Assembly (NCBI GenBank): GCA_001002285.1
Contig: LCLX01000001.1
Span: 30-64,029, forward strand
DNA length: 64,000 nt
Reading direction: 5' to 3'
Source of the DNA: Microgenomates group bacterium GW2011_GWC1_46_15
GTDB taxonomy: Bacteria; Patescibacteriota; Microgenomatia; UBA1400; UBA12028
The position numbers and the translations under genes were made by a program. The notes under the pieces are model-generated. The model made no database searches, had not been told where the DNA came from, and saw nothing but the letters and a program-made list of their open reading frames with translations. Positions 1-64,000 of the stretch are shown here, piece after piece. Each line of letters opens with the position of its first letter. Positions within the stretch are counted from its first letter, which is position 1.

Positions 1-110
1 TAATACTTATTTAGATTGATTAATGAAGACATTGCGGCTTATTATACCGCTTTAAGTTTACTAGCCCCTATGATATAATCCTGATATATCAATAAAAAAA
101 GAGGTTCATT

Positions 111-521
111 ATGACTCGCCTTGAAGGAACAATATCCAATTTTATTGACGTTGCAAAAAAATTAAATGATGTCCTCGATGATTTCAAACGCAATTCTCCA
201 GATAAATATGCGGAGATTCTAGATAGTTTCACTTTCCCTGTAGGTGATGGGGCATGTGGATCAGATAGGAACGCCTGGATTAATGCTATCGAGGAACTAG
301 CAACGCTTCCAATTACAGCGGGTTCTGAATTTGGTAGGATTGTAAGACATGCTGCCATTCATTACAAACTATGTCAACAGAGGCGTATTATTGGTCGAAA
401 TGTTTTTCTTACACTTATCTCTTGCTCGGAAGTACTCCATAATCACATTTGGGCAATGGCTTTCCCCAAACAAGGATCCATCGGTGGAGCGCGGGCTCGT
501 CAGTCTGAGCGTCGTACATAA
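111..521 (+). CDS. hypothetical protein
   Basis: Six-frame ORF, 136 aa, no recognisable motif. Confidence 0.3.
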   Translation: MTRLEGTISNFIDVAKKLNDVLDDFKRNSPDKYAEILDSFTFPVGDGACGSDRNAWINAIEELATLPITAGSEFGRIVRHAAIHYKLCQQRRIIGRNVFLTLISCSEVLHNHIWAMAFPKQGSIGGARARQSERRT

Positions 522-561
522 AGTTCGTTACATTCCCGATCCGCCGTCGACCACACCAGCA

Positions 562-2136
562 TCACTGTCTACTGCCCGTACCTTCCACCGGAGTTGCCAA
601 CACGCCGAACAACTGCAGAACTTGTTTCACGCCCTTATCCGCGGTAAGTAATGCCTCCTGCAGTGTTTTATCTCCACTATTCACCGAGTTGATCACGTTT
701 TCATAGTACTTAATCGTTTGGTCATTAATACCGTTGTCAAACGTGCGCGAAGACAAGTACCACGACTGCGCTTTTGGCGCATCCTGAATATACGCGCCCA
801 TGTACGGATCGGAGGCAATGAGATCTTTCATGTCCACGCGCGAGTAAATTTCGCCAAACAATCGTGGTGTATTTTGCGCGGACGCGTTGTGCAGTTTTTG
901 CATCACGTCTTTACTGCTCATGTACACTAACAATTTCCATGCAACATCTGCGTTCTTGCTCGTTTTTGATACGCCTTCCGCCCAGTAACTCGCAAACGCA
1001 ACGTTCGTACCTGGAAGTTGTGGTACCGGTGCAATACCAAAATCAAGGTTTGGGTTAATAGATTTTACTTCAAACGCTCTCCACGAAGGCGCGAACATCA
1101 TCGCGGATTTTTCTGTCGCAAATGCATATGTTGAGTTTGGAAGCGTTTCATCCCACACCTTGAGCGCGCGGTAAAAGTTGGTGTAGTACTTGATTGCGTC
1201 GGAGGCAAGCTGTGTGCTGGGATTCGCTGGATCGGCATTGTTTTGGAAAAGCAAAAGGGCGAGAATATCAGAAAAATTGTCCACGTTTGTGGTTGTACCA
1301 AGCGCGATGCCGGCGCGGTCAATTTTCTTTGTTGTTGTGTTGCGGACTGTTAAGTCTTTCGCAATTGTTTCGAGGTCAGCCCACGTCGTTGGCGGTGTTT
1401 TCCCAGCCGTTTGGAAAAGCGTTTTGTTGTAGTACAAACCAAGGCCGTCATACATAAGTGGAATGCCAACAACGCCATCGGGTGTTTCAAGGTCTTTTGC
1501 GGCAGCAGGGTAAAATGTTTTTTCAAAATCTTGCCGGGATATGAGTGAAGACGGGAGTACCGCAAGCGATGTTCTCAGCATTGGCGTCCATGTCGCGTGG
1601 AAGCGGAACAGGTCTGGACCCTGTCCTTTTTTGAGTGCGTCTTGCAGGCGTTCGCGGTAGTCTTTTGGAGACTGCTGTTGATACTGTACGACGACATTAT
1701 TTTGTTTTTGGAACTCACTTAATACGTCAGTCATCGCGGCAGAGGGTTCCCATAGCCCCCAGTAGGTGATCGTTTTTTGTGAACCGCCGGGGCGGGCAAC
1801 GTCGCCGCCTGTTTGCGTATCTGATCCGGCCGGCGGAGTGGTTGAAAGGCTCGGTCCGTTTTGCTTTAACCCGCCAATGACGCGCGAAACAATAAAGAAA
1901 ATGATGCCGAAAACAACAAGACCTCCCAAAATAAATGGTAAAAATCGGAATGGTGATTTTTGAATATGGCTTGGATCTGCCGTCGCCACCGTTGCTCCTA
2001 CTTGAGAGAAAGACGGGTTTTCTGCAACCGATGGCTGTGTGGAAAACTGTGGAGTTTGTGATTGTGGTTGCGGTTGCCCCTGTGGTTGCGCTGGTAAAGA
2101 CTGCGGTGATTGAAACACTGATGTTGGATCGGGCAT
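562..2136 (-). CDS. ABC transporter extracellular solute-binding protein (family 1, sugar-type) with N-terminal TM anchor and P/Q-rich linker
   Basis: 524 aa; N-terminal hydrophobic helix then low-complexity PQ-rich stretch; body resembles MalE-like SBP (ITYWGLWEP..., KDYRERLQDALKKGQGPDLF). Confidence 0.65.
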   Translation of the reverse strand: MPDPTSVFQSPQSLPAQPQGQPQPQSQTPQFSTQPSVAENPSFSQVGATVATADPSHIQKSPFRFLPFILGGLVVFGIIFFIVSRVIGGLKQNGPSLSTTPPAGSDTQTGGDVARPGGSQKTITYWGLWEPSAAMTDVLSEFQKQNNVVVQYQQQSPKDYRERLQDALKKGQGPDLFRFHATWTPMLRTSLAVLPSSLISRQDFEKTFYPAAAKDLETPDGVVGIPLMYDGLGLYYNKTLFQTAGKTPPTTWADLETIAKDLTVRNTTTKKIDRAGIALGTTTNVDNFSDILALLLFQNNADPANPSTQLASDAIKYYTNFYRALKVWDETLPNSTYAFATEKSAMMFAPSWRAFEVKSINPNLDFGIAPVPQLPGTNVAFASYWAEGVSKTSKNADVAWKLLVYMSSKDVMQKLHNASAQNTPRLFGEIYSRVDMKDLIASDPYMGAYIQDAPKAQSWYLSSRTFDNGINDQTIKYYENVINSVNSGDKTLQEALLTADKGVKQVLQLFGVLATPVEGTGSRQ

Positions 2137-2165
2137 GATGATTCCTCTATACTACAATACAACAC

Positions 2166-3965
2166 ATGAGAAAGTTCCCACAAGGGAGCAAGCGGAAAAG
2201 CGGACGATACCAATCACTTCGCCGTACCACGCTCCATATTTTTCTCGGCTTTATTACTGCACTCTGCATTTTTCTCGTGTGGGTGTTCGCTATTTTTCGA
2301 AGCACTCCTTACATTTTACCCGGAGTGTCCGTAAACGGCGTTGAGGTTGGCGGAGAAACAAAAGAGCGCGCGGTTGAAATGGTCCGCGTGGCCATTCAGC
2401 ATAATCAGCAAAAACTCCCTGATATTGCGTTTACCATCGAACGCTCCACCTTTGCAACGCCGTCCGCAAGTCTGGGTATGCGACAAGACGTTGAGTATGC
2501 CGTAGATCAAGCATTTTCTGTTGGCCGGTCTTTTTCTCTGTTCAAAAACGTCATTGATATTACCGATGCGTACCGGCACGGGCGCGCCATTTTTGCGCCA
2601 TATGTGTTTGATGGCCAACGCATACGTAGCTGGACCGCGATGGTCGCAAAAGAAGTTGATGTTCCCGGGACAGAACCGTCTCTTGTGTTGCGCGTTTCTG
2701 GAAATCCTTCCACTCTTTCTGTGATTCCTGGAAAAGAACGGCGCGTGGTAGACACAACCGCGCTTGTTGAAACATTAAGCCAGCGTTTTCAAGAACCTCC
2801 CCCCCATATTGCACTACCTATTGTTGTTCGCCCGGCACTTACCCCGGACGAGAGTATTACTATTCAAAACCGGGCAAAAAACTTTGTCGGCAAATCCATT
2901 GTTGTTCGTATTGATTCATTTTCAACCACACTCAAAGACAAGGCATTGATTGATGTGCTTGCGCTCCCCACTGGGTTTCAGAAAGACCACATCCTTACGT
3001 TGGCAGAACGATGGAAAAAAAGTGTTGAGCGCCCCGCGCAGGAACCTAAGTTCGTATACGATGGGAAAAAAGTTACGACGTTTGATCCTCCCATATATGG
3101 ACGAACTATTTCTATTGATGAGACTGTTCGTAGTTTTACCGACGCGATGCATGCTATTGAGTACTCGAAGCTCGGTCAAGAAAACGAGCGCTTCATCGAA
3201 ATTTCTGTTGAAAAAACATATCCAAAAACGTCGCTCAAGTCATTGAATACGCTCGGCATTAACGAGCAAATTGGATATGGCGACTCGTTGTTTTATCACT
3301 CTATTCCAACGCGTGTTCACAATGTTGTACTCACCGCGCAACGCATTGATCTTTCGCTCGTTGCGCCAGGAGAAACGTTCAGCTTTAACGCGCATCTTGG
3401 CGACGTTTCTGGAAAAACAGGGTTCCAGCAAGCGTATGTTATTCAGGAGGGCCGCACGGTGTTGGGTGATGGCGGCGGGGTGTGTCAAGTTTCCACAACC
3501 GTGTTCCGCGCTGTACTGGATGCTGGTTTACCGATTGTTGAGCGACACGGACATAGTTATCGTGTTGGATATTACGAGCAAAACTCCGCGCCCGGATTTG
3601 ATGCAACAGTGTTTGCGCCATCGGTTGATTTTAAGTTTAAAAATGACACGCCTGCGTATATTTTGGTCCATACCGTTCCCGATGCGAAAAATTTAAGCTT
3701 ACAAATCGAGCTGTGGGGAACAAAAGATGGGCGGACTGTTGAAATTTCTGAACAAAAAGTGTGGGATAACGTGCCGCCACGGTCAACAATATATCAGGAC
3801 GATCCGTCATTACCGCCCGGAGTATTAAAGCAAGTTGATTGGTCGGCGCCGGGGGCAAAAGCATCGTTCAAGTATGTGGTAAAGCGAGATGGTGAAGTGT
3901 TACAGGACCGCGTGTTTAAGACGGTGTATCAACCGTGGGCGGCGGTGTATTTGAGAGGGATTTAA
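2166..3965 (+). CDS. VanW family protein
   Basis: 599 aa; N-terminal TM; VanW core motif GGGVCQVSTTVFRAVLDAGLPIVERHGHSY. Confidence 0.75.
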   Translation: MRKFPQGSKRKSGRYQSLRRTTLHIFLGFITALCIFLVWVFAIFRSTPYILPGVSVNGVEVGGETKERAVEMVRVAIQHNQQKLPDIAFTIERSTFATPSASLGMRQDVEYAVDQAFSVGRSFSLFKNVIDITDAYRHGRAIFAPYVFDGQRIRSWTAMVAKEVDVPGTEPSLVLRVSGNPSTLSVIPGKERRVVDTTALVETLSQRFQEPPPHIALPIVVRPALTPDESITIQNRAKNFVGKSIVVRIDSFSTTLKDKALIDVLALPTGFQKDHILTLAERWKKSVERPAQEPKFVYDGKKVTTFDPPIYGRTISIDETVRSFTDAMHAIEYSKLGQENERFIEISVEKTYPKTSLKSLNTLGINEQIGYGDSLFYHSIPTRVHNVVLTAQRIDLSLVAPGETFSFNAHLGDVSGKTGFQQAYVIQEGRTVLGDGGGVCQVSTTVFRAVLDAGLPIVERHGHSYRVGYYEQNSAPGFDATVFAPSVDFKFKNDTPAYILVHTVPDAKNLSLQIELWGTKDGRTVEISEQKVWDNVPPRSTIYQDDPSLPPGVLKQVDWSAPGAKASFKYVVKRDGEVLQDRVFKTVYQPWAAVYLRGI

Positions 3966-3977
3966 AAAAATATCAAT

Positions 3978-4277
3978 CTACTGATGTTGCGTAAGCCCTC
4001 GAATCTTTGCCTCAATAAGTTCTTTTATCCCTTTTTTGAGTTCGGAAATATTCCCCGCTTCTGTAAGTCCCTGAGCGGTGCTCAGCATAACTTTGCCATC
4101 AGCGTAAAGCATTACCGTTAAACCACGTAACTGGGCAGACACATATTTGGTGGGGTCACAAAAAATTGCAACATCTTGGGGTTGCGTGTCAAAACCTTGT
4201 GCAAGAAGGGGTACAAATTCTTTTCTTACATAGGCTTCCATCTGGCCAACAGAAAGCATTTTTATATCTTCTACCAA
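3978..4277 (-). CDS. hypothetical small protein (possible roadblock/LC7-like fold)
   Basis: 99 aa ORF; only weak resemblance to roadblock domain. Confidence 0.3.
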   Translation of the reverse strand: MVEDIKMLSVGQMEAYVRKEFVPLLAQGFDTQPQDVAIFCDPTKYVSAQLRGLTVMLYADGKVMLSTAQGLTEAGNISELKKGIKELIEAKIRGLTQHQ

Positions 4278-4339
4278 TCCTCATGTAACATACCCATCGA
4301 TGTCTACCAACTGAAGTCCCATATTTCCTCCTTTGTCCT

Positions 4340-6700
4340 TTGTACAGTCCCCGCAATTGTATCGTTTTTTTACCTCAAGTCAAACTTCCCATTTCCCTTT
4401 CCTTCGAGTACAATCGGGCCATGGACACAGCCTTTATTCCCAAAGATCATGAGTCATCAATGTACGCGTTGTGGGAACAAAACAACGCGTTTCAGCCTGA
4501 CCTCAAAAGTACAAAAAAACCGTTTTCTATTCTCCTTCCTCCGCCAAATGCTAACGCGTCGTTACACGCCGGTCACGCAATGTACGTGATTGAAGACATT
4601 TTAGTCCGGTGGAAACGCATGCAGGGTTACCCCACTGTGTGGATTCCCGGCACCGACCACGCGGGATACGAAACACAGTATGTGTATGAAAAACAGCTCT
4701 CGAAACAGGGAAAATCACGGTTCGAGTTTGACCGGCAAACACTGTATGACGATGTTGCGGCATTTGTGAAACAAAACTCCGGCCTCATTGAGGAACAGCT
4801 CAAAGTTCTTGGATTTTCGCTTGATTGGTCGCGTAAAACATTCATGCTTGATGAAAAAGTCATCCGCATTGTGTACTCCACGTTTGAAAAATTAGTGAAA
4901 GACGGCTTAGTGTACCGCGACAACTACATCGTGAACTTTTGCCCAAAGTGTGGCACGACGTTTGCTGATCTGGAAGTCAACCATATTGAGCGCAAAGATC
5001 CGCTGTACTACATCAAGTACGGCCCGTTTACAATCGCAACGGTGCGGCCAGAAACAAAGTTTCGCGATGTTGCATTAGCGGCACATCCAAAAGACCCCCG
5101 GTATAAAAAGTGGATCGGGAAAAAAGTTGAAGTGCTTGGGTTGCTTGGCCCTGTGAGCATGACTGTGTTGGCCGATGAAGGCGTTGATCCAAAGTTTGGC
5201 ACCGGCATCATGAAGGTGACCCCCGCGCACGATCCGCATGATTTTGCATTAGGAAAAAAACACAACCTTCCTGTTGATTCTATTATTGATACCCGCGGCC
5301 GCATGGACTTCTCGTGGTACTTGAATACACATAACGAAAAAAATACCGAGGTTAAATATCTTGACCGCGCGAAAAAATATCATGGAAAATCGGTCAAAGA
5401 CATGCGCGTACTTATGCTCGAGGATCTCAAGCAAGATGGCATTTTAGAAAAAATTGATGAGAACTACACACATAGTGTCGCGGTGTGTTACAAGTCCGAC
5501 CATGACATTGAACCGCTCGTGCTCCCCAACTGGTTTATCCGCATGAAACCATTAGCTGAGCCCGCGATGAAAGCAGCAAAAGAAGGCCTCGTAACATTCG
5601 TGCCAAAGCGGTTTGAAAAGCAGTACTACCAATGGTTGGAAAAGTTCATTGATTGGCCAATTTCCCGTCAGATTGTGTGGGGCATCCGCATTCCCGTGTG
5701 GTACTCCGTCAAAGAAAATCCTGATCTTGAGGTAACGTTTTTAAATGCAAAACATGAACGTGTGATTGGAAAAGTATCTGAGCTCCTTGCGCAACACAAC
5801 ACAATGCAAGAAATCACTGATGGGCTCCAGCAGCTTCGCGCTTCAGCCAACGCTAAATTTGTCGTGAGCGATAAAAAACCCGGCGAAGAGTACTTGCCGG
5901 AAACCGACACATTTGACACGTGGTTTAGTTCGGGCCAATGGCCGCTCACAACGCTCGACTATCCAAATGGTAAAGATTTTAAAACATTCTACCCAACAAG
6001 CGTGCTCGACACGATGTGGGATATTTTGTTTTTCTGGGTTGCCCGCATGATCATGTTTGGGTTGTACATGACCGGCGAAGTTCCGTTCAAAACGGTGTAC
6101 CTCCACTCGATGGTTACTGATGAAAAAGGCCAAAAAATGAGTAAATCAAAAGGCAACGTCATTAATCCTATTGAAATCGTGAACGAGTTTGGCGCGGACG
6201 CTTTGCGTATTTCGTTGGTTGCTGGATCAACGCCGGGAAATCCCATCGCGTTGAGCAAGGAAAAAGTAAAAGGCTACCGGAACTTTGGAAACAAATTGTG
6301 GAATATCGGCCGATATATTCTGTTGCAACACGAGGCTGGAACAAAAATTATTGCGCTACCCAAAAAACTAGATAAAGAACACGCGACCATACTCAAAAGT
6401 CTGAGCTCAACAGTAAAGTACATCACTTCCGCACTTGAGAAGTACCGCTTCTCCGATGCCGCGCTTCGCCTTCACGGATTTGTGTGGGATGAGTGTGCAA
6501 ATACGTATCTTGAAAAAACAAAAAGCAATACAGATGGCGGTGAAACATTCACGACACTCGTACGCGTATTCACAACATCTCTTAAACTTCTTCATCCATT
6601 CATGCCGTTTGTTACGGAATCCATTTGGCAGGAATTTTCTAAAACACACCTTGTTGATGAACCATTACTCATGACCGCAGAATGGCCCAAATCAGTCTGA
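4340..6700 (+). CDS. valS: valine--tRNA ligase (class I aaRS); probable true start at Met near 4421
   Basis: PPPNANASLHAGHA (HIGH region in ValRS-style context), DWPISRQIVWGIRIPVWY, DTWFSSGQWP, KMSKSKGNVINP (KMSKS); lacks C-terminal coiled coil. Confidence 0.88.
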   Translation: MYSPRNCIVFLPQVKLPISLSFEYNRAMDTAFIPKDHESSMYALWEQNNAFQPDLKSTKKPFSILLPPPNANASLHAGHAMYVIEDILVRWKRMQGYPTVWIPGTDHAGYETQYVYEKQLSKQGKSRFEFDRQTLYDDVAAFVKQNSGLIEEQLKVLGFSLDWSRKTFMLDEKVIRIVYSTFEKLVKDGLVYRDNYIVNFCPKCGTTFADLEVNHIERKDPLYYIKYGPFTIATVRPETKFRDVALAAHPKDPRYKKWIGKKVEVLGLLGPVSMTVLADEGVDPKFGTGIMKVTPAHDPHDFALGKKHNLPVDSIIDTRGRMDFSWYLNTHNEKNTEVKYLDRAKKYHGKSVKDMRVLMLEDLKQDGILEKIDENYTHSVAVCYKSDHDIEPLVLPNWFIRMKPLAEPAMKAAKEGLVTFVPKRFEKQYYQWLEKFIDWPISRQIVWGIRIPVWYSVKENPDLEVTFLNAKHERVIGKVSELLAQHNTMQEITDGLQQLRASANAKFVVSDKKPGEEYLPETDTFDTWFSSGQWPLTTLDYPNGKDFKTFYPTSVLDTMWDILFFWVARMIMFGLYMTGEVPFKTVYLHSMVTDEKGQKMSKSKGNVINPIEIVNEFGADALRISLVAGSTPGNPIALSKEKVKGYRNFGNKLWNIGRYILLQHEAGTKIIALPKKLDKEHATILKSLSSTVKYITSALEKYRFSDAALRLHGFVWDECANTYLEKTKSNTDGGETFTTLVRVFTTSLKLLHPFMPFVTESIWQEFSKTHLVDEPLLMTAEWPKSV

Positions 6701-6712
6701 TATGATAACTCA

Positions 6713-7216
6713 ATGAGGGATTCACTTATTTTCGCTCTCGCGTATCTCAAATACGGCATTGATACTGTCGCACGTACGCCGTCTTATATTGTCCTGTGTG
6801 TATTTATTACGATCACACTGATTGCAACAGCGTTTCGATGGGACTCGGCAATACTGAAAACACATCCACTCATGGGAACTACTTCCCCATCAGCATATCT
6901 CAACGCTATTCATTTTCTTGTTTCGTCATATGGAGACCGACAGGCTGCGGAAGTTTTGGCGAAACAGATACGTGATACAAAAGAACTTGATGGCGCGCTC
7001 CATCCCGAAAACCGTATTAAAAATCTAGAAACATTTTGGCAATCGGTGGCCACTCAACAAGCAAATGCGCGTGAAGCGTTGTTTGCGTTGGCAATCATAC
7101 ACGTTCAACTCTATGAAGATGCTCAAGCAAAGGAGTCCGCACAACATGCGATGCTCGTCGAGCCAAACGATCCACGGAGAAATCAAGTACTTCGGGAAAT
7201 ACTGCAGAAAAATTAA
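6713..7216 (+). CDS. hypothetical membrane-anchored protein
   Basis: 167 aa, one TM helix, helical C-terminal part. Confidence 0.35.
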   Translation: MRDSLIFALAYLKYGIDTVARTPSYIVLCVFITITLIATAFRWDSAILKTHPLMGTTSPSAYLNAIHFLVSSYGDRQAAEVLAKQIRDTKELDGALHPENRIKNLETFWQSVATQQANAREALFALAIIHVQLYEDAQAKESAQHAMLVEPNDPRRNQVLREILQKN

Positions 7217-7962
7217 CCCTTTTTCTCTTCTTTTTTCTCGGGAGCTGCTGGTTTTATTGCTGGTTTTGCCGCCACTTTACCGGCTGGCTGTTTCGCACCA
7301 GCGCCAGCCTCAGCTGCCACTTCGCCTTCTTCGCCCTCTTTCTTCGCGCCTTGTACCGTTGTTTCAGTTTCAACTGGCTCAACAACCACTGGTTCCTCTT
7401 CTTTCTTTGGCTCTTGAATCAGCACAAGCACTTCTTCTGGAGGAAGCTTCACTTCAATTTTTGCGCGGTCAAACTGGAGATCAGAAACTTTATATTCCTT
7501 CCCAATTTCCGTAAGCCCACTAATATCAAACACAAACTTTTCTGGAAGATCGGATGGCAACGCCTCAACCTCAATCTCGTCGTGGAGCGCGAGCAAAACG
7601 CCACCAGCTTTCACCGCGACAGACTCTCCGATGAGCTCGAGCGGAACTTTTGCAGTCACTTTTTCTTTCAAGTCAACTTGCTGAAGATCAACGTGAAGCA
7701 GTTTTCCGGAAAGCGGGTGATATGCGATGTTGGTAACAAGTACGGGGCGAGGCGTTGTTTCGCCTTCAATAGTGAGTTCAATAAGACCCGTTTCTCCGGC
7801 AGCCGCAAATGTTTTTGTAAATGCAATTTCGTCGAGTTCAATCGAAACCGAGGCGGTGTTGCCGAACACATTCGCCGGAAGCTTGCGCTGCGCGCGGAGT
7901 TGTTTTACCTTTTTTCCAAGAAGCGTGCGCTTCTTTGCTTGAAGGATGTGTTTCTGTTTCAT
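7213..7962 (-). CDS. rplY: 50S ribosomal protein L25 / general stress protein Ctc form with E/K/A-rich C-terminal tail
   Basis: KLLHVDLQQVDLKEKVTAKVPLELIGESVAVKAGGVL...ALPSDLPE matches L25/Ctc core. Confidence 0.85.
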   Translation of the reverse strand: MKQKHILQAKKRTLLGKKVKQLRAQRKLPANVFGNTASVSIELDEIAFTKTFAAAGETGLIELTIEGETTPRPVLVTNIAYHPLSGKLLHVDLQQVDLKEKVTAKVPLELIGESVAVKAGGVLLALHDEIEVEALPSDLPEKFVFDISGLTEIGKEYKVSDLQFDRAKIEVKLPPEEVLVLIQEPKKEEEPVVVEPVETETTVQGAKKEGEEGEVAAEAGAGAKQPAGKVAAKPAIKPAAPEKKEEKKG

Positions 7963-7980
7963 AAGATGCTGATTCTATCA

Positions 7981-10620
7981 TCACTCTCGAGCAACTTCAA
8001 CAGCCATGTACTGGTGCGTGTCCATCGCGGTATCAAACTGAATAATGTTCCCTACCACCGCACCTTCCGGCGCAACAACCACCGCTTGCAGTGGTTTCTG
8101 CACTTGCAGAGAAAGCGAGGCGGGATAGGCATCGCTTCCGGGCTGACGTTGGAGAAAGAGCGCGTATGACGTAATTTTGGACGTAGTAAGTTGCGTGGTG
8201 TAACTCACCGTCACCGTCGTGGTCTTCCCCACCGGAATATCCAGAGGAAATCCAATAACACGCTTTCCAAACTCACTGTCCTGCGTAATGGCCGAAGCAG
8301 AAAGCGGTTTTTGGTCAATCACGATATTTGTGAGCTGAGTAAAATCAGGAACATACAGGCGGATGTAATCTCTATACGGGCCCGCCGGCCAAGCCGACGA
8401 CGGCGCGCCATTGGTAAACCGCATCGTGTGCGTATGAATCGCAGCATTTTCCGTCAAGATGACGGAGTGGTTCATAGACCGTTTTACATAAAAATTCGCA
8501 CGGTTTACCCCGACATTGGTGTCTACATGAAAAACCGTATCAACAAAGCATGGATACTGCGCAAACTGCGGCGGGCACGGCGGAGTTGCCACTGCCCCAC
8601 TCCACCCAAGCAGGGCAAACGTTTGTTGAATGTCGCTATCGTTTACCGCAAGTAATGTGTCGCTCGTTTCTAGTGTTTTTAAAAGCGCCGTTCCAAGTTT
8701 TTCCGCAGGCTCAACATCGCGCACTACCTGCACCGCTGAAAAAATTGTGCTGGAAAGCGCGGTTAAGTACTCCCGCTTTTTTGTGCCCGTGAGCGAAAGA
8801 GACAACTCACTTCTGTTCTGCAGGCGTTCAAAAATGTTCTCAACAGAAACCGACTCGTTATCATAGTCCGCGACACGAACCGGCCTAATCGCCCGGAGTA
8901 TTTCTTGTAGCGTATTCGCGTTAATTCCGATTACCCCGTCTATCTTTACCCCCAGTTCTTTCTCGATAAACCATAGTGATTGGCGCGCGGTTTTTGGAAA
9001 GTCCGGACTCCAGTTGCTGTCGCGGAAGTACCACTGTTTTTCTGAAAGATATTTTTGCAAGTCGGCCGGCGGCTCAACTTTGCCATTAAGCAGGGTGTCG
9101 GCGGCATACGAATCTTGGACTTGAACGTCCAACAACTTTCCTTTGTCAAACGTAACAAGTGCAAAACTGCCGATAAATCCGCCCGTTGGGCGTAGTTCCA
9201 GCGGGTTTTGAATTAACACAAGGTATGTTTTTTTCTGTTGAGTTCCGAACATCTGCGCGACCGCAGGGAGCGCATGATCAATCGAAATGGTGTCTTTCCG
9301 CAACTCCATGAGCTTTTTCTGCAGCGCCTGATATGTTTTATCATCCTCAAAAAGTGTGTTTTGTTTTGCGCGTGAAAGTTCAGCAGAAAACTGCGCAAGT
9401 TGCTTCTCGACGTACTCCGTGTCGCTCTGCACTTGGTTTACGTGTGCAAATGGCTGTTCATTCCCAGATGACACTACTTGAATAAATATATTCGCAAGCG
9501 ATTGAGAGAGTTGCGCGCTCGACTGCATCGCCGCCGCCCCCTTCTCTAAGATTTGAATAAGTTGTTCTGTGTCTTCAACAACATCTTCTTTTCCAAAAAG
9601 TGAGTACAATGGGGTAACGACTGGCCGCACTACCTGAAATACGATAGCCCTTCTTTGCAAAGCAGATGTTTCTTTTTTGATACTTCCCTGAGTAAGGGCG
9701 TCGGAAAACAGGACCGCCTGCGTTCCTCGAAGCGACGCCTGAATCCCCTTTTTAATGTACTCAAAAAGCAGCGTTACGCTTAAAAGAAATATTCCCGCTA
9801 TGGTGAGTGAAAAAAGAATAATTTTTGCTTCTTTATTGAGGTAACGAAATAATGGTTTATGCCTAGTGGCCTGGTCTGAGCGGCGCTGTGGTGAGCTTGG
9901 TTGTGGGGACATAGACGGCGCAGGCGCTTGGCGGTTCTTCTGAAACAGTGCAAATAGTACGCGCTCTTTTTCGTGCTCTTCGTGATCGCTTTCAGATTGA
10001 GATTGGGGCTGAACTTGCGGCGCCGTTTTTATTTTTATCTGCGGGACTTGCCGACGCACCGTCCCCCGGACTTCAAACTCTGTTGGAAGGTGCGAAAAAA
10101 GCGAGTACGTCTTGGAAACTGGAATAACAATCTTTTTTTTCTGCGCAGCTTCATCGCGCGCTTCTTGGCCAGTTTTTGTTGTGATCCGAACCTCTCCCCT
10201 CTTTTTTCTCCCATTCAAGATTTGATCAAGTACTGTGCGGATATTTTCAGGACTTACTTCAAACACATCCACAATCATGACAAGCGACTGCTTTGCTATT
10301 TTTTTTATCTCTTCCTGGCTAGACTCAAAAACGTTCTCTGAAATAAGGAGAAAACATGGGCTCCCCCACTCTTTTCCTTTTTGTATTGCGAGCGCAAGTG
10401 TCTCGGCAGTCCCTTTCCCCCATCGGTCAGCGGAAAAAACCACCGCGTATGGCGTTCCCTTGGGAGGAAACCGGGAAAATTCGTGCGCGAATCTCCCCTC
10501 GTACTCTGGATTTTGTATTCCAACGTGGCGTACAAGCGTTTCCACAAACACGCTCTTCTCACCGAAAAAGATAACGGGGATACTCTCCTGAAGTGTTTCT
10601 GTAATAAAGCGTCGTGGCAT
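7981..10620 (-). CDS. large membrane protein with DUF4012-like extracellular domain
   Basis: 879 aa; central TM; region LVLIQNPLELRPTGGFIGSFALVTFDKGKLLDVQVQDSY typical of DUF4012 (CPR/Actinobacteria). Confidence 0.55.
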   Translation of the reverse strand: MPRRFITETLQESIPVIFFGEKSVFVETLVRHVGIQNPEYEGRFAHEFSRFPPKGTPYAVVFSADRWGKGTAETLALAIQKGKEWGSPCFLLISENVFESSQEEIKKIAKQSLVMIVDVFEVSPENIRTVLDQILNGRKKRGEVRITTKTGQEARDEAAQKKKIVIPVSKTYSLFSHLPTEFEVRGTVRRQVPQIKIKTAPQVQPQSQSESDHEEHEKERVLFALFQKNRQAPAPSMSPQPSSPQRRSDQATRHKPLFRYLNKEAKIILFSLTIAGIFLLSVTLLFEYIKKGIQASLRGTQAVLFSDALTQGSIKKETSALQRRAIVFQVVRPVVTPLYSLFGKEDVVEDTEQLIQILEKGAAAMQSSAQLSQSLANIFIQVVSSGNEQPFAHVNQVQSDTEYVEKQLAQFSAELSRAKQNTLFEDDKTYQALQKKLMELRKDTISIDHALPAVAQMFGTQQKKTYLVLIQNPLELRPTGGFIGSFALVTFDKGKLLDVQVQDSYAADTLLNGKVEPPADLQKYLSEKQWYFRDSNWSPDFPKTARQSLWFIEKELGVKIDGVIGINANTLQEILRAIRPVRVADYDNESVSVENIFERLQNRSELSLSLTGTKKREYLTALSSTIFSAVQVVRDVEPAEKLGTALLKTLETSDTLLAVNDSDIQQTFALLGWSGAVATPPCPPQFAQYPCFVDTVFHVDTNVGVNRANFYVKRSMNHSVILTENAAIHTHTMRFTNGAPSSAWPAGPYRDYIRLYVPDFTQLTNIVIDQKPLSASAITQDSEFGKRVIGFPLDIPVGKTTTVTVSYTTQLTTSKITSYALFLQRQPGSDAYPASLSLQVQKPLQAVVVAPEGAVVGNIIQFDTAMDTHQYMAVEVARE

Positions 10621-10791
10621 GGCGGGCAGTCCTCTCCCCCTATCCTACTTCACCCTGACATTGGGTTCAAGATTAACGCCTGGAACGCTTCCCTTCATGA
10701 AGATTCTTTAAAAATTCCAACATAACGACGTTGAGTTTTCACGTTTTTGCTTTACCCATGTTTTGAGAGATATATTCTACTTGTGTGAGGA

Positions 10792-11253
10792 TTATCGTGA
10801 TGTAATCTCTGCGTCAAGCGCGGCATTCACCAATGCGTCAGCCCGTGCGTTTTTATCGCGGGGAATATGCGTGAATATATATGACAGTTTTAACGAGTCA
10901 AGAATGATGTGGATTTTCCTCACATACTCGAGAATGTGTGGTTGTTTTACTTTATATGTCCCGCTCATTTGTTGAACGACTAAAAGGGAGTCGAGAAAAA
11001 ATTGAATCCTTGTTGGTTTCTCCTTCCCAGAGGAAAGCGGGGAAGTGGGGGAACGGGAAAGCCATGTTGATGCCTGAAGAAGCGCTTCATACTCTGCGGT
11101 ATTATTGGTTGTTTGGCCAATATACAAACTTATTTCAAAAAGCGTTTTTCCTTGAAATTCTCCATGGACTCCTATTGCGGCTGGCCCCGGATTTCCCCGG
11201 GCTCCACCATCAGTAAAAATTGTTAGTGTGGAATCACTTACTTTTTGCATCAA
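10792..11253 (-). CDS. rnhA: ribonuclease HI
   Basis: FTDGGARGNPGPAAIGV ... NNTAEYEALL ... NARADALVNAAL. Confidence 0.85.
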   Translation of the reverse strand: MMQKVSDSTLTIFTDGGARGNPGPAAIGVHGEFQGKTLFEISLYIGQTTNNTAEYEALLQASTWLSRSPTSPLSSGKEKPTRIQFFLDSLLVVQQMSGTYKVKQPHILEYVRKIHIILDSLKLSYIFTHIPRDKNARADALVNAALDAEITSR

Positions 11254-11695
11254 GATTCCCCTCAGGAAACACCGTGAGTCTTCTTTCTATTCCTTCGCCC
11301 TCTGACTGCGTAACAACACCGGCGTCTTTGAGTGCCATATGCACAAGCCGGCGTTCTTCAGGAGAGAGCTGGGGAAGTGTTTCTGGTTTTCCAGACTCTT
11401 TAACCCGCTCAGCAACCTCAAGCGCCATCTGTTGAACAGCGTCGCCCCGACGCACCTTGTACTCATTAATGTCAACCGAGATGCGTTTTTCTCCCAATTG
11501 GTCGCGGAACGTTGTCGCGACAATGCGCTGAAGGCCGGTGAGCGTTTCACCACGGCGGCCAATAAACATCCCAGAGTCTTCCTCTGGGACGCGAATTGTT
11601 GCTTTAATGGTCTGCTCGTCTTCTTCTATGGTAATTTCTGCGTTTTCACACCCCATGTGGGCGAGTGCCTGTTCCAGATAATCTTGAATCGTCAT
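11234..11695 (-). CDS. jag: Jag/KhpB KH + R3H RNA-binding protein
   Basis: KH motif FIGRRGETLTGLQ and R3H LSPEERRLVHMAL; conserved position next to yidC. Confidence 0.8.
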   Translation of the reverse strand: MTIQDYLEQALAHMGCENAEITIEEDEQTIKATIRVPEEDSGMFIGRRGETLTGLQRIVATTFRDQLGEKRISVDINEYKVRRGDAVQQMALEVAERVKESGKPETLPQLSPEERRLVHMALKDAGVVTQSEGEGIERRLTVFPEGNLDAKSK

Positions 11696-12459
11696 GCCGT
11701 CTCCTTTTTTGCGCGTACAAATATTTTATTCCAATACATCTTGAGTCCACCTGGGCCAGAAACAAGCCATTGCTGGCCAATGCTAAACACTGTACTTGCA
11801 ACCCAATACACTGCGAGACCAGCGGGGAACTTGAGCGCTGCAAACGCCGTCATAAAGGGAATCATAAACACCATTTGCTTCTGAATAGACTCCGCCATGT
11901 CTTGCGCGTTTCCTTCTTTTTTATTTGCTTCTTTCAGCTTTTTTGACTTTGCATCATCTGGAATGAGGTCGTGTGACTCGACGCCAGGCAAAACCATCAC
12001 TGACAATATCAACTGTGTAAGTCCTGCGAGGACGGGGAGAATATATGTGTGGTCTGGTTTCGCTAAATCAATAGTAAAAAACATTGTGTTGATTGTTACA
12101 CCGTTTACTTGCGGAGTATTAAGAAATGTATTGAGCCCTTGATAAAGAATAATGAGCGCGGCAAACTGAAGAATAAACGGCAAACAGCCCGCGAGGGGGT
12201 TGACGTTGTGTTCTTGATAGAGTTTTAACTGTTCTTGCTGAAGTTTTGTCTTATCTCCCCCATGAAGCGTTTTAAGTTCGTCTAGGTGCGGCTTGAGTTC
12301 CTGCATTTTTTTCTGTGTTTTCATGGTTGGAATAGAGAGGGGGGCGAGGATGCCGCGCAAAATCAGTGTAAAAAGAATAATGGCAAACCCAAAGTTTCCG
12401 CCAGAGAGTTGGTAGAGATAGACAAGAAAATGGAGAATTGGTGCCGTGATTTGTTCCAT
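11692..12459 (-). CDS. yidC: membrane protein insertase YidC (short, Gram-positive type)
   Basis: 255 aa; GNFGFAIILFTLILRGILAPLSIPTMK, multi-TM; synteny rnpA-yidD-yidC-jag. Confidence 0.9.
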   Translation of the reverse strand: MEQITAPILHFLVYLYQLSGGNFGFAIILFTLILRGILAPLSIPTMKTQKKMQELKPHLDELKTLHGGDKTKLQQEQLKLYQEHNVNPLAGCLPFILQFAALIILYQGLNTFLNTPQVNGVTINTMFFTIDLAKPDHTYILPVLAGLTQLILSVMVLPGVESHDLIPDDAKSKKLKEANKKEGNAQDMAESIQKQMVFMIPFMTAFAALKFPAGLAVYWVASTVFSIGQQWLVSGPGGLKMYWNKIFVRAKKETA

Positions 12460-12493
12460 ATGTCGCGCGAACGAATATACGTATGATCTGTAT

Positions 12494-12733
12494 TTATGAT
12501 CTACACGAGAGAATGCGTTTCATTCCCATCAATAATCCCCGCATTGTACCATATTTTTGAATGCTTCTTGCCGCATACTCACTGCAGGTGGGGGAGTGGA
12601 TACACTCCGGCGCGCGACCAAACGCCGTTTTTTCCATAGACCGAAATACTGGGTACACTGCCCGATAGGCATTAACGAGTCCTATCGCGCATTTCTGTGA
12701 GAAGGTGAGTGATGGTGCGCTCGAGTGAGTCAT
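12494..12733 (-). CDS. yidD: membrane protein insertion efficiency factor YidD
   Basis: CIHSPTCSEYAARSIQKYG...RILSC motif. Confidence 0.8.
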   Translation of the reverse strand: MTHSSAPSLTFSQKCAIGLVNAYRAVYPVFRSMEKTAFGRAPECIHSPTCSEYAARSIQKYGTMRGLLMGMKRILSCRS

Positions 12734-13016
12734 GCGTTTCTCCTGCTTTATGAATAATAATAATACACTCTTTGCCTTGTATTTCGGTGGCGTTATTAAT
12801 AATTTTTTCTTGAATAATCGCGCTCACGATTCTTTTGAGAAGATTGCGCCCTGTTGCTTTTCTTACCACAGTCGCCGGAACAATAACAGCGGCGCGCGGT
12901 GTCTTATCTTGAGATTTTCTCCAATAGAGTCCTACTCCGCGCAGTGATACCCGCTTTGCCTGAGGAAAAAATTTCTTTTCTTTGCGGAGGTGAAGGCGAT
13001 TCTGTTGAGGAAGCAT
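12672..13016 (-). CDS. rnpA: ribonuclease P protein component
   Basis: 114 aa basic protein; NRLHLRK...RVSLRGVGLYWRKS...RNLLKR; synteny downstream of rpmH. Confidence 0.85.
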   Translation of the reverse strand: MLPQQNRLHLRKEKKFFPQAKRVSLRGVGLYWRKSQDKTPRAAVIVPATVVRKATGRNLLKRIVSAIIQEKIINNATEIQGKECIIIIHKAGETHDSLERTITHLLTEMRDRTR

Positions 13017-13024
13017 GCGGTGCG

Positions 13025-13168
13025 CTACACAGTCAGCGTTTTTCTACCTTTTTGTCTGCGCCTTGCCAAGACCTTGCGGCCATCTTTTGTCTGCATGCGC
13101 TTGCGGAATCCGTGCGTGCGGGTCCGTTTCTTTTTCTTTGGTTGCCATGTGCGAAATGTTTTTGCCAT
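13025..13168 (-). CDS. rpmH: 50S ribosomal protein L34 (missed as a separate ORF in the supplied track because of frame overlap)
   Basis: Manual translation of minus strand gives [47 protein letters not shown], a canonical L34. Confidence 0.85.
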
Positions 13169-13237
13169 GTGGGCATTATATCAGGAAAAGCCGAGAGTAC
13201 AACGTCACCGCCCTCTGTTTCTTTATGTTCTTTAGTT

Positions 13238-13307
13238 ATCCACATCATCATTTTTAACAAATGTGTTTTTTAGTCCGTCTTTTTTCCTACTTGTAAAATG
13301 TGGATAA
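13238..13307. promoter_or_regulatory. DnaA boxes upstream of dnaA (TTATCCACA at 13238-13246; TGTGGATAA at 13299-13307)
   Basis: Perfect 9-mer consensus in both orientations in the rpmH-dnaA intergenic region. Confidence 0.55.
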
Positions 13308-13427
13308 CTGCATATAAGATTGGTGGACGTTTCCCCGCCCAAAAACTCTATTGCGTATATCCACGCAGTTCTGTCACCAAACGCTGCCCAATTCCGCCCG
13401 CCAACGTTACACATAAAAGGCGCTCAT

Positions 13428-14894
13428 ATGACCATGATGACTCCACAAGAACTCTGGGAAAAATCCCGCCCACCACTTGAAGACGCTCTCTCAAAAAGGA
13501 TGTATACTTTTTGGTTTAGTACAACAGAACTTACCGAAATCCGTGAAGTCGGAGAAGACCGCGCGATCGGTGTTATTAGCGGCTCAAGCGTTTTTCATCT
13601 TAGTAATGTTGAAAATAAATACTACGCGCACATTAAGGAAGTGTTTGACAAACTTACGGGGAAAAAATTTGAACTTCAGTTCGCCATTAAGCGGGGAGTG
13701 AAAAAACAGAAGAGCATTGCTGGGGGAACGGGGAAGGGTTCATCAAAGAAAAATCCTCAAGAAGAGTTCCCCAACCTTTTTTCGCAGGAAAATCAGCGCA
13801 TTGAAGGATCTCAAGAAAAAGGTAAAACATTTCCCACCTCGTTTACGTTTGCCCTGCAAAAGGCTGGCCTTCGCGAAGACTACGCATTTGAAACGCTCGC
13901 TGTTTCTTCAAGTAATGAAATGGCACACGCCGCCGCGGTCGCGGTGTCACAAAATCCCGGAACCGCATACAACCCGCTTTTCCTTTACGGCGGGGTGGGG
14001 GTGGGGAAAACCCACCTTATGCAAGCAATCGGCAATAATATTTTGAGGAAAAATCCACAAACGCCCATTGCATATATTACGGGCGAGCAGTTTACAAACG
14101 AAATCGTCGCGGCAATTCAGCAAAAGCGCACGATTGATCTCAAGAAAAAGTTCCGCAACTATAAGGTACTCCTTGTTGATGACGTGCAGTTTATCGCAGG
14201 GAAAAACACCGTGCAGGAAGAGTTTTTCCACACGTTCAACGCGATCACACCGGCGGGGGGACAAATTATTTTGACTTCAGACCGCCCACCACACGAAATC
14301 ATGTTGCTTGAAGACCGGTTACGTTCGCGGTTCGAGGCCGGGCTTATTGTTGATATTCAGCAGCCCTCGTTTGAACTCCGCACCGCCATTTTGCTCATCA
14401 AGGCTAAAAAACTCGAGCTCGACCTTCCTATGGATGTGGCACAGCGGATTGCTTCGGCGATTGAAAGCACCCGGAGGCTCGAGGGAATCCTTATTAAACT
14501 CCACTCTGAACACACTCTTTTTAAAAAACCCATCTCTATTGAGCTTGTGGAGGAAATTTTGGGGAAAATCGAGAAAGTTGAGTTTCCAAAACAAGATATT
14601 AAGCCCGCAGAAGTATTAAAAACGGTTGCCGCGCAGTTCCATCTCACAACAAATAGCCTCAAGGGGCCGTCCCGAGTTAAAAATCTCGTTGAAGCTCGGC
14701 ATATTGCGATGTATATTCTCCGGTATGATCTCGGGGTAACCCTCGATCAAATCGGTCTTTTGTTTAATGGGCGGGACCACTCCAGCATTATTCATGCAAC
14801 CGAAAAAATTAAGGCTACTATTATAGAAAATGAGGAGCTCCGCACTCGGGTAAACGCGGTAAAAACAAGCCTGTCATTCCGCCAAGAGTCGTAG
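13428..14894 (+). CDS. dnaA: chromosomal replication initiator DnaA (ORF track start 13320; likely start MTMMTPQE at 13428)
   Basis: Walker A GGVGVGKTHLMQAIGN, LLVDDVQFIAGK, sensor/box VII SRFEAGLIVDIQQP, C-terminal HTH. Confidence 0.95.
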   Translation: MTMMTPQELWEKSRPPLEDALSKRMYTFWFSTTELTEIREVGEDRAIGVISGSSVFHLSNVENKYYAHIKEVFDKLTGKKFELQFAIKRGVKKQKSIAGGTGKGSSKKNPQEEFPNLFSQENQRIEGSQEKGKTFPTSFTFALQKAGLREDYAFETLAVSSSNEMAHAAAVAVSQNPGTAYNPLFLYGGVGVGKTHLMQAIGNNILRKNPQTPIAYITGEQFTNEIVAAIQQKRTIDLKKKFRNYKVLLVDDVQFIAGKNTVQEEFFHTFNAITPAGGQIILTSDRPPHEIMLLEDRLRSRFEAGLIVDIQQPSFELRTAILLIKAKKLELDLPMDVAQRIASAIESTRRLEGILIKLHSEHTLFKKPISIELVEEILGKIEKVEFPKQDIKPAEVLKTVAAQFHLTTNSLKGPSRVKNLVEARHIAMYILRYDLGVTLDQIGLLFNGRDHSSIIHATEKIKATIIENEELRTRVNAVKTSLSFRQES

Positions 14895-14939
14895 TCCTTT
14901 CCCACATTTCTAGACCACAATGGTAAAAAGATGTTGATA

Positions 14940-15160
14940 TCTCTACTCCAATTGTGGGAACTGTGGACAACCCCAACTGAGTTATCCACTTACCCACAAA
15001 ATTGGGCGGTTATCCACAAAGTTATCCACAGTTTTCCACATAGTATTCAACACAAATATCTCCCGAATTACTTGAAGGGCCGTCGATGAGTTATCCATTT
15101 ACCCCCATTCCTACTACTAGTACTACTATTGTATATACGTTTAAGAAAGACACGAACAGC
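14940..15160. promoter_or_regulatory. oriC: DnaA-box cluster plus AT-rich unwinding region between dnaA and dnaN
   Basis: TTATCCACA at 15010-15018 and 15022-15030; variants TTATCCACT (14982-14990), TTTTCCACA (15032-15040), TTATCCATT (15091-15099), TGTGGACAA (14962-14970); AT-rich tactactagtactactattgtatatacg at 15101-15130. Confidence 0.75.
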
Positions 15161-15244
15161 CCCTCCAGGAACTCTCTTTAACAATCCTTCTCAAAACTAT
15201 CGGTACTTCACAAACCTCCTTTACACGTTTACAATTCGGGCACG

Positions 15245-16357
15245 ATGCAATTCACTATTCTCCAAGAAAATCTTTTAAAGGCAACACAAGAAGTTCTTCG
15301 TTTCATTCCATCAAAAACACCGCTTCCGATTCTTTCATGTTTTCTTCTTGAGGTAAAAAGGGGGGAAATATCCTTCTCCGCAACGGACTTGCAGACAGGG
15401 ATCAAAGAAACCGTTGATGGAAAAGTGATGAGTACGGGGGCTACCGCGCTTCCAGCAAGAGTATTTGTCGAGTATATTTCTTCACTACCAGCCGGAACAA
15501 TTGAAGTCGAAGAAAAAGATGCAGAGCTTCATATAACAGCGGGGAAAGCGTCAGCAGTGTTTCAAATATCTTCTCCAAAAGACTTTCCACAGTTCCCAGA
15601 AAAAGAAGGGGAGGATGTTGTTTTGCCGCGCGAAGCATTTCTCTCGATTATAGAAAAAGGAGGACTTGCCTCTGGTGTGGATGAAACGCGCCCCGTATTC
15701 TCATCGCTCTATATTGAAGGAAAAGACGGGGTATTGTGTGGGGTGAGCACCGACGGATACAGGTTGGCACGGAAAGAAGTAAAGATAAAAGGGTGGAAGT
15801 ACGACGGCATCCTTTTGCCAACCAAAGCCGTCCGCGAAATTTCCCGCATCATTGACCGCCTGCACGTGGAAAGCGTTGGAATAAGCCTCTCTGCACGCTT
15901 AGGGCAAGTCTTTTTTACCGCCGGCGATTTATTTTGCAGTGTTCGGCTCATCGAAGCAAGTTTTCCGGACTACGACACAATTATCCCAAAAGAATTCGGT
16001 GTTCAAATAAAGTTTCAGCGTGAAGAATTTTTGTCTGCACTCAAAACTGCGCTTGTATTTGGAAAAGAAAGTTCTGGAATTATTAAACTTTCCATTCAAA
16101 AGGACTCGTTGTTGATTACTGCATCATCAAACGCTGTTGGGAAAAATGAAACACAGGTTGATATAGAAAAAATTACGGGAGAAAATGCAGAAATTGCGTT
16201 CAATGGGAAGTATCTTCAGGATTTACTGTCCGCGGTTACCGGCGAGACCGTGTGGTTTGGAATGAATGAGCCATTAAAGCCTGGAATGTTCAAAATTGAA
16301 GGTGAAGAAGGATTTGTGTATATCGTGATGCCGTTCCGTATGCAGGGGGAAAGTTAG
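15245..16357 (+). CDS. dnaN: DNA polymerase III beta sliding clamp
   Basis: 370 aa; MQFTILQENLLKATQEVLRFIPSK... three-domain clamp pattern; follows dnaA. Confidence 0.95.
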   Translation: MQFTILQENLLKATQEVLRFIPSKTPLPILSCFLLEVKRGEISFSATDLQTGIKETVDGKVMSTGATALPARVFVEYISSLPAGTIEVEEKDAELHITAGKASAVFQISSPKDFPQFPEKEGEDVVLPREAFLSIIEKGGLASGVDETRPVFSSLYIEGKDGVLCGVSTDGYRLARKEVKIKGWKYDGILLPTKAVREISRIIDRLHVESVGISLSARLGQVFFTAGDLFCSVRLIEASFPDYDTIIPKEFGVQIKFQREEFLSALKTALVFGKESSGIIKLSIQKDSLLITASSNAVGKNETQVDIEKITGENAEIAFNGKYLQDLLSAVTGETVWFGMNEPLKPGMFKIEGEEGFVYIVMPFRMQGES

Positions 16358-16359
16358 AT

Positions 16360-18288
16360 TTAAGCGGCCGCCTGCAGTTGTGGTTGCGATAGCGGTTGAC
16401 CAGCCGGCGCTGGAGCGTTTTGTGCCTGGCCAGAGAGTTGCGAGGCACTTCGTTTTTGTAATATTTCTTCAGGATTCGTTGTAATAAGGTCGTGTTCGTC
16501 TTGCGACGCAACGACGCGGATCGCGACATGATTTTGTCCGGCAAAAAATAATCCTTCACCAACGTCGCTTGCTATCAAAAACCTCCGCTCTCCTTCGGAT
16601 AAGAAAAAGACTTGTGAGAGATAGGGGATCGCGGCAGACGACTGTTTCATTAAAAATTGAATGGACGAGTTTGTAACAATCGCTTTTCCAAAATCGTTGT
16701 TCAAAAAGTCCTCAACGTCCTGTGTGATCGTGGTGATGCCAAGATAATACTTGCGCGCGCGCTTCGCCATGGAGTGCAAGAAACTTGCGGAGTCTTTGTA
16801 CTTCATAAAGTACCACGCCTCATCGACGATCAGAATGCGTTTTTTAAGGTTTTTCTTAATGCGTGTCCAAACAAAATCAAGGATTAAAAACATCGCAATT
16901 GGGCGAAGTTCCTCTTCCATTTCTTTCACGGAAAACACAGTGAATTGATTTGTGATGTTGATGTTTGATTTTTGATCGAAAATACCACGGAATGACCCCT
17001 TGATGAATTTCTCCAGGCGCGCGGCGAGATTTTGGGACTCTTGGTTTTCCATTCCAAGAAGCGCTTTATATAAATCTTCCATAAGCGGAGGTTCATTGGT
17101 TTGTGTTGCCGGATCGGGTGTAATTCCTTTGGCCTTGTATGCCGCGATGAGCGCGCGGTCGAGCATCGCGTCTTCGGTTGGAGAAAGCTCTCCCATCATA
17201 ATTTTTAACAACGTATGAATGGAAATAATCTTCATTCCAAGCTCATTTTCACCCTCTTCATAGACCGCGCTCAAATCAAACGGATTGATTTTTTTAGGAG
17301 AACTAAACGTGAAGTTGATGTACTCGCCGCCAACGGATGTGCAAAGATCTTCGTACTCATGTTCGGGATCAAGAACAATGAGTTCGACATCAAACATGAG
17401 CTGGCGCAGAGCCTCAAGCTTCACGGCGTATGATTTTCCAGCACCGGATTTTGCAAACACCACCATGTTCGCGTTTTCCATACTAAACCGGTCGAAAATC
17501 ACCAACGAATCATTGTGCTCATTTACGCCGTACAACAGGCCCGTGTCGCTTGTGAGTTCGGCTGAAGTGAATGGGAATGTTGTCGCAAGCGACGTGGTGT
17601 CCATGTTGCGCGTGATCAAAAGTTTGTCCACGCCGATCGGGAGGGTGGTCTTAAACCCATCTTCAATTTGAAGCGCAGCAACCTTGCTCACAATAAGTAA
17701 TGAGCCGAGCATGGAGCGGATTTTATTTGTTGTTTTATTGAGTTCTTCCAGTGAAACATCAGAAATAGTGATATACAGTCCAAACTGGTAGAACCGTTCT
17801 GCGCCTTTTGCCAACTGTTCCTGGATTGATCGCGCGTCTTCTAGCTTAATTTCGGTATTAATATTACTCAGTTTTCCTTGCCGAATATCCGAACTAATTT
17901 CAGCCTCCATTTCAGTGATTTTCCGCCGTAAATCATCCAGAATCTTCTTTGATTCAACAGGGAAAATATGCATAGAAATGTCCAATGAATGCGGGAAATT
18001 AATGAGTGGGGAGAGCCAGTTTGCCGGAACGGTTCTTGGGTAGCCAGCGACAAATAATGTGCGGATAAACACATCATTGATTTTTTGGTATGAAAAATCC
18101 ACCTCAATTGCTTCCGGCGCAATAATGTCTTGGATGCTCACAAGGCCGGATGAAAATCGGTCAAGATCTTCTTTTGAAGGAATATGGGGCTGAGTACTGG
18201 ACGGGACAGTCGCCCCGCCGCTAGAGCTAGCGTTTTGCTGCGCAGAGTCTTTTTGTTTTGGTTTTAAAAACGGAAATGTGATGGGCAT
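16360..18288 (-). CDS. VirB4/TraE/PrgJ-like type IV secretion ATPase
   Basis: 642 aa; N-terminal DIIAPEAIEVDF...FVAGYPRTV typical of Gram-positive VirB4; Walker A FAKSGAGKSYAVK, Walker B ILIVDEAWYF. Confidence 0.8.
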   Translation of the reverse strand: MPITFPFLKPKQKDSAQQNASSSGGATVPSSTQPHIPSKEDLDRFSSGLVSIQDIIAPEAIEVDFSYQKINDVFIRTLFVAGYPRTVPANWLSPLINFPHSLDISMHIFPVESKKILDDLRRKITEMEAEISSDIRQGKLSNINTEIKLEDARSIQEQLAKGAERFYQFGLYITISDVSLEELNKTTNKIRSMLGSLLIVSKVAALQIEDGFKTTLPIGVDKLLITRNMDTTSLATTFPFTSAELTSDTGLLYGVNEHNDSLVIFDRFSMENANMVVFAKSGAGKSYAVKLEALRQLMFDVELIVLDPEHEYEDLCTSVGGEYINFTFSSPKKINPFDLSAVYEEGENELGMKIISIHTLLKIMMGELSPTEDAMLDRALIAAYKAKGITPDPATQTNEPPLMEDLYKALLGMENQESQNLAARLEKFIKGSFRGIFDQKSNINITNQFTVFSVKEMEEELRPIAMFLILDFVWTRIKKNLKKRILIVDEAWYFMKYKDSASFLHSMAKRARKYYLGITTITQDVEDFLNNDFGKAIVTNSSIQFLMKQSSAAIPYLSQVFFLSEGERRFLIASDVGEGLFFAGQNHVAIRVVASQDEHDLITTNPEEILQKRSASQLSGQAQNAPAPAGQPLSQPQLQAAA

Positions 18289-18314
18289 AGCAATGCACTC
18301 ATGGTATCAGGCAT

Positions 18315-19337
18315 ATGTATGATGTTCAACACCGCGCCCCACGCCTACAATTTAATGCAATCCAATCAACAACACAAAACTATCTCGAAATCTACGACGT
18401 TACAAACGATCTCGTCATTTTGCGCGATGGAACCGTGGCGCTTCTCCTGACGACAAACTCGCTCAACTTTGGACTGCTTTCCGAAGAAGAACAGGACTCG
18501 ATCATTTACACGTACGCCGGCTTATTAAACTCACTCTCTTTCCCCATTGAAATCGTGATTCGGTCGCAGAAAAAAGATATTTCCGTGTATCTTCATTATG
18601 TTGAAGAACTTGAACAAAAAAATCCGATGCCAATTCGCAAAACGCAGATCCGCCGGTACCGCGAGTTTATTCAGGAGTTGGTAAAAGAACGGAATATTTT
18701 AGACAAGAAATTTTATATCGCAATTCCATTTGCGGGAGCGTCGCTATCGCTTTCCGGCGCGATTCCGAACATTAAGAAAGAAAAAACGTTTTCTTTAGAT
18801 AAAGCGTATGTTCTCGAAAAAGCAAAAACAGACCTGGAGCCCAAACGCGACCACTTGATCGCGCAGTTTGCCCGCATCGGACTATATGCCCGCCAGCTCA
18901 CAACGCAGGAAATTATTCATCTCATGTACACGATTTATAATCCTGGGACGTCTGAAGGACAGAGAATGACGGATACGGGAAGTTACACAACGCCGCTTGT
19001 TGAGGCGAGCTTGCAAGGAGTGATGAGTCAGCCAGCGCTGCAGTCGTTCACAAAAGATGCGGATATGGGTGAAAAAGTAGCACCGACACCAGCGCCACAA
19101 GCGCAAACCCCAGCACAAACGCCCCCACCAACTCAATTGGAAGAAAAACCCATCGTGCAACAATCCGCGCAACCACCCCAATCAGAAAAAACGAGTGGAA
19201 CTGTCCGCATTATTCCTCCAGGAGAGCCGGTAAAAATTCAGCCACCGACAATGCCAATAACGCCAACGATGCCAGGAGCATCAGTACCAACACCATCAAC
19301 GCTCCAGAATTTACAAACTCCAACACCGGTGGTTTAA
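18315..19337 (+). CDS. hypothetical protein with P/Q/T-rich C-terminal tail, divergent from VirB4-like gene
   Basis: 340 aa; N-terminal globular part, low-complexity PTPAPQAQTPAQTPPPTQ tail; T4SS context. Confidence 0.35.
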   Translation: MYDVQHRAPRLQFNAIQSTTQNYLEIYDVTNDLVILRDGTVALLLTTNSLNFGLLSEEEQDSIIYTYAGLLNSLSFPIEIVIRSQKKDISVYLHYVEELEQKNPMPIRKTQIRRYREFIQELVKERNILDKKFYIAIPFAGASLSLSGAIPNIKKEKTFSLDKAYVLEKAKTDLEPKRDHLIAQFARIGLYARQLTTQEIIHLMYTIYNPGTSEGQRMTDTGSYTTPLVEASLQGVMSQPALQSFTKDADMGEKVAPTPAPQAQTPAQTPPPTQLEEKPIVQQSAQPPQSEKTSGTVRIIPPGEPVKIQPPTMPITPTMPGASVPTPSTLQNLQTPTPVV

Positions 19338-19397
19338 TTTTTCGCGCGGATTTCCAGAGGCCCAAGAATAGCGTTATTCATCGAAAGCGTGATTGGA

Positions 19398-20396
19398 TCA
19401 AACGTAAACCCGTCTTTTTCTGTGGTAATGCGGTACTCGCCAGACTTGAGTGGGGATGTTGAGAAAAACTGACCAAGTCTCCAACACCATGCCAACGACA
19501 ACGTTAGGGGTCGTTGGTGTTTTTGGAAAGGGGAGCATTGTGTTTACCGTAGCCTTCGTTGCGGTATCCGTTGCTTGTGATGAAAACGCAACTTGATCGG
19601 AATGATAGTGAAGCACATCTGGCGCTGCTTTTTGTGGTTGTAGCGCTTGTTCAGGCTTAATTCCTTGAGCAGTGTCACGGGCAACAGAAACAGGTTTTTC
19701 TCGCGCAATAGTCACGGTTTTATTTATCCCGGGAAGCACGCGGTCTTTCAACTCTCTTTGTTCTTTGATTTTTGAGAGTGAAATAATGCCGCGCATTTTT
19801 GACGGATCCTGCGCGTGTAAACTATGCATCGTAACAACGAGCGATGGTTTTTCAGCATACTCATCAAGCATATTTGGTCCACCACTGGAAACGGTAACAT
19901 TCTTTGCCGCGGGAGTAGTGTCGTATAACTGCTGAAGCGCCGCGACCCTATCATATATTTCTTGATCAAACTCATCCCGCACGACTGGTTTTGCGATGGA
20001 CTCAAAATACGCCTGTGCACGCGATGACCTGCTTTTTGCCGAACTCATCGGAAGTGGCGCAGTAGCCACGGTTTGCGAGCGCGTATATGAAAAAAGATCC
20101 GGCACGCGCAATGATTTTTTCCAGTTGAACTTTGTTGGGTTGTAAATGGCGCGGATAAACGCGAGAAACCATTGGTCGAGTGGCCGTTCCTCAAGCGGGA
20201 GAAACGCGAGCGCTGCTCCAGCTAGGACAAAGATAATAATAAGCGGAAACTTAAAAATCTGAGGAAGATTCGAAGAATATGTTAAAAATGCAAGCACGCC
20301 GCCCGACGCCAGTTCAAAAAACTGTTTCAGTGTCATGTTTCCAATGAGATGGAACTCGTATGACGTTACATTCTGTGGGACAGGATGCTCTTGCAT
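19398..20396 (-). CDS. PrgI-like (VirB3-analogue) T4SS membrane protein with long C-terminal extension
   Basis: N-terminus YEFHLIGNMTLKQFFELASGGVLAFLTY...PLIIIFVLAGAALAFLPLEERPLDQWFLAFIRAIYNPTKFNWKK matches PrgI family pattern (T-x-RQ, two TM, RP-x-D-x-W, K-x-x-W). Confidence 0.55.
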   Translation of the reverse strand: MQEHPVPQNVTSYEFHLIGNMTLKQFFELASGGVLAFLTYSSNLPQIFKFPLIIIFVLAGAALAFLPLEERPLDQWFLAFIRAIYNPTKFNWKKSLRVPDLFSYTRSQTVATAPLPMSSAKSRSSRAQAYFESIAKPVVRDEFDQEIYDRVAALQQLYDTTPAAKNVTVSSGGPNMLDEYAEKPSLVVTMHSLHAQDPSKMRGIISLSKIKEQRELKDRVLPGINKTVTIAREKPVSVARDTAQGIKPEQALQPQKAAPDVLHYHSDQVAFSSQATDTATKATVNTMLPFPKTPTTPNVVVGMVLETWSVFLNIPTQVWRVPHYHRKRRVYV

Positions 20397-20429
20397 GAAA
20401 ACATTGTAGCAGAGAAGAAGGGCGACCGA

Positions 20430-21434
20430 TTATTGCGTAACCGCAGTGGTGATAATTTCGATGTGAGTGGGAAGCCCCTGTGCATTTTTTGCCGTTCCAC
20501 CAAAGCGGTAATAGGGAATATATGTTTGATCGGATGAAGTAAAACGGTACTCAATGTGTACAGAGTCAAACACAGCTTCGGTAAGAGCGCTAAGTGATAA
20601 AACATTTCCACCAACGATAGCAGAAGAAACAACTGTTCCTTTTCCACCCCGCAAGTTTTCAAGAGCCTGATTCATAGAAAGAGGAGTAATGTTTTTATCT
20701 TGTGTGGGTTGTGGTGGAACTATACTAAACTTCAGCTTTGCAATAGTCCCATCTGAACGAACAAAGGCCAATGCGGTTGGAGCAATTGTGCTTTCAAAGA
20801 AAACAGGGTATTCGTTGAGTGAAAATATAAAAGGAATGCTTGCAAGGTTTGCAACGATCCGATCTGCTTTTTCAAGATCATGTGTTTCTAAGAAAAATAA
20901 TGTATTTTTTCTATCAGGCAACAGGTGTTCTGTGTTAAAACCCAAAGAAGCAAGAAGGATTTCGGCGTTTTGAATACTGTTTGTAAATGTTTGTTCCAAC
21001 TGAAAGGTTGTTTTTGACGGCGATCCTCCTTGGCGGGAATACTCGACAGAACGGGAAACTTTGCTGTATGAAATTTCTTCCTGCGTTGATGGATTTGTCC
21101 ATACTCCCGCGTATGTTCCGGGTGGAAGAGCAAGTTTTTTAGCAAGAGCGGAAGCAAACTCTTCTGGTAACTGAGTTTTTCCGCTGGTATATGTTGCAAG
21201 TGTTAGGGGAAGAGTTGGCGCTGTTCCGGTGAAAGAAAATGATTGTATTGAAAGTTTTGGAACAATAGCAGGAATGTTTTGTTCAGCGCCTTCGGGCAGG
21301 GTGGGTTTTTTAGAACGTGAAAAGAGCACAAACCCAATGGCGAGCACCATGATAACAATACATAGAATAATCCAAGATGATTTTTTTGAAAAAGTGAAGT
21401 TCATAATGTACTCGTATTGTATCCCGGATCGCAT
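20430..21434 (-). CDS. hypothetical membrane-anchored protein (T4SS-like operon)
   Basis: 334 aa, N-terminal TM, no known motif; overlaps upstream gene by 34 nt (operonic). Confidence 0.35.
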   Translation of the reverse strand: MRSGIQYEYIMNFTFSKKSSWIILCIVIMVLAIGFVLFSRSKKPTLPEGAEQNIPAIVPKLSIQSFSFTGTAPTLPLTLATYTSGKTQLPEEFASALAKKLALPPGTYAGVWTNPSTQEEISYSKVSRSVEYSRQGGSPSKTTFQLEQTFTNSIQNAEILLASLGFNTEHLLPDRKNTLFFLETHDLEKADRIVANLASIPFIFSLNEYPVFFESTIAPTALAFVRSDGTIAKLKFSIVPPQPTQDKNITPLSMNQALENLRGGKGTVVSSAIVGGNVLSLSALTEAVFDSVHIEYRFTSSDQTYIPYYRFGGTAKNAQGLPTHIEIITTAVTQ

Positions 21435-24400
21435 TTCGACCGAACTTCTCCATCCATTATTGGTGGTTCCTGGACGATTTCATCACGGTATGCCCCGTGA
21501 ACCTCATAGTGTACGTGTGGCCCCGTTGAATGGCCGCTACTATTTACCGTTCCAATAACGTCTCCAATAGAAACAGAAGCCTCTGTCCCCGCACCAAAGT
21601 TACCAAAATCGTTGAGGTGTCCAAAGAAAAACACGAGATCTTTTCCGTTTATTGTTGACTTAAGGATGACGTGGTTTCCGTACCCACAATCTATGCCGAA
21701 TGCACTAGCAATACTACAAATTCCAAATCCTTCTGGGTAAAATGTTGCAACTCCGGGATACGGAGCGTATACCGGAGCACCCGTTGGCGCACCAATGTCA
21801 ATCGCTTGTCCACCAAGTCCTGGTCCTACACCACACACATTTTGCCCGGAAAGCCCCGTTTCACACCCATGATGAACGCCGTGAGTGCCACCACCGAGCC
21901 GTGAAGAATAAACATCGAGTCCATTCACTTGTCCGCTCGTTGGCCAGCATCCCTGATTACCAACTCCAGTTGCGTATATTGCAGAACGAATACTGCCTTC
22001 TACTGATGTTTGAAATGCCAACTGCCGTTGTTGTTGTGTAAGTGCCCCCCATCCCAAAACTCCAAGCCCTGTTGTGGCGACAACCGCTCCGGAGAATCCG
22101 CCGACCGTTCCAAGCCCCGCGCTTAACTGAGTCATAAAAGATGAAAATCCGGCACCAAGCCCAGTGAAAAATTTTGTTAGTCCACCTAGGGCCCATTTTC
22201 CAACAGCAGCAAAAAGATTTTTTGTTACTCCAAGGAGACCCGAAAGATTTGCGACTCCTTGTGAAAAAAACCACTTTGCTCCTTGCCAAATTGCCCATCC
22301 AATAAGACCCAAAATAAGTGCGATCGCGGCCATAATACCGGCAAGGATCGCGAGCAACAACTTGAGTTGTTTCCCAGTCATCTCAACAAGCTTGTTGTAT
22401 GCGTCTTGAATAATTGGGCCAAGAACTGGAATTTGCGAAGCAATTTGAATAACTTGGTTGAGTTTTTCAATGGCGGCAGCGGCTTCAGGTCCAAGAACGC
22501 CAGCGGCTAATATCGTAAGCACAAATTGACCCAACTGCCGGTCAAGATTGTTTTTATCCTGCGCGCCAGTAAACATTGGCGAGTTTTGTCCGGCAGAAAA
22601 TCCCTCACCCATGAATTCGCTCAACGCGCTTCCGGCCTCAAACAGCCCATCGTCACCGATATTTTGAAGATACAAAAACTGCACAAAATCCTGGCTCACG
22701 CCGTACTGCATAAAAAGCTGGTACAGCTGAGTTGTTTTCTCTTTTTGATGAAGCTGTTTCCATACCGTTGCAGAAAACGGTGTCGTAGGCGCGAATTGAT
22801 TCACTAAGTATTCCTGTATGCCTTGTGGTTGGCCAAGAAAATTCTGTATATGTTGATTGAGGGTTCCGCGGAAACGAGCACCGGCCTGATTTGGCTGAGG
22901 GGAAGTGCCATACAATCCCGCGGCAACCTCCTTAAATCCGAACGCCTGCAGCGCTTTTTCAACACCTAGCGTTACTTGCGGCCGCACCCCGTGTGTGGGA
23001 TCGGCATACAATACGCCGTTTTGATGCGTGAGCGCATAGATTTGTTGGCGGTGCGCGGAAATATAATGCAAAAAGAATGACTGCCAAGAGAATGCTTGCA
23101 CTCCGGCGGCTTTTGCGCGTGCGATCTCGGCCTCAAGATTTCTTTGTATCGTTGGACTTTGAAAAAGATCACTAAACAACCGTTCAAACGCTTTTTCATC
23201 CATCCGATCAACATTTGCTCGTGTAATTGCCAACGCTTTAAGTCGCAAAAGTACACCGTTAATATCTTGTTCGGGCACATGAATAGTTGTTAAAAATGTG
23301 CGGAGGTTTTTTTCAAGTGAGTCGGTATATGCCTCAGACGAGCGGATATCGGAGCCCGCTTTTTGATTAAACTCCGCGATTTTTTGAAGATTTGCTTCAA
23401 GCTCTTTACCATTTTCTTGATTTTTTAAAACGCCGCTGAATGTTGCGTTATCAATATTCTGTGCGATGGTTGCGGGTGTAATGGAGGCAAACTGCTGGGC
23501 AAACCGCTTTTTTGCCTGCACCTTGTTTTCAAACAATTTTCCATTTGTGGAGTTGAGCGCATCGAATAGCGCGTCTTGGAATGATCTCTTTGTTTGCGCG
23601 CGAATCATGATATCGCGGAACAACCGAAGTCGGGCGCCCGTTTTTCCAACATCTTCTGGCCGGAGTTTTTGCAGTTCAAGCAAAATAAATGGATATAACT
23701 CGTCGCGCGACTTAAAAAATGTGTTACGGAATACCACAAACTGCTGGTCATTTACACCATACGAAGCAGCGATACCACGAAGCACCGCCTCACGGATGCG
23801 TTCAGCCTCTTTGAGATACGCAATGTTAAACTTGTCGACGTCTTGCGCACGCGCATACAGGTCTTTATCAATAGGCTGGGGCGGTTTTTGTTCCTCCTGT
23901 TTCTTTTTCTCCTTTTCCTCCTTCTCTTTCTTCTTGTCTTTTTCGATGATGGGAATTGGAATACCAGCACCACCGCTAGTTTCTCCTTGTGCCTTCACAA
24001 CTTCTTCTGCAGTCTCTTCCTCTTTTTTGAGTTCTTCTATCGCCCCAATGGGCAAAACGATTGACTGCGCTTCTTCCAAACACGCAACCAGCAACGCCGC
24101 ATCATCAATGTCATTCTGCTTGCGCGCCGGCGTATATCCCTCAAGTTTTACCGCGCCAAATCGCGCGCTTTGCGCCCGTTCATTAAATACTTGCTGCTTA
24201 TGAAAAATGTCGAGATCAAACTCTTCGGGAATTTGCAGGCGAATGGTAATCAGCAAACTCAAGAGTTTATTGAGTGAAATATGATATCCGCCATCACTGT
24301 CCGGTGTTACGGCGAGCTCGGCGAGCAGAACATCGCGCCCCGCATTTGTCTGAAGCTCATGCAAGAGATGTGCCGCATTCTCAATATCGCGCTGAGAAAA

Positions 24401-24508
24401 CGGAACTTTTTGCAAGCGGTACACAACACTCTGAAGCTTGTGATTTGTAAGCCGTACTTCTGGAAAAAACTTTCGCGCAGCGTCTGCCATATCCGTATTG
24501 TATCTCAA
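21401..24508 (-). CDS. large multi-TM protein with C-terminal M23 (LytM-like) peptidoglycan peptidase domain; probable T4SS cell-wall hydrolase (PrgK/VirB1 functional analogue)
   Basis: 1035 aa; K/E-rich coiled region, Gly-rich TM bundle, C-terminal GYGNHVILKS...GHL...GTVNSSGHSTGPHVHYEV (M23 HxxxD/HxH motifs). Confidence 0.7.
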   Translation of the reverse strand: MRYNTDMADAARKFFPEVRLTNHKLQSVVYRLQKVPFSQRDIENAAHLLHELQTNAGRDVLLAELAVTPDSDGGYHISLNKLLSLLITIRLQIPEEFDLDIFHKQQVFNERAQSARFGAVKLEGYTPARKQNDIDDAALLVACLEEAQSIVLPIGAIEELKKEEETAEEVVKAQGETSGGAGIPIPIIEKDKKKEKEEKEKKKQEEQKPPQPIDKDLYARAQDVDKFNIAYLKEAERIREAVLRGIAASYGVNDQQFVVFRNTFFKSRDELYPFILLELQKLRPEDVGKTGARLRLFRDIMIRAQTKRSFQDALFDALNSTNGKLFENKVQAKKRFAQQFASITPATIAQNIDNATFSGVLKNQENGKELEANLQKIAEFNQKAGSDIRSSEAYTDSLEKNLRTFLTTIHVPEQDINGVLLRLKALAITRANVDRMDEKAFERLFSDLFQSPTIQRNLEAEIARAKAAGVQAFSWQSFFLHYISAHRQQIYALTHQNGVLYADPTHGVRPQVTLGVEKALQAFGFKEVAAGLYGTSPQPNQAGARFRGTLNQHIQNFLGQPQGIQEYLVNQFAPTTPFSATVWKQLHQKEKTTQLYQLFMQYGVSQDFVQFLYLQNIGDDGLFEAGSALSEFMGEGFSAGQNSPMFTGAQDKNNLDRQLGQFVLTILAAGVLGPEAAAAIEKLNQVIQIASQIPVLGPIIQDAYNKLVEMTGKQLKLLLAILAGIMAAIALILGLIGWAIWQGAKWFFSQGVANLSGLLGVTKNLFAAVGKWALGGLTKFFTGLGAGFSSFMTQLSAGLGTVGGFSGAVVATTGLGVLGWGALTQQQRQLAFQTSVEGSIRSAIYATGVGNQGCWPTSGQVNGLDVYSSRLGGGTHGVHHGCETGLSGQNVCGVGPGLGGQAIDIGAPTGAPVYAPYPGVATFYPEGFGICSIASAFGIDCGYGNHVILKSTINGKDLVFFFGHLNDFGNFGAGTEASVSIGDVIGTVNSSGHSTGPHVHYEVHGAYRDEIVQEPPIMDGEVRSKCDPGYNTSTL

Positions 24509-24514
24509 ACATGA

Positions 24515-26293
24515 TTACGAGATTGAAGAAAAAGAGGCGGACATCACCCGATTGAGAGGAAGAAGGGTGGATTGAATAAGCTCGCTCGCTCCAACGCGGC
24601 CAAACTGAAAAAAATCTGTTGCGGTTGGATCAGAAAACTCCCCGGCCCCCGTTGTTGTGCGCGAATCATCAGCAAAACTATTCTTTTCCCACGTCAGCTC
24701 GCACCGCCAACACACACCGCACTCACCAACAAAGTCTGTGTTTCCGCACGCGACACATGTTCCTTGTTTGAAGTTCTGGTCAAACCGTTCTTTGCCGATC
24801 AACTGCGCAATTTGATCCTTAGTAAACACGTGGCCACGGTCTTTAATCGCGGTAAACAACTCAGCCGAACCCATGCTCGGCAACCCAAGCCCCTGCATAA
24901 ATGAGGTGCTGTTTGCCATTTCGGTAAACCGCGTGAGTCCGCCAAAACTTCCAACCGTACAATCTAAACCAGAGTACATGCGGGATAAAACATTTCCCAT
25001 AGAAGGAGCCTTTTCAACCAAAGAGAGAAGATGAGTATTGCGTTGTTTCTGTAGTTGAATATCTGTCGTGTGGGCAGAGCGGTTTTCTGGATTAAAACTT
25101 TCTGTATATTGTGCGAGTGCTGCTTGAGTATCAAATGTTTTTTTCTTGTGCAGAAACGTATTCATGACGATGTCGAGGGCAACACGATTGAGGACGAACT
25201 CCCGCGTGTGATCAATGATGCCGTGCGCGCGGAGACGTTCAAACCGCGCATATTCTTCCAATAATACCGTCGAAATATACTCTGTGGCAGATTGAATAAC
25301 TGGAGACAGTTCAGAAAACTGACCAAGCGCAGTTTGTTGTTCTATAAAAAGTTGTTTGAATTTTTCATGCGATTGGAGCTGGGCAATCATCTCGCCAAAA
25401 AACTCCATCGCTCCTAAGGGCTGATAGTGTGAATCAACTGTAAAGACGGTATTCATAATATCGTTTTCGGTTGGCCGCACTGCAGAATCTTTTTGAGCAA
25501 ACTGCAGTGCCCGCACTTGTTCTTCATGCCCAAGCCGATTAAGGTATTGATGAATCAATACAACTCGCTGTTTTCCTTCAGGAAGCCAGGGAACATATAC
25601 CTCTTGCCACACATTCCAAAATGCTGTTTTCCCGGGATACACATCAAGATTTTGTGGAAGAACAAAAAAATGTTTGGGCCCAACAAGTGGCCGGCGCGTT
25701 TCATCTACATGTTTTTGCAAATCAATGTCATGAGGGAGGGCGCCTTCATATGGGACAAGGCCCGCCGGGATTGTCTCTCCATCTACATATTCTAGAAGCG
25801 CATGTGGACATATAGTATTGAACTCCTGAATAACTGTAGCAACACGTTCAACCTGTTTTTTTTCCAGAACAAACCGCGCGCGATATTCCGCATTTGCCGC
25901 GTGTTCAACCGCCCGCGCGCTTAAATCACGCAAATCATCATTTCCGTGATCCGGACTCAGGAGGCGCAACGCCCCATCTTCTTGTGGTTCGATAGTAAGA
26001 TAGCGCTGATCGTATACGGGAAAGCCAAGAATTTCTTTGAGTGCGTCGGTAAGTTGACGGCCGACAATTGCAGAAAGTTCAAACTTGATCTTTTCATATC
26101 TTTGTTGCGGTGACTCATGTTCGTATTTTTTGAAAAGATTGGGAAGAATGTAATCAAACACGTGGGAAAGGTTGAAGTGAGCGGCAACTTCGTGATTATT
26201 TTGTTGTCGTTTGGGCTGTTCAAATAGTTCCGATTGTCCAAATTGGTTGCGTTGATCAAACTGAATAGACTCAATAGTAGTGGTGCGCGCCAT
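24515..26293 (-). CDS. hypothetical protein with C-terminal zinc-ribbon (CxxC...CxxC)
   Basis: 592 aa; CVACGNTDFVGECGVCWRCE near C-terminus; first gene of minus-strand T4SS-like operon. Confidence 0.4.
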   Translation of the reverse strand: MARTTTIESIQFDQRNQFGQSELFEQPKRQQNNHEVAAHFNLSHVFDYILPNLFKKYEHESPQQRYEKIKFELSAIVGRQLTDALKEILGFPVYDQRYLTIEPQEDGALRLLSPDHGNDDLRDLSARAVEHAANAEYRARFVLEKKQVERVATVIQEFNTICPHALLEYVDGETIPAGLVPYEGALPHDIDLQKHVDETRRPLVGPKHFFVLPQNLDVYPGKTAFWNVWQEVYVPWLPEGKQRVVLIHQYLNRLGHEEQVRALQFAQKDSAVRPTENDIMNTVFTVDSHYQPLGAMEFFGEMIAQLQSHEKFKQLFIEQQTALGQFSELSPVIQSATEYISTVLLEEYARFERLRAHGIIDHTREFVLNRVALDIVMNTFLHKKKTFDTQAALAQYTESFNPENRSAHTTDIQLQKQRNTHLLSLVEKAPSMGNVLSRMYSGLDCTVGSFGGLTRFTEMANSTSFMQGLGLPSMGSAELFTAIKDRGHVFTKDQIAQLIGKERFDQNFKQGTCVACGNTDFVGECGVCWRCELTWEKNSFADDSRTTTGAGEFSDPTATDFFQFGRVGASELIQSTLLPLNRVMSASFSSIS

Positions 26294-26296
26294 AAA

Positions 26297-26321
26297 AACC
26301 CCTCTTGAGGAGGGGATAATG
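26297..26321 (-). terminator. rho-independent terminator-like hairpin (CCCCTCCTCAAGAGGGG + T5 on minus strand)
   Basis: Perfect GC-rich stem followed by TTTTT on the minus strand, immediately 5' of the 592-aa gene start. Confidence 0.45.
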
Positions 26322-26607
26322 TTTCAACCAAGCGCACTCGCGTGCGTGTGCATCTCCCTCGCTCGGAGATCAACACAATGTCTCGTTCCTGACTTTCGAG
26401 GCTAGGGGTTGCGTTGTCGCTTTTACCACCAGCGCTCGATTCACAGTTGCGGCACAGTCCGCGATTTGCACGCGGTTCCGAGTAAGAAAGAGTGTAACAT
26501 GAAAAAAGATTTGCGAAAAGTCTTACAACTCAGCCCCTCAACTTAGCCTTTCAACTCAGCCTCGCAATGTAGCCCCTTCGACTCTTGTGTGGCCACCGTA
26601 AACTACC

Positions 26608-26652
26608 ACCATAAACACACTTGACTCTATTCCCAATTGCACATATAATCAT
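26608..26652 (+). promoter_or_regulatory. consensus sigma70 promoter (TTGACT-17-TATAAT) with overlapping palindrome TGCACATATAATCATGTGCATATG (putative AbiEi autoregulatory operator)
   Basis: -35 at 26608-26613, -10 at 26631-26636, inverted repeat spanning the -10 and start codon of abiEi. Confidence 0.6.
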
Positions 26653-27303
26653 GTGCATATGGAAATAAACTATAAATCCTTGATTTCAGAAAGTACTACC
26701 CCCTTTTTTACCAGACAAAATCTAAAAATACTTTTAGGACGCAATCGACGCACAGTGGACTATCGCATCAAGTCTTTAATCAAAGACGGAATATTGGTCG
26801 CGGTGAAATCCGGATTTTATATCAATAATGTCTTGTATAAAAGCACTTCTACCCCCAAAGACATGGTTCTCTATATAGGTGGGATATTGGTGCCACAAAG
26901 TTATGTTTCTCTGGAATATGCGTTGTCTTTTTATGGTTTTTTGGCTGAGCAGGTATACACCGTCACATATATCACAACGCAAAAGACCAGAAAGTTTCAA
27001 AATAACCTTTTCAGTTTCTCGTACCGGAACATAAAACCGGCGCTGTATTGGGGATATATGAAACGCCCTTTTGGAGACTTGTCTTATCAGATGGCCAGTC
27101 CCGCCAAAGCAATGTTTGATTTTCTCTATTTGACTCCAGCGGGGACTGATCAAGCAACCAGAAATTTGTTGTTTGACTCACGATTCAATTGGGGAGCGTT
27201 CTCCGCCAAAGATAAAAAGGAATTTCAAGAGATTATAGAAAAATCCACATCAAAAAAGATGGCAAATATACTGAAATACCTGACACAGGAGAATGTTATA
27301 TGA
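26653..27303 (+). CDS. AbiEi-like antitoxin/transcriptional regulator (type IV TA / abortive infection)
   Basis: 216 aa; N-terminal wHTH-like region; 4-nt overlap with downstream AbiEii gene. Confidence 0.55.
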   Translation: MHMEINYKSLISESTTPFFTRQNLKILLGRNRRTVDYRIKSLIKDGILVAVKSGFYINNVLYKSTSTPKDMVLYIGGILVPQSYVSLEYALSFYGFLAEQVYTVTYITTQKTRKFQNNLFSFSYRNIKPALYWGYMKRPFGDLSYQMASPAKAMFDFLYLTPAGTDQATRNLLFDSRFNWGAFSAKDKKEFQEIIEKSTSKKMANILKYLTQENVI

Positions 27304-28052
27304 ACAACCAAGGCATGTATCAAAGGAATGTCATCAAAGAACGTTTGCAGGATGAAATTCTACGTTTTATCTACAACAACGATGTGTATAGCGAATTAAT
27401 TTTTACGGGGGGGACGTGTCTACGTAAAGTATATGGTCTTAATCGCTTGTCCGAAGATCTGGATTTTGATTTTTCTCCCGATGTCTCATTTGACACTAAG
27501 ATATTTGCCAAAGACGTAAGGACATATCTATCGGCGGATACCAGAATATCCGGCAATAATAATACAGTGTTTGTCAAATTCCCCGACAACATTTTTGTAC
27601 GATGTGACTTTTCCCCGATTATCTTAGGGGAATATCAAATACAAAAGAGCTTGATTATGGCTGACAATTGTCAATTTTTTGTTAATGCATATGATTTACC
27701 CACTCTTTATGCCAACAAAATAGCGGCTTTTTTAAGTAGAAACTTTTTTAAAGGAAAGTTTCAAAAAATTCCTTTCAAAGGCCGCGACATTTATGATTTG
27801 TATTGGCTCCTTCAGCTTTCGGCAAAAACAGGATACACCCTCAAACCGAACATCCCACGATTAATGGCCCTTTTGGGAAAAGATTCTTTGCTGGAAATAA
27901 AGAATTTTGTCAAAGACAAGATATGTGCAGTAGATCCGCAGTTTGTTTACAATGACCTGTCCCCGCTTATTGAATCTAAAGAGTTTTTGGATCAGTTTTT
28001 ACAAGATTTTGGGAAAACAATTGTCAATCAACTAGACTATGTTTTAACATAA
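27300..28052 (+). CDS. AbiEii/AbiGii nucleotidyltransferase toxin (DUF1814)
   Basis: LIFTGGTCLRKVYGLNRLSEDLDFDF matches GGTAL...R.SEDIDF signature of AbiEii. Confidence 0.75.
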   Translation: MNNQGMYQRNVIKERLQDEILRFIYNNDVYSELIFTGGTCLRKVYGLNRLSEDLDFDFSPDVSFDTKIFAKDVRTYLSADTRISGNNNTVFVKFPDNIFVRCDFSPIILGEYQIQKSLIMADNCQFFVNAYDLPTLYANKIAAFLSRNFFKGKFQKIPFKGRDIYDLYWLLQLSAKTGYTLKPNIPRLMALLGKDSLLEIKNFVKDKICAVDPQFVYNDLSPLIESKEFLDQFLQDFGKTIVNQLDYVLT

Positions 28053-28100
28053 AAGTAATACATATTGACAAAGTATTACTTTATATAGTAGTATTACCAC

Positions 28101-28331
28101 ATGCACACAGCAACAATAACACAAAAAGGGCAAATAACGATTCCCTTGGTCTTGAGGGAAGCCTTTGGATTAAGAGCGTACGGTAAAGCCAGGCTGGAAC
28201 AAGGAGATGGTTTCATCAAGGTATACGCGCAGGAGGACATTTTGGATTTAGTTGATACATTTGTTCCCAAAGTGAAAAAACCACTCATGAAAACCCGCGA
28301 GGCGTTTGAAAAGAAATATACGAGGTTTTAA
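28101..28331 (+). CDS. AbrB/SpoVT-type antitoxin (VapB-like)
   Basis: 76 aa; ITQKGQITIPLVLREAFGL swapped-hairpin motif; overlaps PIN gene start (ATGA). Confidence 0.65.
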   Translation: MHTATITQKGQITIPLVLREAFGLRAYGKARLEQGDGFIKVYAQEDILDLVDTFVPKVKKPLMKTREAFEKKYTRF

Positions 28332-28750
28332 TGATCTATTTTATAGATACAAACATTTTTTTGAGAGTTCTCATACGGGAAAACGAAAGCGCGTTTCAGC
28401 AGAGTAAAGCCTTTTTAGAGATGGTAAAACGCAATGTATATGACGCGGTAACAAGCACGATGGTGATTTCCGAAATAGTGTGGACTCTGGGCTCCTATTA
28501 CAAATTTCCAAAGAAAAAAGTACTACGGACAATACAAGGAATACTTCATCTCAGCGGGCTAAAAATCGTGGACGAATACGATATAAACAAATCTCTTGCA
28601 CTCTATGAATCCCACACATGTAAATACATAGACGCCATGATCGCAGGAATGCCGGGGGTACAGTCGGGCGCCTGGAACATCGTTTCCTATGATAAGGAGT
28701 TTGACAAATTGGGTGTCAAAAGAGTGGTGCCCGCAAAATTGTTGAAATAG
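28331..28750 (+). CDS. PIN-domain ribonuclease toxin (VapC-like)
   Basis: 139 aa; N-terminal FIDTNIF acidic motif, PIN-like spacing of D/E residues. Confidence 0.75.
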   Translation: MIYFIDTNIFLRVLIRENESAFQQSKAFLEMVKRNVYDAVTSTMVISEIVWTLGSYYKFPKKKVLRTIQGILHLSGLKIVDEYDINKSLALYESHTCKYIDAMIAGMPGVQSGAWNIVSYDKEFDKLGVKRVVPAKLLK

Positions 28751-28756
28751 TATTGA

Positions 28757-30169
28757 TTGTTATTCCCCTCCTTTTTCGTTAGTATGGAAGCTACTATGAG
28801 TGATGGAAACTTTGAGGGCGGAGCTCCGTCCACATCAGCACCAATAGCTCCGGTAGTAGATACGCCGGCGGTGCAGCCACCTCCATCCAATGAGGTCTCT
28901 GTAGAACAAGAGGCAACCAAGCGGTGGACTCCACCAAATCTTGATGACATTCCAGAGATGAAAAACGCAAAAAAACTTGGAGACAAAGAAACAAGCACAG
29001 ACTATGCGGCGTTCAAAAAAAGAGATAAGGATGGGAGCCTCATTCACGTTGATTTATCTGGAATGACCGACGAACAGAAAGAAAAAATCGATGGAATAGA
29101 CACATACTACGAGTTTGGGGGACAAACCGCGTATCATGATTTTGCAACATGGGCGGCCTCCGAAAAAGTTGGATTGTATGAGGAAAGGAAAAGCGAAGGC
29201 GGCCAAACAATAGGATTTCTTCCAAAAGAAGGAGTAAGTGTTAAAGACGCGTTTGATAGATTTCTCATTGAATCAGATAAAGGAAAAGCTATCGTCGCTT
29301 CAAAAACGACAGAAGTAGAAAAACAACGCGTGCGCCAAGAAGCAGATGGAGAATTTCTTGAGGGGATTGAAAAAGCGGTCGAAGACAGGAATTTGGGGGA
29401 GTTTACGCGACTGTATAGAGAAAGAATACAAAACGTCCTTAGAGATGGGGGGTTGAGCGATCAAGAAGTTGAAGAAATTTTTTCTTCGCAGAACGCATTT
29501 GTCCAAACGCTGAGAGAAATTGCAAGTAAAGGTGATCAAGATACAGAGGAAAAACCAACTGATGATGGAGTAAAAAAAGAACCCAAAACCCCTCTTGAAA
29601 AACTACTAGCGGGGGGAGATGAAGGAAGGCTAAAGAAACTACGAAAAAAACTTGGAGAACTTGATTTTTCTGCAGCGACAAACTTTGGAGAATCAATAGC
29701 CGCCGCAATTGAAAATGAAATGGACCTAGGAATACTTATTGATTATTTCTGCACAGGAAGGTATTACGACAAAATTGCGAAGAGCTTGGGATATAAATCA
29801 AAAGAAGAACTTGGGACAAAAGGAATTGGTCCCTCGGAAATTGAAGACTATACAAAAAGAGATCCCAAAAAAGAACTTCTCCTTTTAGCCAAGGGATTGG
29901 AAGAGGCGAGAATCATATCGGAAGAAGAATATAGAACCTATCTTGAGAGCGATTCCGCAGAAATATTAAAAAGTGAAGAATTTAGAAAAAAATTATCCAA
30001 TATTTCGAAAGAAAATAAACATAAATTTGATGAAGGGATTGTGAAAGAAATGAATAGGCTTGGACATGAAATCTCAAGAGAAGGGTTTGCATATTTAATG
30101 ATGATTCCTGAAAATGTAAAAAATCTTGGAGGAAATCAAACAAAAAACGAAGAACATGAGCAAGAGTAA
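28757..30169 (+). CDS. hypothetical acidic protein (ORFan), AT-rich island
   Basis: 470 aa, E/K-rich, no signal peptide or known motif; distinctly lower GC than flanks. Confidence 0.4.
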   Translation: MLFPSFFVSMEATMSDGNFEGGAPSTSAPIAPVVDTPAVQPPPSNEVSVEQEATKRWTPPNLDDIPEMKNAKKLGDKETSTDYAAFKKRDKDGSLIHVDLSGMTDEQKEKIDGIDTYYEFGGQTAYHDFATWAASEKVGLYEERKSEGGQTIGFLPKEGVSVKDAFDRFLIESDKGKAIVASKTTEVEKQRVRQEADGEFLEGIEKAVEDRNLGEFTRLYRERIQNVLRDGGLSDQEVEEIFSSQNAFVQTLREIASKGDQDTEEKPTDDGVKKEPKTPLEKLLAGGDEGRLKKLRKKLGELDFSAATNFGESIAAAIENEMDLGILIDYFCTGRYYDKIAKSLGYKSKEELGTKGIGPSEIEDYTKRDPKKELLLLAKGLEEARIISEEEYRTYLESDSAEILKSEEFRKKLSNISKENKHKFDEGIVKEMNRLGHEISREGFAYLMMIPENVKNLGGNQTKNEEHEQE

Positions 30170-30191
30170 TATTGCATGGTAAAATAACGGT

Positions 30192-32738
30192 ATGAATCCA
30201 GGATCGGGCTTATCAGGTTTTGAGAGAGGGAGATATTTTGATGCTCCAAAAGATGCTGGTGGCAACGTTATTCAACCCACCGCGTTAAACGAAATTAAAC
30301 TAGATGGCCAGCATCCCTACGTTGCCGTAGATCTTTGGGAACAGTATTCTCTTGATCGGCTTCGAGAAAAAGAATCTTTCATTAGAGAGGCATTAATTTT
30401 ATTAAATGCGGCGAAATCTCATCCAAAAATAACACCAGAAGATTTGGCGGCAATAGAACAGCTATCGAAACGAATTACAGACATTATTGCGAGACTTCCG
30501 GAAAAAGAAAAAGGAACAGACACAATAAAAAAATATTTACTTCGAAGAAAATCAATAGACCAAGTAACCTACGAGAGACTTACAACAACAGAGGCTGGTG
30601 CACGAGCAATTGCGAGAATGCTTATTGACGAAATGCATGTGCAAATAGGGATTATCCAAGACTCAGACAAAATTTATATTAACTCGGATATTGCATCTTG
30701 GAAATTTGAAATACAATCAGGACTAGAAACAGATCTCAAGTCCTTAGGAGAGTCTCTTCAGTCTTTAAGTCCAAGCCACGAAAAAATAGGAGAGCAGTTT
30801 CTCACAGATCTTTTTGCCATTTCGAAGTTAACAAAACTATGTAATGGATTAGAGAGTACACAAAAGAATGCTAAAGGAACGGCGGAGTATCTTGATAGTA
30901 TTAAAGTTCATCTCACAGACGGACAGAAAAAAAGAATAATTGCCATAGCTGGAAAGGAATATTGCGAGAAAGATGGAAGGTATTTAGCGCAGGATGTTCA
31001 TGATGCCTTAGTAATGTATGAGGCTTTATGTGCTCCAGAAATAATGACTATTGAAACGGAAGATGGAACAATTATTCATGGATATCCTGTTAAAACTAAA
31101 TATAATGCATTTCCCCAAAGTATCGCTTCAAATATAGAAATAAGATACGCAATTAGAAGAGCAATAGGTGCGATTCGTGGAGAAAATCCCACAGAACTTG
31201 GGCAATTGGGACGCGACTTGACTGTAGCTCTTGCAGAAAAAGATCCAAAAGAAAAAAGAAGAAAGATAAAAAAACTTTTAGAAGAGAATATTTCTTTTTA
31301 TAAGGAAAAGGCAAAAACAGATGAAAAAGCAAAAATGGACGATGCGGGAACAACAAAACATTCTTGGTTTGCGGAACTAATGGCGATTAATTATCTTGAA
31401 GGAGAAGTATATTCTGCGCATTATGATGCTGGACAAATAAAAAAGGACTCAAGCGGACAACCTATTCTTGGAAGCAGTGGCTATCCAATCATTGATCGCT
31501 TCGGTGGATGCGCCGCAACGTATAAGTTTGCCGTTGTTACTAATGCGGCGGCCGGCATGGCGAAATATAGTATTCCCGGAGAAGCGGAGCGAGGAGACCC
31601 AGGACCACCAATCTTAAGAAATATTTTAGTTGCTCCACTACTTCCATTAGATGAATACCTTTTTATTGAGGAAGGGAAGCGTGGGACAGCGAGCAGATTA
31701 ATGGGAATGACTTTACGTGAAGCAATTTTTAATACAACCTCTGCAGAAGAATTAGAACAGGTTTGGAATAGTTCCGCAGAGAATCTTATTAACGCAGATG
31801 AACAAGTTCAGGGGGCCATACATGAGGGGTGGGCATTTTGGGAGATGATGGTGAAGGGTATGGGAATTAAATTTTCTAAGATTGCCCACGTTGCTGAATG
31901 GTCAGAGGGACTTGACATAGAAATAGATCCATCCATAGAAACCAAATTAAAGGGGGTGTCGAGCGGAATAGAATACTGGCTAATAAGGGATAATATTAGA
32001 AATAAAAATTCTATTCAAAAACTTTTTGTGAAAGAATTTGGATCAGGAACCGATTGGAGAAAAGAATACATAAGATACAAAAAGTTCGAGGCAGTTGTAG
32101 TTGGGATAAAAAGGAGCGGGGGAGATGTTGATTTAGCGGTTCAGCAATTTCAAAGAAATGAAGGATTAACACAAAATATTGTGGACACATACAAAAAAAT
32201 ATACAACGAATTGCGCAAAATTGCCTCACAGGACTTTGATTTGGCGGAGGGTTGGGATAAGGGATCTCCTGGCGAAAATGATGAATATTTTATGAGATTT
32301 TCTGAGCGCGTGTTCACAAGAATTTTTGGTATTGATATAAAACAGACCAAGGAAGGAAAGTATGGAGAATTTGTTAAAGAAATTTTCAAAAATGACGTAA
32401 CTGATTGGATAAGGACAATGAAAAAATTTGTTATAGGGCTTCTTGTTATAGGACAAATACAACTCAATAAAGAGGCAGCAAACATTCAAAAAGATGATGT
32501 GCTCGCTATAAAAGCAATGTTAAATTATGATTTTTGGCACCATGAGCAAGAACGGCTTTCCGTGAAAATAGTGAGAGCGATGCGGGGAATTAGTGGTAAA
32601 ACAATTGAATTTACCGGAGTTGGTCTGTTTGAGCAAGATGAAGTTAATGCAATTATGAAAGATGCCGGAGTTCCGCGTGGAGTCATTGTTGACGCAGAGC
32701 ACGTGTGGAAAAGAGTACAGCAAATCAAACACGGTTAA
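30192..32738 (+). CDS. hypothetical large protein (ORFan), AT-rich island
   Basis: 848 aa, no recognisable catalytic motif; 23-nt spacing from upstream ORFan (operonic). Confidence 0.4.
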   Translation: MNPGSGLSGFERGRYFDAPKDAGGNVIQPTALNEIKLDGQHPYVAVDLWEQYSLDRLREKESFIREALILLNAAKSHPKITPEDLAAIEQLSKRITDIIARLPEKEKGTDTIKKYLLRRKSIDQVTYERLTTTEAGARAIARMLIDEMHVQIGIIQDSDKIYINSDIASWKFEIQSGLETDLKSLGESLQSLSPSHEKIGEQFLTDLFAISKLTKLCNGLESTQKNAKGTAEYLDSIKVHLTDGQKKRIIAIAGKEYCEKDGRYLAQDVHDALVMYEALCAPEIMTIETEDGTIIHGYPVKTKYNAFPQSIASNIEIRYAIRRAIGAIRGENPTELGQLGRDLTVALAEKDPKEKRRKIKKLLEENISFYKEKAKTDEKAKMDDAGTTKHSWFAELMAINYLEGEVYSAHYDAGQIKKDSSGQPILGSSGYPIIDRFGGCAATYKFAVVTNAAAGMAKYSIPGEAERGDPGPPILRNILVAPLLPLDEYLFIEEGKRGTASRLMGMTLREAIFNTTSAEELEQVWNSSAENLINADEQVQGAIHEGWAFWEMMVKGMGIKFSKIAHVAEWSEGLDIEIDPSIETKLKGVSSGIEYWLIRDNIRNKNSIQKLFVKEFGSGTDWRKEYIRYKKFEAVVVGIKRSGGDVDLAVQQFQRNEGLTQNIVDTYKKIYNELRKIASQDFDLAEGWDKGSPGENDEYFMRFSERVFTRIFGIDIKQTKEGKYGEFVKEIFKNDVTDWIRTMKKFVIGLLVIGQIQLNKEAANIQKDDVLAIKAMLNYDFWHHEQERLSVKIVRAMRGISGKTIEFTGVGLFEQDEVNAIMKDAGVPRGVIVDAEHVWKRVQQIKHG

Positions 32739-32749
32739 TTACTTCTGTC

Positions 32750-34531
32750 TTAAACTGGAAATCCCTCATCACCTTTTACCGATTCGTTCCTACTAGGCTG
32801 GAGATTTGAGATAGTTTCTTTACGCTTCTTTGTTTCAGGTGTCTCTGGCACTTTTTCTGGCGTGAGAACCTGACCAATTTGCTCCGCTATTTTAATATTT
32901 GTAATCTGCTGGTTAGCGAACTTCGCAACTTTATCAACTTGTGGTGCCACGTATTTTATTGTAGCAGGGGCAACAGCCCCAACGCCAGTTCCTATAAGTC
33001 CTCCAGCGAGCATTTTGCCAACACCCTGTCCACGTTGCGAATATGCACCAACAGCTGCCCCCCCAATAGCACCAAGAGAGGAAGTTGCTCCAAGAGAAAG
33101 CGCTTCTGGGAGGATTTTTCCCATTCCTGGTAATGTGGGACCAATTCCAGGGACCAGTTGTCCACCCTTCCATCCTTTACCCAGATTTTCTCCAATCTTC
33201 GGCAACCACTCATCCATCAATCCCTTCGCGCCAAGCCACTTTTTGCTCATCTCAACAGCCTCGGGGATAAGCATGAGAATGCCGAGGGCAATCAGACCAG
33301 ACGCAGCGCCGGAAAATCCATCACCCACTGTAATTTGTGGAGCCTGGAACCCACCGGTATCACCCGCGCGGTATCCAATACTTCCTTTTCCGCTTCCGCC
33401 AAGCGCGAGTGCAAGGAAAATCATCACGATCACAACGGGGAACGGCAATAATGTCGCAGCAAGGTTTTTTATCCATTGCACAAAATCTCCGCCGTCTTTG
33501 AGCGCACCAAGCAGCAACTGGAACGGCGCAAAAATCACCGAAATAATGAATGTTACATAACTTTTCAATAATTCAAAAAAGGTTTTGATGACTGCAAAAA
33601 ACATGGCAACTGCGATAATGACATACCCAACGACACCGACTGATTTTCCAACGATGTTTGATGCAAAATCTCCAGTATTTGCGAAAAGGTTTTCCGCAAT
33701 ATCTCCAATTGCTTTTGCCGCACCACCAACAACACTCCCCTTTACTCCGCTGTCACCGATACCAAAAATAAGACCGAGACCATTTGTTACAATATCTCTT
33801 GATAGTGCGATGTCAATCAATGTAAGATTATCTCCAAACTTCGATGTATCAATCAAATTTGCAAACACCCCCGTGATGAAGTAAATCACAAGATACATGA
33901 TGTCGATCATGAAGCCGGCGATGGCATACGAAAACGTAATCAGTAGCAGCGTAATCACGAGGTTGGGGAGCGCGTTACTAATGGTAATCACGGTTTGGCC
34001 GTGCAAATTCTTGCGGAACATAATCATGAACCCAATCGCGATAAACACGAGGACAAACACAACGTACGAAAGATCGCGGAACGCTTTCCACACAGGCAAG
34101 ATGGGGTTCAAGCTCTTGAATCCGATGCCCTGCGCGTACGCCTGTGAAACAAGCGGAGAGTGTTGAAGAAGATCAGCAAGCCACAACTCGCCACTCGCAG
34201 GCGGGTTTTTAATCATCATCGCGATAGCATTTCCCATCTCAGGGACAACGCCCTTGACAACGTACTGGCCTTTTTCATCTTGCACGCCCAGCAACATTGC
34301 CCCAATGCCGCCAACTTGTGAGCCGGTGGTGTAGAGGGTGGCCGACTCAAGAGGATACGTTCCGGTTCTTGCGCTGTTGATGATGGTTTGGTCAAACGTC
34401 TGTTTCGAGGGGACAGCTTCGGCCTGCGCGTACGCAATGGGGGTGGCAAAAAACACAACAGCAAAAACGCCCAAAAACACCGCAAATATTGCGCAAAAAA
34501 ACCGGCGGCCAAACTTCCTCATATGTTTCAC
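32750..34531 (-). CDS. polytopic membrane protein, VirB6/TrbL-like (topology- and context-based)
   Basis: 593 aa; signal peptide, periplasmic domain, about 7 TM helices, Gly-rich C-terminal region. Confidence 0.4.
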   Translation of the reverse strand: MKHMRKFGRRFFCAIFAVFLGVFAVVFFATPIAYAQAEAVPSKQTFDQTIINSARTGTYPLESATLYTTGSQVGGIGAMLLGVQDEKGQYVVKGVVPEMGNAIAMMIKNPPASGELWLADLLQHSPLVSQAYAQGIGFKSLNPILPVWKAFRDLSYVVFVLVFIAIGFMIMFRKNLHGQTVITISNALPNLVITLLLITFSYAIAGFMIDIMYLVIYFITGVFANLIDTSKFGDNLTLIDIALSRDIVTNGLGLIFGIGDSGVKGSVVGGAAKAIGDIAENLFANTGDFASNIVGKSVGVVGYVIIAVAMFFAVIKTFFELLKSYVTFIISVIFAPFQLLLGALKDGGDFVQWIKNLAATLLPFPVVIVMIFLALALGGSGKGSIGYRAGDTGGFQAPQITVGDGFSGAASGLIALGILMLIPEAVEMSKKWLGAKGLMDEWLPKIGENLGKGWKGGQLVPGIGPTLPGMGKILPEALSLGATSSLGAIGGAAVGAYSQRGQGVGKMLAGGLIGTGVGAVAPATIKYVAPQVDKVAKFANQQITNIKIAEQIGQVLTPEKVPETPETKKRKETISNLQPSRNESVKGDEGFPV

Positions 34532-34611
34532 ATTTTACTGGCATCGTGAAGGGAACGCAACACACCTCTTTCTAGTAAAAAGACATCTTGACAAAAATAA
34601 ATCATTGTATA

Positions 34612-34952
34612 TGATGGTCATATACAACATGAAACCAAAAACAATCCTATTTCCAGAGTTATTACGGTTTGAATGGGATCGGGGAAATGAAAGAAAAAAT
34701 AAAGAGAAACATGGAGTTGAACAAAAAGAATGTGAAGAAATTTTCTTCAACGATCCACTCATTCATCTTGATATTAAACACTCGATTACGGAAACACGCC
34801 TTTTTGCTTTGGGAAAAACACGCGAAGGGAGATATTTGTGCCTTATTTTTACGGTAAGAAAGGAATGTGTGCGGGTGATTTCTGCTCGAGATCAAAGTAA
34901 GGAAGAGCGATCAGCATATACAACACATAAAAGAAAGGGAAAGAAGAGGTAA
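34612..34952 (+). CDS. brnT: BrnT ribonuclease toxin (DUF497)
   Basis: FEWDRGNERKNKEKHGVEQKECEEIFFNDP...ISARDQSKEER matches BrnT motif (FEWD..K...N..KHGV; ISAR). Confidence 0.75.
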
Positions 34953-34957
34953 ATAGT

Positions 34958-35236
34958 ATGAAAAAAATGAAAAAATCTATTCCGGTCTTCAAAAACGAGC
35001 GCGATGAAGCGAGATTTTGGTTGTCGCACGATACGACCCAATATATTGATTGGAGTAACGCCGCGCGCGCCGAGTTTCCCAACCTCAAACCAACCACGAA
35101 AACGATTACGTTGCGCCTTCCCATGATGTTGTTGAACAGCATTAAGAAGTTGGCAAACAAAAAAGACGTGCCGTATCAATCGCTCATGAAGGTGTTTCTT
35201 GATGAAAAAGTCAGAGAAGAAATGCTCACACCATGA
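34958..35236 (+). CDS. brnA: BrnA antitoxin
   Basis: 92 aa; ITLRLPMMLLNSIKKLANKKDVPYQSLMKVFL RHH-like C-terminus typical of BrnA; 5 nt after brnT. Confidence 0.7.
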   Translation: MKKMKKSIPVFKNERDEARFWLSHDTTQYIDWSNAARAEFPNLKPTTKTITLRLPMMLLNSIKKLANKKDVPYQSLMKVFLDEKVREEMLTP

Positions 35237-35248
35237 TAGAATCAGGGC

Positions 35249-38200
35249 ATGCGGCTACGCTCAAAAATTTCTTTTTTCGTCTCCAGGGAACCCTCCACCC
35301 TGAGTTCCTCAAAAAGGAAATATCTCGCATATTGTATTTTTCTCATCATACTTTTTGCTTTTGAAATTTTTGCCACGCTTGCACCGATCAAAGCATTTGC
35401 CGCGGGTAACGTTCTTGGCACACACCTCGCATTTTTTGACCCGGGCAATCAAATTCGCATCCTTCAGTTCATTAAGTCGCTCAAACCACCCGCACAGTAT
35501 CCTATAACCGCGGTTGCGGAAATCAGTTGGGGAGAGGACAGTAATAATTCGCTCACCAGCCTAGTGGCGGAGCTAAACGCAGGGGATTATGCAATTAACC
35601 TTCGTATTGCTGGACTGGCAGCGGACACAACACCAGCTCAGGTGGTCGCGCTCGCACAAAAACTCAATCAAGTTACATGGGTGTATGGCAAACCCATCAT
35701 CATTTTTGGAAACGAAGATAATAATATTGATGTTGAGTGGTATTTTTCTGATCTTAGCGTTGCATCAGCAAAGTACGCCGAGTTATTTACCGCGTTCGCG
35801 GGTGCGTTGGACACATCTAAAATGGATTTGTCTGCCGCGCCAATTCCAGAACACCCCAAATATCCACAAAGCGCGTTTTTAAACGGCGCGGCAACCGTAT
35901 TTAAAAGTCCAAAAATTTCAGCATTTGTATTTAACTTGTACGACAACGGCGCTGGCTCGTTTGAGCCGTCCGGGTGGAGAACTCAGCAAGCCTTTGAGGG
36001 GATTAAGCCTCGCAAAGTATTAACCGAGTTTGGTCCAAACCCGCAAAATCCAGCAGACAATACATATAAAAATTGGTCGGAGTTCCTCAAGAAATATGAA
36101 AATACCCTTCCTGAGGGGTTCCAAACCGCAACGGTGTTAGTCCCGAACTTGTGCGATAAAACGACAACGCTCGCGAATCAGTGGTACTACTACATTCTCG
36201 GCAATTTTTACGACTCAAACCTCAATGAAATTGATGAGTCATGTTCAGCGCAAACGGGAACCGTAATTTTTCCTGGGCCTGACGATATTCTTTCCTCTTG
36301 TGCAGCAACAGGCGGTGGTGCGGCGTGCGAGTCAAAGTTTCAGGAAGTTGCATCAAAGTACATGATGACGTGCTCGCCCGTTATTACGTTTAAGCCGAGC
36401 ATTGATCCCGCAGGCGAGGAAATTAAAATAGGGTCGTTTGTGGGAACGCTTCTTGATTATTGTGCGAACAGGCAGTCGGATAACAACTGTATTTTTGATC
36501 CGGTAAAAAACACGATTGATGTGAATGCGTCTAGTGCGACATTCCCGTATATACGGAGCCAAACTCCTGGCCGCACGGGTAGCCTTGAAGGATTTTTTAC
36601 CACGGATACCCAGCGTACGCGGACCAATGTAAATGATTTTACACAGTACTCACCGCTTTCCAAACTTCAACCAGCGGGATTAACGTGCAAGCAAAATATC
36701 CAACAACTTGAGTCCGTGGAAACGTTGTGCCGCGAGTTTTCTGATCCACTGAAACAAGGAAGAATGGCGGATAACCAACCGTCACTTGTTGAGAAATTCC
36801 GGTCTGCGCTTGGGCTTAAACCTGGCGCTTGCGACCTTAATGCAACAATTGATGGAAAAAAGTACCTCGATATCTTGAAAGATGTGCGGGATACAATGGG
36901 TGGCAATGCACAAAGCTATTGTACTTCTGACACATTTTTACATCCGCAGGCAGATACAGAAACTACATTGGTGAAACTCGTCATGCGGGTACAGCCGGTA
37001 CTCCGTGCGGCATATAAAAAAGCGTACTTTGTTATTTATCTCCAAGCGCCTTCAGAAAATACGGATGCGGCATCAGCATTAATAAGCGCGCTTTTTCACA
37101 CAAAAGACAAAGGTCAGGAGCTTTTCAAAGTCGTTCCCGTGCTCATTCCCGCAACGTTTGGATCACAGAAGGACGACAGCGATATTTACCGCATTGACGG
37201 AACAAAAGTTGAGGGAGCGTCGTTTAACGGAGCATACACACAAACAATTTCTCCACTCTTGAGTGGAAATGCACAAAAGAATATCTCAGATAAACTTATT
37301 GAGGATGAACAAACCATCTTTTCCCAAATGCAGAGATTGGGTGGGTCGGCACCGGGGAATCCTGACTTACTTAATGTTTCTGGATGTGTTCCAGGGCCAG
37401 AAAGTCAAACATCACTTGCATGCCAGTTTGCTTCCCGCGTAAACGCAGGGCTACAAAAACATGAGTTTACAATTCCAAATCAAAAGGGAACGTGCGAGTT
37501 TCACGAAGAAGTTGCTGGTGGGCAAACTGCACAGGTTTTAAACACGCCGGTTAAAGCAGGATTTTTAGACACCATTCTTGCATTTTTCTCCTCACTCTTT
37601 GAACCACAAAAGTCCGACATAAGTGTTACGGGAAATATTAACGCAGGAAAACTTGACGAGATTTCGGAAGAACAGGCAAAACTCCGCGTCTTTTTGCTTA
37701 TTCCACGCTCAGAATTCGGCCTTATTAAATACACGGAAAAAGCATTATACCAGGCGATTGTTCCGGATGCGGCGTCACAAAAAGTTTTTACGGAAGTAAA
37801 AGAGGGAAAGATTTTAGACACGAATGAGTTTTTACGGACACAGGGAGTGATGTTGAATGAACAGGGTGGCGCAAAACGTTCGTATTTAACAAACGCATCA
37901 CCCGCGCCCGTTATTCCTCCCGCAACACCTGTGCCGATCACGACAGAACTGACCGCGTCGTTCAAGCCCCAAGGAGACGCAAACCCGCTTCTGTATGGAG
38001 GGTGGTTAGCGCGCATGATTCACTCGTTTACCGCAAACGTGCTTGCTCCCGTAGCCTCAACAATTTATGATGCCAGCTACGAAACAACGAAAGGTTTAGA
38101 GAACTATTGGTTAAGGGGGGGGAAAGGAATGGGTTTGAACTACGGCAAGGAAATTACCTCATGCGATGGATACCGTCAGCAAACAACGATGATGCCCAAC

Positions 38201-38710
38201 ATTGCTGGAGTGAAACAGCAAATTTGTGACGTTGCCACAAAATATAACATTCCATATCAAGTGCTTTGGGGAACGTTTAAGATCGAAGGAGGGCGCGCGA
38301 GATCACGTGCATATAATGGCGGCGGGACGGTTGCTTGCAGCGTGAACTCTGTTGGAGCGGTTGGACCATTGCAGCATCTCGAAGATATCTGTCGCCCCGG
38401 CCAGATATCGCAGGAAAATGAAGCTCAAGGGAAAAATGTATGCGATTTTAATATTGGACTGGACGTAACGGCGCAAATTTATAAACGCTTTACCAATGAT
38501 CCGAATTATCAATATGCAGACGGGAAACCAAATTGGTATTGGATAACGGGGGAGTATAACATGGGTGGTAAAGTAACAGGATTTGGGCCCAAGTGCGAAG
38601 GTGCGCCAGCGACCGACGGATGTAATGGAGCAAACTATTGCGTCTGTGCAATAGAAACATTTGCAGATGAGATTTCTTGTCCCAATGCTCCGGAATTACT
38701 GAATATATAA
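35249..38710 (+). CDS. large secreted protein with C-terminal lysozyme-like/SLT-type domain (VirB1-like candidate)
   Basis: 1153 aa; signal peptide/TM; C-terminal KIEGGRARSRAYNGGGTVACSVNSVGAVGPLQHLEDI resembles the ES...GA.GLMQ transglycosylase motif. Confidence 0.45.
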   Translation: MRLRSKISFFVSREPSTLSSSKRKYLAYCIFLIILFAFEIFATLAPIKAFAAGNVLGTHLAFFDPGNQIRILQFIKSLKPPAQYPITAVAEISWGEDSNNSLTSLVAELNAGDYAINLRIAGLAADTTPAQVVALAQKLNQVTWVYGKPIIIFGNEDNNIDVEWYFSDLSVASAKYAELFTAFAGALDTSKMDLSAAPIPEHPKYPQSAFLNGAATVFKSPKISAFVFNLYDNGAGSFEPSGWRTQQAFEGIKPRKVLTEFGPNPQNPADNTYKNWSEFLKKYENTLPEGFQTATVLVPNLCDKTTTLANQWYYYILGNFYDSNLNEIDESCSAQTGTVIFPGPDDILSSCAATGGGAACESKFQEVASKYMMTCSPVITFKPSIDPAGEEIKIGSFVGTLLDYCANRQSDNNCIFDPVKNTIDVNASSATFPYIRSQTPGRTGSLEGFFTTDTQRTRTNVNDFTQYSPLSKLQPAGLTCKQNIQQLESVETLCREFSDPLKQGRMADNQPSLVEKFRSALGLKPGACDLNATIDGKKYLDILKDVRDTMGGNAQSYCTSDTFLHPQADTETTLVKLVMRVQPVLRAAYKKAYFVIYLQAPSENTDAASALISALFHTKDKGQELFKVVPVLIPATFGSQKDDSDIYRIDGTKVEGASFNGAYTQTISPLLSGNAQKNISDKLIEDEQTIFSQMQRLGGSAPGNPDLLNVSGCVPGPESQTSLACQFASRVNAGLQKHEFTIPNQKGTCEFHEEVAGGQTAQVLNTPVKAGFLDTILAFFSSLFEPQKSDISVTGNINAGKLDEISEEQAKLRVFLLIPRSEFGLIKYTEKALYQAIVPDAASQKVFTEVKEGKILDTNEFLRTQGVMLNEQGGAKRSYLTNASPAPVIPPATPVPITTELTASFKPQGDANPLLYGGWLARMIHSFTANVLAPVASTIYDASYETTKGLENYWLRGGKGMGLNYGKEITSCDGYRQQTTMMPNIAGVKQQICDVATKYNIPYQVLWGTFKIEGGRARSRAYNGGGTVACSVNSVGAVGPLQHLEDICRPGQISQENEAQGKNVCDFNIGLDVTAQIYKRFTNDPNYQYADGKPNWYWITGEYNMGGKVTGFGPKCEGAPATDGCNGANYCVCAIETFADEISCPNAPELLNI

Positions 38711-38714
38711 ACAC

Positions 38715-39149
38715 TTACGGTTGCACGATCCTAAAAATCGTGATTTTTTCACCTACCCCCGTGAACACACTAATAAAGTTAATAATAATCCAACCGAGAA
38801 GGGCAACGACAATACCGGTAATGGCCATCGTAAGCGTTTTCTTTGCCGCATCAGTTGATTTTGGATTTCCACCAGAGGTGAGATACAAAAACGAACCAAT
38901 CAGCAACATCACAAACGCGGCAATGCCAATTGCGGTCATTGCAATACCAAGAATGTTTTGAACGACACACTCAGCGCCTTGTAGCGTGGCAACATCAGCG
39001 GTTCCTTCCGGAACTGTTTCAGTAGAGACACATCCGGACTGGATATCTTTCCATGACTTTGTTACTTGGGCGTGTGCCGGAGTTGGAGATGCTAAAACAG
39101 TGGCGAAGCAAAATACTGCAACAACGGAAGAAAAAAGAAACTTTCTCAT
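38715..39149 (-). CDS. T4SS pilin-like (VirB2/TrbC-like) protein with extended Cys-containing N-terminal domain (ORF track extends start to 39179)
   Basis: Signal peptide MRKFLFSSVVAVFCFATVLA; C-terminal LIGSFLYLTSGGNPKSTDAAKKTLTMAITGIVVALLGWIIINF matches paralog motif. Confidence 0.5.
   Translation of the reverse strand: MRKFLFSSVVAVFCFATVLASPTPAHAQVTKSWKDIQSGCVSTETVPEGTADVATLQGAECVVQNILGIAMTAIGIAAFVMLLIGSFLYLTSGGNPKSTDAAKKTLTMAITGIVVALLGWIIINFISVFTGVGEKITIFRIVQP
38725..38750 (+). terminator. rho-independent terminator (CACGAT-7 nt loop-ATCGTG + ATTTTTT)
   Basis: Perfect 6-bp stem plus T-run 15 nt after stop of the 1153-aa gene. Confidence 0.5.
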
Positions 39150-39183
39150 GGGGTCAATTGTAGCATACACGAAAACCAAAAGA

Positions 39184-39213
39184 CCTCCCTTGCGGGAGGC
39201 CTTCCAATTTCAA
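39184..39213 (-). terminator. rho-independent terminator (CCTCCCGCAAGGGAGG + TCTTTTGGTTTT on minus strand)
   Basis: Hairpin plus U-rich tail downstream of pilin gene 39258-39593. Confidence 0.5.
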
Positions 39214-39257
39214 ATCCCCTTTCAGAGGATTCTCTCTGTACACGGAAAAATTAAATT

Positions 39258-39593
39258 TTAGTACAACGGTTTAATGTTACTCAGATTGAAAATATCAATG
39301 CCGAACAAGAACGCGACAACCTGCATAAGCGCGTAGGACGCTGCAACAATGGCAAGGCCAACAAGCGCCGCGGTGATTTTTCCTCGAGCTGCTTCTGTCT
39401 TTCCCTTATCTCCGCCGGAAGTAATCCACTCAATGCCTCCGAGCACGAGATATGCGAACACGAGAATCGCGGCAACAATCAATGCGATTCCAAGGACGCG
39501 GGAAAACAACAAACCCAGATCAGTAATCAAAAACCCATTAGCCCTTGGGTCAATTGTAATAGGTGGCTTTGCCTGTGCAATCAACGCGAACAT
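39258..39593 (-). CDS. T4SS pilin-like small membrane protein (paralog 2)
   Basis: LVLGGIEWITSGGDKGKTEAARGKITAALVGLAIVAASYAL; two TM helices. Confidence 0.55.
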   Translation of the reverse strand: MFALIAQAKPPITIDPRANGFLITDLGLLFSRVLGIALIVAAILVFAYLVLGGIEWITSGGDKGKTEAARGKITAALVGLAIVAASYALMQVVAFLFGIDIFNLSNIKPLY

Positions 39594-39637
39594 ATTCCTC
39601 CTTTATTCACACGTATACCTGTATTGTACGGCGTGTT

Positions 39638-39949
39638 TTATAGTTTGACAATATCAATCCCAAACAGATACTGCAAGAGCCCAAAAAATGCAAACGATGC
39701 TGCGGTAATTGTTAACCCAATGATAGCGTTCGTGATGTCCTGGCGCGCGGCATCGAGTTTTCCTTTGTCTCCGCCGGCCGTTGTCCACTTTAGGCCGCCA
39801 AGAACGAGAAATGCAAACGTCGCAATGCCAGCCAATATTAAGCCAAAACCAGCAAATCTTCCAATAAATATACCCAAATCAAACTGCGTGTTCGGTGAAA
39901 CTTTTGCGAGTTCACCCCCGATGTCTACCGTTGCTTGAAAAAGTGTCAT
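39638..39949 (-). CDS. T4SS pilin-like small membrane protein (paralog 3)
   Basis: LVLGGLKWTTAGGDKGKLDAARQDITNAIIGLTITAASFAF. Confidence 0.55.
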   Translation of the reverse strand: MTLFQATVDIGGELAKVSPNTQFDLGIFIGRFAGFGLILAGIATFAFLVLGGLKWTTAGGDKGKLDAARQDITNAIIGLTITAASFAFFGLLQYLFGIDIVKL

Positions 39950-39983
39950 AAAAGTTTCTTTCTATTTTGTCGTTCCACCATTA

Positions 39984-40337
39984 TTAATTAAGCACACTAA
40001 AATCTGGCTTCAATAAATTAATGCCAAGCGGCCCACTCAGGAATGTGCTGATTGCCGCGACAGAACTCAACACAACAAATCCGATAACCGCTTGAATGAT
40101 GCGCTCTTTTGCTTGCTCAATCTTTCCTTTTTCTCCACCCGCGGTAATCCAGTAGAATCCGCCAACGAGAAGATACAAAATAATGCCGAGACCACCCACA
40201 ATAATGGCGGTCTGCCAGAGGACAGCAATATATTTTGCCAGTACGCCAGCTGCCGCGGCTGGAGTACTTGCATTCGACACATCGCCCGGTAACGCGGGGT
40301 TTGTAATTTGCGTGACAAGTGTTGACAAAATTATCAT
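39984..40337 (-). CDS. T4SS pilin-like small membrane protein (paralog 4)
   Basis: LLVGGFYWITAGGEKGKIEQAKERIIQAVIGFVVLSSVAAI. Confidence 0.55.
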   Translation of the reverse strand: MIILSTLVTQITNPALPGDVSNASTPAAAAGVLAKYIAVLWQTAIIVGGLGIILYLLVGGFYWITAGGEKGKIEQAKERIIQAVIGFVVLSSVAAISTFLSGPLGINLLKPDFSVLN

Positions 40338-40711
40338 TTAAACAACCCTCCAAGTGCCGTTGCGGGATTTAAGATACTCAATCCGAGCACACCACCCACA
40401 ATCCCAATAATGGCTTGTGAAACAATAACGATAATAAGCCCAATTGCGGCGTTTGTTAACTGTGTGCGCGCTGCCTCAACTTTACCCTTTTCACCGCCAG
40501 CCGAAAGCCACGCGAGACCTCCGAACACAAAGTACATGAGGAACATAAGACCGCCAACGATTGTGAAGAAACCAAGGAGGACGGAGAGAAACTGCTCGAT
40601 GGGTTGGCCGCCGACATTTGCGCCACTGGCATCGAAATTAGGTTGGAAGTTTTCCGCTCCTGGTCCGGTAATGGTTCCTTCAAGTGGATTTTGTGCAAGA
40701 AATGTTTTCAT
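40334..40711 (-). CDS. T4SS pilin-like small membrane protein (paralog 5)
   Basis: FVFGGLAWLSAGGEKGKVEAARTQLTNAAIGLIIVIVSQAI. Confidence 0.55.
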   Translation of the reverse strand: MKTFLAQNPLEGTITGPGAENFQPNFDASGANVGGQPIEQFLSVLLGFFTIVGGLMFLMYFVFGGLAWLSAGGEKGKVEAARTQLTNAAIGLIIVIVSQAIIGIVGGVLGLSILNPATALGGLFK

Positions 40712-40717
40712 ATTAAT

Positions 40718-41140
40718 TTATAAGTATTCGTTTTGTCCCCCACCACCGCCCCCACCTGGTGTTTGAATTGTTTCTTCCGGTCCCTTCAACTGTGGTTTCA
40801 AGAAAAACGTTGGATCCTTAAACAACACCCACCCCATCACCGCCATAATTGCTGGTGCCATAATCATCAACACAATGCCAAGCAAGCTCATGTTTAACTT
40901 GCTTAGTACTTTTTCGTGTGCCTTTGCGTCACCAGAACCAGTTAAGTAAAGATACCCAGCAGTGATAATATTGAATAGTGCGAACAACCCGCCCGATAAC
41001 ACAATAAGCGTAAGCATATTAGAGATAAAAACAATAAGACCGCCGCTTGTCCCATATGCTTTAAGTGCTTCGGGTTGCGTAATTGTTCCAAAAAAAGTTT
41101 CCATTTCACTCGATGTTTGTGCGAGAAATGTTGTTAGCAT
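40718..41140 (-). CDS. divergent pilin-like small membrane protein (paralog 6)
   Basis: YLYLTGSGDAKAHEKVLSKLNMSLLGIVLMIMAPAIMAV; C-terminal GGGGGG tail. Confidence 0.4.
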   Translation of the reverse strand: MLTTFLAQTSSEMETFFGTITQPEALKAYGTSGGLIVFISNMLTLIVLSGGLFALFNIITAGYLYLTGSGDAKAHEKVLSKLNMSLLGIVLMIMAPAIMAVMGWVLFKDPTFFLKPQLKGPEETIQTPGGGGGGGQNEYL

Positions 41141-41161
41141 AATAAGTTCTTCTATCGTGCG

Positions 41162-41482
41162 TTAAAACGATAAAATCTGCAACCCCGTTACAATTTGTAT
41201 GATCTGGATGATCCAGTACGACGCAAAGATTACGAGAAATCCAATGACCGCGCCGGTAATCGCCTGTGTTCCTTTTTCAAGTCCTTTTGGATCTCCTCCT
41301 GAGGAAATTATACTGAACCCACCAAACACAAGCAAGGCAAACACAATAAGTCCGGCGGCGATGTACGCGTTGGGCAACAATGTATTAATGAAGGCGGCAG
41401 GAGTTCCAAACGTGTCGGCAACAGTTTGAGTTTTATTGAGAAGAAATTTCTCTTTTAAATTAACTGCAGCCAAGAGATTCAT
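41162..41482 (-). CDS. T4SS pilin-like small membrane protein (paralog 7)
   Basis: LLVFGGFSIISSGGDPKGLEKGTQAITGAVIGFLVIFASYWIIQIIQIVTGLQILSF. Confidence 0.55.
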   Translation of the reverse strand: MNLLAAVNLKEKFLLNKTQTVADTFGTPAAFINTLLPNAYIAAGLIVFALLVFGGFSIISSGGDPKGLEKGTQAITGAVIGFLVIFASYWIIQIIQIVTGLQILSF

Positions 41483-41514
41483 ACTGATATTGTAGCACAG
41501 GGCAAGTTCGGGAC

Positions 41515-41907
41515 TTACTGCGTAGTTCCCGACCCCGTTGCTGTTTGTCCCGCGGTTGGTGTTGGCGAAGGTGTTGGTGTTGGACTAGGATTGTTTTTTG
41601 CCGCTCCACCGCCCCCGCCGTTGCCATTTTTGCCAACTTCTTCAACTTCTTGCGTCACTGTAAACGACGCTAACTCATCGACACTAAATATTCTTCGCTT
41701 CTTAAGATCTTCAAGCGCCTGCGTGTTAATAATGGGACTCAACGAAAGAATTTGTTGTTTCACATTCGGCGTGAGCGTATTTTTACGCAGTGAAAAATAC
41801 ACGCCCAATCCAATCCATACAACCGCGGCGAGCAAGCCGAACACAAGAATGTACAGCAGATCTTTACGCTTGAGGAGTGATGAAAGTTTTGACGTGTTTG
41901 GGTTCAT
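41515..41907 (-). CDS. small membrane protein with Gly-rich and TPTPSPTPT low-complexity C-terminus
   Basis: 130 aa, single TM. Confidence 0.35.
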   Translation of the reverse strand: MNPNTSKLSSLLKRKDLLYILVFGLLAAVVWIGLGVYFSLRKNTLTPNVKQQILSLSPIINTQALEDLKKRRIFSVDELASFTVTQEVEEVGKNGNGGGGGAAKNNPSPTPTPSPTPTAGQTATGSGTTQ

Positions 41908-41924
41908 ATTTTTGATACCTTTGG

Positions 41925-42674
41925 TTATTTCTTTACTGCCACTGGAGCAACTCCATAGTATGCGGCTCTCAGTGTTGCCTTTGCTTGCAGGAGAGGGTTG
42001 GTTTGAACGACTGCCGCTCCGCGCGCGGTTTGCTGATCTTGTTGATTAATAATGAGCGTATCTACGGTTAAGTATCGGTCAGCGGAAAGAAGTGCTTGAA
42101 AAAAGTCATGAATGTCTAAGTAGGAACCTTTAACCGAAATAGTGAGAAGGAATGCGGTAACGGCATTTTGTTGGGGCACCGCGGGGGTTGCTGACGAAGT
42201 TTTTGCTGCTGGTTTTTGCCCAGGTTGTGCCGATTGTTCTGGGGTTTGACCGTCAGGAGTTGTTTCGCGCGGAACGCTACTGGTTTGAACGCTGGAAAGC
42301 ACAACGTTGTGTTCTGATGCAATTTTTTCAATCCGGCGAAGTAACCCATCAATATCCGGTGTATTTGGAAGAGCAAGATCAAGCAGCGCTAAATCTTTTT
42401 GAAGCGCGAGTACCTCATTGCTTGTGGTGGAAAGCGCGGCGATTTTCTTTGTGAGCGCCTGGTCGGTCGTCTTTCTATCAGCAATATCTTTGAGCAATTG
42501 AGACATTGTGGTCAGCGTTGGCCCGATGGCGGCGAGCGCTAAAAACATAACCGCCACGATGGTAATAATGAGTTCAGTGGAAACTTTCGCGATGGGTTTT
42601 TGGTAGAACTTTTGCAGTTCCTGCATCGAGCGGTTACGGATCATGCTGAAGGTGACGCGGATTGGTGTGCTCAT
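41925..42674 (-). CDS. type IV pilus assembly protein PilO-like
   Basis: 249 aa; N-terminal TM, coiled coil, C-terminal LTISVKGSYLDIHDFFQALLSADRYLTVDTLII PilO-like. Confidence 0.5.
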   Translation of the reverse strand: MSTPIRVTFSMIRNRSMQELQKFYQKPIAKVSTELIITIVAVMFLALAAIGPTLTTMSQLLKDIADRKTTDQALTKKIAALSTTSNEVLALQKDLALLDLALPNTPDIDGLLRRIEKIASEHNVVLSSVQTSSVPRETTPDGQTPEQSAQPGQKPAAKTSSATPAVPQQNAVTAFLLTISVKGSYLDIHDFFQALLSADRYLTVDTLIINQQDQQTARGAAVVQTNPLLQAKATLRAAYYGVAPVAVKK

Positions 42675-42691
42675 AATTTTTACATAGCGCT

Positions 42692-43240
42692 TTATTTTGC
42701 CAGCGCGATCCTCATCGTAAACTCAAATCCCGCTAGCCCCTGGTCCGAGCTTTTTACTTGATCAACAACGAGACCTTTTACAAGTGATTTTCTCTGTAAA
42801 TTTACGATAAAGATCGCCAAATCTTTAGATGACGGCGCTGTTCCCACAACCTGCACTTGTTGGTCATGGAGTTGTGTAACAGAAAGAACAACATTTGGAG
42901 GAATAAGTGTGGAAACAACGTCAAGAATGTCCAGCGGTGTGAGTAGCGCTTTTTGCTGGGTCAAAAACTCTGTTTTCTTTTGAATTGTTCGTATATCGTT
43001 TTCGAGTGATCCATACGAGCTGATGAGGTTAGATTTTTGAGTAATGCCAGAATTGAGATCGGTGAGATCGCGGTCCAGTTTAAACCGCGTCGCAAAGCTG
43101 ATAATCACGACGAGTTCAGTAAAAACCACGAGGTATCGCCCAATGTTTGATGCCCACAGCAACATCCGTCCAAGCGCCGTTTCGTAAAACGGGTCCTGCG
43201 GCATAAGATTAATAGAAAGTGGGCGAGGCTTTGTTGTCAT
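42692..43240 (-). CDS. type IV pilus assembly protein PilN-like (ORF track start 43561 probably over-extended)
   Basis: Start at MTTKPRPLSINLMPQD; TM, coiled coil, PilN-like C-terminus. Confidence 0.5.
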   Translation of the reverse strand: MTTKPRPLSINLMPQDPFYETALGRMLLWASNIGRYLVVFTELVVIISFATRFKLDRDLTDLNSGITQKSNLISSYGSLENDIRTIQKKTEFLTQQKALLTPLDILDVVSTLIPPNVVLSVTQLHDQQVQVVGTAPSSKDLAIFIVNLQRKSLVKGLVVDQVKSSDQGLAGFEFTMRIALAK

Positions 43241-43296
43241 GGTGTTGGTGTACGATGGGAGTACAATACAGGCTGTCCATTTCGTACGGAAAAAGT

Positions 43297-43839
43297 ATGA
43301 CAGAAAACACACTGATCTTCCAGCTGAAAAAGGGGAGCGCGCAGGCGGTGGAACGGTGGTACGCGGAGTACTCCAAACGACTATTCCGTTTTGTTGTGTT
43401 AAAAGTGTCAAATACACACGATGCCGAGGAGATTTGCCATGATACGTTTTTATCCTGCCTAGAAAGTCTGCCGGTGTTCCGCGAAAACTCCTCATTGTGG
43501 ACGTGGATGTGTTCGGTCGCGCGGCACGAAATTGCTGATTACTTCCGCAAGCGCTACGCAAAAAAATTGTTACGCATGGTGCCGTTTAGCGATGCGGTGT
43601 TGCCCGAAAGTTATCTTGATATGCATGAAACATCAGATGCAGTGCGCGCCGTTTTACATGCTTTGCCGATCCGTGACCGCGAACTTCTCATCTTGAAGTA
43701 TATTGATCGGTTGAGTGTGCAGAACATTGCCAGCAAGCTAAATATGAAGTTTAAGGCTGTTGAGTCGGCGTTGTTCCGCGCGCGCAAGGCGTTTCAGGCG
43801 GTATATGCGCAGCAAGAAGAAAACGTTGAGGAAAAGTAA
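43297..43839 (+). CDS. ECF-type RNA polymerase sigma-70 family factor (ORF track start 43219)
   Basis: Region 2 FRFVVLKVSNTHDAEEICHDTFL; region 4 HTH LSVQNIASKLNMKFKAVESALFRARKAF. Confidence 0.8.
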   Translation: MTENTLIFQLKKGSAQAVERWYAEYSKRLFRFVVLKVSNTHDAEEICHDTFLSCLESLPVFRENSSLWTWMCSVARHEIADYFRKRYAKKLLRMVPFSDAVLPESYLDMHETSDAVRAVLHALPIRDRELLILKYIDRLSVQNIASKLNMKFKAVESALFRARKAFQAVYAQQEENVEEK

Positions 43840-43841
43840 AC

Positions 43842-44081
43842 ATGAAATCACACGATAAAACATTTATTCAGGCGATGCAAAATATCGCAAAAGAACAGAA
43901 GGTTTTGATGGAGACTTCACCGTTTCCGCAGTGGTTTGGGCCGGTTAATGCGCTGGTATTAAACCATGCGCTGGTTACGATTGTGGCATTATCGCTTGGA
44001 GTAAGTATGGTTATTTTTGTTCTGTATTTCCGATTTTTCTTTGCATTGGCGGTAGGAATGGCAGGAGGTCTAGGACTATGA
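43842..44081 (+). CDS. small membrane protein (possible anti-sigma factor)
   Basis: 79 aa, one or two TM, immediately after ECF sigma. Confidence 0.3.
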   Translation: MKSHDKTFIQAMQNIAKEQKVLMETSPFPQWFGPVNALVLNHALVTIVALSLGVSMVIFVLYFRFFFALAVGMAGGLGL

Positions 44082-44395
44082 AAATCAAATTTGTTTCATG
44101 GTCCATGGGATACAGTGTTTTTCAGGTCGTGCAAGGATTGTTGATTCACCCATACCAAACGATGCGGCAAGTGGTCCGCGAGCGCGTTTTTATTTGGTTG
44201 AGTTTCTCGCCCGTTTTTTTGTGGATTTTTGGTCTGGCGATTTGGAGGATTCTTGAGGTGTTACTCCTTCGCGTCATTCCGTATCCCAATGGCTGGATGT
44301 TTTTGGCGCTGTGGTTCACCACGGCGATTGGGATGTACCAGGTATTGCTGGCCTATTTGTTGGTGCGCTTTCTCTCGGTGGCCAGGCCTGAATGA
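44078..44395 (+). CDS. small membrane protein
   Basis: 105 aa, three predicted TM helices, overlaps upstream gene by 4 nt. Confidence 0.3.
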   Translation: MKIKFVSWSMGYSVFQVVQGLLIHPYQTMRQVVRERVFIWLSFSPVFLWIFGLAIWRILEVLLLRVIPYPNGWMFLALWFTTAIGMYQVLLAYLLVRFLSVARPE

Positions 44396-44424
44396 TTTTA
44401 TCCCCCTTTTGCGACTAACGGTGC

Positions 44425-44754
44425 ATGCCTCCGCAAACAGAACATCTTACACCAGAAGAAGTGGATGTATTGATTGAGGACTCGATTACGCACTATCCTA
44501 CCCCTGGTACAGGAGCTGGAGGTGGAACGAGTTCAAGTATTCCAATGTGGCATCGGACAAATTGGGAGCGATTACATCTCCCAGGCATGAAGTTCTGTCC
44601 AACGTGTCAGGAAAAAGGAGAAAATCCTTTTCGATTAGGAACACGGCGATGTTGTCAGATTTGCGGGACAGTACTAGAATCTCAGCCACCACAGGAAAGC
44701 CAAGCAGTAATGTTGAGCGCGCCCATAATGCGGGCGCTTGTATCGAAAGAATAA
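44425..44754 (+). CDS. hypothetical zinc-ribbon protein
   Basis: CPTCQ...CCQICG. Confidence 0.3.
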   Translation: MPPQTEHLTPEEVDVLIEDSITHYPTPGTGAGGGTSSSIPMWHRTNWERLHLPGMKFCPTCQEKGENPFRLGTRRCCQICGTVLESQPPQESQAVMLSAPIMRALVSKE

Positions 44755-44757
44755 TAT

Positions 44758-45300
44758 ATGGCGACACACCTCATTCTTGTTGATAAAAACGACAATCAGG
44801 TAGGGGCGACTGATGTTTTGGATGCCCACCGTGGTGATGCAAAGCGTCATCGAGCCATTTCCGTGTTTTTATTCAACGAAAAAGGCGAACTTCTCATGCA
44901 ACAGCGAAGCGCAAAAAAAATTGTCGGCGCGCTCCAATGGGCAAATGCGTGTTGTGGAAATGTTCACGATGGAGAAACACGCGAAGCATGTGCACACTGC
45001 CGATTAAAAGAAGAGTTGGGAATCACCGATGTTGTTTTGAAGCCATTGTGCACATTTGAGTATCATGTTCAGTGCAATCCAAAGTTCAGCGAGTGGGAAA
45101 TAGACCAAGTGTTTGTCGGGGAGTATGATGGTGCAGTTCAACCGAATCCAGATGAAGTAAAAGCATACGCGTTTATGAAGATCGCGGATATTGAACGCCA
45201 AACAAAGTCGAAAAAAGAAATGTACACGCCGTGGTTCCACATCTTTCTGAAAAACAAAAACGTACACGATGAAATACAAAGGAGGGCGTATGCCAAATAG
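44758..45300 (+). CDS. idi: isopentenyl-diphosphate delta-isomerase, type 1 (Nudix fold)
   Basis: LILVDKNDNQVGATDVLDAHRGDAKRHRAISVFLFNEKGELLMQQRSAKKI...CCGNVHDGETREACAHCRLKEELGI. Confidence 0.8.
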   Translation: MATHLILVDKNDNQVGATDVLDAHRGDAKRHRAISVFLFNEKGELLMQQRSAKKIVGALQWANACCGNVHDGETREACAHCRLKEELGITDVVLKPLCTFEYHVQCNPKFSEWEIDQVFVGEYDGAVQPNPDEVKAYAFMKIADIERQTKSKKEMYTPWFHIFLKNKNVHDEIQRRAYAK

Positions 45301-45559
45301 TGAAGGTGTAAAAATATATGTGTCGATGCGCGGGTTATTGGATAATGATGTACAGCGCGTGTTAACATTTCTCGCGCCGGATGAGTCGCAAAGAATCATG
45401 CACCTCGTTGGCGGCGAAGATGGATATACATATGAGCTTGTCAGCGGAGAAGGGGAGACAGAAACAGATTTACAACGGGCGGTTGAAGATTGTTTGAATC
45501 GTTTTTCCGGAGTTTCTTATACATTTATCGCAAAACTCGTACAAGAATTTGCGTTTTAA
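45269..45559 (+). CDS. hypothetical protein
   Basis: 96 aa ORF overlapping idi 3' end; no motif. Confidence 0.25.
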   Translation: MKYKGGRMPNSEGVKIYVSMRGLLDNDVQRVLTFLAPDESQRIMHLVGGEDGYTYELVSGEGETETDLQRAVEDCLNRFSGVSYTFIAKLVQEFAF

Positions 45560-46379
45560 GCGTCATACTCTATGTATGAAAAAGAAAAACGTTGTTCTCA
45601 TCAAACTCGGCGGCTCTATTATCACCAACAAAGATATTCCCATGTCGTTACGGCAGGACGCATTAGATAGATTAGTGCATGAAATTGTCCGCGCACGCCA
45701 AGAGCAAAAAGACACATTGTTCGTCGTTGGCCACGGCCAGGGGAGTTTTGCCCACGTGCCGGCGGTGAAGTATCAAACAATGCAGGGATTTGTGAACGAT
45801 GAAAGCCCAATGGGTATGGCGATTGTTCAGGACTCTGCGGCTCAACTCAACCGCATCGTTGTCCGCGCGTTTCTTCAGCAAGGAGTCCCCGCGGTGTCGT
45901 TATACCCAAGCAATAGCCTGGTTACGAACGCGCGCAAACCAGTAGCATACTTTACCGATGTATTCGAGCAGTATCTCCGCCTAGGAATGTTTCCTGTAAC
46001 GGGCGGTGACGTGATTGCAGATGAAAAACAAGGGTGCACGATTTGGTCCACAGAGGAAGTGTTGTCATTTTTTGCTCAGCAGTTTGTTAAAAAAGGATGG
46101 CACATTACAGGTATTTTTCATATTGTTGAAGTTGATGGCGTGTATGATCTCAACAAGCGCCTGGTTTCAAGGATCACGTACAAAAATTGGCCAAAAATAA
46201 AACAGGCGATTACCTGTACAAAGGGATTTGATGTGACCGGCGGAATGGGATTAAAGGTTGAGGAGTCATTGGCACTCGCAAAACTCGGGATTCCATCAAA
46301 TATTCTTTCGGGACTTGTAAAAGACAATGTGTACAACGCTTTGGTTGGAAAACAGTGGAAAGGGACAGAAATCCTCTAG
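45549..46379 (+). CDS. isopentenyl phosphate kinase (amino-acid-kinase fold; archaeal-type mevalonate pathway enzyme)
   Basis: LIKLGGSIITNK, VVGHGQGSFAHVPAVKY, PAVSLYPS, DVTGGMGLKV, C-terminal GTEI; aligns motif-by-motif with archaeal IPK. Confidence 0.75.
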   Translation: MRFKRHTLCMKKKNVVLIKLGGSIITNKDIPMSLRQDALDRLVHEIVRARQEQKDTLFVVGHGQGSFAHVPAVKYQTMQGFVNDESPMGMAIVQDSAAQLNRIVVRAFLQQGVPAVSLYPSNSLVTNARKPVAYFTDVFEQYLRLGMFPVTGGDVIADEKQGCTIWSTEEVLSFFAQQFVKKGWHITGIFHIVEVDGVYDLNKRLVSRITYKNWPKIKQAITCTKGFDVTGGMGLKVEESLALAKLGIPSNILSGLVKDNVYNALVGKQWKGTEIL

Positions 46380-46401
46380 AGATTCTGGTACAATACTGCC
46401 T

Positions 46402-47106
46402 ATGAACGCCTCGAAAAACACCATAAAACACATCGCCATCATCATGGATGGCAACCGCAGATGGGCAAAAAAACAGGGGTTGGGTGCAATCAATGGTCAC
46501 CAGCATGTTGTAGATAATATTATCGAGCCACTCGTTGATCGGTGCATCGAACTCGGGATCAAATACCTCACGTTTTGGGCGTTCAGCACAGAAAACTGGG
46601 AGCGCGACAAAATGGAGCTGGAAGGCATGATGCAGTTGTTTCGCCACGCATTTGAGCGGAAAGTTGAAGATCTGCATAAAAAAGGAGTACGGCTGCAGAT
46701 TTTAGGTGAAATTGATAAGTTTCCAAAAGACATTGCGGAGCAGGCGAGGCGGTGGGTAGAGATTTCTAAAAACAACACAAATATTACTGCGAGTTTTGCG
46801 CTCAACTATGGTGGCCGCGACGAAATCACGCGCGCGATCAAAAAGATGGTGCAGCTCAATCCAAGTTTAGTTGCTAATCAAGTGACCGAACAAAAAATTC
46901 AGTCATATCTTGATACCACTGATATGCCTGATCCCGACTTAATTATCCGCCCCGGTGGCCAACTCCGGCTTTCCGGATTTATGCCATGGCAGGGAGTGTA
47001 TAGCGAGTTGTACTTCACTGATGTGTTGATGCCTGAGTTTACCGTTGCGGAGTTAGACAAAGCATTAGCTGATTTTACCGCGCGCCAAAGACGGTTTGGA
47101 AAATAA
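46402..47106 (+). CDS. uppS: undecaprenyl-diphosphate synthase (ORF track start 46327)
   Basis: HIAIIMDGNRRWA, YLTFWAFSTENWERD, IRPGGQLRLSGFMPWQ. Confidence 0.9.
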   Translation: MNASKNTIKHIAIIMDGNRRWAKKQGLGAINGHQHVVDNIIEPLVDRCIELGIKYLTFWAFSTENWERDKMELEGMMQLFRHAFERKVEDLHKKGVRLQILGEIDKFPKDIAEQARRWVEISKNNTNITASFALNYGGRDEITRAIKKMVQLNPSLVANQVTEQKIQSYLDTTDMPDPDLIIRPGGQLRLSGFMPWQGVYSELYFTDVLMPEFTVAELDKALADFTARQRRFGK

Positions 47107-47139
47107 CACCAGGCGTTTTGAGTTTCTCCAAGCAGATAT

Positions 47140-47502
47140 TTACCCAAGAATGGTAATGCCGAACACAATTTGAAGAAGTTGTGCAATCCAGTACGATGCG
47201 AAAAGAAGAACAAATCCGATGACCGCTGCCGTCATGCGCTGCTTTCCCGCTTCTTGTGATTTTGGTTCCGCTGCACCAGTGAGCATTTCGAACCCACCCC
47301 AAATGAACATGAGAAAAAGGATAATCCCGCCAAAAGTGAGAAGGTACGGAAGGAGCGCAGAAAGAATGCCGCCGGGGGTATCAAGACCTTCCTTGAGGCC
47401 AATCGCGCCTTCGATGGTAGACATAATTTCGGAAGTTGCTCCGCCAGAACTTCTCCCAAAAGGATTTGCCCCGCCATTTTGTGCAAGAAGCATACCAATC
47501 AT
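47140..47502 (-). CDS. T4SS pilin-like small membrane protein (paralog 8, remote from main array)
   Basis: LMFIWGGFEMLTGAAEPKSQEAGKQRMTAAVIGFVLLFASYWIAQLLQIVFGITILG, near-identical C-terminus to paralog 7. Confidence 0.5.
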   Translation of the reverse strand: MIGMLLAQNGGANPFGRSSGGATSEIMSTIEGAIGLKEGLDTPGGILSALLPYLLTFGGIILFLMFIWGGFEMLTGAAEPKSQEAGKQRMTAAVIGFVLLFASYWIAQLLQIVFGITILG

Positions 47503-47512
47503 ATGACGACCC

Positions 47513-48268
47513 TCAAAATCCTGGGATCTGCAACACCGTGATCCCTATTGTTTTTAATAGTACCATCGAAAAGATGATGAAGAGTAACCCGCTTACCGCC
47601 GCGGTAATTTTATTCTTCGCTTCTTCCGTCGCTTTTGGGTCACCTTTGCTTGTTGTAAGTTGAAAAGCGGCCGCCAACGTCTTGAGGAGTACGATGCCCC
47701 CGCCCATGCTAAGTGCGAGGCGGACAAAGGCGGTGAGGATTCCATTTGAGTCTGTTGGAATGCAACCGATCGCGGTCCAAACACCATCTTTATTTGAACA
47801 ATTTTCACACTGGATTCTTGCAGTATCGTCGGAAACCCGGGCACAGAGTTTAAAAGAGGGGGTATTCCATGTCAATGGATCTTCGGTTTTGTATAGACAC
47901 ACAAAAGATCCATCTGCCGTTTCTTTTGGGATTGTATTTGCGTCACGACAGTGCTGGCTTCGGAGTCTTGTGACTTCATACCTAAAACACGCTGGTTGTC
48001 CGTGCTCACCGCAATCCGGATTTGGAGAGCATGTACATACCCCGATTGCGCCAACTCCGAGACATATTTTTGTGTCTGGTATTTCTGTTGGATCTGTACA
48101 TATGGCAACACACCCAAATGGTCCGCAGTTCGGGAGACCTGATAATCCACAAATATTAACGCCGAGACATGAAGACGCTTCTACTGGGGAGAGGTGACCT
48201 GAACGGAGGAAAAGTAGAGATGTTGCGAACATGGAAACGACAAACAAAATAAATGTATTCACTTTCAT
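47513..48268 (-). CDS. secreted Cys-rich protein fused to a pilin-like C-terminal module (possible minor/tip pilin or adhesin)
   Basis: 251 aa; signal peptide; about 20 Cys in N-terminal 170 aa; C-terminal LLKTLAAAFQLTTSKGDPKATEEAKNKITAAVSGLLFIIFSMVLL matches pilin paralog motif. Confidence 0.5.
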   Translation of the reverse strand: MKVNTFILFVVSMFATSLLFLRSGHLSPVEASSCLGVNICGLSGLPNCGPFGCVAICTDPTEIPDTKICLGVGAIGVCTCSPNPDCGEHGQPACFRYEVTRLRSQHCRDANTIPKETADGSFVCLYKTEDPLTWNTPSFKLCARVSDDTARIQCENCSNKDGVWTAIGCIPTDSNGILTAFVRLALSMGGGIVLLKTLAAAFQLTTSKGDPKATEEAKNKITAAVSGLLFIIFSMVLLKTIGITVLQIPGF

Positions 48269-48331
48269 ACTTTTCGTATTTTACAATGAAAAAGACAGAC
48301 ATACTACAAGATATTATGTTACCCTTACTTT

Positions 48332-50089
48332 ATGTCGCCCACTTTTCGCACACTCATTGTTTTGCTCGCACTCGTTCTGTCTTTTACCCTCGTTTATTCT
48401 GTCTCTTTTGCTCTCGACTGTGCTGGCGACTCTACATGCGTAAGTATCCAACAAGATATTGATAAACTTGCTGAAGATCTCAGGCTTAGTGTCAACGCAA
48501 CCACCCCTTTAGAAAAACAAGTCGCCGGTCTTACGTCGCGCATCAACGCGGCACAGGCGGAAATCAACAAGGCAAAGAAACAAGCGGATACACTTGCGCG
48601 CGGGATCCAAGACCGCGAACAAAGCTTAGCTGAGCAATACGCAATCTTTAAGCAACGTGTGCGCGATCGGTACAAGCGAGAAAAAACATTCTCGCCACTC
48701 ACATTGCTTTTTTCTTCAAGTACGGCGACTGAGTTTACCCGGCAGATTGGGTATTGGGAAACGCTGGAACGACGAGATCAATCTATCATCCAGTCGGTTG
48801 GTGAGGAAATTCTGCAGTTGGAAACGGATAAGAAAACGTTGGAAGTAAAACAAGGACAGTTGGCCGAGCTTCAAAAAAATCTGGACAAGCAAGCGGCGTT
48901 TTTTAAAGGAGAAATTTCAAAAGCAAAAGCATATCAAGCTGAGTTGAGTGGGAAAATCGCGGTGCTTTCTGCCCGCCAGCAGGAAATTTTATCTGAGAAA
49001 ACCGGAACGTTTCAAACTACGGTTGGTGACGTACCGCTGGCCGATGACTTTAACGCATCGCCGGCGTACAACCCCGGGTTTAGTCCTGCATTCGCAGCGT
49101 TTTCGTTTGGTGCTCCACACTTTAAAGGTATGAGTCAGTACGGAGCGTACGGTCGTGCGAAGTCGGGCCAAAACGAAGAGGATATTTTGAAAGCCTACTA
49201 TGGCAACGTGCGGATCGAAACTGTAGATACGGGCGGCAACATCAATACATCGTCCGGGAGCATGAATATCGAAGACCGCTATCTCATGGGCATTGCTGAG
49301 ATGCCGTCGTCCTGGGACGCAAATAATCTCGCCGCGCTCAAAGCACAGGCCATTGCCGCGCGGTCATACGGTTTGGCGTACGTTGGGTGGCGGATGGGAA
49401 GCAGAAGCGTCAAAAGTTCCATTTGCACATCAGAAAACTGCCAAGTATGGAGTTCAAGTAAGGCAAGCAGTGCGCCGGATAACTGGAAGCGCGCAGTCCA
49501 AGAAACACGTGGGAAAATTGTAGTGAGCAACGCGTCTGGTGAAATTGTGAATACTTGGTATGCGTCAACATCCGGTGGCTATCAGGAAAGCTACTCGAGT
49601 CTTGGTCACTCGACCCCGGGCTTTTGGGACACAAAGAACGGCAGAAGCGGGTGGACAAGCGACGCATACGAAAAAATTGGCGGAAGCCCATGGTTTTACA
49701 AAGCGTGGTACAAGTCGCGGTCCGGCGATGCGTGTGGTCGGTCGCACCCCTGGCTTACACAAGAAGAAATGGCGGATGTCTTGAATGCTTGGGTGGTTTT
49801 GCAAGCAGGTTCGGATGACCGCGTTTCACCGCTTGGCGGATGTTGGGGTGGTAGTCCGTACTCTATTGATGAGCTCCGCAACAAGGCCAACGAAAAAGGC
49901 GGGGCGTTTACATCGGTTTCAAATGTTTCGATTGAGTACAGCGAAGGTGGATACACCGCCAACGTGCGGTTTAGCACAAATAAGGGGGATGTCAGCATTT
50001 CCGGGGCAGAGTTTAAGAAAGCATTTAACTTGCGTGCGCCCGGAAGAATTAGCTTGAAGAGTGGCCTTTTTTCGATCGAGAAGCGGTAA
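48332..50089 (+). CDS. SpoIID/LytB domain protein with N-terminal coiled coil
   Basis: YLMGIAEMPSSWDANNLAALKAQAIAARSYGLAY...CTSENCQVW...WYASTSGGYQES. Confidence 0.75.
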   Translation: MSPTFRTLIVLLALVLSFTLVYSVSFALDCAGDSTCVSIQQDIDKLAEDLRLSVNATTPLEKQVAGLTSRINAAQAEINKAKKQADTLARGIQDREQSLAEQYAIFKQRVRDRYKREKTFSPLTLLFSSSTATEFTRQIGYWETLERRDQSIIQSVGEEILQLETDKKTLEVKQGQLAELQKNLDKQAAFFKGEISKAKAYQAELSGKIAVLSARQQEILSEKTGTFQTTVGDVPLADDFNASPAYNPGFSPAFAAFSFGAPHFKGMSQYGAYGRAKSGQNEEDILKAYYGNVRIETVDTGGNINTSSGSMNIEDRYLMGIAEMPSSWDANNLAALKAQAIAARSYGLAYVGWRMGSRSVKSSICTSENCQVWSSSKASSAPDNWKRAVQETRGKIVVSNASGEIVNTWYASTSGGYQESYSSLGHSTPGFWDTKNGRSGWTSDAYEKIGGSPWFYKAWYKSRSGDACGRSHPWLTQEEMADVLNAWVVLQAGSDDRVSPLGGCWGGSPYSIDELRNKANEKGGAFTSVSNVSIEYSEGGYTANVRFSTNKGDVSISGAEFKKAFNLRAPGRISLKSGLFSIEKR

Positions 50090-50143
50090 CTCGCCACGAG
50101 CGCTGTAAGATTTGGACTTTCCACCTCATGGTACAATATCCTC

Positions 50144-50902
50144 ATGTCACCGGAAATTTTCAACGCAAAAACAGCAAGAGCGGGAACACATTCCCAGAAA
50201 AAGATCGGGACTTCAACAACCACCCCGCAGTTTCACCCCCACGCTCAACAGCAACCTCAGTCCCACTCCCAACCTCAGCACCCTCACCATCACCGCAGAG
50301 CCGAGGACTACAGTACAATCATCGCTTCTCACAAACCAAGCACAAACTCGCTCGCCTCGTTTGCAATCCGTCCAGCAGGAGTAACGTTTGACTCCCAAGA
50401 ACCCGATGAAGAAGTGCTTCTTTTCCTCCGTCAGCACATCATTATCAACATTCCTTGGCTTATTGCCGTAGCACTCATGATTATCACACCGCTCATTCTT
50501 CTTCCGTTCTTTTCTCCATTCAAATCAATTCCATGGAACTTTCAGTTTGTGCTCGTGTTGTCGTGGTACTTGCTCACCGCCGGCTTTGCGATCGAAAAAA
50601 TTCTGATGTGGTTGTTTAATTCCTTTATCATTACCGATGAACGCATGGTGGACATTGATCTCTACTCGCTTATTTTTAAAGAGGCAAACTACGCTCAGAT
50701 CGATAAAATTCAGGATGTAACCGTCAAAACCGGTGGTGCGCTCAACTCACTGTTAGACGTTGGTGATGTATTTGTGCAAACCGCCAGTGAAGTTCCGGAG
50801 TTTATATTTGATAACATTTATCATCCTACAAAAGTTGCGAAACTCCTCAACGAACTCATGATCGAAGAACACCGCGAAGAGTTAGAGGGGAGGGTCAGAT
50901 GA
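50144..50902 (+). CDS. membrane protein with H/Q/P-rich N-terminus and bacterial PH-like C-terminal region
   Basis: 252 aa; two TM helices followed by about 100-aa domain. Confidence 0.35.
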   Translation: MSPEIFNAKTARAGTHSQKKIGTSTTTPQFHPHAQQQPQSHSQPQHPHHHRRAEDYSTIIASHKPSTNSLASFAIRPAGVTFDSQEPDEEVLLFLRQHIIINIPWLIAVALMIITPLILLPFFSPFKSIPWNFQFVLVLSWYLLTAGFAIEKILMWLFNSFIITDERMVDIDLYSLIFKEANYAQIDKIQDVTVKTGGALNSLLDVGDVFVQTASEVPEFIFDNIYHPTKVAKLLNELMIEEHREELEGRVR

Positions 50903-51159
50903 ATCAGCTCCCAGTCAGCCAATTTGTTTCTTTTTTCTCGAATCCACAGAACGCAACAAGCGCGGTGTTGGGCACCATGAAAATCCTCATCGTGCTTGTT
51001 CTTTCACTCTATCTCGTGTTTGGCGTTGTTATTCTCCGCCAAATTTCACTGATGACAAAAACGGTAGACACCCCGCTTACCCCCAAGATCAAGTTTCTTG
51101 GATATATCCACATGATTTTTTCAATCCTCGTATGGTTATGCGCGATTGTATTATTGTAG
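50899..51159 (+). CDS. small membrane protein
   Basis: 86 aa, two TM, 4-nt overlap with upstream gene. Confidence 0.3.
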   Translation: MNQLPVSQFVSFFSNPQNATSAVLGTMKILIVLVLSLYLVFGVVILRQISLMTKTVDTPLTPKIKFLGYIHMIFSILVWLCAIVLL

Positions 51160-51171
51160 TATGATGCGTTT

Positions 51172-53034
51172 ATGAGCTTCTCAACCGCTCCAGTTGTTGG
51201 GATGCCGGACAACACTTCTTGGCCGCAGGTATTTCAGCACTACACAGAATCCACCCTTTTTGTTTCTGCGTTTGTTATGAGCAATGGCGGTAAAGCGCGC
51301 ACATACGGCCACGCATTCATTGAGCGGTTAGAGAAACTTCAATACAACAATGTTGCGGAACTTTCCTCGCTCCTTGAGCAGGCATACATGGAGTTTGAAA
51401 AACACATCAAATCGTTTTCTGCCGGATATTTTGAACATGCTGGGCGGGTGGTCGTGTGGTCAGTAAAGCAAGGTACAGTATTTCTTCAGCGGGAAGAAAA
51501 GTTTGGAAAAGTACTGCAAAGCGATGAATGGAAGGTAACCGAAGGAAAGGCTCAAAAGAATGACACATTTTTTTGCGGAACAGACGCGTTTTCTTCGCTG
51601 ATGCCACTACACACGCATGAAAAAAATAGAAACATGCGCCCCGATGCGCTTGCCGAACTATTGGCTCAGCAGATTCAGTCGCACGCCGATACCGCGCGCA
51701 TTGCGGCATACGTTGTACAGTCAGGTATTGCTGTATCATTCGCGCCAATCCCGGTGGAACCGTCATCGGCGAAAGAAGAGGAAAAGGTTCCTCCGTATCT
51801 ATACTACTCTGGCGATCAACCAACTCAGACGAAAACCGGTCGAGGTACCGCACAGTTTAGCATTGGTGTGATGTTGCGCGCATTTTTTTCAACTCTCCAG
51901 CGCATCCCGTTTTTCCGCCGCCAAAGTGTGTATGTACGCTCTTTATCAAAAAAGAAAAGAATAGCGGTCGTTAGCGCTATGTTGTTGGTCATACTGCTGA
52001 TGCTGATTGGCATTGGGTGGACTAAGCGCCAGGCGTCACTCAGAAATCAACACGTGCAAACTCTTCTTGCCCCGTATCAACAAAAAATGAATGAAGCCAA
52101 GGCAAAACAGGGCATTGATCTTAGCGCGGCGCGTATCTTGGCAAAAGAGGCGCTGACCGGCGCGCAGTCAACACTCAACGAAACTTCGAAAAAAAAGCCG
52201 GAGTACAAAAGCATTTCAGTGTTTGTAACAACTGCCCAGCAGTACTTTGACTCGATTTCCGGCGAAAAACATTTCGATAGTTTGCCGGTGTTTTTTAACT
52301 TTCAACTTGTACAGTCTGGGTTTTTGGCAAAAAAGTCTGCAGTTGTGGGCGAGACTGCGGTATTTCTCGATACAGAAACAAATGTTGGCATCTCGCTGAA
52401 CTTGCACTCTAAACAATCCGCGCGCATGGAAATGGGGGACATTGCTACGTCGCGCGATATTACCGCGGAAGATAAACATATCATTGTGTTGGGGAGCGAC
52501 GCGCTCTATCTCGATGGGAAGAAAGCACTCGAAGGCATTGATTCAACAAAAGACCCCGCATTTCTCTCAAGCTTTGGCGGGAATGCGTACGTGTTTTACC
52601 GCGGAGATGGTACACTATTGAAACACGTAAGCAGTGGGAGCACATTTTCTACTGGCACAAACTGGATCCGTTCCGCGCTTGGTTTTCAAAAAGACACCGC
52701 AACATCGCTCGCGATTGATGGCAAGGTGTGGATAGGAACAACCGATGGGCGGATCATCGTGTTTTCGCAGGGGACGCGGTTTTCGTTTACGACAAAAGGA
52801 CTTACGGAACCGTTTGCCAGCGCGGTGATTGTGTACACCACGTCCGATCTTCAACACGTCTATGTGTTGGAAGCGGGTAAAAACCGTGTTGTTGTGCTGA
52901 ATAAAGACGGAACGTATGTTGCCTCATACTTTGCGCCAGAGTTAGGAACAAGCACAGGTGTGCTGATTTCTGCTGACGAAAGCACCGTGTATTTCCCCTC
53001 TGGCTCGGTGGTATATTCGCTAAATCTCAAGTAA
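51172..53034 (+). CDS. hypothetical membrane-spanning protein
   Basis: 620 aa; central TM; no confident motif. Confidence 0.35.
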   Translation: MSFSTAPVVGMPDNTSWPQVFQHYTESTLFVSAFVMSNGGKARTYGHAFIERLEKLQYNNVAELSSLLEQAYMEFEKHIKSFSAGYFEHAGRVVVWSVKQGTVFLQREEKFGKVLQSDEWKVTEGKAQKNDTFFCGTDAFSSLMPLHTHEKNRNMRPDALAELLAQQIQSHADTARIAAYVVQSGIAVSFAPIPVEPSSAKEEEKVPPYLYYSGDQPTQTKTGRGTAQFSIGVMLRAFFSTLQRIPFFRRQSVYVRSLSKKKRIAVVSAMLLVILLMLIGIGWTKRQASLRNQHVQTLLAPYQQKMNEAKAKQGIDLSAARILAKEALTGAQSTLNETSKKKPEYKSISVFVTTAQQYFDSISGEKHFDSLPVFFNFQLVQSGFLAKKSAVVGETAVFLDTETNVGISLNLHSKQSARMEMGDIATSRDITAEDKHIIVLGSDALYLDGKKALEGIDSTKDPAFLSSFGGNAYVFYRGDGTLLKHVSSGSTFSTGTNWIRSALGFQKDTATSLAIDGKVWIGTTDGRIIVFSQGTRFSFTTKGLTEPFASAVIVYTTSDLQHVYVLEAGKNRVVVLNKDGTYVASYFAPELGTSTGVLISADESTVYFPSGSVVYSLNLK

Positions 53035-53043
53035 AATACGGGC

Positions 53044-53493
53044 ATGCAAATGCTCATTGAAAACCGCCGCGCACGGGCGGAGTACACCATTGTTGAAACC
53101 TTTGAGGCGGGAATTGTGCTTTCCGGCCCCGAGGTCAAAATGCTTCGTTTAAAGAGGGGTGGTCTTGTTGGTGCCCACGTGCGGGTGATGCAGGACGAAG
53201 CGGTATTGTTGAACGCCCAGATTCCAGCATATCCATACGCTCGGCAGGAAGAGTACGATCCAAAACGCACACGAAAGCTGTTGCTCCACAAACACGAGAT
53301 TTTAAAGCTGAAGCAGTCGCAGGAAACAAAAGGCTCGGCGATCATTCCGTTGTCTATAGGGATTTCACATGGATTTATGAAGGTGAAAGTTGCGATTGCC
53401 CGCGGAAAAAAGCAGTACGAACGGCGTGAGGAGTTAAAGAAGCGCGACTTAGCGCGGGAAGTCGAACGGGTGACGAAGAAGAGGATGAAGTAA
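53044..53493 (+). CDS. smpB: SsrA-binding protein
   Basis: RARAEYTIVETFEAGIVLSGPEVKMLR...LLLHKHEILKL. Confidence 0.9.
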   Translation: MQMLIENRRARAEYTIVETFEAGIVLSGPEVKMLRLKRGGLVGAHVRVMQDEAVLLNAQIPAYPYARQEEYDPKRTRKLLLHKHEILKLKQSQETKGSAIIPLSIGISHGFMKVKVAIARGKKQYERREELKKRDLAREVERVTKKRMK

Positions 53494-53498
53494 AAAAC

Positions 53499-53981
53499 TC
53501 ATTGAGCGAGTGGATCACGAGGATTCGCAATGTGAGGGGTATTTTCAGCGATTTTTTCCTGAACGTCATCGACAAGAAAATAGCCTTCACAAAACACACC
53601 ACCCCCAAATCTAACACAGCGAACATCGACAGCTCCTTTATTTTTTAGAACAATTTCTGCATATGTTTGATGCAATGGAAGTTCTCCAATGTCATAAAAT
53701 ATGACGCACAATGCTCCGCAACCCCCTCTATCTTGATGAAAAACGATGTCATACGTATGAATAGTCCCAGCACCAAACTCTCTATCCAGTTGTTGAGTGA
53801 TGCCGAGACATAGGGAATCTACAAAATCTAAAACCCTGGGAGGACATGTTAGAACCTCTCTCGGTTTTTCCGGCCTACGGAAGAATCTTCCAACACTTCT
53901 CCCAATTTCTCCTAAGGCTGCTCGCATATATTCCTTTCCGGCAGGATATGGTACAACCCTCACATTATCGCACATCATCAA
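53499..53981 (-). CDS. hypothetical Cys-containing protein
   Basis: 160 aa ORF between smpB and tmRNA. Confidence 0.3.
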   Translation of the reverse strand: MMMCDNVRVVPYPAGKEYMRAALGEIGRSVGRFFRRPEKPREVLTCPPRVLDFVDSLCLGITQQLDREFGAGTIHTYDIVFHQDRGGCGALCVIFYDIGELPLHQTYAEIVLKNKGAVDVRCVRFGGGVFCEGYFLVDDVQEKIAENTPHIANPRDPLAQ

Positions 53982-54080
53982 TCCATTTCAAGTGGAGAGC
54001 TCCTCAAGTGGGAACGCAGAAAGACCCCGATAACGGCTGGACTTTTGAGCTGTTTTCTGATATAGTGCACCTCAAGTTAC

Positions 54081-54483
54081 GGGGATGAATTGATTCGACG
54101 TAACGAGCTCTTTACCATCTGCAAGCCGTTTTGGACATAACGTAAAAATTCCAAAATACATCTGCAATTTCAACATTACAGAACTTGGTCGCGAAGACCG
54201 TAGACACAGCCAAAAGCCTAGTCTTTGGTTCTAACGTCCAACTCGCAGGCGTTTTCGCCTAAGAGCATTCATGCCGTCTTTCTCACTGATGGAGCGGTAT
54301 GGGTGGAAACACAGTCAGTGTGGTAGCGAGTGCTCGAACGCGGCATTCGAATAAACTTTAGCGTTAGGGGAAAAAGTATGGTTGGTTTGCTTCCCGCTTT
54401 TTCCTTCACCAAAAGCATTCTACGCTTGTAGACGATGATAGATTTCTCTTACGGACCGCGGCTCATTACCGCGCATCTCCACA
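54081..54483 (+). ncRNA. ssrA: tmRNA (ssrA)
   Basis: 5' GGGGATGAATTGATTCGACG matches tmRNA 5' consensus; 3' strand CATCTCC pairs with 5' GGGGATG giving the G3:U70 wobble of the tRNA-Ala-like domain; T-arm-like CGCGG/CCGCG; CCA not fully encoded; adjacent to smpB. Tentative tag ORF ...AGVFA* ending 54260. Confidence 0.65.
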
Positions 54484-54603
54484 CAAGAACGCAGTTCCTG
54501 TGGGATGCCCGAACGCAAGTGAGGGCGCCACCACCACAATATAAAATACAGATAAACCAAGCGCGCAACGCCTGATGGATGACCCACGAGTCATCCACTC
54601 ATT

Positions 54604-55212
54604 TTATTGAAGACTTGCTTCCTCTAAGTATTGTTTGATTTCTTTTTGGTTTGTTTTATGTCCGGGCATATATAACACATCTTCTGAGTAATCAATATCT
54701 TCAAAGTATGCGAGTTGCACTCGAAAAAATTTTTCATTAAATTCTACTCCAAACAACACATCTGCTTGTGTGGCAAGTTCACGAAGAGAGAACTGTTTTA
54801 GTAAGAAAAAGAGATCAACATAATCCTTCCATTTTGCCCGTTTTCCCAAAGCAAATGCTTTCATTGCACCCAGCGTTAATAAGCTAGGTAATGTAATCAC
54901 ATTATCAAAATCTTTTTCGAATTTGATAGAGTATGGAAAAGAATAAAAAGTCAGTTTAACCTGATTCACAAGCACCGTTAACTCATTTTCTCCCTGAATA
55001 TATGTATGTTCAATCTTTGCTGTTTTGTGGATCTGAGATTTGACGCGCTCAATATCAAATGTTCGTAGAGTAAATAAATCGAAGTCAATTGACCTACGAT
55101 GGCCAAGATATAACGCAATAGCTGTTCCACTAACGAGACCAAACTGCGGAGTAAACACCGCAATCAATGGCAAAAGTTTTTCTTGGTTCTCGCTTAAAAT
55201 GTTACGATGCAT
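54604..55212 (-). CDS. AbiEii-like nucleotidyltransferase family protein (ORF track start 55308)
   Basis: LVSGTAIALYLGHRRSIDFDLF matches GGTAL..R.S.DIDF nucleotidyltransferase motif; AT-rich. Confidence 0.55.
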   Translation of the reverse strand: MHRNILSENQEKLLPLIAVFTPQFGLVSGTAIALYLGHRRSIDFDLFTLRTFDIERVKSQIHKTAKIEHTYIQGENELTVLVNQVKLTFYSFPYSIKFEKDFDNVITLPSLLTLGAMKAFALGKRAKWKDYVDLFFLLKQFSLRELATQADVLFGVEFNEKFFRVQLAYFEDIDYSEDVLYMPGHKTNQKEIKQYLEEASLQ

Positions 55213-55459
55213 ACTTTTGAAAAAAACGCATAAAATAGTGTTGTACTTCTGGAAGATAATTTGTACGGCGCTTACTATTCGTTTTGCGGAAAATCTGTGC
55301 AGTTTCACGCGACCCCTTAATCCTAATGTACGTTTTTACGTCCTCCCAATTCCCATAATTCAACACATGCTCAAGCACAAACTCGTCCGACAGTTGACCC
55401 GGATCTTTTACATACCAAGCTAAATATGGCTTTTGCTTTATAATGTCTTGAATAAACAT
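55202..55459 (-). CDS. hypothetical small protein, possible cognate partner of the nucleotidyltransferase
   Basis: Starts MFIQDIIKQKPYLAWYV; overlaps downstream gene start by about 11 nt. Confidence 0.3.
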   Translation of the reverse strand: MFIQDIIKQKPYLAWYVKDPGQLSDEFVLEHVLNYGNWEDVKTYIRIKGSRETAQIFRKTNSKRRTNYLPEVQHYFMRFFQKYAS

Positions 55460-55506
55460 ACGAATAGTATAACAAAAAACAGCTGGATTTGGAGAAGAGT
55501 TACATT

Positions 55507-56178
55507 TTAAAACGAGTGGGCGAGTACCACGCCCCACACTTCTTTTGCTCCCGCTTTCTTTAAGACCTCGCACGCAAGGGACAAAGTAGTGCGAGTGGTT
55601 GCAACGTCATCCACCAATCCAATTTTCTTCTTTTGAACATCTTTTTTATGCAGACAAACAAATCCTTGTTGGAGGTTCTGTTTACGATCATCAACTTTTA
55701 ATGATGCCTGCGAAGCTGTCTCGCGGATTTTTACCAGCGCATCTGTAAGCACGGGTGTCCGATTGAGCCTTCCTAAATGGTGAGCAAAGAGTTCGGCTTG
55801 GTTAAACCCTCGCACTCTCAGCTTTTTTGGATGCATAGGAACAGGAATAAGCGCATCAAACGACGGGGCAAAGTCGGGCCAGTGAAGCGAAAACATACTA
55901 TATGCCTCTCGGGCGGCATCACACACGCGGGCATACTTAATCTTTTTCATGAGATCAGAAGCGGGCTCGCGGTACTGGACAATAGGGATAAAACCATCCA
56001 AACCAAGCGGGGATCGGCAGACGTCATGCGTTTTTCCATCGTTCGTTGGCCGGTCGCAGATTGGACAGAGCGAAAAATCAAAATACCGCAACTCTTGTTT
56101 GCATAAATCGCACAGATACGATCCCCATGCGTCACACGAGGCACACCGTTTTGGAAACAGGAGATCATCAATGAACAT
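55507..56178 (-). CDS. comF: ComF family protein (phosphoribosyltransferase-type competence protein; ORF track start 56277)
   Basis: N-terminal zinc finger CASCDAWG...CDLC...CPICDR; C-terminal PRTase motif IGLVDDVATTRTTL. Confidence 0.75.
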   Translation of the reverse strand: MFIDDLLFPKRCASCDAWGSYLCDLCKQELRYFDFSLCPICDRPTNDGKTHDVCRSPLGLDGFIPIVQYREPASDLMKKIKYARVCDAAREAYSMFSLHWPDFAPSFDALIPVPMHPKKLRVRGFNQAELFAHHLGRLNRTPVLTDALVKIRETASQASLKVDDRKQNLQQGFVCLHKKDVQKKKIGLVDDVATTRTTLSLACEVLKKAGAKEVWGVVLAHSF

Positions 56179-56288
56179 ATCCGCACTGTATACCGCCGAT
56201 CTTACAACGACCTTACGAAAATGAAACTGCTCAACGCATTGGGAGTTGGGGAAAACTCTGCGGATGTTCTGGTACAATACACATGCCT

Positions 56289-56374
56289 GGAGAGGTGCAG
56301 GGAATGGTTATCCGGACAGTCTTGAAAACTGTTGCCGCAAGGCATTGTGGGTTCGAGTCCCACCCTCTCCGCCA
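56289..56374 (+). tRNA. tRNA-Ser (anticodon TGA), type II with long variable arm
   Basis: GGAGAGG...anticodon loop CTTGAAA...GGTTCGAGTCCCACCCTCTCCGCCA. Confidence 0.85.
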
Positions 56375-56391
56375 ACTTATTGGAATAACCT

Positions 56392-56476
56392 GGAGGGGTC
56401 GCCTAGTGGTTTATGGCAATAGTTTACTAAACTATCAGCGCAAGCTACCGTGGGTTCGAATCCCACCCCCTCCGCA
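56392..56476 (+). tRNA. type II tRNA, Ser-like, apparent anticodon ACT (loop TTACTAA); CCA not fully encoded
   Basis: GGAGGGG...GGTTCGAATCCCACCCCCTCCG; anticodon stem ATAGT/ACTAT. Confidence 0.7.
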
Positions 56477-56767
56477 ATATGAAAAACTCAAAAATAGAAT
56501 TGTTCACGCATAGTGGTGAAACACTCGCAGTAATTTTTCAAGAATCATATACAGTTGTCCCCGGTGTTGTGTGTGATGTATAGAACTAACAATTACTCAT
56601 CGAGATGGAATGGAGTCTGTTTTTGAGGTTAGTCCGGAACATGAGGGTTTTTCTCATCCAGTTGAAATTGGAGAAATCATGCAATGGCAAGCTGATGAAA
56701 ACGAGAGTCTAGTGGTTTTTGAAATCTGTTTTCCACCCTATCAAGATGGTCGTTTTGAAAATCTACC

Positions 56768-57214
56768 CTAAACCACCACACGCTCCAGCGCTTTCCGCAT
56801 ATCGGGGTTTTTAAAAATCTCAGTGGATTGAAGAATTTCTTCTTTTGTGAGCCAAAGCACTTCAAAAATATCTTCATATTGAGCAGGGTTTTTTGTCACG
56901 TCAACCGTTGGTTCTCCAATCAATGTACATTGATATCCCGAACACACAATACGAATATTTTGCTCTGATGTATGAAGGACAAAATCCCAACCACCTACAG
57001 GACGTTGAATTTCAATGGTAAGTCCGACTTCTTCCATGACCTCGCGCAAGAGCGCGTCGTGTGATGACTCTCCAGGCTCAACGCCTCCACCTGGAATAGT
57101 GTGGAGGATTCTTTCGAGACCGCGATCAACAACTTTTTGTTTTACGATCAGAATTTTTCCGGCATAAACAATAAACGCCTTCACCGAAGGGCGGATTCTG
57201 ACGATAGGTTTCAT
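56768..57214 (-). CDS. NUDIX hydrolase (ORF track start 57265)
   Basis: Nudix box GGGVEPGESSHDALLREVMEEVGL. Confidence 0.75.
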   Translation of the reverse strand: MKPIVRIRPSVKAFIVYAGKILIVKQKVVDRGLERILHTIPGGGVEPGESSHDALLREVMEEVGLTIEIQRPVGGWDFVLHTSEQNIRIVCSGYQCTLIGEPTVDVTKNPAQYEDIFEVLWLTKEEILQSTEIFKNPDMRKALERVVV

Positions 57215-57230
57215 ATCAATATGTGTTCCC

Positions 57231-59684
57231 CTAGAAAAACACGCTCCGAATCTGCGGTACAGCAAGAATAATCCCCTGAAGCACAGCTGATATCACGACG
57301 GTTATAATCAAAAACCGGTTTGAGTACGCCGGCGTGTGCTTTCCACGGACAAGAAACACGACGAGAAGTTCCAGCGCAACGAGCGTAGTAAAGACCGCAC
57401 CGCGACTAAAAGACAATCCGCGGCTTAGTGCAAATGCAAAAACACTTAGCGCAATCACGGCTTGTCCAATCCCAACCCCGCCTATCCACACATAGTTTTC
57501 TCTGGTTAATAACGCCGTCCGGTTTACTTGGTATTTTTTCAACATCGTTCTTCCATCGCTGGGATCAATGGCAAGGGCGAGCGCGGGGAGTCCGTCTGTT
57601 ACAATGTTGATCCACAGTATCGCCGGTGGCAGCAAGGGCAGCGGTAGGCCAAAAAGAAGCGCACCAAACATCACGCACACCTCGCCAAGGTTAGACGACA
57701 ACAAGTACACAATAGTGTGGGTTAAGTTGGTAAAAACAGTTCGCCCTTCTTGGATAGCGGCCACAATAGTCGCAAAGTTGTCGTCGGTAATCACGATATC
57801 CGAAGCCTCTTTTGCAACGTCCGTTCCGGTCATGCCCATCGCAACTCCAACCTCCGCCTTTTTGAGCGCGGGCGCATCATTTACGCCGTCTCCTGTTACG
57901 GCAACAACGCGGCCCATTTCTTGAAATGCGCGGACAATCCGCAGTTTGTCTGTTGGCGTCACGCGGGCAAAAATACGCACGCGGCTTAAATGCTGACGAA
58001 GAATACTATCTTCATACTGCGCAAGCTGTTGGCCGGTTAAAATTTCATCATCATGGTCAATGAGGCCAATTGACTCGGCAATGGAACGTGCGGTTTCCGG
58101 CGAATCACCCGTCAACATGACAGTCATAATGCCGGCGCGCTTACAGATACGGAGTGCCTCAGTAACCTCTTCCCTTGGGGGGTCGGAAATGGCAACAAGT
58201 CCGGCAAACGTATATCCGGAAAATGTTTCTTTTTGTACTCCTTTTGTATAGTGTGCAGAAAGCCGTTTGTGTGCAAACGCCAACACGCGGAACCCCCGCC
58301 GACCAAAATCCTCCGCCTTCTTTCGATATATTTCTTTCTCTTTTTCATTCAGCGAACTGCAAAACTGCAGAATAGATTCTGCTGCGCCTTTCGCATACGC
58401 ATGCGTTGCAGTATGCACAGCCATGGCTTTTCTATTGGAATCAAACGGATACTCCTCGATGGTGGGGAACTGTTCGCGCAGAGAAACCGTACTCAACCCG
58501 GACTTTTCGACAAGAATAAGAAGCGATCCCTCTGTTGTGTCGCCAAGAACGCGGAACTCTTTTCCACCATCCTCAACAAGCGCCAACGAACTCGTGTTAC
58601 ACAGCGCGCTAATGTGAAGCAAGATAGAAAGATCGTCGTGTGTGGCAAGATCTGCAATACGTTTTCCCGTTTTTTCTTCAATAATTTCTCCACTTTTTGT
58701 GTACCCGATTCCGGTTACGGTATACGCGCGCGTGGGTGTTACAAGATGTTTCACAACCATTTCATTTTTTGTTAATGTTCCGGTTTTGTCGGTGCAAATC
58801 ACATCAACTGACCCCAAAGCCTCAACCGCGGGAAGCCGCTTTACAATCGCCTTTTTTCCCGCAAGTCGCTTGACGCCAAACGCCAAAGCAATGGTAAGCA
58901 CGGCAATCAAGCCTTCCGGGATTGCGGCGACCGCGAGCGCAACTGCAGACAAAAACATATCGTACGGCCGTTCTCCCCGCATTAAACCGATACCCCAGAT
59001 GAGGAGAATGAGGAAGCCAATGCCGATGCCGAGCACTCGACCCAAAGAAGAAAGCTTTTTTTCCAGCGGGGTATGCTCTTCATGTATTTCGGAAAGGCGC
59101 TGGGCGATTTGGCCAAACGCCGTATGAGCCCCCGTCTTTGTTACAAGAGCGACGGCTTTTCCCGAGAGCACAGTCGTTGCCATAAATGCCGCATCGTGTA
59201 CACCCTTTGGCACAGGAACACTTTCTCCAGTGAGCGATGCCTCATTGACCGAAAGAGAAGAAGTGGACAAGATCTCGCAGTCGGCAGGGACACTGTCTCC
59301 CTCGGTAAGAATAACAACGTCCCCCGGAAGGAGCGACTTTGCTTTTATGAGTTTTTCTTTTCCATCGCGGATCACACGTGCATACGGAATGAGAAGTTTT
59401 TTGAGCGCAGCAATTTCGTGTTTTGCGCGCATTTCCTGAAGAAAACTGATTGATGCGTTTAAAAGGACAATGAAAAAAATAAAGTACGCATCTAATGTTT
59501 CGTGAAGATAGTACGATACGCTGCCGGCAAAAAGAAGAATAAAAACAAACAAGGAGCGGAACTGTTTAAGGAAAATGAAAATAACGGGAAGTTCACGCGC
59601 CTTTGGAAGAGTGTTATATCCAAACTGGTCCCGTAGCCGAGAAATGTCCTCCGACCGCAGTCCTGTCCCTGTAGGCTGTATCAT
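57231..59684 (-). CDS. P-type cation-transporting ATPase (type II, Ca2+/Mg2+-like)
   Basis: DKTGTLT phosphorylation motif, TGDGVNDAPALKKA hinge, 8-10 TM. Confidence 0.9.
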   Translation of the reverse strand: MIQPTGTGLRSEDISRLRDQFGYNTLPKARELPVIFIFLKQFRSLFVFILLFAGSVSYYLHETLDAYFIFFIVLLNASISFLQEMRAKHEIAALKKLLIPYARVIRDGKEKLIKAKSLLPGDVVILTEGDSVPADCEILSTSSLSVNEASLTGESVPVPKGVHDAAFMATTVLSGKAVALVTKTGAHTAFGQIAQRLSEIHEEHTPLEKKLSSLGRVLGIGIGFLILLIWGIGLMRGERPYDMFLSAVALAVAAIPEGLIAVLTIALAFGVKRLAGKKAIVKRLPAVEALGSVDVICTDKTGTLTKNEMVVKHLVTPTRAYTVTGIGYTKSGEIIEEKTGKRIADLATHDDLSILLHISALCNTSSLALVEDGGKEFRVLGDTTEGSLLILVEKSGLSTVSLREQFPTIEEYPFDSNRKAMAVHTATHAYAKGAAESILQFCSSLNEKEKEIYRKKAEDFGRRGFRVLAFAHKRLSAHYTKGVQKETFSGYTFAGLVAISDPPREEVTEALRICKRAGIMTVMLTGDSPETARSIAESIGLIDHDDEILTGQQLAQYEDSILRQHLSRVRIFARVTPTDKLRIVRAFQEMGRVVAVTGDGVNDAPALKKAEVGVAMGMTGTDVAKEASDIVITDDNFATIVAAIQEGRTVFTNLTHTIVYLLSSNLGEVCVMFGALLFGLPLPLLPPAILWINIVTDGLPALALAIDPSDGRTMLKKYQVNRTALLTRENYVWIGGVGIGQAVIALSVFAFALSRGLSFSRGAVFTTLVALELLVVFLVRGKHTPAYSNRFLIITVVISAVLQGIILAVPQIRSVFF

Positions 59685-60288
59685 GCACTCAGTGTATCAT
59701 GGGAGTATGCGAGTTCTGCCCCGGCCCATCTCGAAAAAAAGAAGAGGAAAAATATACACGCACGTTCTTGTTTTAACGTTGAGTGTTGTTGTTGCGCTCT
59801 TTTTAGTTCAATCTTCTGCGGTACACCGTCTTTTAGAAGTCAGCAGAGAGCTGCAGATCGTATCCGCATTTCTTGCGGGAGTGTTTTTCACTTCAGTATT
59901 TACCGTTATCCCCGCAACAGCAGCACTGTTCGTTTTAGGAGAAGAAAGCCACGCGTTGTGGCTTGCGCTTATTGCGGCATTTGGCTCTGTGGTAGGCGAC
60001 ACGTTTATTCTGAAGTTTATAGAAAACGATATTTTTTCTGATGCAAAACTTTTTGTAACATCAAAAACGAGGGCAACATTCCGCCATATTTTACAAAAGA
60101 AACTATTCCGGCTCCCATTAACGCTTCTTGGAGCGCTTATTATTGCTTCACCCTTGCCGGACGAACTTGGTATAGCACTACTGGATATTGCAAAAATAAA
60201 AATGAAGTCGTTTTACCTCATTTCATTCGCGTTGAATTTTCTCGGCATTATCGCAATTATGGAAACAGGAACACTTCTCTCAAAATAG
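59684..60288 (+). CDS. hypothetical membrane protein (ORF track start 59575)
   Basis: About 200 aa, several TM helices. Confidence 0.35.
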
Positions 60289-60323
60289 AGCGCCAAAATA
60301 GGGTACCAACACCGAACGCCGAT

Positions 60324-60689
60324 TTAGAACTTCAGCTGATCTGCGTACTTTCCAATGACTGGCAACTCTTCCATCTTGCCGTTGAGTGCGTTCATCACAC
60401 CCATCACCCAAAGCACAAGGAAGAATACACTAACGATCAAACCAATCAACCCGCTTGCAACCCAACCGAGCATGGGAAGCTGTGCCAAGAGTGATTCGGC
60501 AACATTCACCACAACGCTGGCGATCAACAATACAAGCGCTTGCTTGACGTGAAACTTCACGAATGGATCGTTCTTATCCTTTGTTAATAACGGAACAAAG
60601 AACAAAATGTAAGCGACCATCGCCATTACCGTGTTCTTTTTCCCAGACGTTGTTCGCGCTACCGCGCGCGATTTCTTTTTCGCAGGCAT
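60324..60689 (-). CDS. DUF4870-like small membrane protein
   Basis: KFHVKQALVLLI motif and two TM helices. Confidence 0.45.
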   Translation of the reverse strand: MPAKKKSRAVARTTSGKKNTVMAMVAYILFFVPLLTKDKNDPFVKFHVKQALVLLIASVVVNVAESLLAQLPMLGWVASGLIGLIVSVFFLVLWVMGVMNALNGKMEELPVIGKYADQLKF

Positions 60690-60744
60690 ATTTCCTCCAA
60701 TTGTTAGGCAGTACTAGTATCACTATAGATGGATTGAGTACAGA

Positions 60745-61977
60745 TTGACAACAGGCACTCTCTCGAGCTACGCTAAAACGATGACCCAAAGAAAGAACGA
60801 AAATCAAGACAAAAGGGGAGGGGATGGTGGCGGAAGGACTGTTCCGCTTGCCGTGCGGATCCGCCCCTCAACCTTGGATGAGTTTATCGGCCAGTCACAC
60901 TTAGTTGGTGTCGGCAAGCCTTTGCGCATTGCAATCGAAAAACATCAGATTTTCTCGATGATTTTTTGGGGGCCTCCGGGAGTTGGTAAAACAAGTTTGG
61001 CTAAGATTTTAGCGGGGGCAGTCAATGCTGATTTTTTTGAGTTGTCTGCGGTTTCGGCGGGGAAAAGCGATTTAAGGACGATTATTGATGGCGCTTCTGC
61101 AAAAACCAGGCGTACAGTTGTGTTTTTGGATGAAATTCATCGGTTTAACAAGGCTCAGCAGGATTTTTTGTTGCCCTATGTTGAGTCCGGGGTCATTACG
61201 CTGATTGGTGCGACAACGGAAAATCCCAGTTTTGAAGTCATTGCCCCATTGTTATCGCGGTGCCGCGTGTTTGTTCTGCGCGAACTTATCAGCGAAGAAA
61301 TGGCTAAGATTATTGACCGCGCGTTAGTAACGCTCCATGCAAAAATGGACCAGGACGCAAAAGATTGGCTGACGGCAATGGCGAATGGAGATGGCCGCCA
61401 AGCAATTACGATGATCGAGAATGCGTTTGGGCTGTACACCAAGTTGACGGTTGAAACACTCAAGGATACTTTACAGTCCAAACACTTGCGGTTTGATAAA
61501 CAGGGTGAGGAGCATTTCAATACCATCAGCGCGTTTATCAAAAGCATGCGGGCGAGTGATGTGAACGCAGCGCTGTATTACTTGGCAAGAATGGTTGATG
61601 CCGGCGAAGATCCCCTGTTTATTGCCCGTCGCATGGTAGTGTTTGCGAGCGAGGATATTGGAATGGCTCAGCCCACCGCTTTAGTGGTGGCAAACGCCGT
61701 GTTCCGCGCGTGCGAAACGATTGGATACCCCGAGTGCCAGGAAAACTTGGCGCACGGCGTGGTGTACTTGGCGAGTGCAAAAAAAGACCGGTCCGCATAT
61801 GACGCATACTTCCGCGCTTTGAATGACGTCAAGCAGTTTGGCAACTTGCCCATCCCAATGAACGTACGCAACACGCCAACGAAACTCATGAAATCCTTGG
61901 GGTATGGTAAAGGATATGAGAAATACGATACAACAAGCCACTTGCCCGAGGAGTTGAAAGACAAGAAGTATTACTGA
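60745..61977 (+). CDS. rarA: replication-associated recombination protein A (AAA+ ATPase)
   Basis: Walker A GPPGVGKTSLAKI, Walker B VVFLDEIHRFNKAQQD, sensor GATTENPSFEV. Confidence 0.9.
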   Translation: MTTGTLSSYAKTMTQRKNENQDKRGGDGGGRTVPLAVRIRPSTLDEFIGQSHLVGVGKPLRIAIEKHQIFSMIFWGPPGVGKTSLAKILAGAVNADFFELSAVSAGKSDLRTIIDGASAKTRRTVVFLDEIHRFNKAQQDFLLPYVESGVITLIGATTENPSFEVIAPLLSRCRVFVLRELISEEMAKIIDRALVTLHAKMDQDAKDWLTAMANGDGRQAITMIENAFGLYTKLTVETLKDTLQSKHLRFDKQGEEHFNTISAFIKSMRASDVNAALYYLARMVDAGEDPLFIARRMVVFASEDIGMAQPTALVVANAVFRACETIGYPECQENLAHGVVYLASAKKDRSAYDAYFRALNDVKQFGNLPIPMNVRNTPTKLMKSLGYGKGYEKYDTTSHLPEELKDKKYY

Positions 61978-61996
61978 TATAAAGGAGGAGGGGAAA

Positions 61997-62257
61997 ATGA
62001 TAAATGGAAGTTTGATTGACATTGCGGGACAAACAATAGAGCAGTCACGGATTGGCGAAAAAGCGAGGATTGCTCTTACAGTAGAGGAACTCAAACGACT
62101 TCTTACAAAGTGGCTCGAACGAAAAGAAGAGTTTACAATAGACGATATTCAAACTGCGCAGGCCAACATTGCTGGTCTTGGAGGATATAACCAAGCGGCG
62201 CAAGATACAGGATATTCCGCACAAGAGTTAAGAAGTATGACGAATGAATTAGAGTGA
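61997..62257 (+). CDS. hypothetical protein
   Basis: 86 aa ORF with RBS-like GGAGGAGG upstream. Confidence 0.3.
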   Translation: MINGSLIDIAGQTIEQSRIGEKARIALTVEELKRLLTKWLERKEEFTIDDIQTAQANIAGLGGYNQAAQDTGYSAQELRSMTNELE

Positions 62258-62260
62258 ACT

Positions 62261-62698
62261 ATGTCCCTCCGCACACAAATCACCGATCAGATCAAAACCG
62301 CGATGAAAGCGCGCGACACTGTTACTCTTAATGCTCTGCGGTACATTCTTTCAACGATTAAAAATGTTGAGATCGATGCAAAACATGAATTAAATGACGA
62401 AGAAGTGCTGAATGTGATCCAAAAAGAAGTCAAAAACCGCCGCGAAGCGATTATCCAGTTTCAGCAGGGCGGTCGTATGGACATCGTGACCGAAGAACAG
62501 AAAAAACTTGACGTATTATTAAAGTTCCTTCCGGCGCAGTTAAGCCAGCAAGACGTTGAAGAAAAAGTCCGCGCAATTGTTGCGGCACTTCCATCGAAAG
62601 ATATGCCTTCAGCAATGAAAGCAGTGATGGCCGAACTCAAAGGCAAAGCCGATGGAAAAATGATTGCAGACGCGGTAAAAGTAGCGATTACTATATAA
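62261..62698 (+). CDS. GatB/YqeY domain protein
   Basis: LRTQITDQIKTAMKARDTVTLNALRYILSTIKNVEID...VIQKEVKNRREAI. Confidence 0.8.
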   Translation: MSLRTQITDQIKTAMKARDTVTLNALRYILSTIKNVEIDAKHELNDEEVLNVIQKEVKNRREAIIQFQQGGRMDIVTEEQKKLDVLLKFLPAQLSQQDVEEKVRAIVAALPSKDMPSAMKAVMAELKGKADGKMIADAVKVAITI

Positions 62699-62703
62699 CA
62701 AAC

Positions 62704-62967
62704 TCAAACTTCTTTAACAATCTTTCTTGTTAAGTTAACTTCAAGAGAGAAGCTCTGAGGTCCCTTTTCCCCTTGAGCGCTAATACTAACAATGTATATG
62801 TTATTCCCTCTTTCAGTAACGGAATACGAAACATTTCGGAGAACCCCAAGCTTTGGATAAGATTGATCCAACCAAGACGTTGCTAGGAGTATAGCCTCTC
62901 TTGCTCCCCCTTCCCCATCTTGTTGTGTGGGGACAACCTCCCCACCACTTGGACTTGGAAGTGCCAT
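62704..62967 (-). CDS. hypothetical protein
   Basis: 87 aa ORF. Confidence 0.25.
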   Translation of the reverse strand: MALPSPSGGEVVPTQQDGEGGAREAILLATSWLDQSYPKLGVLRNVSYSVTERGNNIYIVSISAQGEKGPQSFSLEVNLTRKIVKEV

Positions 62968-63077
62968 AACTTTCCTTTCCGTTTATCTATCTTACCTATT
63001 GTAGCATTCCCCTAAGTTCTAAAGCGAATCCGAACACTACAATGTTCGGATATGACCAATAGGATACTGTTAGTATT

Positions 63078-63977
63078 TCATAACTGTTGCCACAAGATTA
63101 CGTAGCTATACAGACTTGGACTATACACAGGATTATTCTCCCTTATTGTCTTCACAATTGCTGAATGTGTTGCAATAGCATTTCCTTGTTGGTCATAAGA
63201 AGTTGCTGTATATTTTCCAACAGGAATATTTTCGAAAATTGCGGCAAACAACCCGGGGACTTCTGGATGTTCTGGAGAATGAATCACCGCCTTTTCGTAA
63301 GAGTTTGACAACGTTTCATGCTGGATACGCACACGATACCCAGCAAGATCGTCGTAATGTGTGTTATAAACAGAAGCAAATAACGTTCCTTTTCCTTGCT
63401 CTCCATCACTTTGCACATTGACAGTTCGGACCCCTTGAACTAACGGGAAATCAGTAAGGTTATAGTATATGGTCAATGGTCCCTCAGTTTGTCCTGTAGG
63501 AATAGCGACTGTTTCATTATATTGAGAAAACCGCACGACATTTGTGTACTGCGTGTACTCATTGTTGGGATATACAACAGTAAGTGTGTATTTCAGACCC
63601 CGTTCTGGTTTGAGATCGAGCGCAACGGGACTATCATTAAATGCGTACCGGAAACCAAACGTTGTTGTTATCGTACTATTTGTTGCAGCTGTATCAGAAC
63701 TCGTAATAGCAAAATTTACTCGAAATGGATCAGCAATCCCTTCTCTTTGTTTGAATGCATACACAAATGTTGTAAACTCCGCACGGTTTCCATTTGCTTG
63801 CGGCCCATAGATTTTTCCAGTGCCGGAAAACTTCCAAATAGGCATAAGATATCCAAATGGAAACTTTGTTGTGTCAGTAACCGTAGTTCTTCCAGCGTGG
63901 TTTGTACTGAGATAATACACCAGTTCACCAGAGGTAACAACCGCATCGCGAATATCATATCCATCGTCAGTATTCAT
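63078..63977 (-). CDS. hypothetical T/N-rich protein, possibly N-terminally truncated at window edge
   Basis: 299 aa, beta-rich composition, no N-terminal signal within window. Confidence 0.3.
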   Translation of the reverse strand: MNTDDGYDIRDAVVTSGELVYYLSTNHAGRTTVTDTTKFPFGYLMPIWKFSGTGKIYGPQANGNRAEFTTFVYAFKQREGIADPFRVNFAITSSDTAATNSTITTTFGFRYAFNDSPVALDLKPERGLKYTLTVVYPNNEYTQYTNVVRFSQYNETVAIPTGQTEGPLTIYYNLTDFPLVQGVRTVNVQSDGEQGKGTLFASVYNTHYDDLAGYRVRIQHETLSNSYEKAVIHSPEHPEVPGLFAAIFENIPVGKYTATSYDQQGNAIATHSAIVKTIRENNPVYSPSLYSYVILWQQL

Positions 63978-64000
63978 TGTGGTGTATATATCGTTAGTGT

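Follow-up and report, generated by a model that had tools for sequence, protein, structure and literature searches.

Undecaprenyl phosphate is essential for the construction of peptidoglycan, and the C5 source of the ultra-small symbionts of the Candidate Phyla Radiation (CPR) therefore bears on their dependence on a host. The undecaprenyl-diphosphate synthase (UppS) requires an allylic primer. In Chloroflexi and haloarchaea, an alternative mevalonate pathway reportedly described by Dellas et al. 2013 and VanNice et al. 2014 leads from MVK via phosphomevalonate decarboxylase to isopentenyl phosphate kinase (IPK), and in the plant cytosol, IPK and a Nudix hydrolase are said to form an isopentenyl phosphate/isopentenyl diphosphate (IP/IPP) cycle (attributed to Henry et al. 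2015, 2018). An engineered use of the enzyme is the isopentenol utilisation kinase cascade, which combines a promiscuous alcohol kinase with IPK and IPP isomerase (IDI) (PMC9654404). Closest to the locus reported here, IPK genes adjoining those for IDI-I and cis-prenyltransferase were described for CPR Microgenomates by Hoshino & Gaucher (Mol Biol Evol 2018; PMC6107057). This IPK–IDI-I synteny holds even in CPR species devoid of most MVA genes, the CPR MVA genes themselves are syntenic with cis-IPPS, and the occurrence of IPK in CPR has been used in debates on the ancestry of the mevalonate pathway, while none of the CPR IPKs is characterised biochemically (PMC6107057).

The locus is situated in a 64-kb stretch of DNA (the window), which shares 99.97% identity across 20.8 kb with a metagenome-assembled genome (MAG) of Candidatus Pacebacteria, a member of the CPR. 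Four genes are arranged on the + strand in the order idi, ORF89, ipk and uppS (44758-47106), downstream of four co-directional, tightly packed genes:

43219-43839, + strand, ECF-type sigma factor (Sigma70_r2/r4_2 domains)
43842-44081, + strand, 79-aa ORF
44078-44395, + strand, 105-aa membrane protein (37-65% identity in the relatives' loci L004, L006 and L008)
44425-44754, + strand, 109-aa Cys-rich, zinc-ribbon-like protein, ending 3 nt before idi
44758..45300, + strand, idi, type-1 isopentenyl-diphosphate delta-isomerase, Nudix fold, 180 aa (NF002995, TIGR02150, PF00293)
45290..45559, + strand, ORF89, small acidic protein, 89 aa (conserved position, AGGAGG, public gene calls)
45576..46379, + strand, ipk, isopentenyl phosphate kinase, amino-acid-kinase fold, 267 aa (NF040647, PF00696, PDB matches)
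46402..47106, + strand, uppS, cis-prenyltransferase of the undecaprenyl-diphosphate synthase family, 234 aa (TIGR00055, PF01255)

A preliminary description of this DNA had proposed three of these ORFs, all of which are present on the + strand where it had placed them, and its assignments to idi, IPK and uppS were borne out by curated HMMs scoring above their cutoffs. The kinase gene had been portrayed as sandwiched between the other two; uppS does follow it directly, but ORF89 separates it from idi.

The arrangement is already known, since the same gene trio was published in 2018 for CPR Microgenomates, and does not constitute a new kind of system; public annotation likewise already labels close homologues as IPK. 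A literature search retrieved no paper pairing Pacebacteria with mevalonate. The preliminary description had called the route rare in bacteria, which holds outside CPR and Chloroflexi, but IPK is common in CPR Microgenomates, with 495 homologues detected at E<=1e-10, many of them already named IPK. While trio and phylogenetic group are the same as in the published CPR synteny of IPK, IDI-I and cis-IPPS (PMC6107057), the window cluster is a minimal version without MVK, decarboxylase and trans-IPPS and additionally possesses the 89-aa ORF. As in the pathway of Chloroflexi and haloarchaea, its IPK belongs to the archaeal family and bears identical catalytic residues, and the relatives' loci L004, L039 and others share MVK, an MVD-family decarboxylase and IPK in the absence of a second GHMP kinase; the window, however, contains neither MVK nor decarboxylase, and the decarboxylases of the CPR relatives are recognised by the generic model for diphosphomevalonate decarboxylase (TIGR01240) rather than by that for haloarchaeal MvaD. 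The plant cycle is resembled in that IPK occurs without phosphomevalonate decarboxylase and that Nudix genes are adjacent in relatives, whereas here the organism is a bacterium, uppS belongs to the operon and the window cluster contains no Nudix partner. As in the engineered isopentenol utilisation pathway, IPK and IDI would suffice to convert C5 monophosphates to IPP and DMAPP without MVA or MEP; in contrast to it, a first-step alcohol kinase and an importer were not identified here, and natural occurrence of such a route is hypothetical.

The kinase ORF was originally taken as 276 aa (45549-46379). The ORF is real, but in this form starts at TTG, and the ATG at 45576 yields the 267-aa protein as publicly annotated. 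Exactly this protein is encoded on 20 public contigs, and it is identical to KKT97773.1 from a groundwater MAG (Rifle, 2015). It scores 188.9 bits on the NF040647 model IPPK_Arch (cutoff 120) and matches PF00696, a fold it shares with the rival candidates for its identity, namely fosfomycin kinases of the FomA/FosC type, UMP kinase and acetylglutamate kinase (NAGK). The sister models FosC and FomA do respond weakly, with 41.9 and 28.3 bits, respectively, but miss their cutoffs (350 and 550) by a wide margin, while the IPPK_Arch score exceeds its own; UMP-kinase and NAGK models gave no match to the protein at E<=0.01. The six top PDB matches are all IPK structures (E ~1e-28 to 1e-30, as compared to 1e-5 for FomA), and the gene stands in an isoprenoid context. 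The motif-by-motif agreement noted earlier was found in full, comprising LIKLGGSI, HGQGSFAH, DVTGGM and the C-terminal GTEI. Furthermore, Lys6, Lys15, His60, Lys221 and DVTGGM (M. jannaschii numbering, mapped via the 3k4o alignment) occur in the window IPK and in its 120 closest homologues wherever aligned, with 4 N-terminally truncated homologues among them lacking Lys6 and Lys15. His60, the signature residue of IPK, holds the substrate phosphate (PMC9654404), and its invariance argues specifically for this family. The HMM scores and His60 together rule out the FomA/FosC, UMP kinase and NAGK identities, an affiliation other than IPK being highly improbable, and the grouping with archaeal IPK agrees with the preliminary assignment. 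In substitutions specific to the clade, Asp160 is replaced by Glu, Gly159 by Thr, Phe83 by Met and Ile86 by Val. Retention of the catalytic residues across the 120 closest homologues indicates that purifying selection acts on IPK.

The idi product scores 138.3 bits on NF002995 (cutoff 127) and 115.9 bits on TIGR02150 (cutoff 105.8), matches PF00293 (E=1e-19) and finds type-1 IDI without exception among its best PDB matches. Alignment with the enzymes of E. coli, Salmonella and human revealed the catalytic Cys67, Glu116 and Tyr104 to be retained. The divalent-metal site, which we take to consist of His25, His32, His69, Glu114 and Glu116 (E. coli numbering), is preserved with respect to His25, His32 and Glu114 and, counting Glu116, in four of the five ligands; His69 is replaced by Asn ('CCGN') in the window as well as in L004, L006 and L008, and C-x-H is present in the IDIs of more distant CPR. 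Owing to this replacement of a metal ligand, activity of the window IDI is not guaranteed, though Asn at this position could still ligate the metal. In case of uppS, the longest ORF begins at 46327 and would overlap ipk, and an ATG is located at 46402. The protein reaches 230.5 bits on TIGR00055 (cutoff 109.55) and E=2e-74 on PF01255, contains the motifs MDGNRRWA (with the catalytic Asp) and RPGGQLRLSGF (IPP binding), and stays below species-specific equivalog cutoffs (e.g., NF011405, 265 bits versus 304); its product may be of C55 chain length. The gap between ipk and uppS amounts to only 22 bp and thus holds no decarboxylase remnant. uppS is also located directly 3' of IPK in L006, L008, L041 and L042, with the MVD gene intervening in L004. 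Since uppS trails IPK so closely and this adjacency is conserved in these four relatives, the previously suggested link of IPK to lipid-carrier synthesis is plausible.

The genes that would supply isopentenyl phosphate from mevalonate are absent from the window. Among all large ORFs of the 64 kb, a Pfam scan detected no domain of MVK, MVD, HMGR, HMGS, AACT, trans-IPPS or the MEP enzymes, the MEP part (dxs, dxr, ispD-H) covering ORFs of at least 80 aa, and tblastn against the 64-kb window gave no match with CPR MVA proteins, nor with the HMGR, HMGS, AACT and DUF35 proteins of L039. Neither the constituents of the alternative mevalonate pathway (MVK, decarboxylase, upper pathway) nor the MEP pathway were thus found within these 64 kb. 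The archaeal-type "terminal mevalonate step" of the preliminary description is thus supported in part only: MVK and the MVD-family decarboxylase, which would yield isopentenyl phosphate and which stand beside IPK in relatives, are missing from the cluster and from the window.

Comparison clusters were supplied by a search of genome contigs with the L004 decarboxylase, which returned 32 loci. None of them lay on DNDA or DQEY contigs, where a copy belonging to the window's genome was sought; since L004's own genome was missed as well, this absence carries no weight. The core idi-ipk-uppS with a variable ORF89/Nudix insert in the idi-ipk gap is shared by L006, L008, L041 and L042. In L004, this core is extended by MVK (193 bits on TIGR00549) and MVD (270 bits on TIGR01240), and more distant CPR relatives display the order MVK-MVD-IPK-IDI-(trans-IPPS)-UppS. 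Altogether, MVK and an MVD-family decarboxylase stand beside IPK in L004, L014-L018, L020, L022, L029 and L037-L039, L039 possessing a complete MVA cluster including HMGR, HMGS and AACT and no second GHMP kinase. In this sample, a second MVK-family kinase was detected in none of the 12 IPK-linked clusters and in all four IPK-less ones (L019, L023, L036, L043), where it takes the place of IPK. An IPK-less cluster in GCA_964460975.1 comprises IDI, MVK, a second kinase and MVD, and UppS is encoded there on the other strand. The CPR decarboxylases fit the generic TIGR01240 and score 177-184 bits on the haloarchaeal MvaD model (cutoff 475), and their closest non-CPR homologues belong to Chloroflexi. 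In a neighbour-joining tree of MVD proteins, decarboxylases accompanied by IPK and those accompanied by two kinases did not form distinct groups, and no sequence-based claim on PMD versus DPMD specificity is therefore made. In the CPR relatives bearing MVK and MVD, IPK plausibly closes a mevalonate route of the Chloroflexi/haloarchaeal type.

These clusters bear directly on the original proposal that IPK ends a complete alternative mevalonate pathway also in the present organism, with MVK, decarboxylase and upper genes encoded elsewhere in the genome. The adjacency of MVK and decarboxylase to IPK in relatives and the single-cluster pathway of L039 agree with this proposal, as does the second kinase of IPK-less clusters, which fits IPK and PMVK as alternatives; moreover, MVA genes were reported in most Microgenomates (PMC6107057). 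On the other hand, MVA genes, when present in relatives with readable flanks, adjoin or neighbour IPK, and none is found in the 64 kb around the present gene. IPKs from trimmed clusters or closely related ones reside on five long contigs (1.28 Mb, 1.04 Mb, 811 kb, 485 kb and, with the identical IPK, 422 kb). Not one of these contigs appears among the best 120 MVK or the best 120 MVD matches; this includes near-complete trimmed-cluster relatives on contigs of 0.8-1.28 Mb, namely the 1.28-Mb contig, the IPK of which also occurs on ERZ964739 k127_73140 (745 kb), a 1.04-Mb JGI contig and GROS21-1 scaffold_1 (811 kb). The best-120 lists reach down to ~37% (MVK) and ~51% (MVD) identity and both contain the L004 contig (994,748 bp), which validates the absence check. 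Likewise, no protein named Pacebacteria or tagged DCX25 was among the MVK and MVD matches listed, those sourced from NCBI carrying no names. Protein clusters at least 60% identical to those of L004 numbered 53 for IPK, but only 3 for MVK and only 2 for MVD. As MVK evolves faster than IPK (60% identity where IPK has 86%), in-clade orthologues of MVK could be hidden among unnamed matches of 40-46%. On balance, a complete pathway with these genes encoded elsewhere is considered less likely.

In the lineage of the window, the locus has lost both MVK and decarboxylase, as probably has the genome as a whole, for which reason IPK and IDI are read here as enzymes of capture or recycling. With middling confidence, we regard the locus as a trimmed CPR/Microgenomates cluster, IPK and IDI of which mainly capture or recycle C5 monophosphates rather than finish a locally encoded MVA pathway; the substrate, the product chain length, the genome-level loss and the salvage are what we infer. 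IPK would phosphorylate isopentenyl phosphate (probably also dimethylallyl phosphate) with ATP to IPP and DMAPP, IDI-1 would balance IPP against DMAPP, and UppS would add IPP to an allylic primer to form the C55 carrier lipid used in peptidoglycan and glycan export. The C5 monophosphates could be host-derived or arise from Nudix-type dephosphorylation of IPP and DMAPP. Against this reading stands the primer needed by UppS, as a trans-prenyltransferase gene is absent from the window; moreover, neither a transporter for salvage nor an alcohol kinase for its first step was identified here. A bolder and tentative version, which we consider rather doubtful, holds that idi-(ORF89/Nudix)-ipk-uppS represents the sole isoprenoid entry in a Pacebacteria-like clade possessing neither MVA nor MEP and importing prenyl monophosphates or alcohols of C5 size from the host, which IPK and IDI would activate for synthesis of the cell-wall lipid carrier. 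If true, the engineered isopentenol utilisation pathway would have a counterpart in nature, and CPR bacteria a metabolic dependency that is new. As a clean case of IPK retained under selection after loss of MVK and decarboxylase from the locus, the window sharpens a testable question, namely what supplies the substrate of IPK in these organisms.

In L004, L006, L008, L041 and L042, the idi-ipk interval contains a divergent second Nudix gene, and a related Nudix gene (56768-57265; 30% identity to the second Nudix of L042, E=2e-9) is still present in the window. Both observations would accord with a homeostatic cycle between IP and IPP formed by IPK and a Nudix hydrolase, as is reportedly established for plants, net IPP then being provided by another route, e.g., MEP genes elsewhere. 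However, the in-cluster Nudix gene is missing from the window, and MEP genes occur only sparsely among CPR (PMC6107057), with none in the window; a homeostatic role is regarded as improbable. The trimmed cluster serving capture or recycling stays the preferred reading.

ORF89, which occupies the idi-ipk gap of the window, shares 11 nt with the end of idi and stops 16 nt short of ipk; an AGGAGG is located 3 nt 5' of its ATG. It is called as an 89-aa gene on all four public contigs displayed and homologues occupy its position in L041 (32% identity, E=2e-11) and in L004 (48% over 46 aa). Neither Pfam nor NCBIfam yielded a match, phmmer against 1.8 billion representative proteins retrieved only the protein itself and low-complexity matches, and BLASTP revealed no similarity to the C-terminal parts of longer Nudix2 proteins. 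A single-sequence AF2 model (pLDDT 72.5) predicts a beta-alpha-beta-beta-alpha-beta arrangement, i.e., a ferredoxin-like fold, with which Foldseek produced generic matches only. ORF89 is restricted to the clade and does not form part of the description in the main text of PMC6107057.

The upstream genes (43219..44754) may belong to the same operon as the isoprenoid genes; in a scan of 42600-47600, sigma-70 promoter and terminator signals were no better than in shuffled sequence. It is synteny that suggests a functional tie between the two groups of genes: in each of the five relatives whose flanks could be read, the sigma factor gene is located upstream, and the 109-aa Cys-rich protein resembles a 104-aa protein of L004.

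All three ORFs of the isoprenoid gene cluster named in the preliminary description were recovered on the forward strand of the window, and their identities as idi, isopentenyl phosphate kinase (IPK) and uppS are upheld by curated models. The kinase is flanked by idi and uppS, but not directly sandwiched as had been described, since an overlooked ORF (ORF89) separates it from idi:

44758-45300, +, idi, type-1 isopentenyl diphosphate (IPP) isomerase (IDI), passing NF002995 and TIGR02150
45290-45559, +, ORF89, 89 aa, with a ribosome-binding site (AGGAGG) 3 nt 5' of its ATG; called by gene callers (4 public contigs shown)
45576-46379, +, ipk, IPK
46402-47106, +, uppS, cis-prenyltransferase, 22 bp downstream of ipk

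The idi product scored 138.3 bits against NF002995 (cutoff 127) and 115.9 bits against TIGR02150 (cutoff 105.8), its PDB matches being IDI-1 throughout, and UppS scored 230.5 bits against TIGR00055 (cutoff 109.55). ATG 45576 is the probable start of ipk, which corrects the 276 aa described earlier to a protein of 267 aa, called identically on 20 public contigs.

The kinase reached 188.9 bits against the curated IPK equivalog NF040647 (cutoff 120) and contains the motifs previously named for it. Sister families gave weak scores (FosC, 41.9 bits; FomA, 28.3 bits) or no match in the HMM search (acetylglutamate kinase and UMP kinase), and the best six PDB matches are IPK structures (E ~1e-28 to 1e-30; FomA at 1e-5). 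Residues of the M. jannaschii structure 3k4o were mapped onto an alignment that joined the window IPK to its 120 best homologs and, from farther afield in the Candidate Phyla Radiation (CPR), to nine further IPKs. Lys6, Lys15, His60, Lys221 and the DVTGGM loop (M. jannaschii numbering) are invariant wherever aligned, Lys6 and Lys15 missing in four sequences, all N-terminally truncated; His60 is the residue setting IPKs apart (PMC9654404). Substitutions fixed in and peculiar to the window clade are Asp160 to Glu, Gly159 to Thr, Phe83 to Met and Ile86 to Val. The alignment clearly points to purifying selection, and by every sequence criterion the protein is an IPK; a different kinase, towards which the weak FosC and FomA scores might point, is effectively excluded.

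An identical IPK is annotated in a Microgenomates MAG from Rifle groundwater (KKT97773.1) and in two MAGs named 'Candidatus Pacebacteria bacterium', GCA_003484165.1 and GCA_003525295.1; over 20.8 kb, 6 bases separate the window from DNDA01000013.1. The surrounding genes (T4SS-type pilins, PilN/PilO, SpoIID, DUF5657, dnaA/dnaN) are typical of CPR/Patescibacteria. CPR bacteria, chiefly Microgenomates, carry IPK, their mevalonate (MVA) genes typically cluster with the cis-prenyltransferase gene uppS, and synteny of IPK with the type-1 IDI gene extends to CPR species in which most MVA genes are lacking (Hoshino & Gaucher 2018, PMC6107057). Given this report, 495 homologs of the window IPK at E<=1e-10 and the many close homologs already labelled IPK by JGI and NCBI, the pattern is published and common in the group; the window cluster is real and rightly annotated, and its pattern already known.

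Neighbourhoods of IPK homologs and 32 loci of the MVD-family decarboxylase (MVD) were compared. Distant CPR clusters (e.g., L014, L018, L020, L022, L038) are ordered mevalonate kinase (MVK) - MVD - IPK - IDI - (trans-prenyltransferase) - UppS. Locus L039 (CAYOSW010000008.1, 378-8808) encodes the entire MVA pathway (trans-prenyltransferase, HMGR, HMGS, archaeal-type AACT with DUF35 partner, MVK, MVD, IPK and two IDI-like genes); UppS is encoded close by. Its MAG is labelled 'uncultured Gammaproteobacteria'; CPR-style clusters also occur in several other 'Gammaproteobacteria' MAGs among the MVD loci, and these taxonomic labels therefore look wrong. The closer relative L004 (IPK 69 % identical) has the order MVK - IDI - divergent Nudix - small ORFs - IPK - MVD - UppS, its MVK and MVD matching TIGR00549 (193 bits) and TIGR01240 (270 bits). 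The clusters of four further relatives (L006, L008, L041, L042) contain neither MVK nor MVD and read IDI - divergent second Nudix (194-298 aa) - [89-aa ORF, L041 only] - IPK - UppS, and the window (IDI - ORF89 - IPK - UppS) is the most reduced form among those compared. Four clusters devoid of IPK (L019, L023, L036, L043) contain a second MVK-family GHMP kinase, which in the two scored leans to phosphomevalonate kinase models (98-119 bits, under cutoff) and in L023 (4661-5923) and L036 (about 4574-5941) forms an in-frame fusion with an IDI-like Nudix domain without catalytic Cys. Judging from this small sample, IPK and the second kinase seem to be alternatives that exclude each other in CPR clusters.

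When all ORFs of 80 aa or more in the 64 kb were scanned against Pfam, no gene was detected for MVK, a decarboxylase, HMGR, HMGS, thiolase, a trans-prenyltransferase or the MEP pathway, in agreement with tblastn of CPR proteins against the window. The proposed archaeal-type terminal MVA step is thus only partly supported: the IPK stands, while the steps producing isopentenyl phosphate (IP) are absent from the window. Clusters at least 60 % identical to L004 proteins numbered 53 for IPK versus only 3 for MVK and 2 for MVD, a comparison to be read with caution for MVK, which evolves faster (60 % identity where IPK has 86 %). Long contigs with trimmed-cluster or close IPKs (1.28 Mb, 1.04 Mb, 811 kb, 485 kb, 422 kb) were not among the best 120 MVK or MVD matches; the L004 contig was found in both lists. 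On balance, loss of MVK and MVD from the window's lineage is likelier than not. MVA genes encoded elsewhere in the organism's genome, with which the 64-kb scope of the scans and the rapid evolution of MVK are compatible and the long contigs less so, are possible but rather unlikely.

In the best-supported route, IPK would convert IP and dimethylallyl phosphate to IPP and DMAPP, IDI would equilibrate the two, and UppS would spend IPP on the lipid carrier. Where relatives possess MVK and MVD, the IPK step would close a Chloroflexi/haloarchaeal-type MVA route; for the window's lineage, capture or recycling of C5 monophosphates is the more probable role of the module.

Between IDI and IPK, the relatives encode a divergent and fast-evolving protein of 158-298 aa with a Nudix box:

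L004, 9167-9744, broken into two ORFs
L041, 5161-5745
L042, 5352-6008
L006, 9130-9966
L008, 9096-9992

This insert recalls the plant Nudix/IPK cycle between IP and IPP. A homeostatic cycle of this kind supplied by another pathway is an improbable alternative to capture or recycling of C5 monophosphates; in the window, the idi-ipk interval holds ORF89. A Nudix hydrolase gene about 10 kb downstream (56768-57265, -), 30 % identical (E=2e-9) to the idi-ipk Nudix of L042, may be a displaced cluster member. ORF89 itself is acidic, matches no family and is conserved in close relatives only (L041 and L004); its single-sequence AF2 model (beta-alpha-beta-beta-alpha-beta, pLDDT 72.5) predicts a ferredoxin-like fold with moderate confidence. 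In the IDI of the window, L004, L006 and L008, Asn ('CCGN'; 'CCGNVH' in the window) occupies the position of the metal ligand His69 of characterised type-1 IDIs; catalytic Cys and Glu are retained, and more distant CPR IDIs retain the canonical C-x-H.

Elsewhere in the window, a tRNASer gene (56392-56475, +) adjoining a normal tRNASer(TGA) (56289-56374) carries ACT as its anticodon, with A at position 34, in a clear seven-base loop, TTACTAA; bacterial AGY-reading tRNASer normally has GCT, and ACT is unusual. The stretch from about 26000 to 32800 has a GC content of 0.38-0.41 (about 0.46 elsewhere), and its GC skew and AT skew are both strongly positive. With genes for an AbiEii toxin and a PIN-domain protein, and two large ORFs of 470 and 848 aa without Pfam match, it may represent a mobile or defence island. 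At 13320-16357 and 16360-24508, the genes dnaA and dnaN, which likely mark the replication origin region, adjoin a T4SS-like block comprising a TraG/VirB4-type ATPase, a PrgI-family protein and a 1035-aa M23 peptidase; in L043, the same block lies beside the MVA cluster.

Follow-up and report, generated by a model that had tools for sequence, protein, structure and literature searches.

A VirB2-like pilin-family protein with a strain-variable cysteine-rich head, and its conserved short partner, in a Microgenomates genome

Background

The closest described systems are the patescibacterial arrays of small VirB2-like pilins treated in Wang et al. 2023 Cell (PMC10633639), Quinonero-Coronel et al. 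2025 Microb Genom (PMC12102498), and a review (PMC12857230). According to the relevant passages of this literature, such arrays comprise 2–11 genes and are present in 383 patescibacterial assemblies (PMC12102498), the family to which they belong (T4SS_pilin, PF18895) is located inside the type IV secretion system (T4SS) cluster in Saccharibacteria, and the array of Southlakia epibionticum (SEML1_0014-0019), which consists of PF18895 proteins, is essential for epibiotic growth. The passages of the main texts and supplements of the three sources that deal with these pilins mention no long members with a signal peptide, a four-cysteine neck and a hypervariable head, and neither a dedicated partner nor SpoIID linkage or head replacement. 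Here, we analyzed a stretch of 64,000 nucleotides (hereafter the window) from Microgenomates group bacterium GW2011_GWC1_46_15 (GCA_001002285.1, contig LCLX01000001.1, positions 30 to 64,029) that shares with the arrays of those passages the Pfam family, the two-helix module, a multi-gene organization with about 25% identity among members, and a VirB4/PrgI/TrsD core near dnaA, and that additionally carries a pair formed by a long, head-bearing member of the family and a short partner.

Several other systems offer points of comparison for the long protein. VirB5 of Gram-negative T4SS pili has been described as a minor pilin of the tip, and the likeness is one of proposed role alone (low-copy, at the tip, making contact), as no sequence relationship was detected; moreover, VirB5, a soluble helical protein, is distinct from VirB2 and docks on it, whereas the long protein has its putative binding domain fused to the pilin module. 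In modular type IV pilins (e.g., those of Streptococcus sanguinis) and in type IV pilus tip adhesins, a functional domain is grafted on a polymerisation module and the product is of low abundance. The design principle is alike, while fold and pathway are unrelated: unlike type IV pilins, the long protein has no class III signal with a single N-terminal helix, and its graft is N-terminal to a two-helix hairpin. In the T4SSs of Bartonella and Anaplasma, multiple VirB2 paralogs are thought to vary surface interactions, as outlined in a passage of PMC12102498; there the variation lies within the small pilin, whereas in the long protein a whole ectodomain cassette is swapped on a constant module. 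The Mbov_0395 family (NF045849) of Mycoplasma ICEs, headless and likewise from a monoderm T4SS, resembles the two-helix module weakly at the profile level (E = 3.8e−5 and 1.2e−3), scoring 23 and 18 bits where the cutoff is 40.

Methods

Loci were collected by scanning genomes with a trimmed alignment of the module, which yielded 80 species genomes and the subsets of 61, 73, and 76 loci on which the individual counts are based. The bounds of the strain-variable cassette were taken from blastn comparisons with the sister-strain loci L009–L013.

Results

The two ORFs are co-directional and separated by 10 nt (Table 1). Both are exactly as delimited in the first-pass annotation, which had put them about 6 kb from the array (5.66 kb as measured) and whose quoted peptide strings are present in the sequence. 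Neither can be attributed to chance, because a 99.6%-identical NCBI entry of the long protein exists (‘hypothetical protein DIU47_03835 [Candidatus Pacebacteria bacterium]’) together with 50 homologs and conserved synteny. Putative promoter and terminator sites around the pair were no more numerous than in shuffles.

Table 1. Features of the gene pair and its surroundings, with positions in the window
Feature	Position	Strand	Details
T4SS core, monoderm type	16360..26293		Beside dnaA/dnaN
Array of seven PF18895 pilin paralogs	38715..41482	-	103–154 aa; last one with signal peptide
pilN-like, pilO-like, and 130-aa genes	41515..43240	-	Directly upstream of the array, co-directional, gaps of 17–32 nt
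Short partner pilin gene	47140..47502	-	120 aa, PF18895
Long (head-bearing) PF18895 pilin-family gene	47513..48268	-	251 aa
PF18895 module of the long protein	47516..47752	-	TM helix 1 (aa 174–206), loop TSKGDPKATEEAK, TM helix 2 (aa 211–240), tail VLQIPGF
Conserved neck, aa 137–172	47753..47860	-	SFKLCxx..CxxC..GVWTAIGCIPT; Cys 142, 154, 157, 169
Strain-variable cassette	47855..48410		First ~26 SpoIID codons, intergenic promoter region, signal peptide, head
Variable Cys-rich head, aa 32–136	47861..48175	-	12 Cys; without Pfam match
Sec-type signal peptide, aa 1–31	48176..48268	-	Read from the sequence (MK, hydrophobic core, VEA); AF2 helix 3–23
SpoIID-like peptidoglycan-remodelling gene	48332..50089	+	Divergently transcribed; PF08486, E = 7e−14

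The long protein consists of a signal peptide, with a predicted cleavage site between VEA and SS, a Cys-rich ectodomain, and a C-terminal pilin module, which is the architecture that the first-pass annotation had described, although with different dimensions: 16 cysteines were counted instead of about 20, and the ectodomain spans approximately 141 aa (aa 32–172), the last 36 of which form the conserved neck, instead of a Cys-rich domain of about 170 aa. The cysteines of the head are found at positions 34, 40, 48, 53, 57, 69, 78, 80, 86, 94, 107, and 124, and residues 86–126 represent a single copy of a 4-Cys repeat (CGxxGQxAC...C...C) that is also present in P0003–P0007. Pfam profile searches with the head gave no match, toxin domains included, and a search with the ectodomain only (aa 32–175) returned nothing but the self match, leaving the head without detectable relatives outside pilin fusions. 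In the neck, C157, T165, G168, and C169 are invariant among 139 sequences, while conservation reaches 90% or more at C142, Q144, C154, and W164. The structure prediction proposed in the first-pass annotation was informative for the neck, modeled by AF2 as a beta-hairpin plus two short helices (pLDDT 90–95), but not for aa 29–82, where pLDDT stayed below 50 and no confident fold was obtained (66–79 over the 4-Cys repeat). In both proteins, AF2 modeled the hallmark of PF18895, a pair of long hydrophobic helices with a short charged loop between them (174–206/211–240 in the long and 43–75/80–114 in the short one, pLDDT 83–95), the helical hairpin of the short partner reaching a pLDDT of about 90. 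The conserved form of the module loop is (T/S)SxGDPK, with G46 and P48 invariant and K49 near-invariant.

By sequence, both proteins were assigned to the VirB2-like T4SS_pilin family (PF18895), and they are not type IV pilins. The short partner exceeds the gathering score of the profile (38.8 vs. 26.6 bits, E = 1e−9), and all 45 orthologs and paralogs tested match it. The long protein remains below this cutoff (aa 177–240, 20.4 bits, E = 5e−4) and was accepted as a member by transitivity, because 126 of its 139 close relatives match PF18895 (best E = 4.8e−23) and its C-terminal 75 residues align to the 120-aa protein (BLASTP, 38% identity, E = 1e−10). The first-pass annotation was thus right in assigning the C-terminus to the pilin paralogs and in speaking of pilins, but the T4SS-type, VirB2-like nature of the family had escaped it. 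A sequence link to TrbC/VirB2 (PF04956) was considered and rejected: the 120-aa protein reaches at best 18.2 bits (cutoff 27.9), none of the long pilins match at E ≤ 0.001, and although 17 of 45 relatives do so at E ≤ 0.1, 26 of the 45 match bacteriorhodopsin too, so that we consider the signal to be nonspecific hydrophobic-helix noise. Foldseek searches of both models against the PDB recovered no conjugative pilin (best E 0.87, a 70-residue helical hairpin being a weak query), and an HMM built from nine window paralogs found no solved relative among PDB sequences. Two further pilus types were discarded, namely type IV pilins (no match to N_methyl, PF07963; a Sec-type instead of a class III leader; two C-terminal helices) and sortase-assembled Gram-positive pilins (a C-terminus ending in ...GITVLQIPGF without LPXTG; no matching Pfam domains). 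Pfam and NCBIfam searches for VirB5/TraC-type tip proteins returned no match beyond the pilin families.

Similar fusions, which the first-pass annotation had suggested looking for, turned out to be abundant. At 50% identity, the proteins that combine neck and module fall into at least 4,416 clusters, almost all of which have long N-terminal heads that are Pfam-dark, as are those of the relatives of the long pilin in Pfam searches; at E ≤ 1e−3 there are 6,684 clusters, and long N-terminal heads were seen on all of the best 150 of these 6,684. Among the PF18895 proteins of Southlakia, SEML1_0015 is medium-long. The number of ectodomain cysteines is even in 124 of 127 relatives (p = 4e−33), and disulfide machinery of the MdbA/VKOR type is enriched in CPR bacteria, which together argue for a head that is located outside the cell, oxidised, and disulfide-bonded; with its 16 cysteines, the ectodomain of the window protein would fold with eight disulfides.

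The short gene had been regarded as a near-duplicate of the seventh array paralog, a claim that did not hold. This paralog (41162–41482) is its best match within the genome and shares the motif FASYWIxQxxQIV, yet the identity amounts to 45% over 78 aa, and higher values (50–59%) are reached by positional orthologs from other genomes. The ortholog group of the short partner comprises 37 orthologs, all with PF18895, and has the motif IWGGFEMLTGAxxPKSQEAGKQRITAAVIGFxLLFASYWIAQ. Directly downstream of the long pilin, a pilin-family gene is found in 58 of 73 species-level loci (79%). An alternative, for which the shared motif could speak, is that the pair arose by recent duplication of an array pilin and fortuitous fusion and has no function of its own; it was rejected on this orthology and is scarcely credible given also the conservation of the pair and the thousands of clusters in the family. 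As judged from these comparisons, the short gene instead represents an ancient ortholog group that has been conserved in its own right alongside the long pilin.

The head is replaced between sister strains. In the blastn comparisons, identity was 92% up to position 48410 and 80–84% from 47854–47862 onward, nothing was aligned between, and DNA homology ended exactly at the neck. At the protein level, the modules of sister strains are 85–89% identical and the heads 17–20% (i.e., unrelated), and one strain pair with 100% identical modules differs in the copy number (one vs. two) of a 64-aa Cys repeat. Neither a GC anomaly of the variable cassette nor repeats flanking it were found, hence nothing points to a mobile element, and homologous recombination in the conserved flanks appears the more likely route of head replacement. 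The partner is near-identical in strains with unrelated heads and does not co-vary with them, which bears on a toxin/immunity reading, where the head would be a secreted Cys-rich toxin or bacteriocin and the 120-aa protein its membrane immunity protein, similar to polymorphic toxin systems. A hypervariable, disulfide-rich, cassette-swapped head that adjoins a small two-helix membrane protein is what such a system could look like, but an immunity protein that stays constant next to unrelated heads and that itself belongs to the same pilin family as the presumed toxin, together with a variable part that is N-terminal, fused to a membrane module and devoid of Pfam toxin domains, make it very unlikely, and the lack of co-variation led us to reject it.

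The SpoIID-like gene is divergent from and adjacent to the long pilin in 38 of 61 loci (62%) and lies within 10 kb in 53 of the 61. No further pilin-family ORF occurs within 10 kb of the pair in 32 of 76 loci, while in L007 long pilins stand directly at the head of a pilin array. In just 5 of 80 genomes are VirB4 and the long pilin within 10 kb of each other; in the window, the T4SS core (VirB4, TrsD-like, and PrgI/VirB3-like genes plus a 334-aa protein, a 1035-aa M23 peptidase, and a 592-aa membrane protein) is approximately 21 kb away from the pair.

The array of the window is preceded by pilN-like (PF05137, E = 5.7e−9) and pilO-like (PF04350, E = 4.1e−9) genes, the PilN start probably being near 43240, as the maximal ORF overlaps a sigma-factor gene. 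The same order recurs in L005 and L046, and in L003/L004 the long-plus-partner pair is embedded in a PilB-PilT-PilC operon, flanked by a prepilin gene and the gene of the PilD peptidase. These positions weaken the case for VirB4 as the assembly machine, and could mean that the PF18895 proteins here belong functionally to the type IV pilus machinery (PilN/PilO/PilB/PilC) and not to a VirB4 T4SS, be it as partners in the membrane or as alternative subunits. Nevertheless, when about 90 sources were searched iteratively with HMMs, the PilN/PilO adjacency was detected only in the window, L005, and L046 (PilO also in L065), so that a general link was discarded and the arrangement, seen in 3–4 of the sources, was treated as lineage-specific. 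Considering also the missing prepilin signal and N_methyl match, and the location of the same family within a T4SS cluster in Saccharibacteria, as the passages cited above have it, we regard service to the type IV pilus machinery as rather improbable.

Discussion

On the sequence evidence, the long protein is best understood as a minor pilin, a tip pilin, or a surface adhesin of a patescibacterial T4SS-type appendage. We give a probability of roughly 50% to the more specific proposal that it is a minor pilin, probably located at the tip, whose head determines binding specificity. A tip or minor pilin with a disulfide-rich binding domain had already been put forward in the first-pass annotation, and it fits the variable head, the even number of cysteines, the cassette swap, the position at the head of pilin loci, and the partner, which support it as an interpretation. 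The head could act as a specificity determinant because a variable head sits on a conserved module, the swap takes place at the neck, and the number of Cys repeats changes. According to this proposal, Sec would export the long protein and the 141-residue ectodomain would become folded outside the cell, while the helix-loop-helix module would hold the protein in the membrane with the loop in the cytoplasm. Together with its plain 120-aa partner, it would then enter the assembly pathway of the seven array pilins, presumably a filament built by the VirB4 machine, in which the bulky head would restrict it to a minor role, with the subunit placed most probably at the distal end and the head facing outward. 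At this site, the head would bind a ligand on host cells or other surfaces, and strains may switch specificity when the head cassette is replaced or resized through recombination in the conserved flanks. The geometry of the solved T-pilus (both VirB2 termini outside, loop luminal, an outer diameter of 76 Å, and 5 subunits per 13.4 Å rise) gives a calculated outer surface of approximately 640 Å² per subunit, which is too small for heads with a median of about 250 aa on every subunit.

Across the family, the heads are between about 50 and about 950 aa long, and that of P0115 looks enzyme-like and is homologous to a free-standing protein of 1153 aa beside the array. For enzyme-like heads of ~950 aa, display on the surface is no worse an explanation than a pilus tip. 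The long protein could thus be a membrane-anchored surface protein that never enters a filament, in which the module is the anchor, perhaps oligomerising with the partner, and the head is displayed as adhesin, receptor, or enzyme; the usual distance of the pair from virB4 and the loci that contain the pair only are in line with this. On the other hand, the module is over-conserved for a simple anchor (invariant GDPK loop, neck, and IPGF tail), it is shared by headless paralogs that have nothing to anchor and are essential in Southlakia, and long pilins lead pilin arrays in some genomes. A surface protein of this kind is therefore conceivable, yet less probable than the minor pilin proposed above.

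An extension of the minor pilin proposal to the whole family can be offered only tentatively: head-bearing PF18895 pilins of Microgenomatia and related Patescibacteria might be the built-in, exchangeable host-recognition tips of a T4SS-type tube, where short array pilins form a tube of ~9 nm, the long pilin and the adaptor layer of its partner form the barb that cryo-ET shows at the end of the patescibacterial lance or conduit, and thousands of swappable heads encode host choice. Cryo-ET of the patescibacterium Mycosynbacter amalyticus revealed a tube with a width of about 9 nm and a length of 70 nm that carries a ‘barb’ density at the tip and could possibly be the in situ counterpart. Single-ORF fusions of long and short pilins occur naturally (P0184, P0099), which speaks for the partnership of the two, and subunits may mature by cleavage between A-x-A and Q on the outer face of the membrane, which may also cut long-short-short polyproteins.

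Conclusions

Patescibacteria represent a large share of bacterial diversity and apparently live attached to other microbes, and the T4SS with its pilin array is essential in the single species tested. Pilin-family proteins with exchangeable, probably disulfide-bonded heads constitute a very large, previously undescribed class, and offer a concrete candidate for the specificity determinant, the pair described here likely being a host-recognition device. If this is true, the long protein would be the first VirB2-type pilin that bears its own adhesin domain, and head-bearing pilins could provide a candidate molecular identity for the tip density on patescibacterial tubes as well as a marker gene for strain-level variation of host range in metagenomes.

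Gene pair and family membership

Both open reading frames of the pair lie exactly where the first-pass annotation had placed them (see table), and the longer product, of 251 aa, is 99.6% identical to the NCBI entry "hypothetical protein DIU47_03835" from Candidatus Pacebacteria bacterium. Membership in Pfam PF18895 (T4SS_pilin) is solid for the 120-aa product of the short gene, and that of the 251-aa protein is accepted by way of its relatives. The family was matched by all nine small proteins and by the C-terminus of the 251-aa protein, with 38.8 bits for the 120-aa protein (above the cutoff) and 20.4 bits for the 251-aa protein (below it). The last 75 residues of the latter align with the 120-aa protein (E = 1e−10), so the C-terminal pilin module proposed from the sequence is indeed alignable to a paralog. 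The label "pilin" holds in the sense of a VirB2-like family tied to type IV secretion, but not in that of a type IV pilus pilin, as a prepilin motif is absent and a Pfam scan gave no N_methyl match. Two further details had to be revised: the ectodomain has 16 cysteines instead of about 20, and the short gene shares only 45% identity with array gene 41162–41482, of which it had been called a near-duplicate.

Features around the gene pair and segments of the long pilin (nucleotide positions unless marked aa)
Feature	Position	Strand	Remark
YidC, dnaA, dnaN, then directly monoderm-type T4SS core	11692–26293		gene order
1153-aa secreted protein	35249–38710	+	convergent with array end, abuts array
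Array of seven small paralogous genes	38715–41482	-	5.66 kb from pair
pilN-like, pilO-like and 130-aa genes	41515–43561	-	co-directional with array
Partner gene, 120 aa	47140–47502	-	ORF, 10 nt downstream of long pilin gene
Long pilin gene, 251 aa	47513–48268	-	ORF
SpoIID-like peptidoglycan enzyme	48332–50089	+	conserved divergent neighbour of long pilin
Sec-type leader	aa 1–31		cleavage inferred at VEA/SS
Variable head	aa 32–136		12 Cys
4-Cys repeat CGxxGQxAC...C...C	aa 86–126		one copy here, up to four in related proteins P0003–P0006
Conserved neck	aa 137–172		SFKLC...CxxC...GVWTAIGCIPT
Two-helix module	aa 173–251		loop TSKGDPK...; tail ILQIPGF

A large class of head-bearing pilins

Similar pilin fusions, for which a search had been advised, were recovered in thousands: a full HMMER scan with neck and module (aa 137–251) as query, clustered at 50% identity, returned 6,684 clusters at E ≤ 1e−3 and 4,416 at E ≤ 1e−10, and every one of the best 150 clusters was long (150–1076 aa) and carried the module C-terminally. 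Head-bearing pilins are a very large, apparently undescribed class of thousands of uncharacterised proteins. PF18895 was matched by 126 of 139 scanned proteins, while among the heads of these 139 only one had a Pfam match (Big_1), the others being Pfam-dark; the median head length is ~247 aa and the cysteine content varies. P0115, a 1076-aa pilin fusion from elsewhere, has a head of ~950 aa whose first domain is homologous to the N-terminus of the window's 1153-aa secreted protein (E = 9e−11), therefore one and the same domain can stand free beside an array or be attached to a pilin module. The N-terminal ~300 aa of the 1153-aa protein (FGNE(D/V)NN motif) had zero Pfam matches.

The segments of the long pilin were delimited against 50 word-index homologs and 138 HMMER representatives. 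Within the neck C157, T165, G168, and C169 are invariant, and C142, Q144, C154, and W164 are conserved at ≥ 90%. AF2 modelled neck and hairpin confidently (pLDDT 83–95); for the head, whose structure prediction had also been proposed, the 4-Cys repeat was moderately confident (pLDDT 66–79), but aa 29–82 lacked a confident fold. The ectodomain gave zero matches in a Pfam scan, and as a query by itself it retrieved only the protein it came from. In P0046, a relative of 307 aa with 30 Cys, the pilin module is central and flanked by a Cys-rich domain at either end, thus ectodomains are possible at both termini in this family.

A leader-like core and the neck motif were both present in 127 relatives, and in 124 of these the ectodomain cysteines add up to an even number (binomial p = 4e−33), as do the 16 of the window protein. 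We read this as a sign that all cysteines are paired, in an oxidising compartment outside the cytoplasm; MdbA/VKOR-type disulfide machinery has been reported as enriched in CPR bacteria. With the head outside, helix 1 would run inward, the loop would be cytoplasmic, helix 2 would run outward and the tail would lie outside, a topology like that of VirB2-type pilins in the membrane.

Exchangeable heads and a constant partner

The DNA was compared with five sister-strain loci (L009–L013) of the same neighbourhood. DNA identity is 92% in the SpoIID gene and 80–84% in the genes for module, partner, UppS, and kinase. All similarity is lost from 48410 to ~47855, an interval that spans the first ~26 SpoIID codons, the intergenic stretch, and the codons for leader and head, and it sets in again precisely with the codons of the neck. 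As proteins, the modules of the sister strains share 85–89% identity, whereas the heads share 17–20% and are effectively unrelated. Three distinct Cys-rich heads occur within one species-level group, and in two strains whose modules are 100% identical a 64-aa Cys repeat is present once in one and twice in the other. Neither a GC anomaly nor flanking repeats were found around the cassette, therefore the heads were probably exchanged by homologous recombination within the conserved flanks.

The partner is nearly constant across strains with unrelated heads, which argues against a toxin-immunity pair, where it should change with the head; this reading is contradicted. The best matches of the 120-aa protein are genes located right after long pilins elsewhere (59%, 52%, 52%, and 50% identity), all above its best in-genome paralog (45%), and its ortholog group is tight (37 matches, all PF18895). 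A recent duplicate of an array pilin is likewise contradicted, by this orthology and by the conserved pairing across loci, and the short gene is a dedicated partner, no stray copy. In one relative (P0184) a single ORF joins a long pilin to a downstream partner-like module with 49% identity to the 120-aa protein; in two others (P0099, P0074) it encodes a long module and, after it, two short ones.

The short pilins (38715–41482, 47140–47502; also L005, L007) have no Sec leader and start with a tiny conserved motif, M-x(1–5)-(L/I/F)(L/I)AQ. Leaders of orthologs that have one terminate in A-x-A/Q, and the junctions of the long-short-short polyproteins read ...AYAQ/F and ...IYAQ/G. These motifs suggest maturation of short pilins to an N-terminal Gln by a peptidase of the outer face.

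Synteny across species

A one-genome-per-species scan gave 144 relatives, and 80 loci from Pacebacteria/Paceibacterota, Woesebacteria, Daviesbacteria, and Microgenomates were analyzed with our own ORF calls and HMMs. The focal ORF had at least 150 aa in 76/79 loci (median 386 aa), and a pilin-family ORF followed within 200 nt in 58/73 (79%). A SpoIID homolog was divergent and adjacent in 38/61 loci (62%) and within 10 kb in 53/61 (87%); by analogy with VirB1 elsewhere, this enzyme may open the wall. The pair stands alone in 32 loci and elsewhere is continuous with an array, the largest having 12 pilin-family ORFs. In L007 a seven-gene array is headed directly by two long pilins. In the window the pair is indeed apart from the array, because UppS, kinase, NUDIX, sigma factor and pilN/pilO genes lie between, an order that recurs in L005; such a "satellite" position is the common state across loci. 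Many MAG records with the Patescibacteria-type gene and neighbourhood (L018, L021, L024, L026, L028–L031, and others) carry the title "uncultured Pseudomonadales" or "uncultured Gammaproteobacteria", with Limisphaerales and Methylococcaceae once each; wrong record titles or binning errors are the likely cause.

Relation to type IV secretion and type IV pili

VirB2-like pilin arrays are established in patescibacterial T4SS (PMC10633639, PMC12102498), the essential Southlakia epibionticum array SEML1_0014–0019 is entirely PF18895, and 441 arrays of 2–11 genes are catalogued, especially in Microgenomatia and Saccharimonadia (PMC12102498); the function of the T4SS and pilin arrays has been called "completely unknown". 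Head-bearing members, neck, partner, SpoIID linkage and head replacement are absent from the searched text and supplement passages of this literature. The window's T4SS core (in order VirB4, TrsD-like, PrgI/VirB3-like, a 334-aa protein, a 1035-aa M23-peptidase, and a 592-aa protein) lies directly beside dnaA/dnaN, in agreement with the published finding that patescibacterial T4SS loci lie by the replication origin, often near dnaA (PMC12102498). Between this core and the array, region 26000–32800 has low GC (0.38–0.41 vs. ~0.46) and strong positive GC and AT skew, with an AbiEii toxin and its upstream partner (26653–28052) and three large ORFs (470, 848, 593 aa) without Pfam match, and is probably an acquired island. 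A second AbiEii-like gene (54604–55308) lies near two adjacent tRNA-Ser genes (56289–56475), one with anticodon ACT (ARAGORN), unusual for bacterial tRNA-Ser.

Membership in TrbC/VirB2 proper is not established: the PF04956 profile scored below the cutoff, no better than spurious bacteriorhodopsin matches, Foldseek and profile searches found no conjugative pilin among solved structures, and a weak link leads to a Mycoplasma ICE "pilin-like conjugal transfer protein". That the long pilin works like a VirB2 pilin is a reasoned hypothesis, for which its topology, its conserved basic loop and the genomic context of the family in other classes speak.

The window's array is not adjacent to virB4 and by appearance forms one operon with the pilN-like, pilO-like and 130-aa single-TM genes (gaps 17–32 nt), an arrangement also seen at L005 13190–16858 and L046 9561–11338. 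In L003/L004 the pair sits inside a type IV pilus operon (PilB, PilT, PilC, prepilin, pair, PilD). A functional tie of PF18895 proteins to the type IV pilus machine would account for these neighbourhoods but is improbable given how rare such adjacency is overall; cross-talk between the two machines may exist, the arrangement being found in few lineages only. The maximal PilN ORF (289 aa; region 42692–43839) overlaps the divergent ECF sigma-factor gene 43219–43839 by ~340 nt, and the real start is probably near 43240 (MTTKPRPLSINLMPQ...).

Proposed role of the long pilin

We give roughly even odds (about 0.5) to the long pilin entering the assembly pathway of the array pilins as a sparse or terminal, head-bearing subunit. 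After Sec export and oxidation it would reside in the membrane as a VirB2-type subunit and would be taken up by the pathway common to the array pilins. The solved T-pilus has both VirB2 termini on its outer face and the loop turned to the lumen, with five subunits per 13.4 Å rise and an outer diameter of 76 Å; from this geometry we calculated ~640 Å² of outer surface per subunit, marginal for the window's 15-kDa ectodomain and insufficient for typical heads of ~250 aa, therefore head-bearing subunits could only be sparse or terminal. VirB4 lies within 10 kb of the long pilin in only 5/80 loci, a distance that, like the very large and enzyme-like heads, fits surface display without a filament, a less probable reading which leaves the strict module conservation and the essential headless paralogs unexplained.

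At a filament tip, the conserved neck would serve as the interface and the partner as the layer beneath, and this position would explain one or two long genes vs. many short ones, long genes heading pilin loci, and the constancy of the partner beside free head evolution. The comparative data strengthen the minor or tip pilin of the first-pass annotation, short of proof, as a reasonable hypothesis. In a cryo-ET study of another patescibacterium, Mycosynbacter amalyticus, a 9-nm tube of 70 nm length with a tip "barb" is described, and we infer by analogy that it may be the kind of object that a tip position predicts. The long pilin is VirB2-like, has a dedicated partner and bears a head that is grafted on, exchangeable and disulfide-bonded, and its constant module with a variable head is the pattern that would be expected of a receptor-binding or antigenic determinant.
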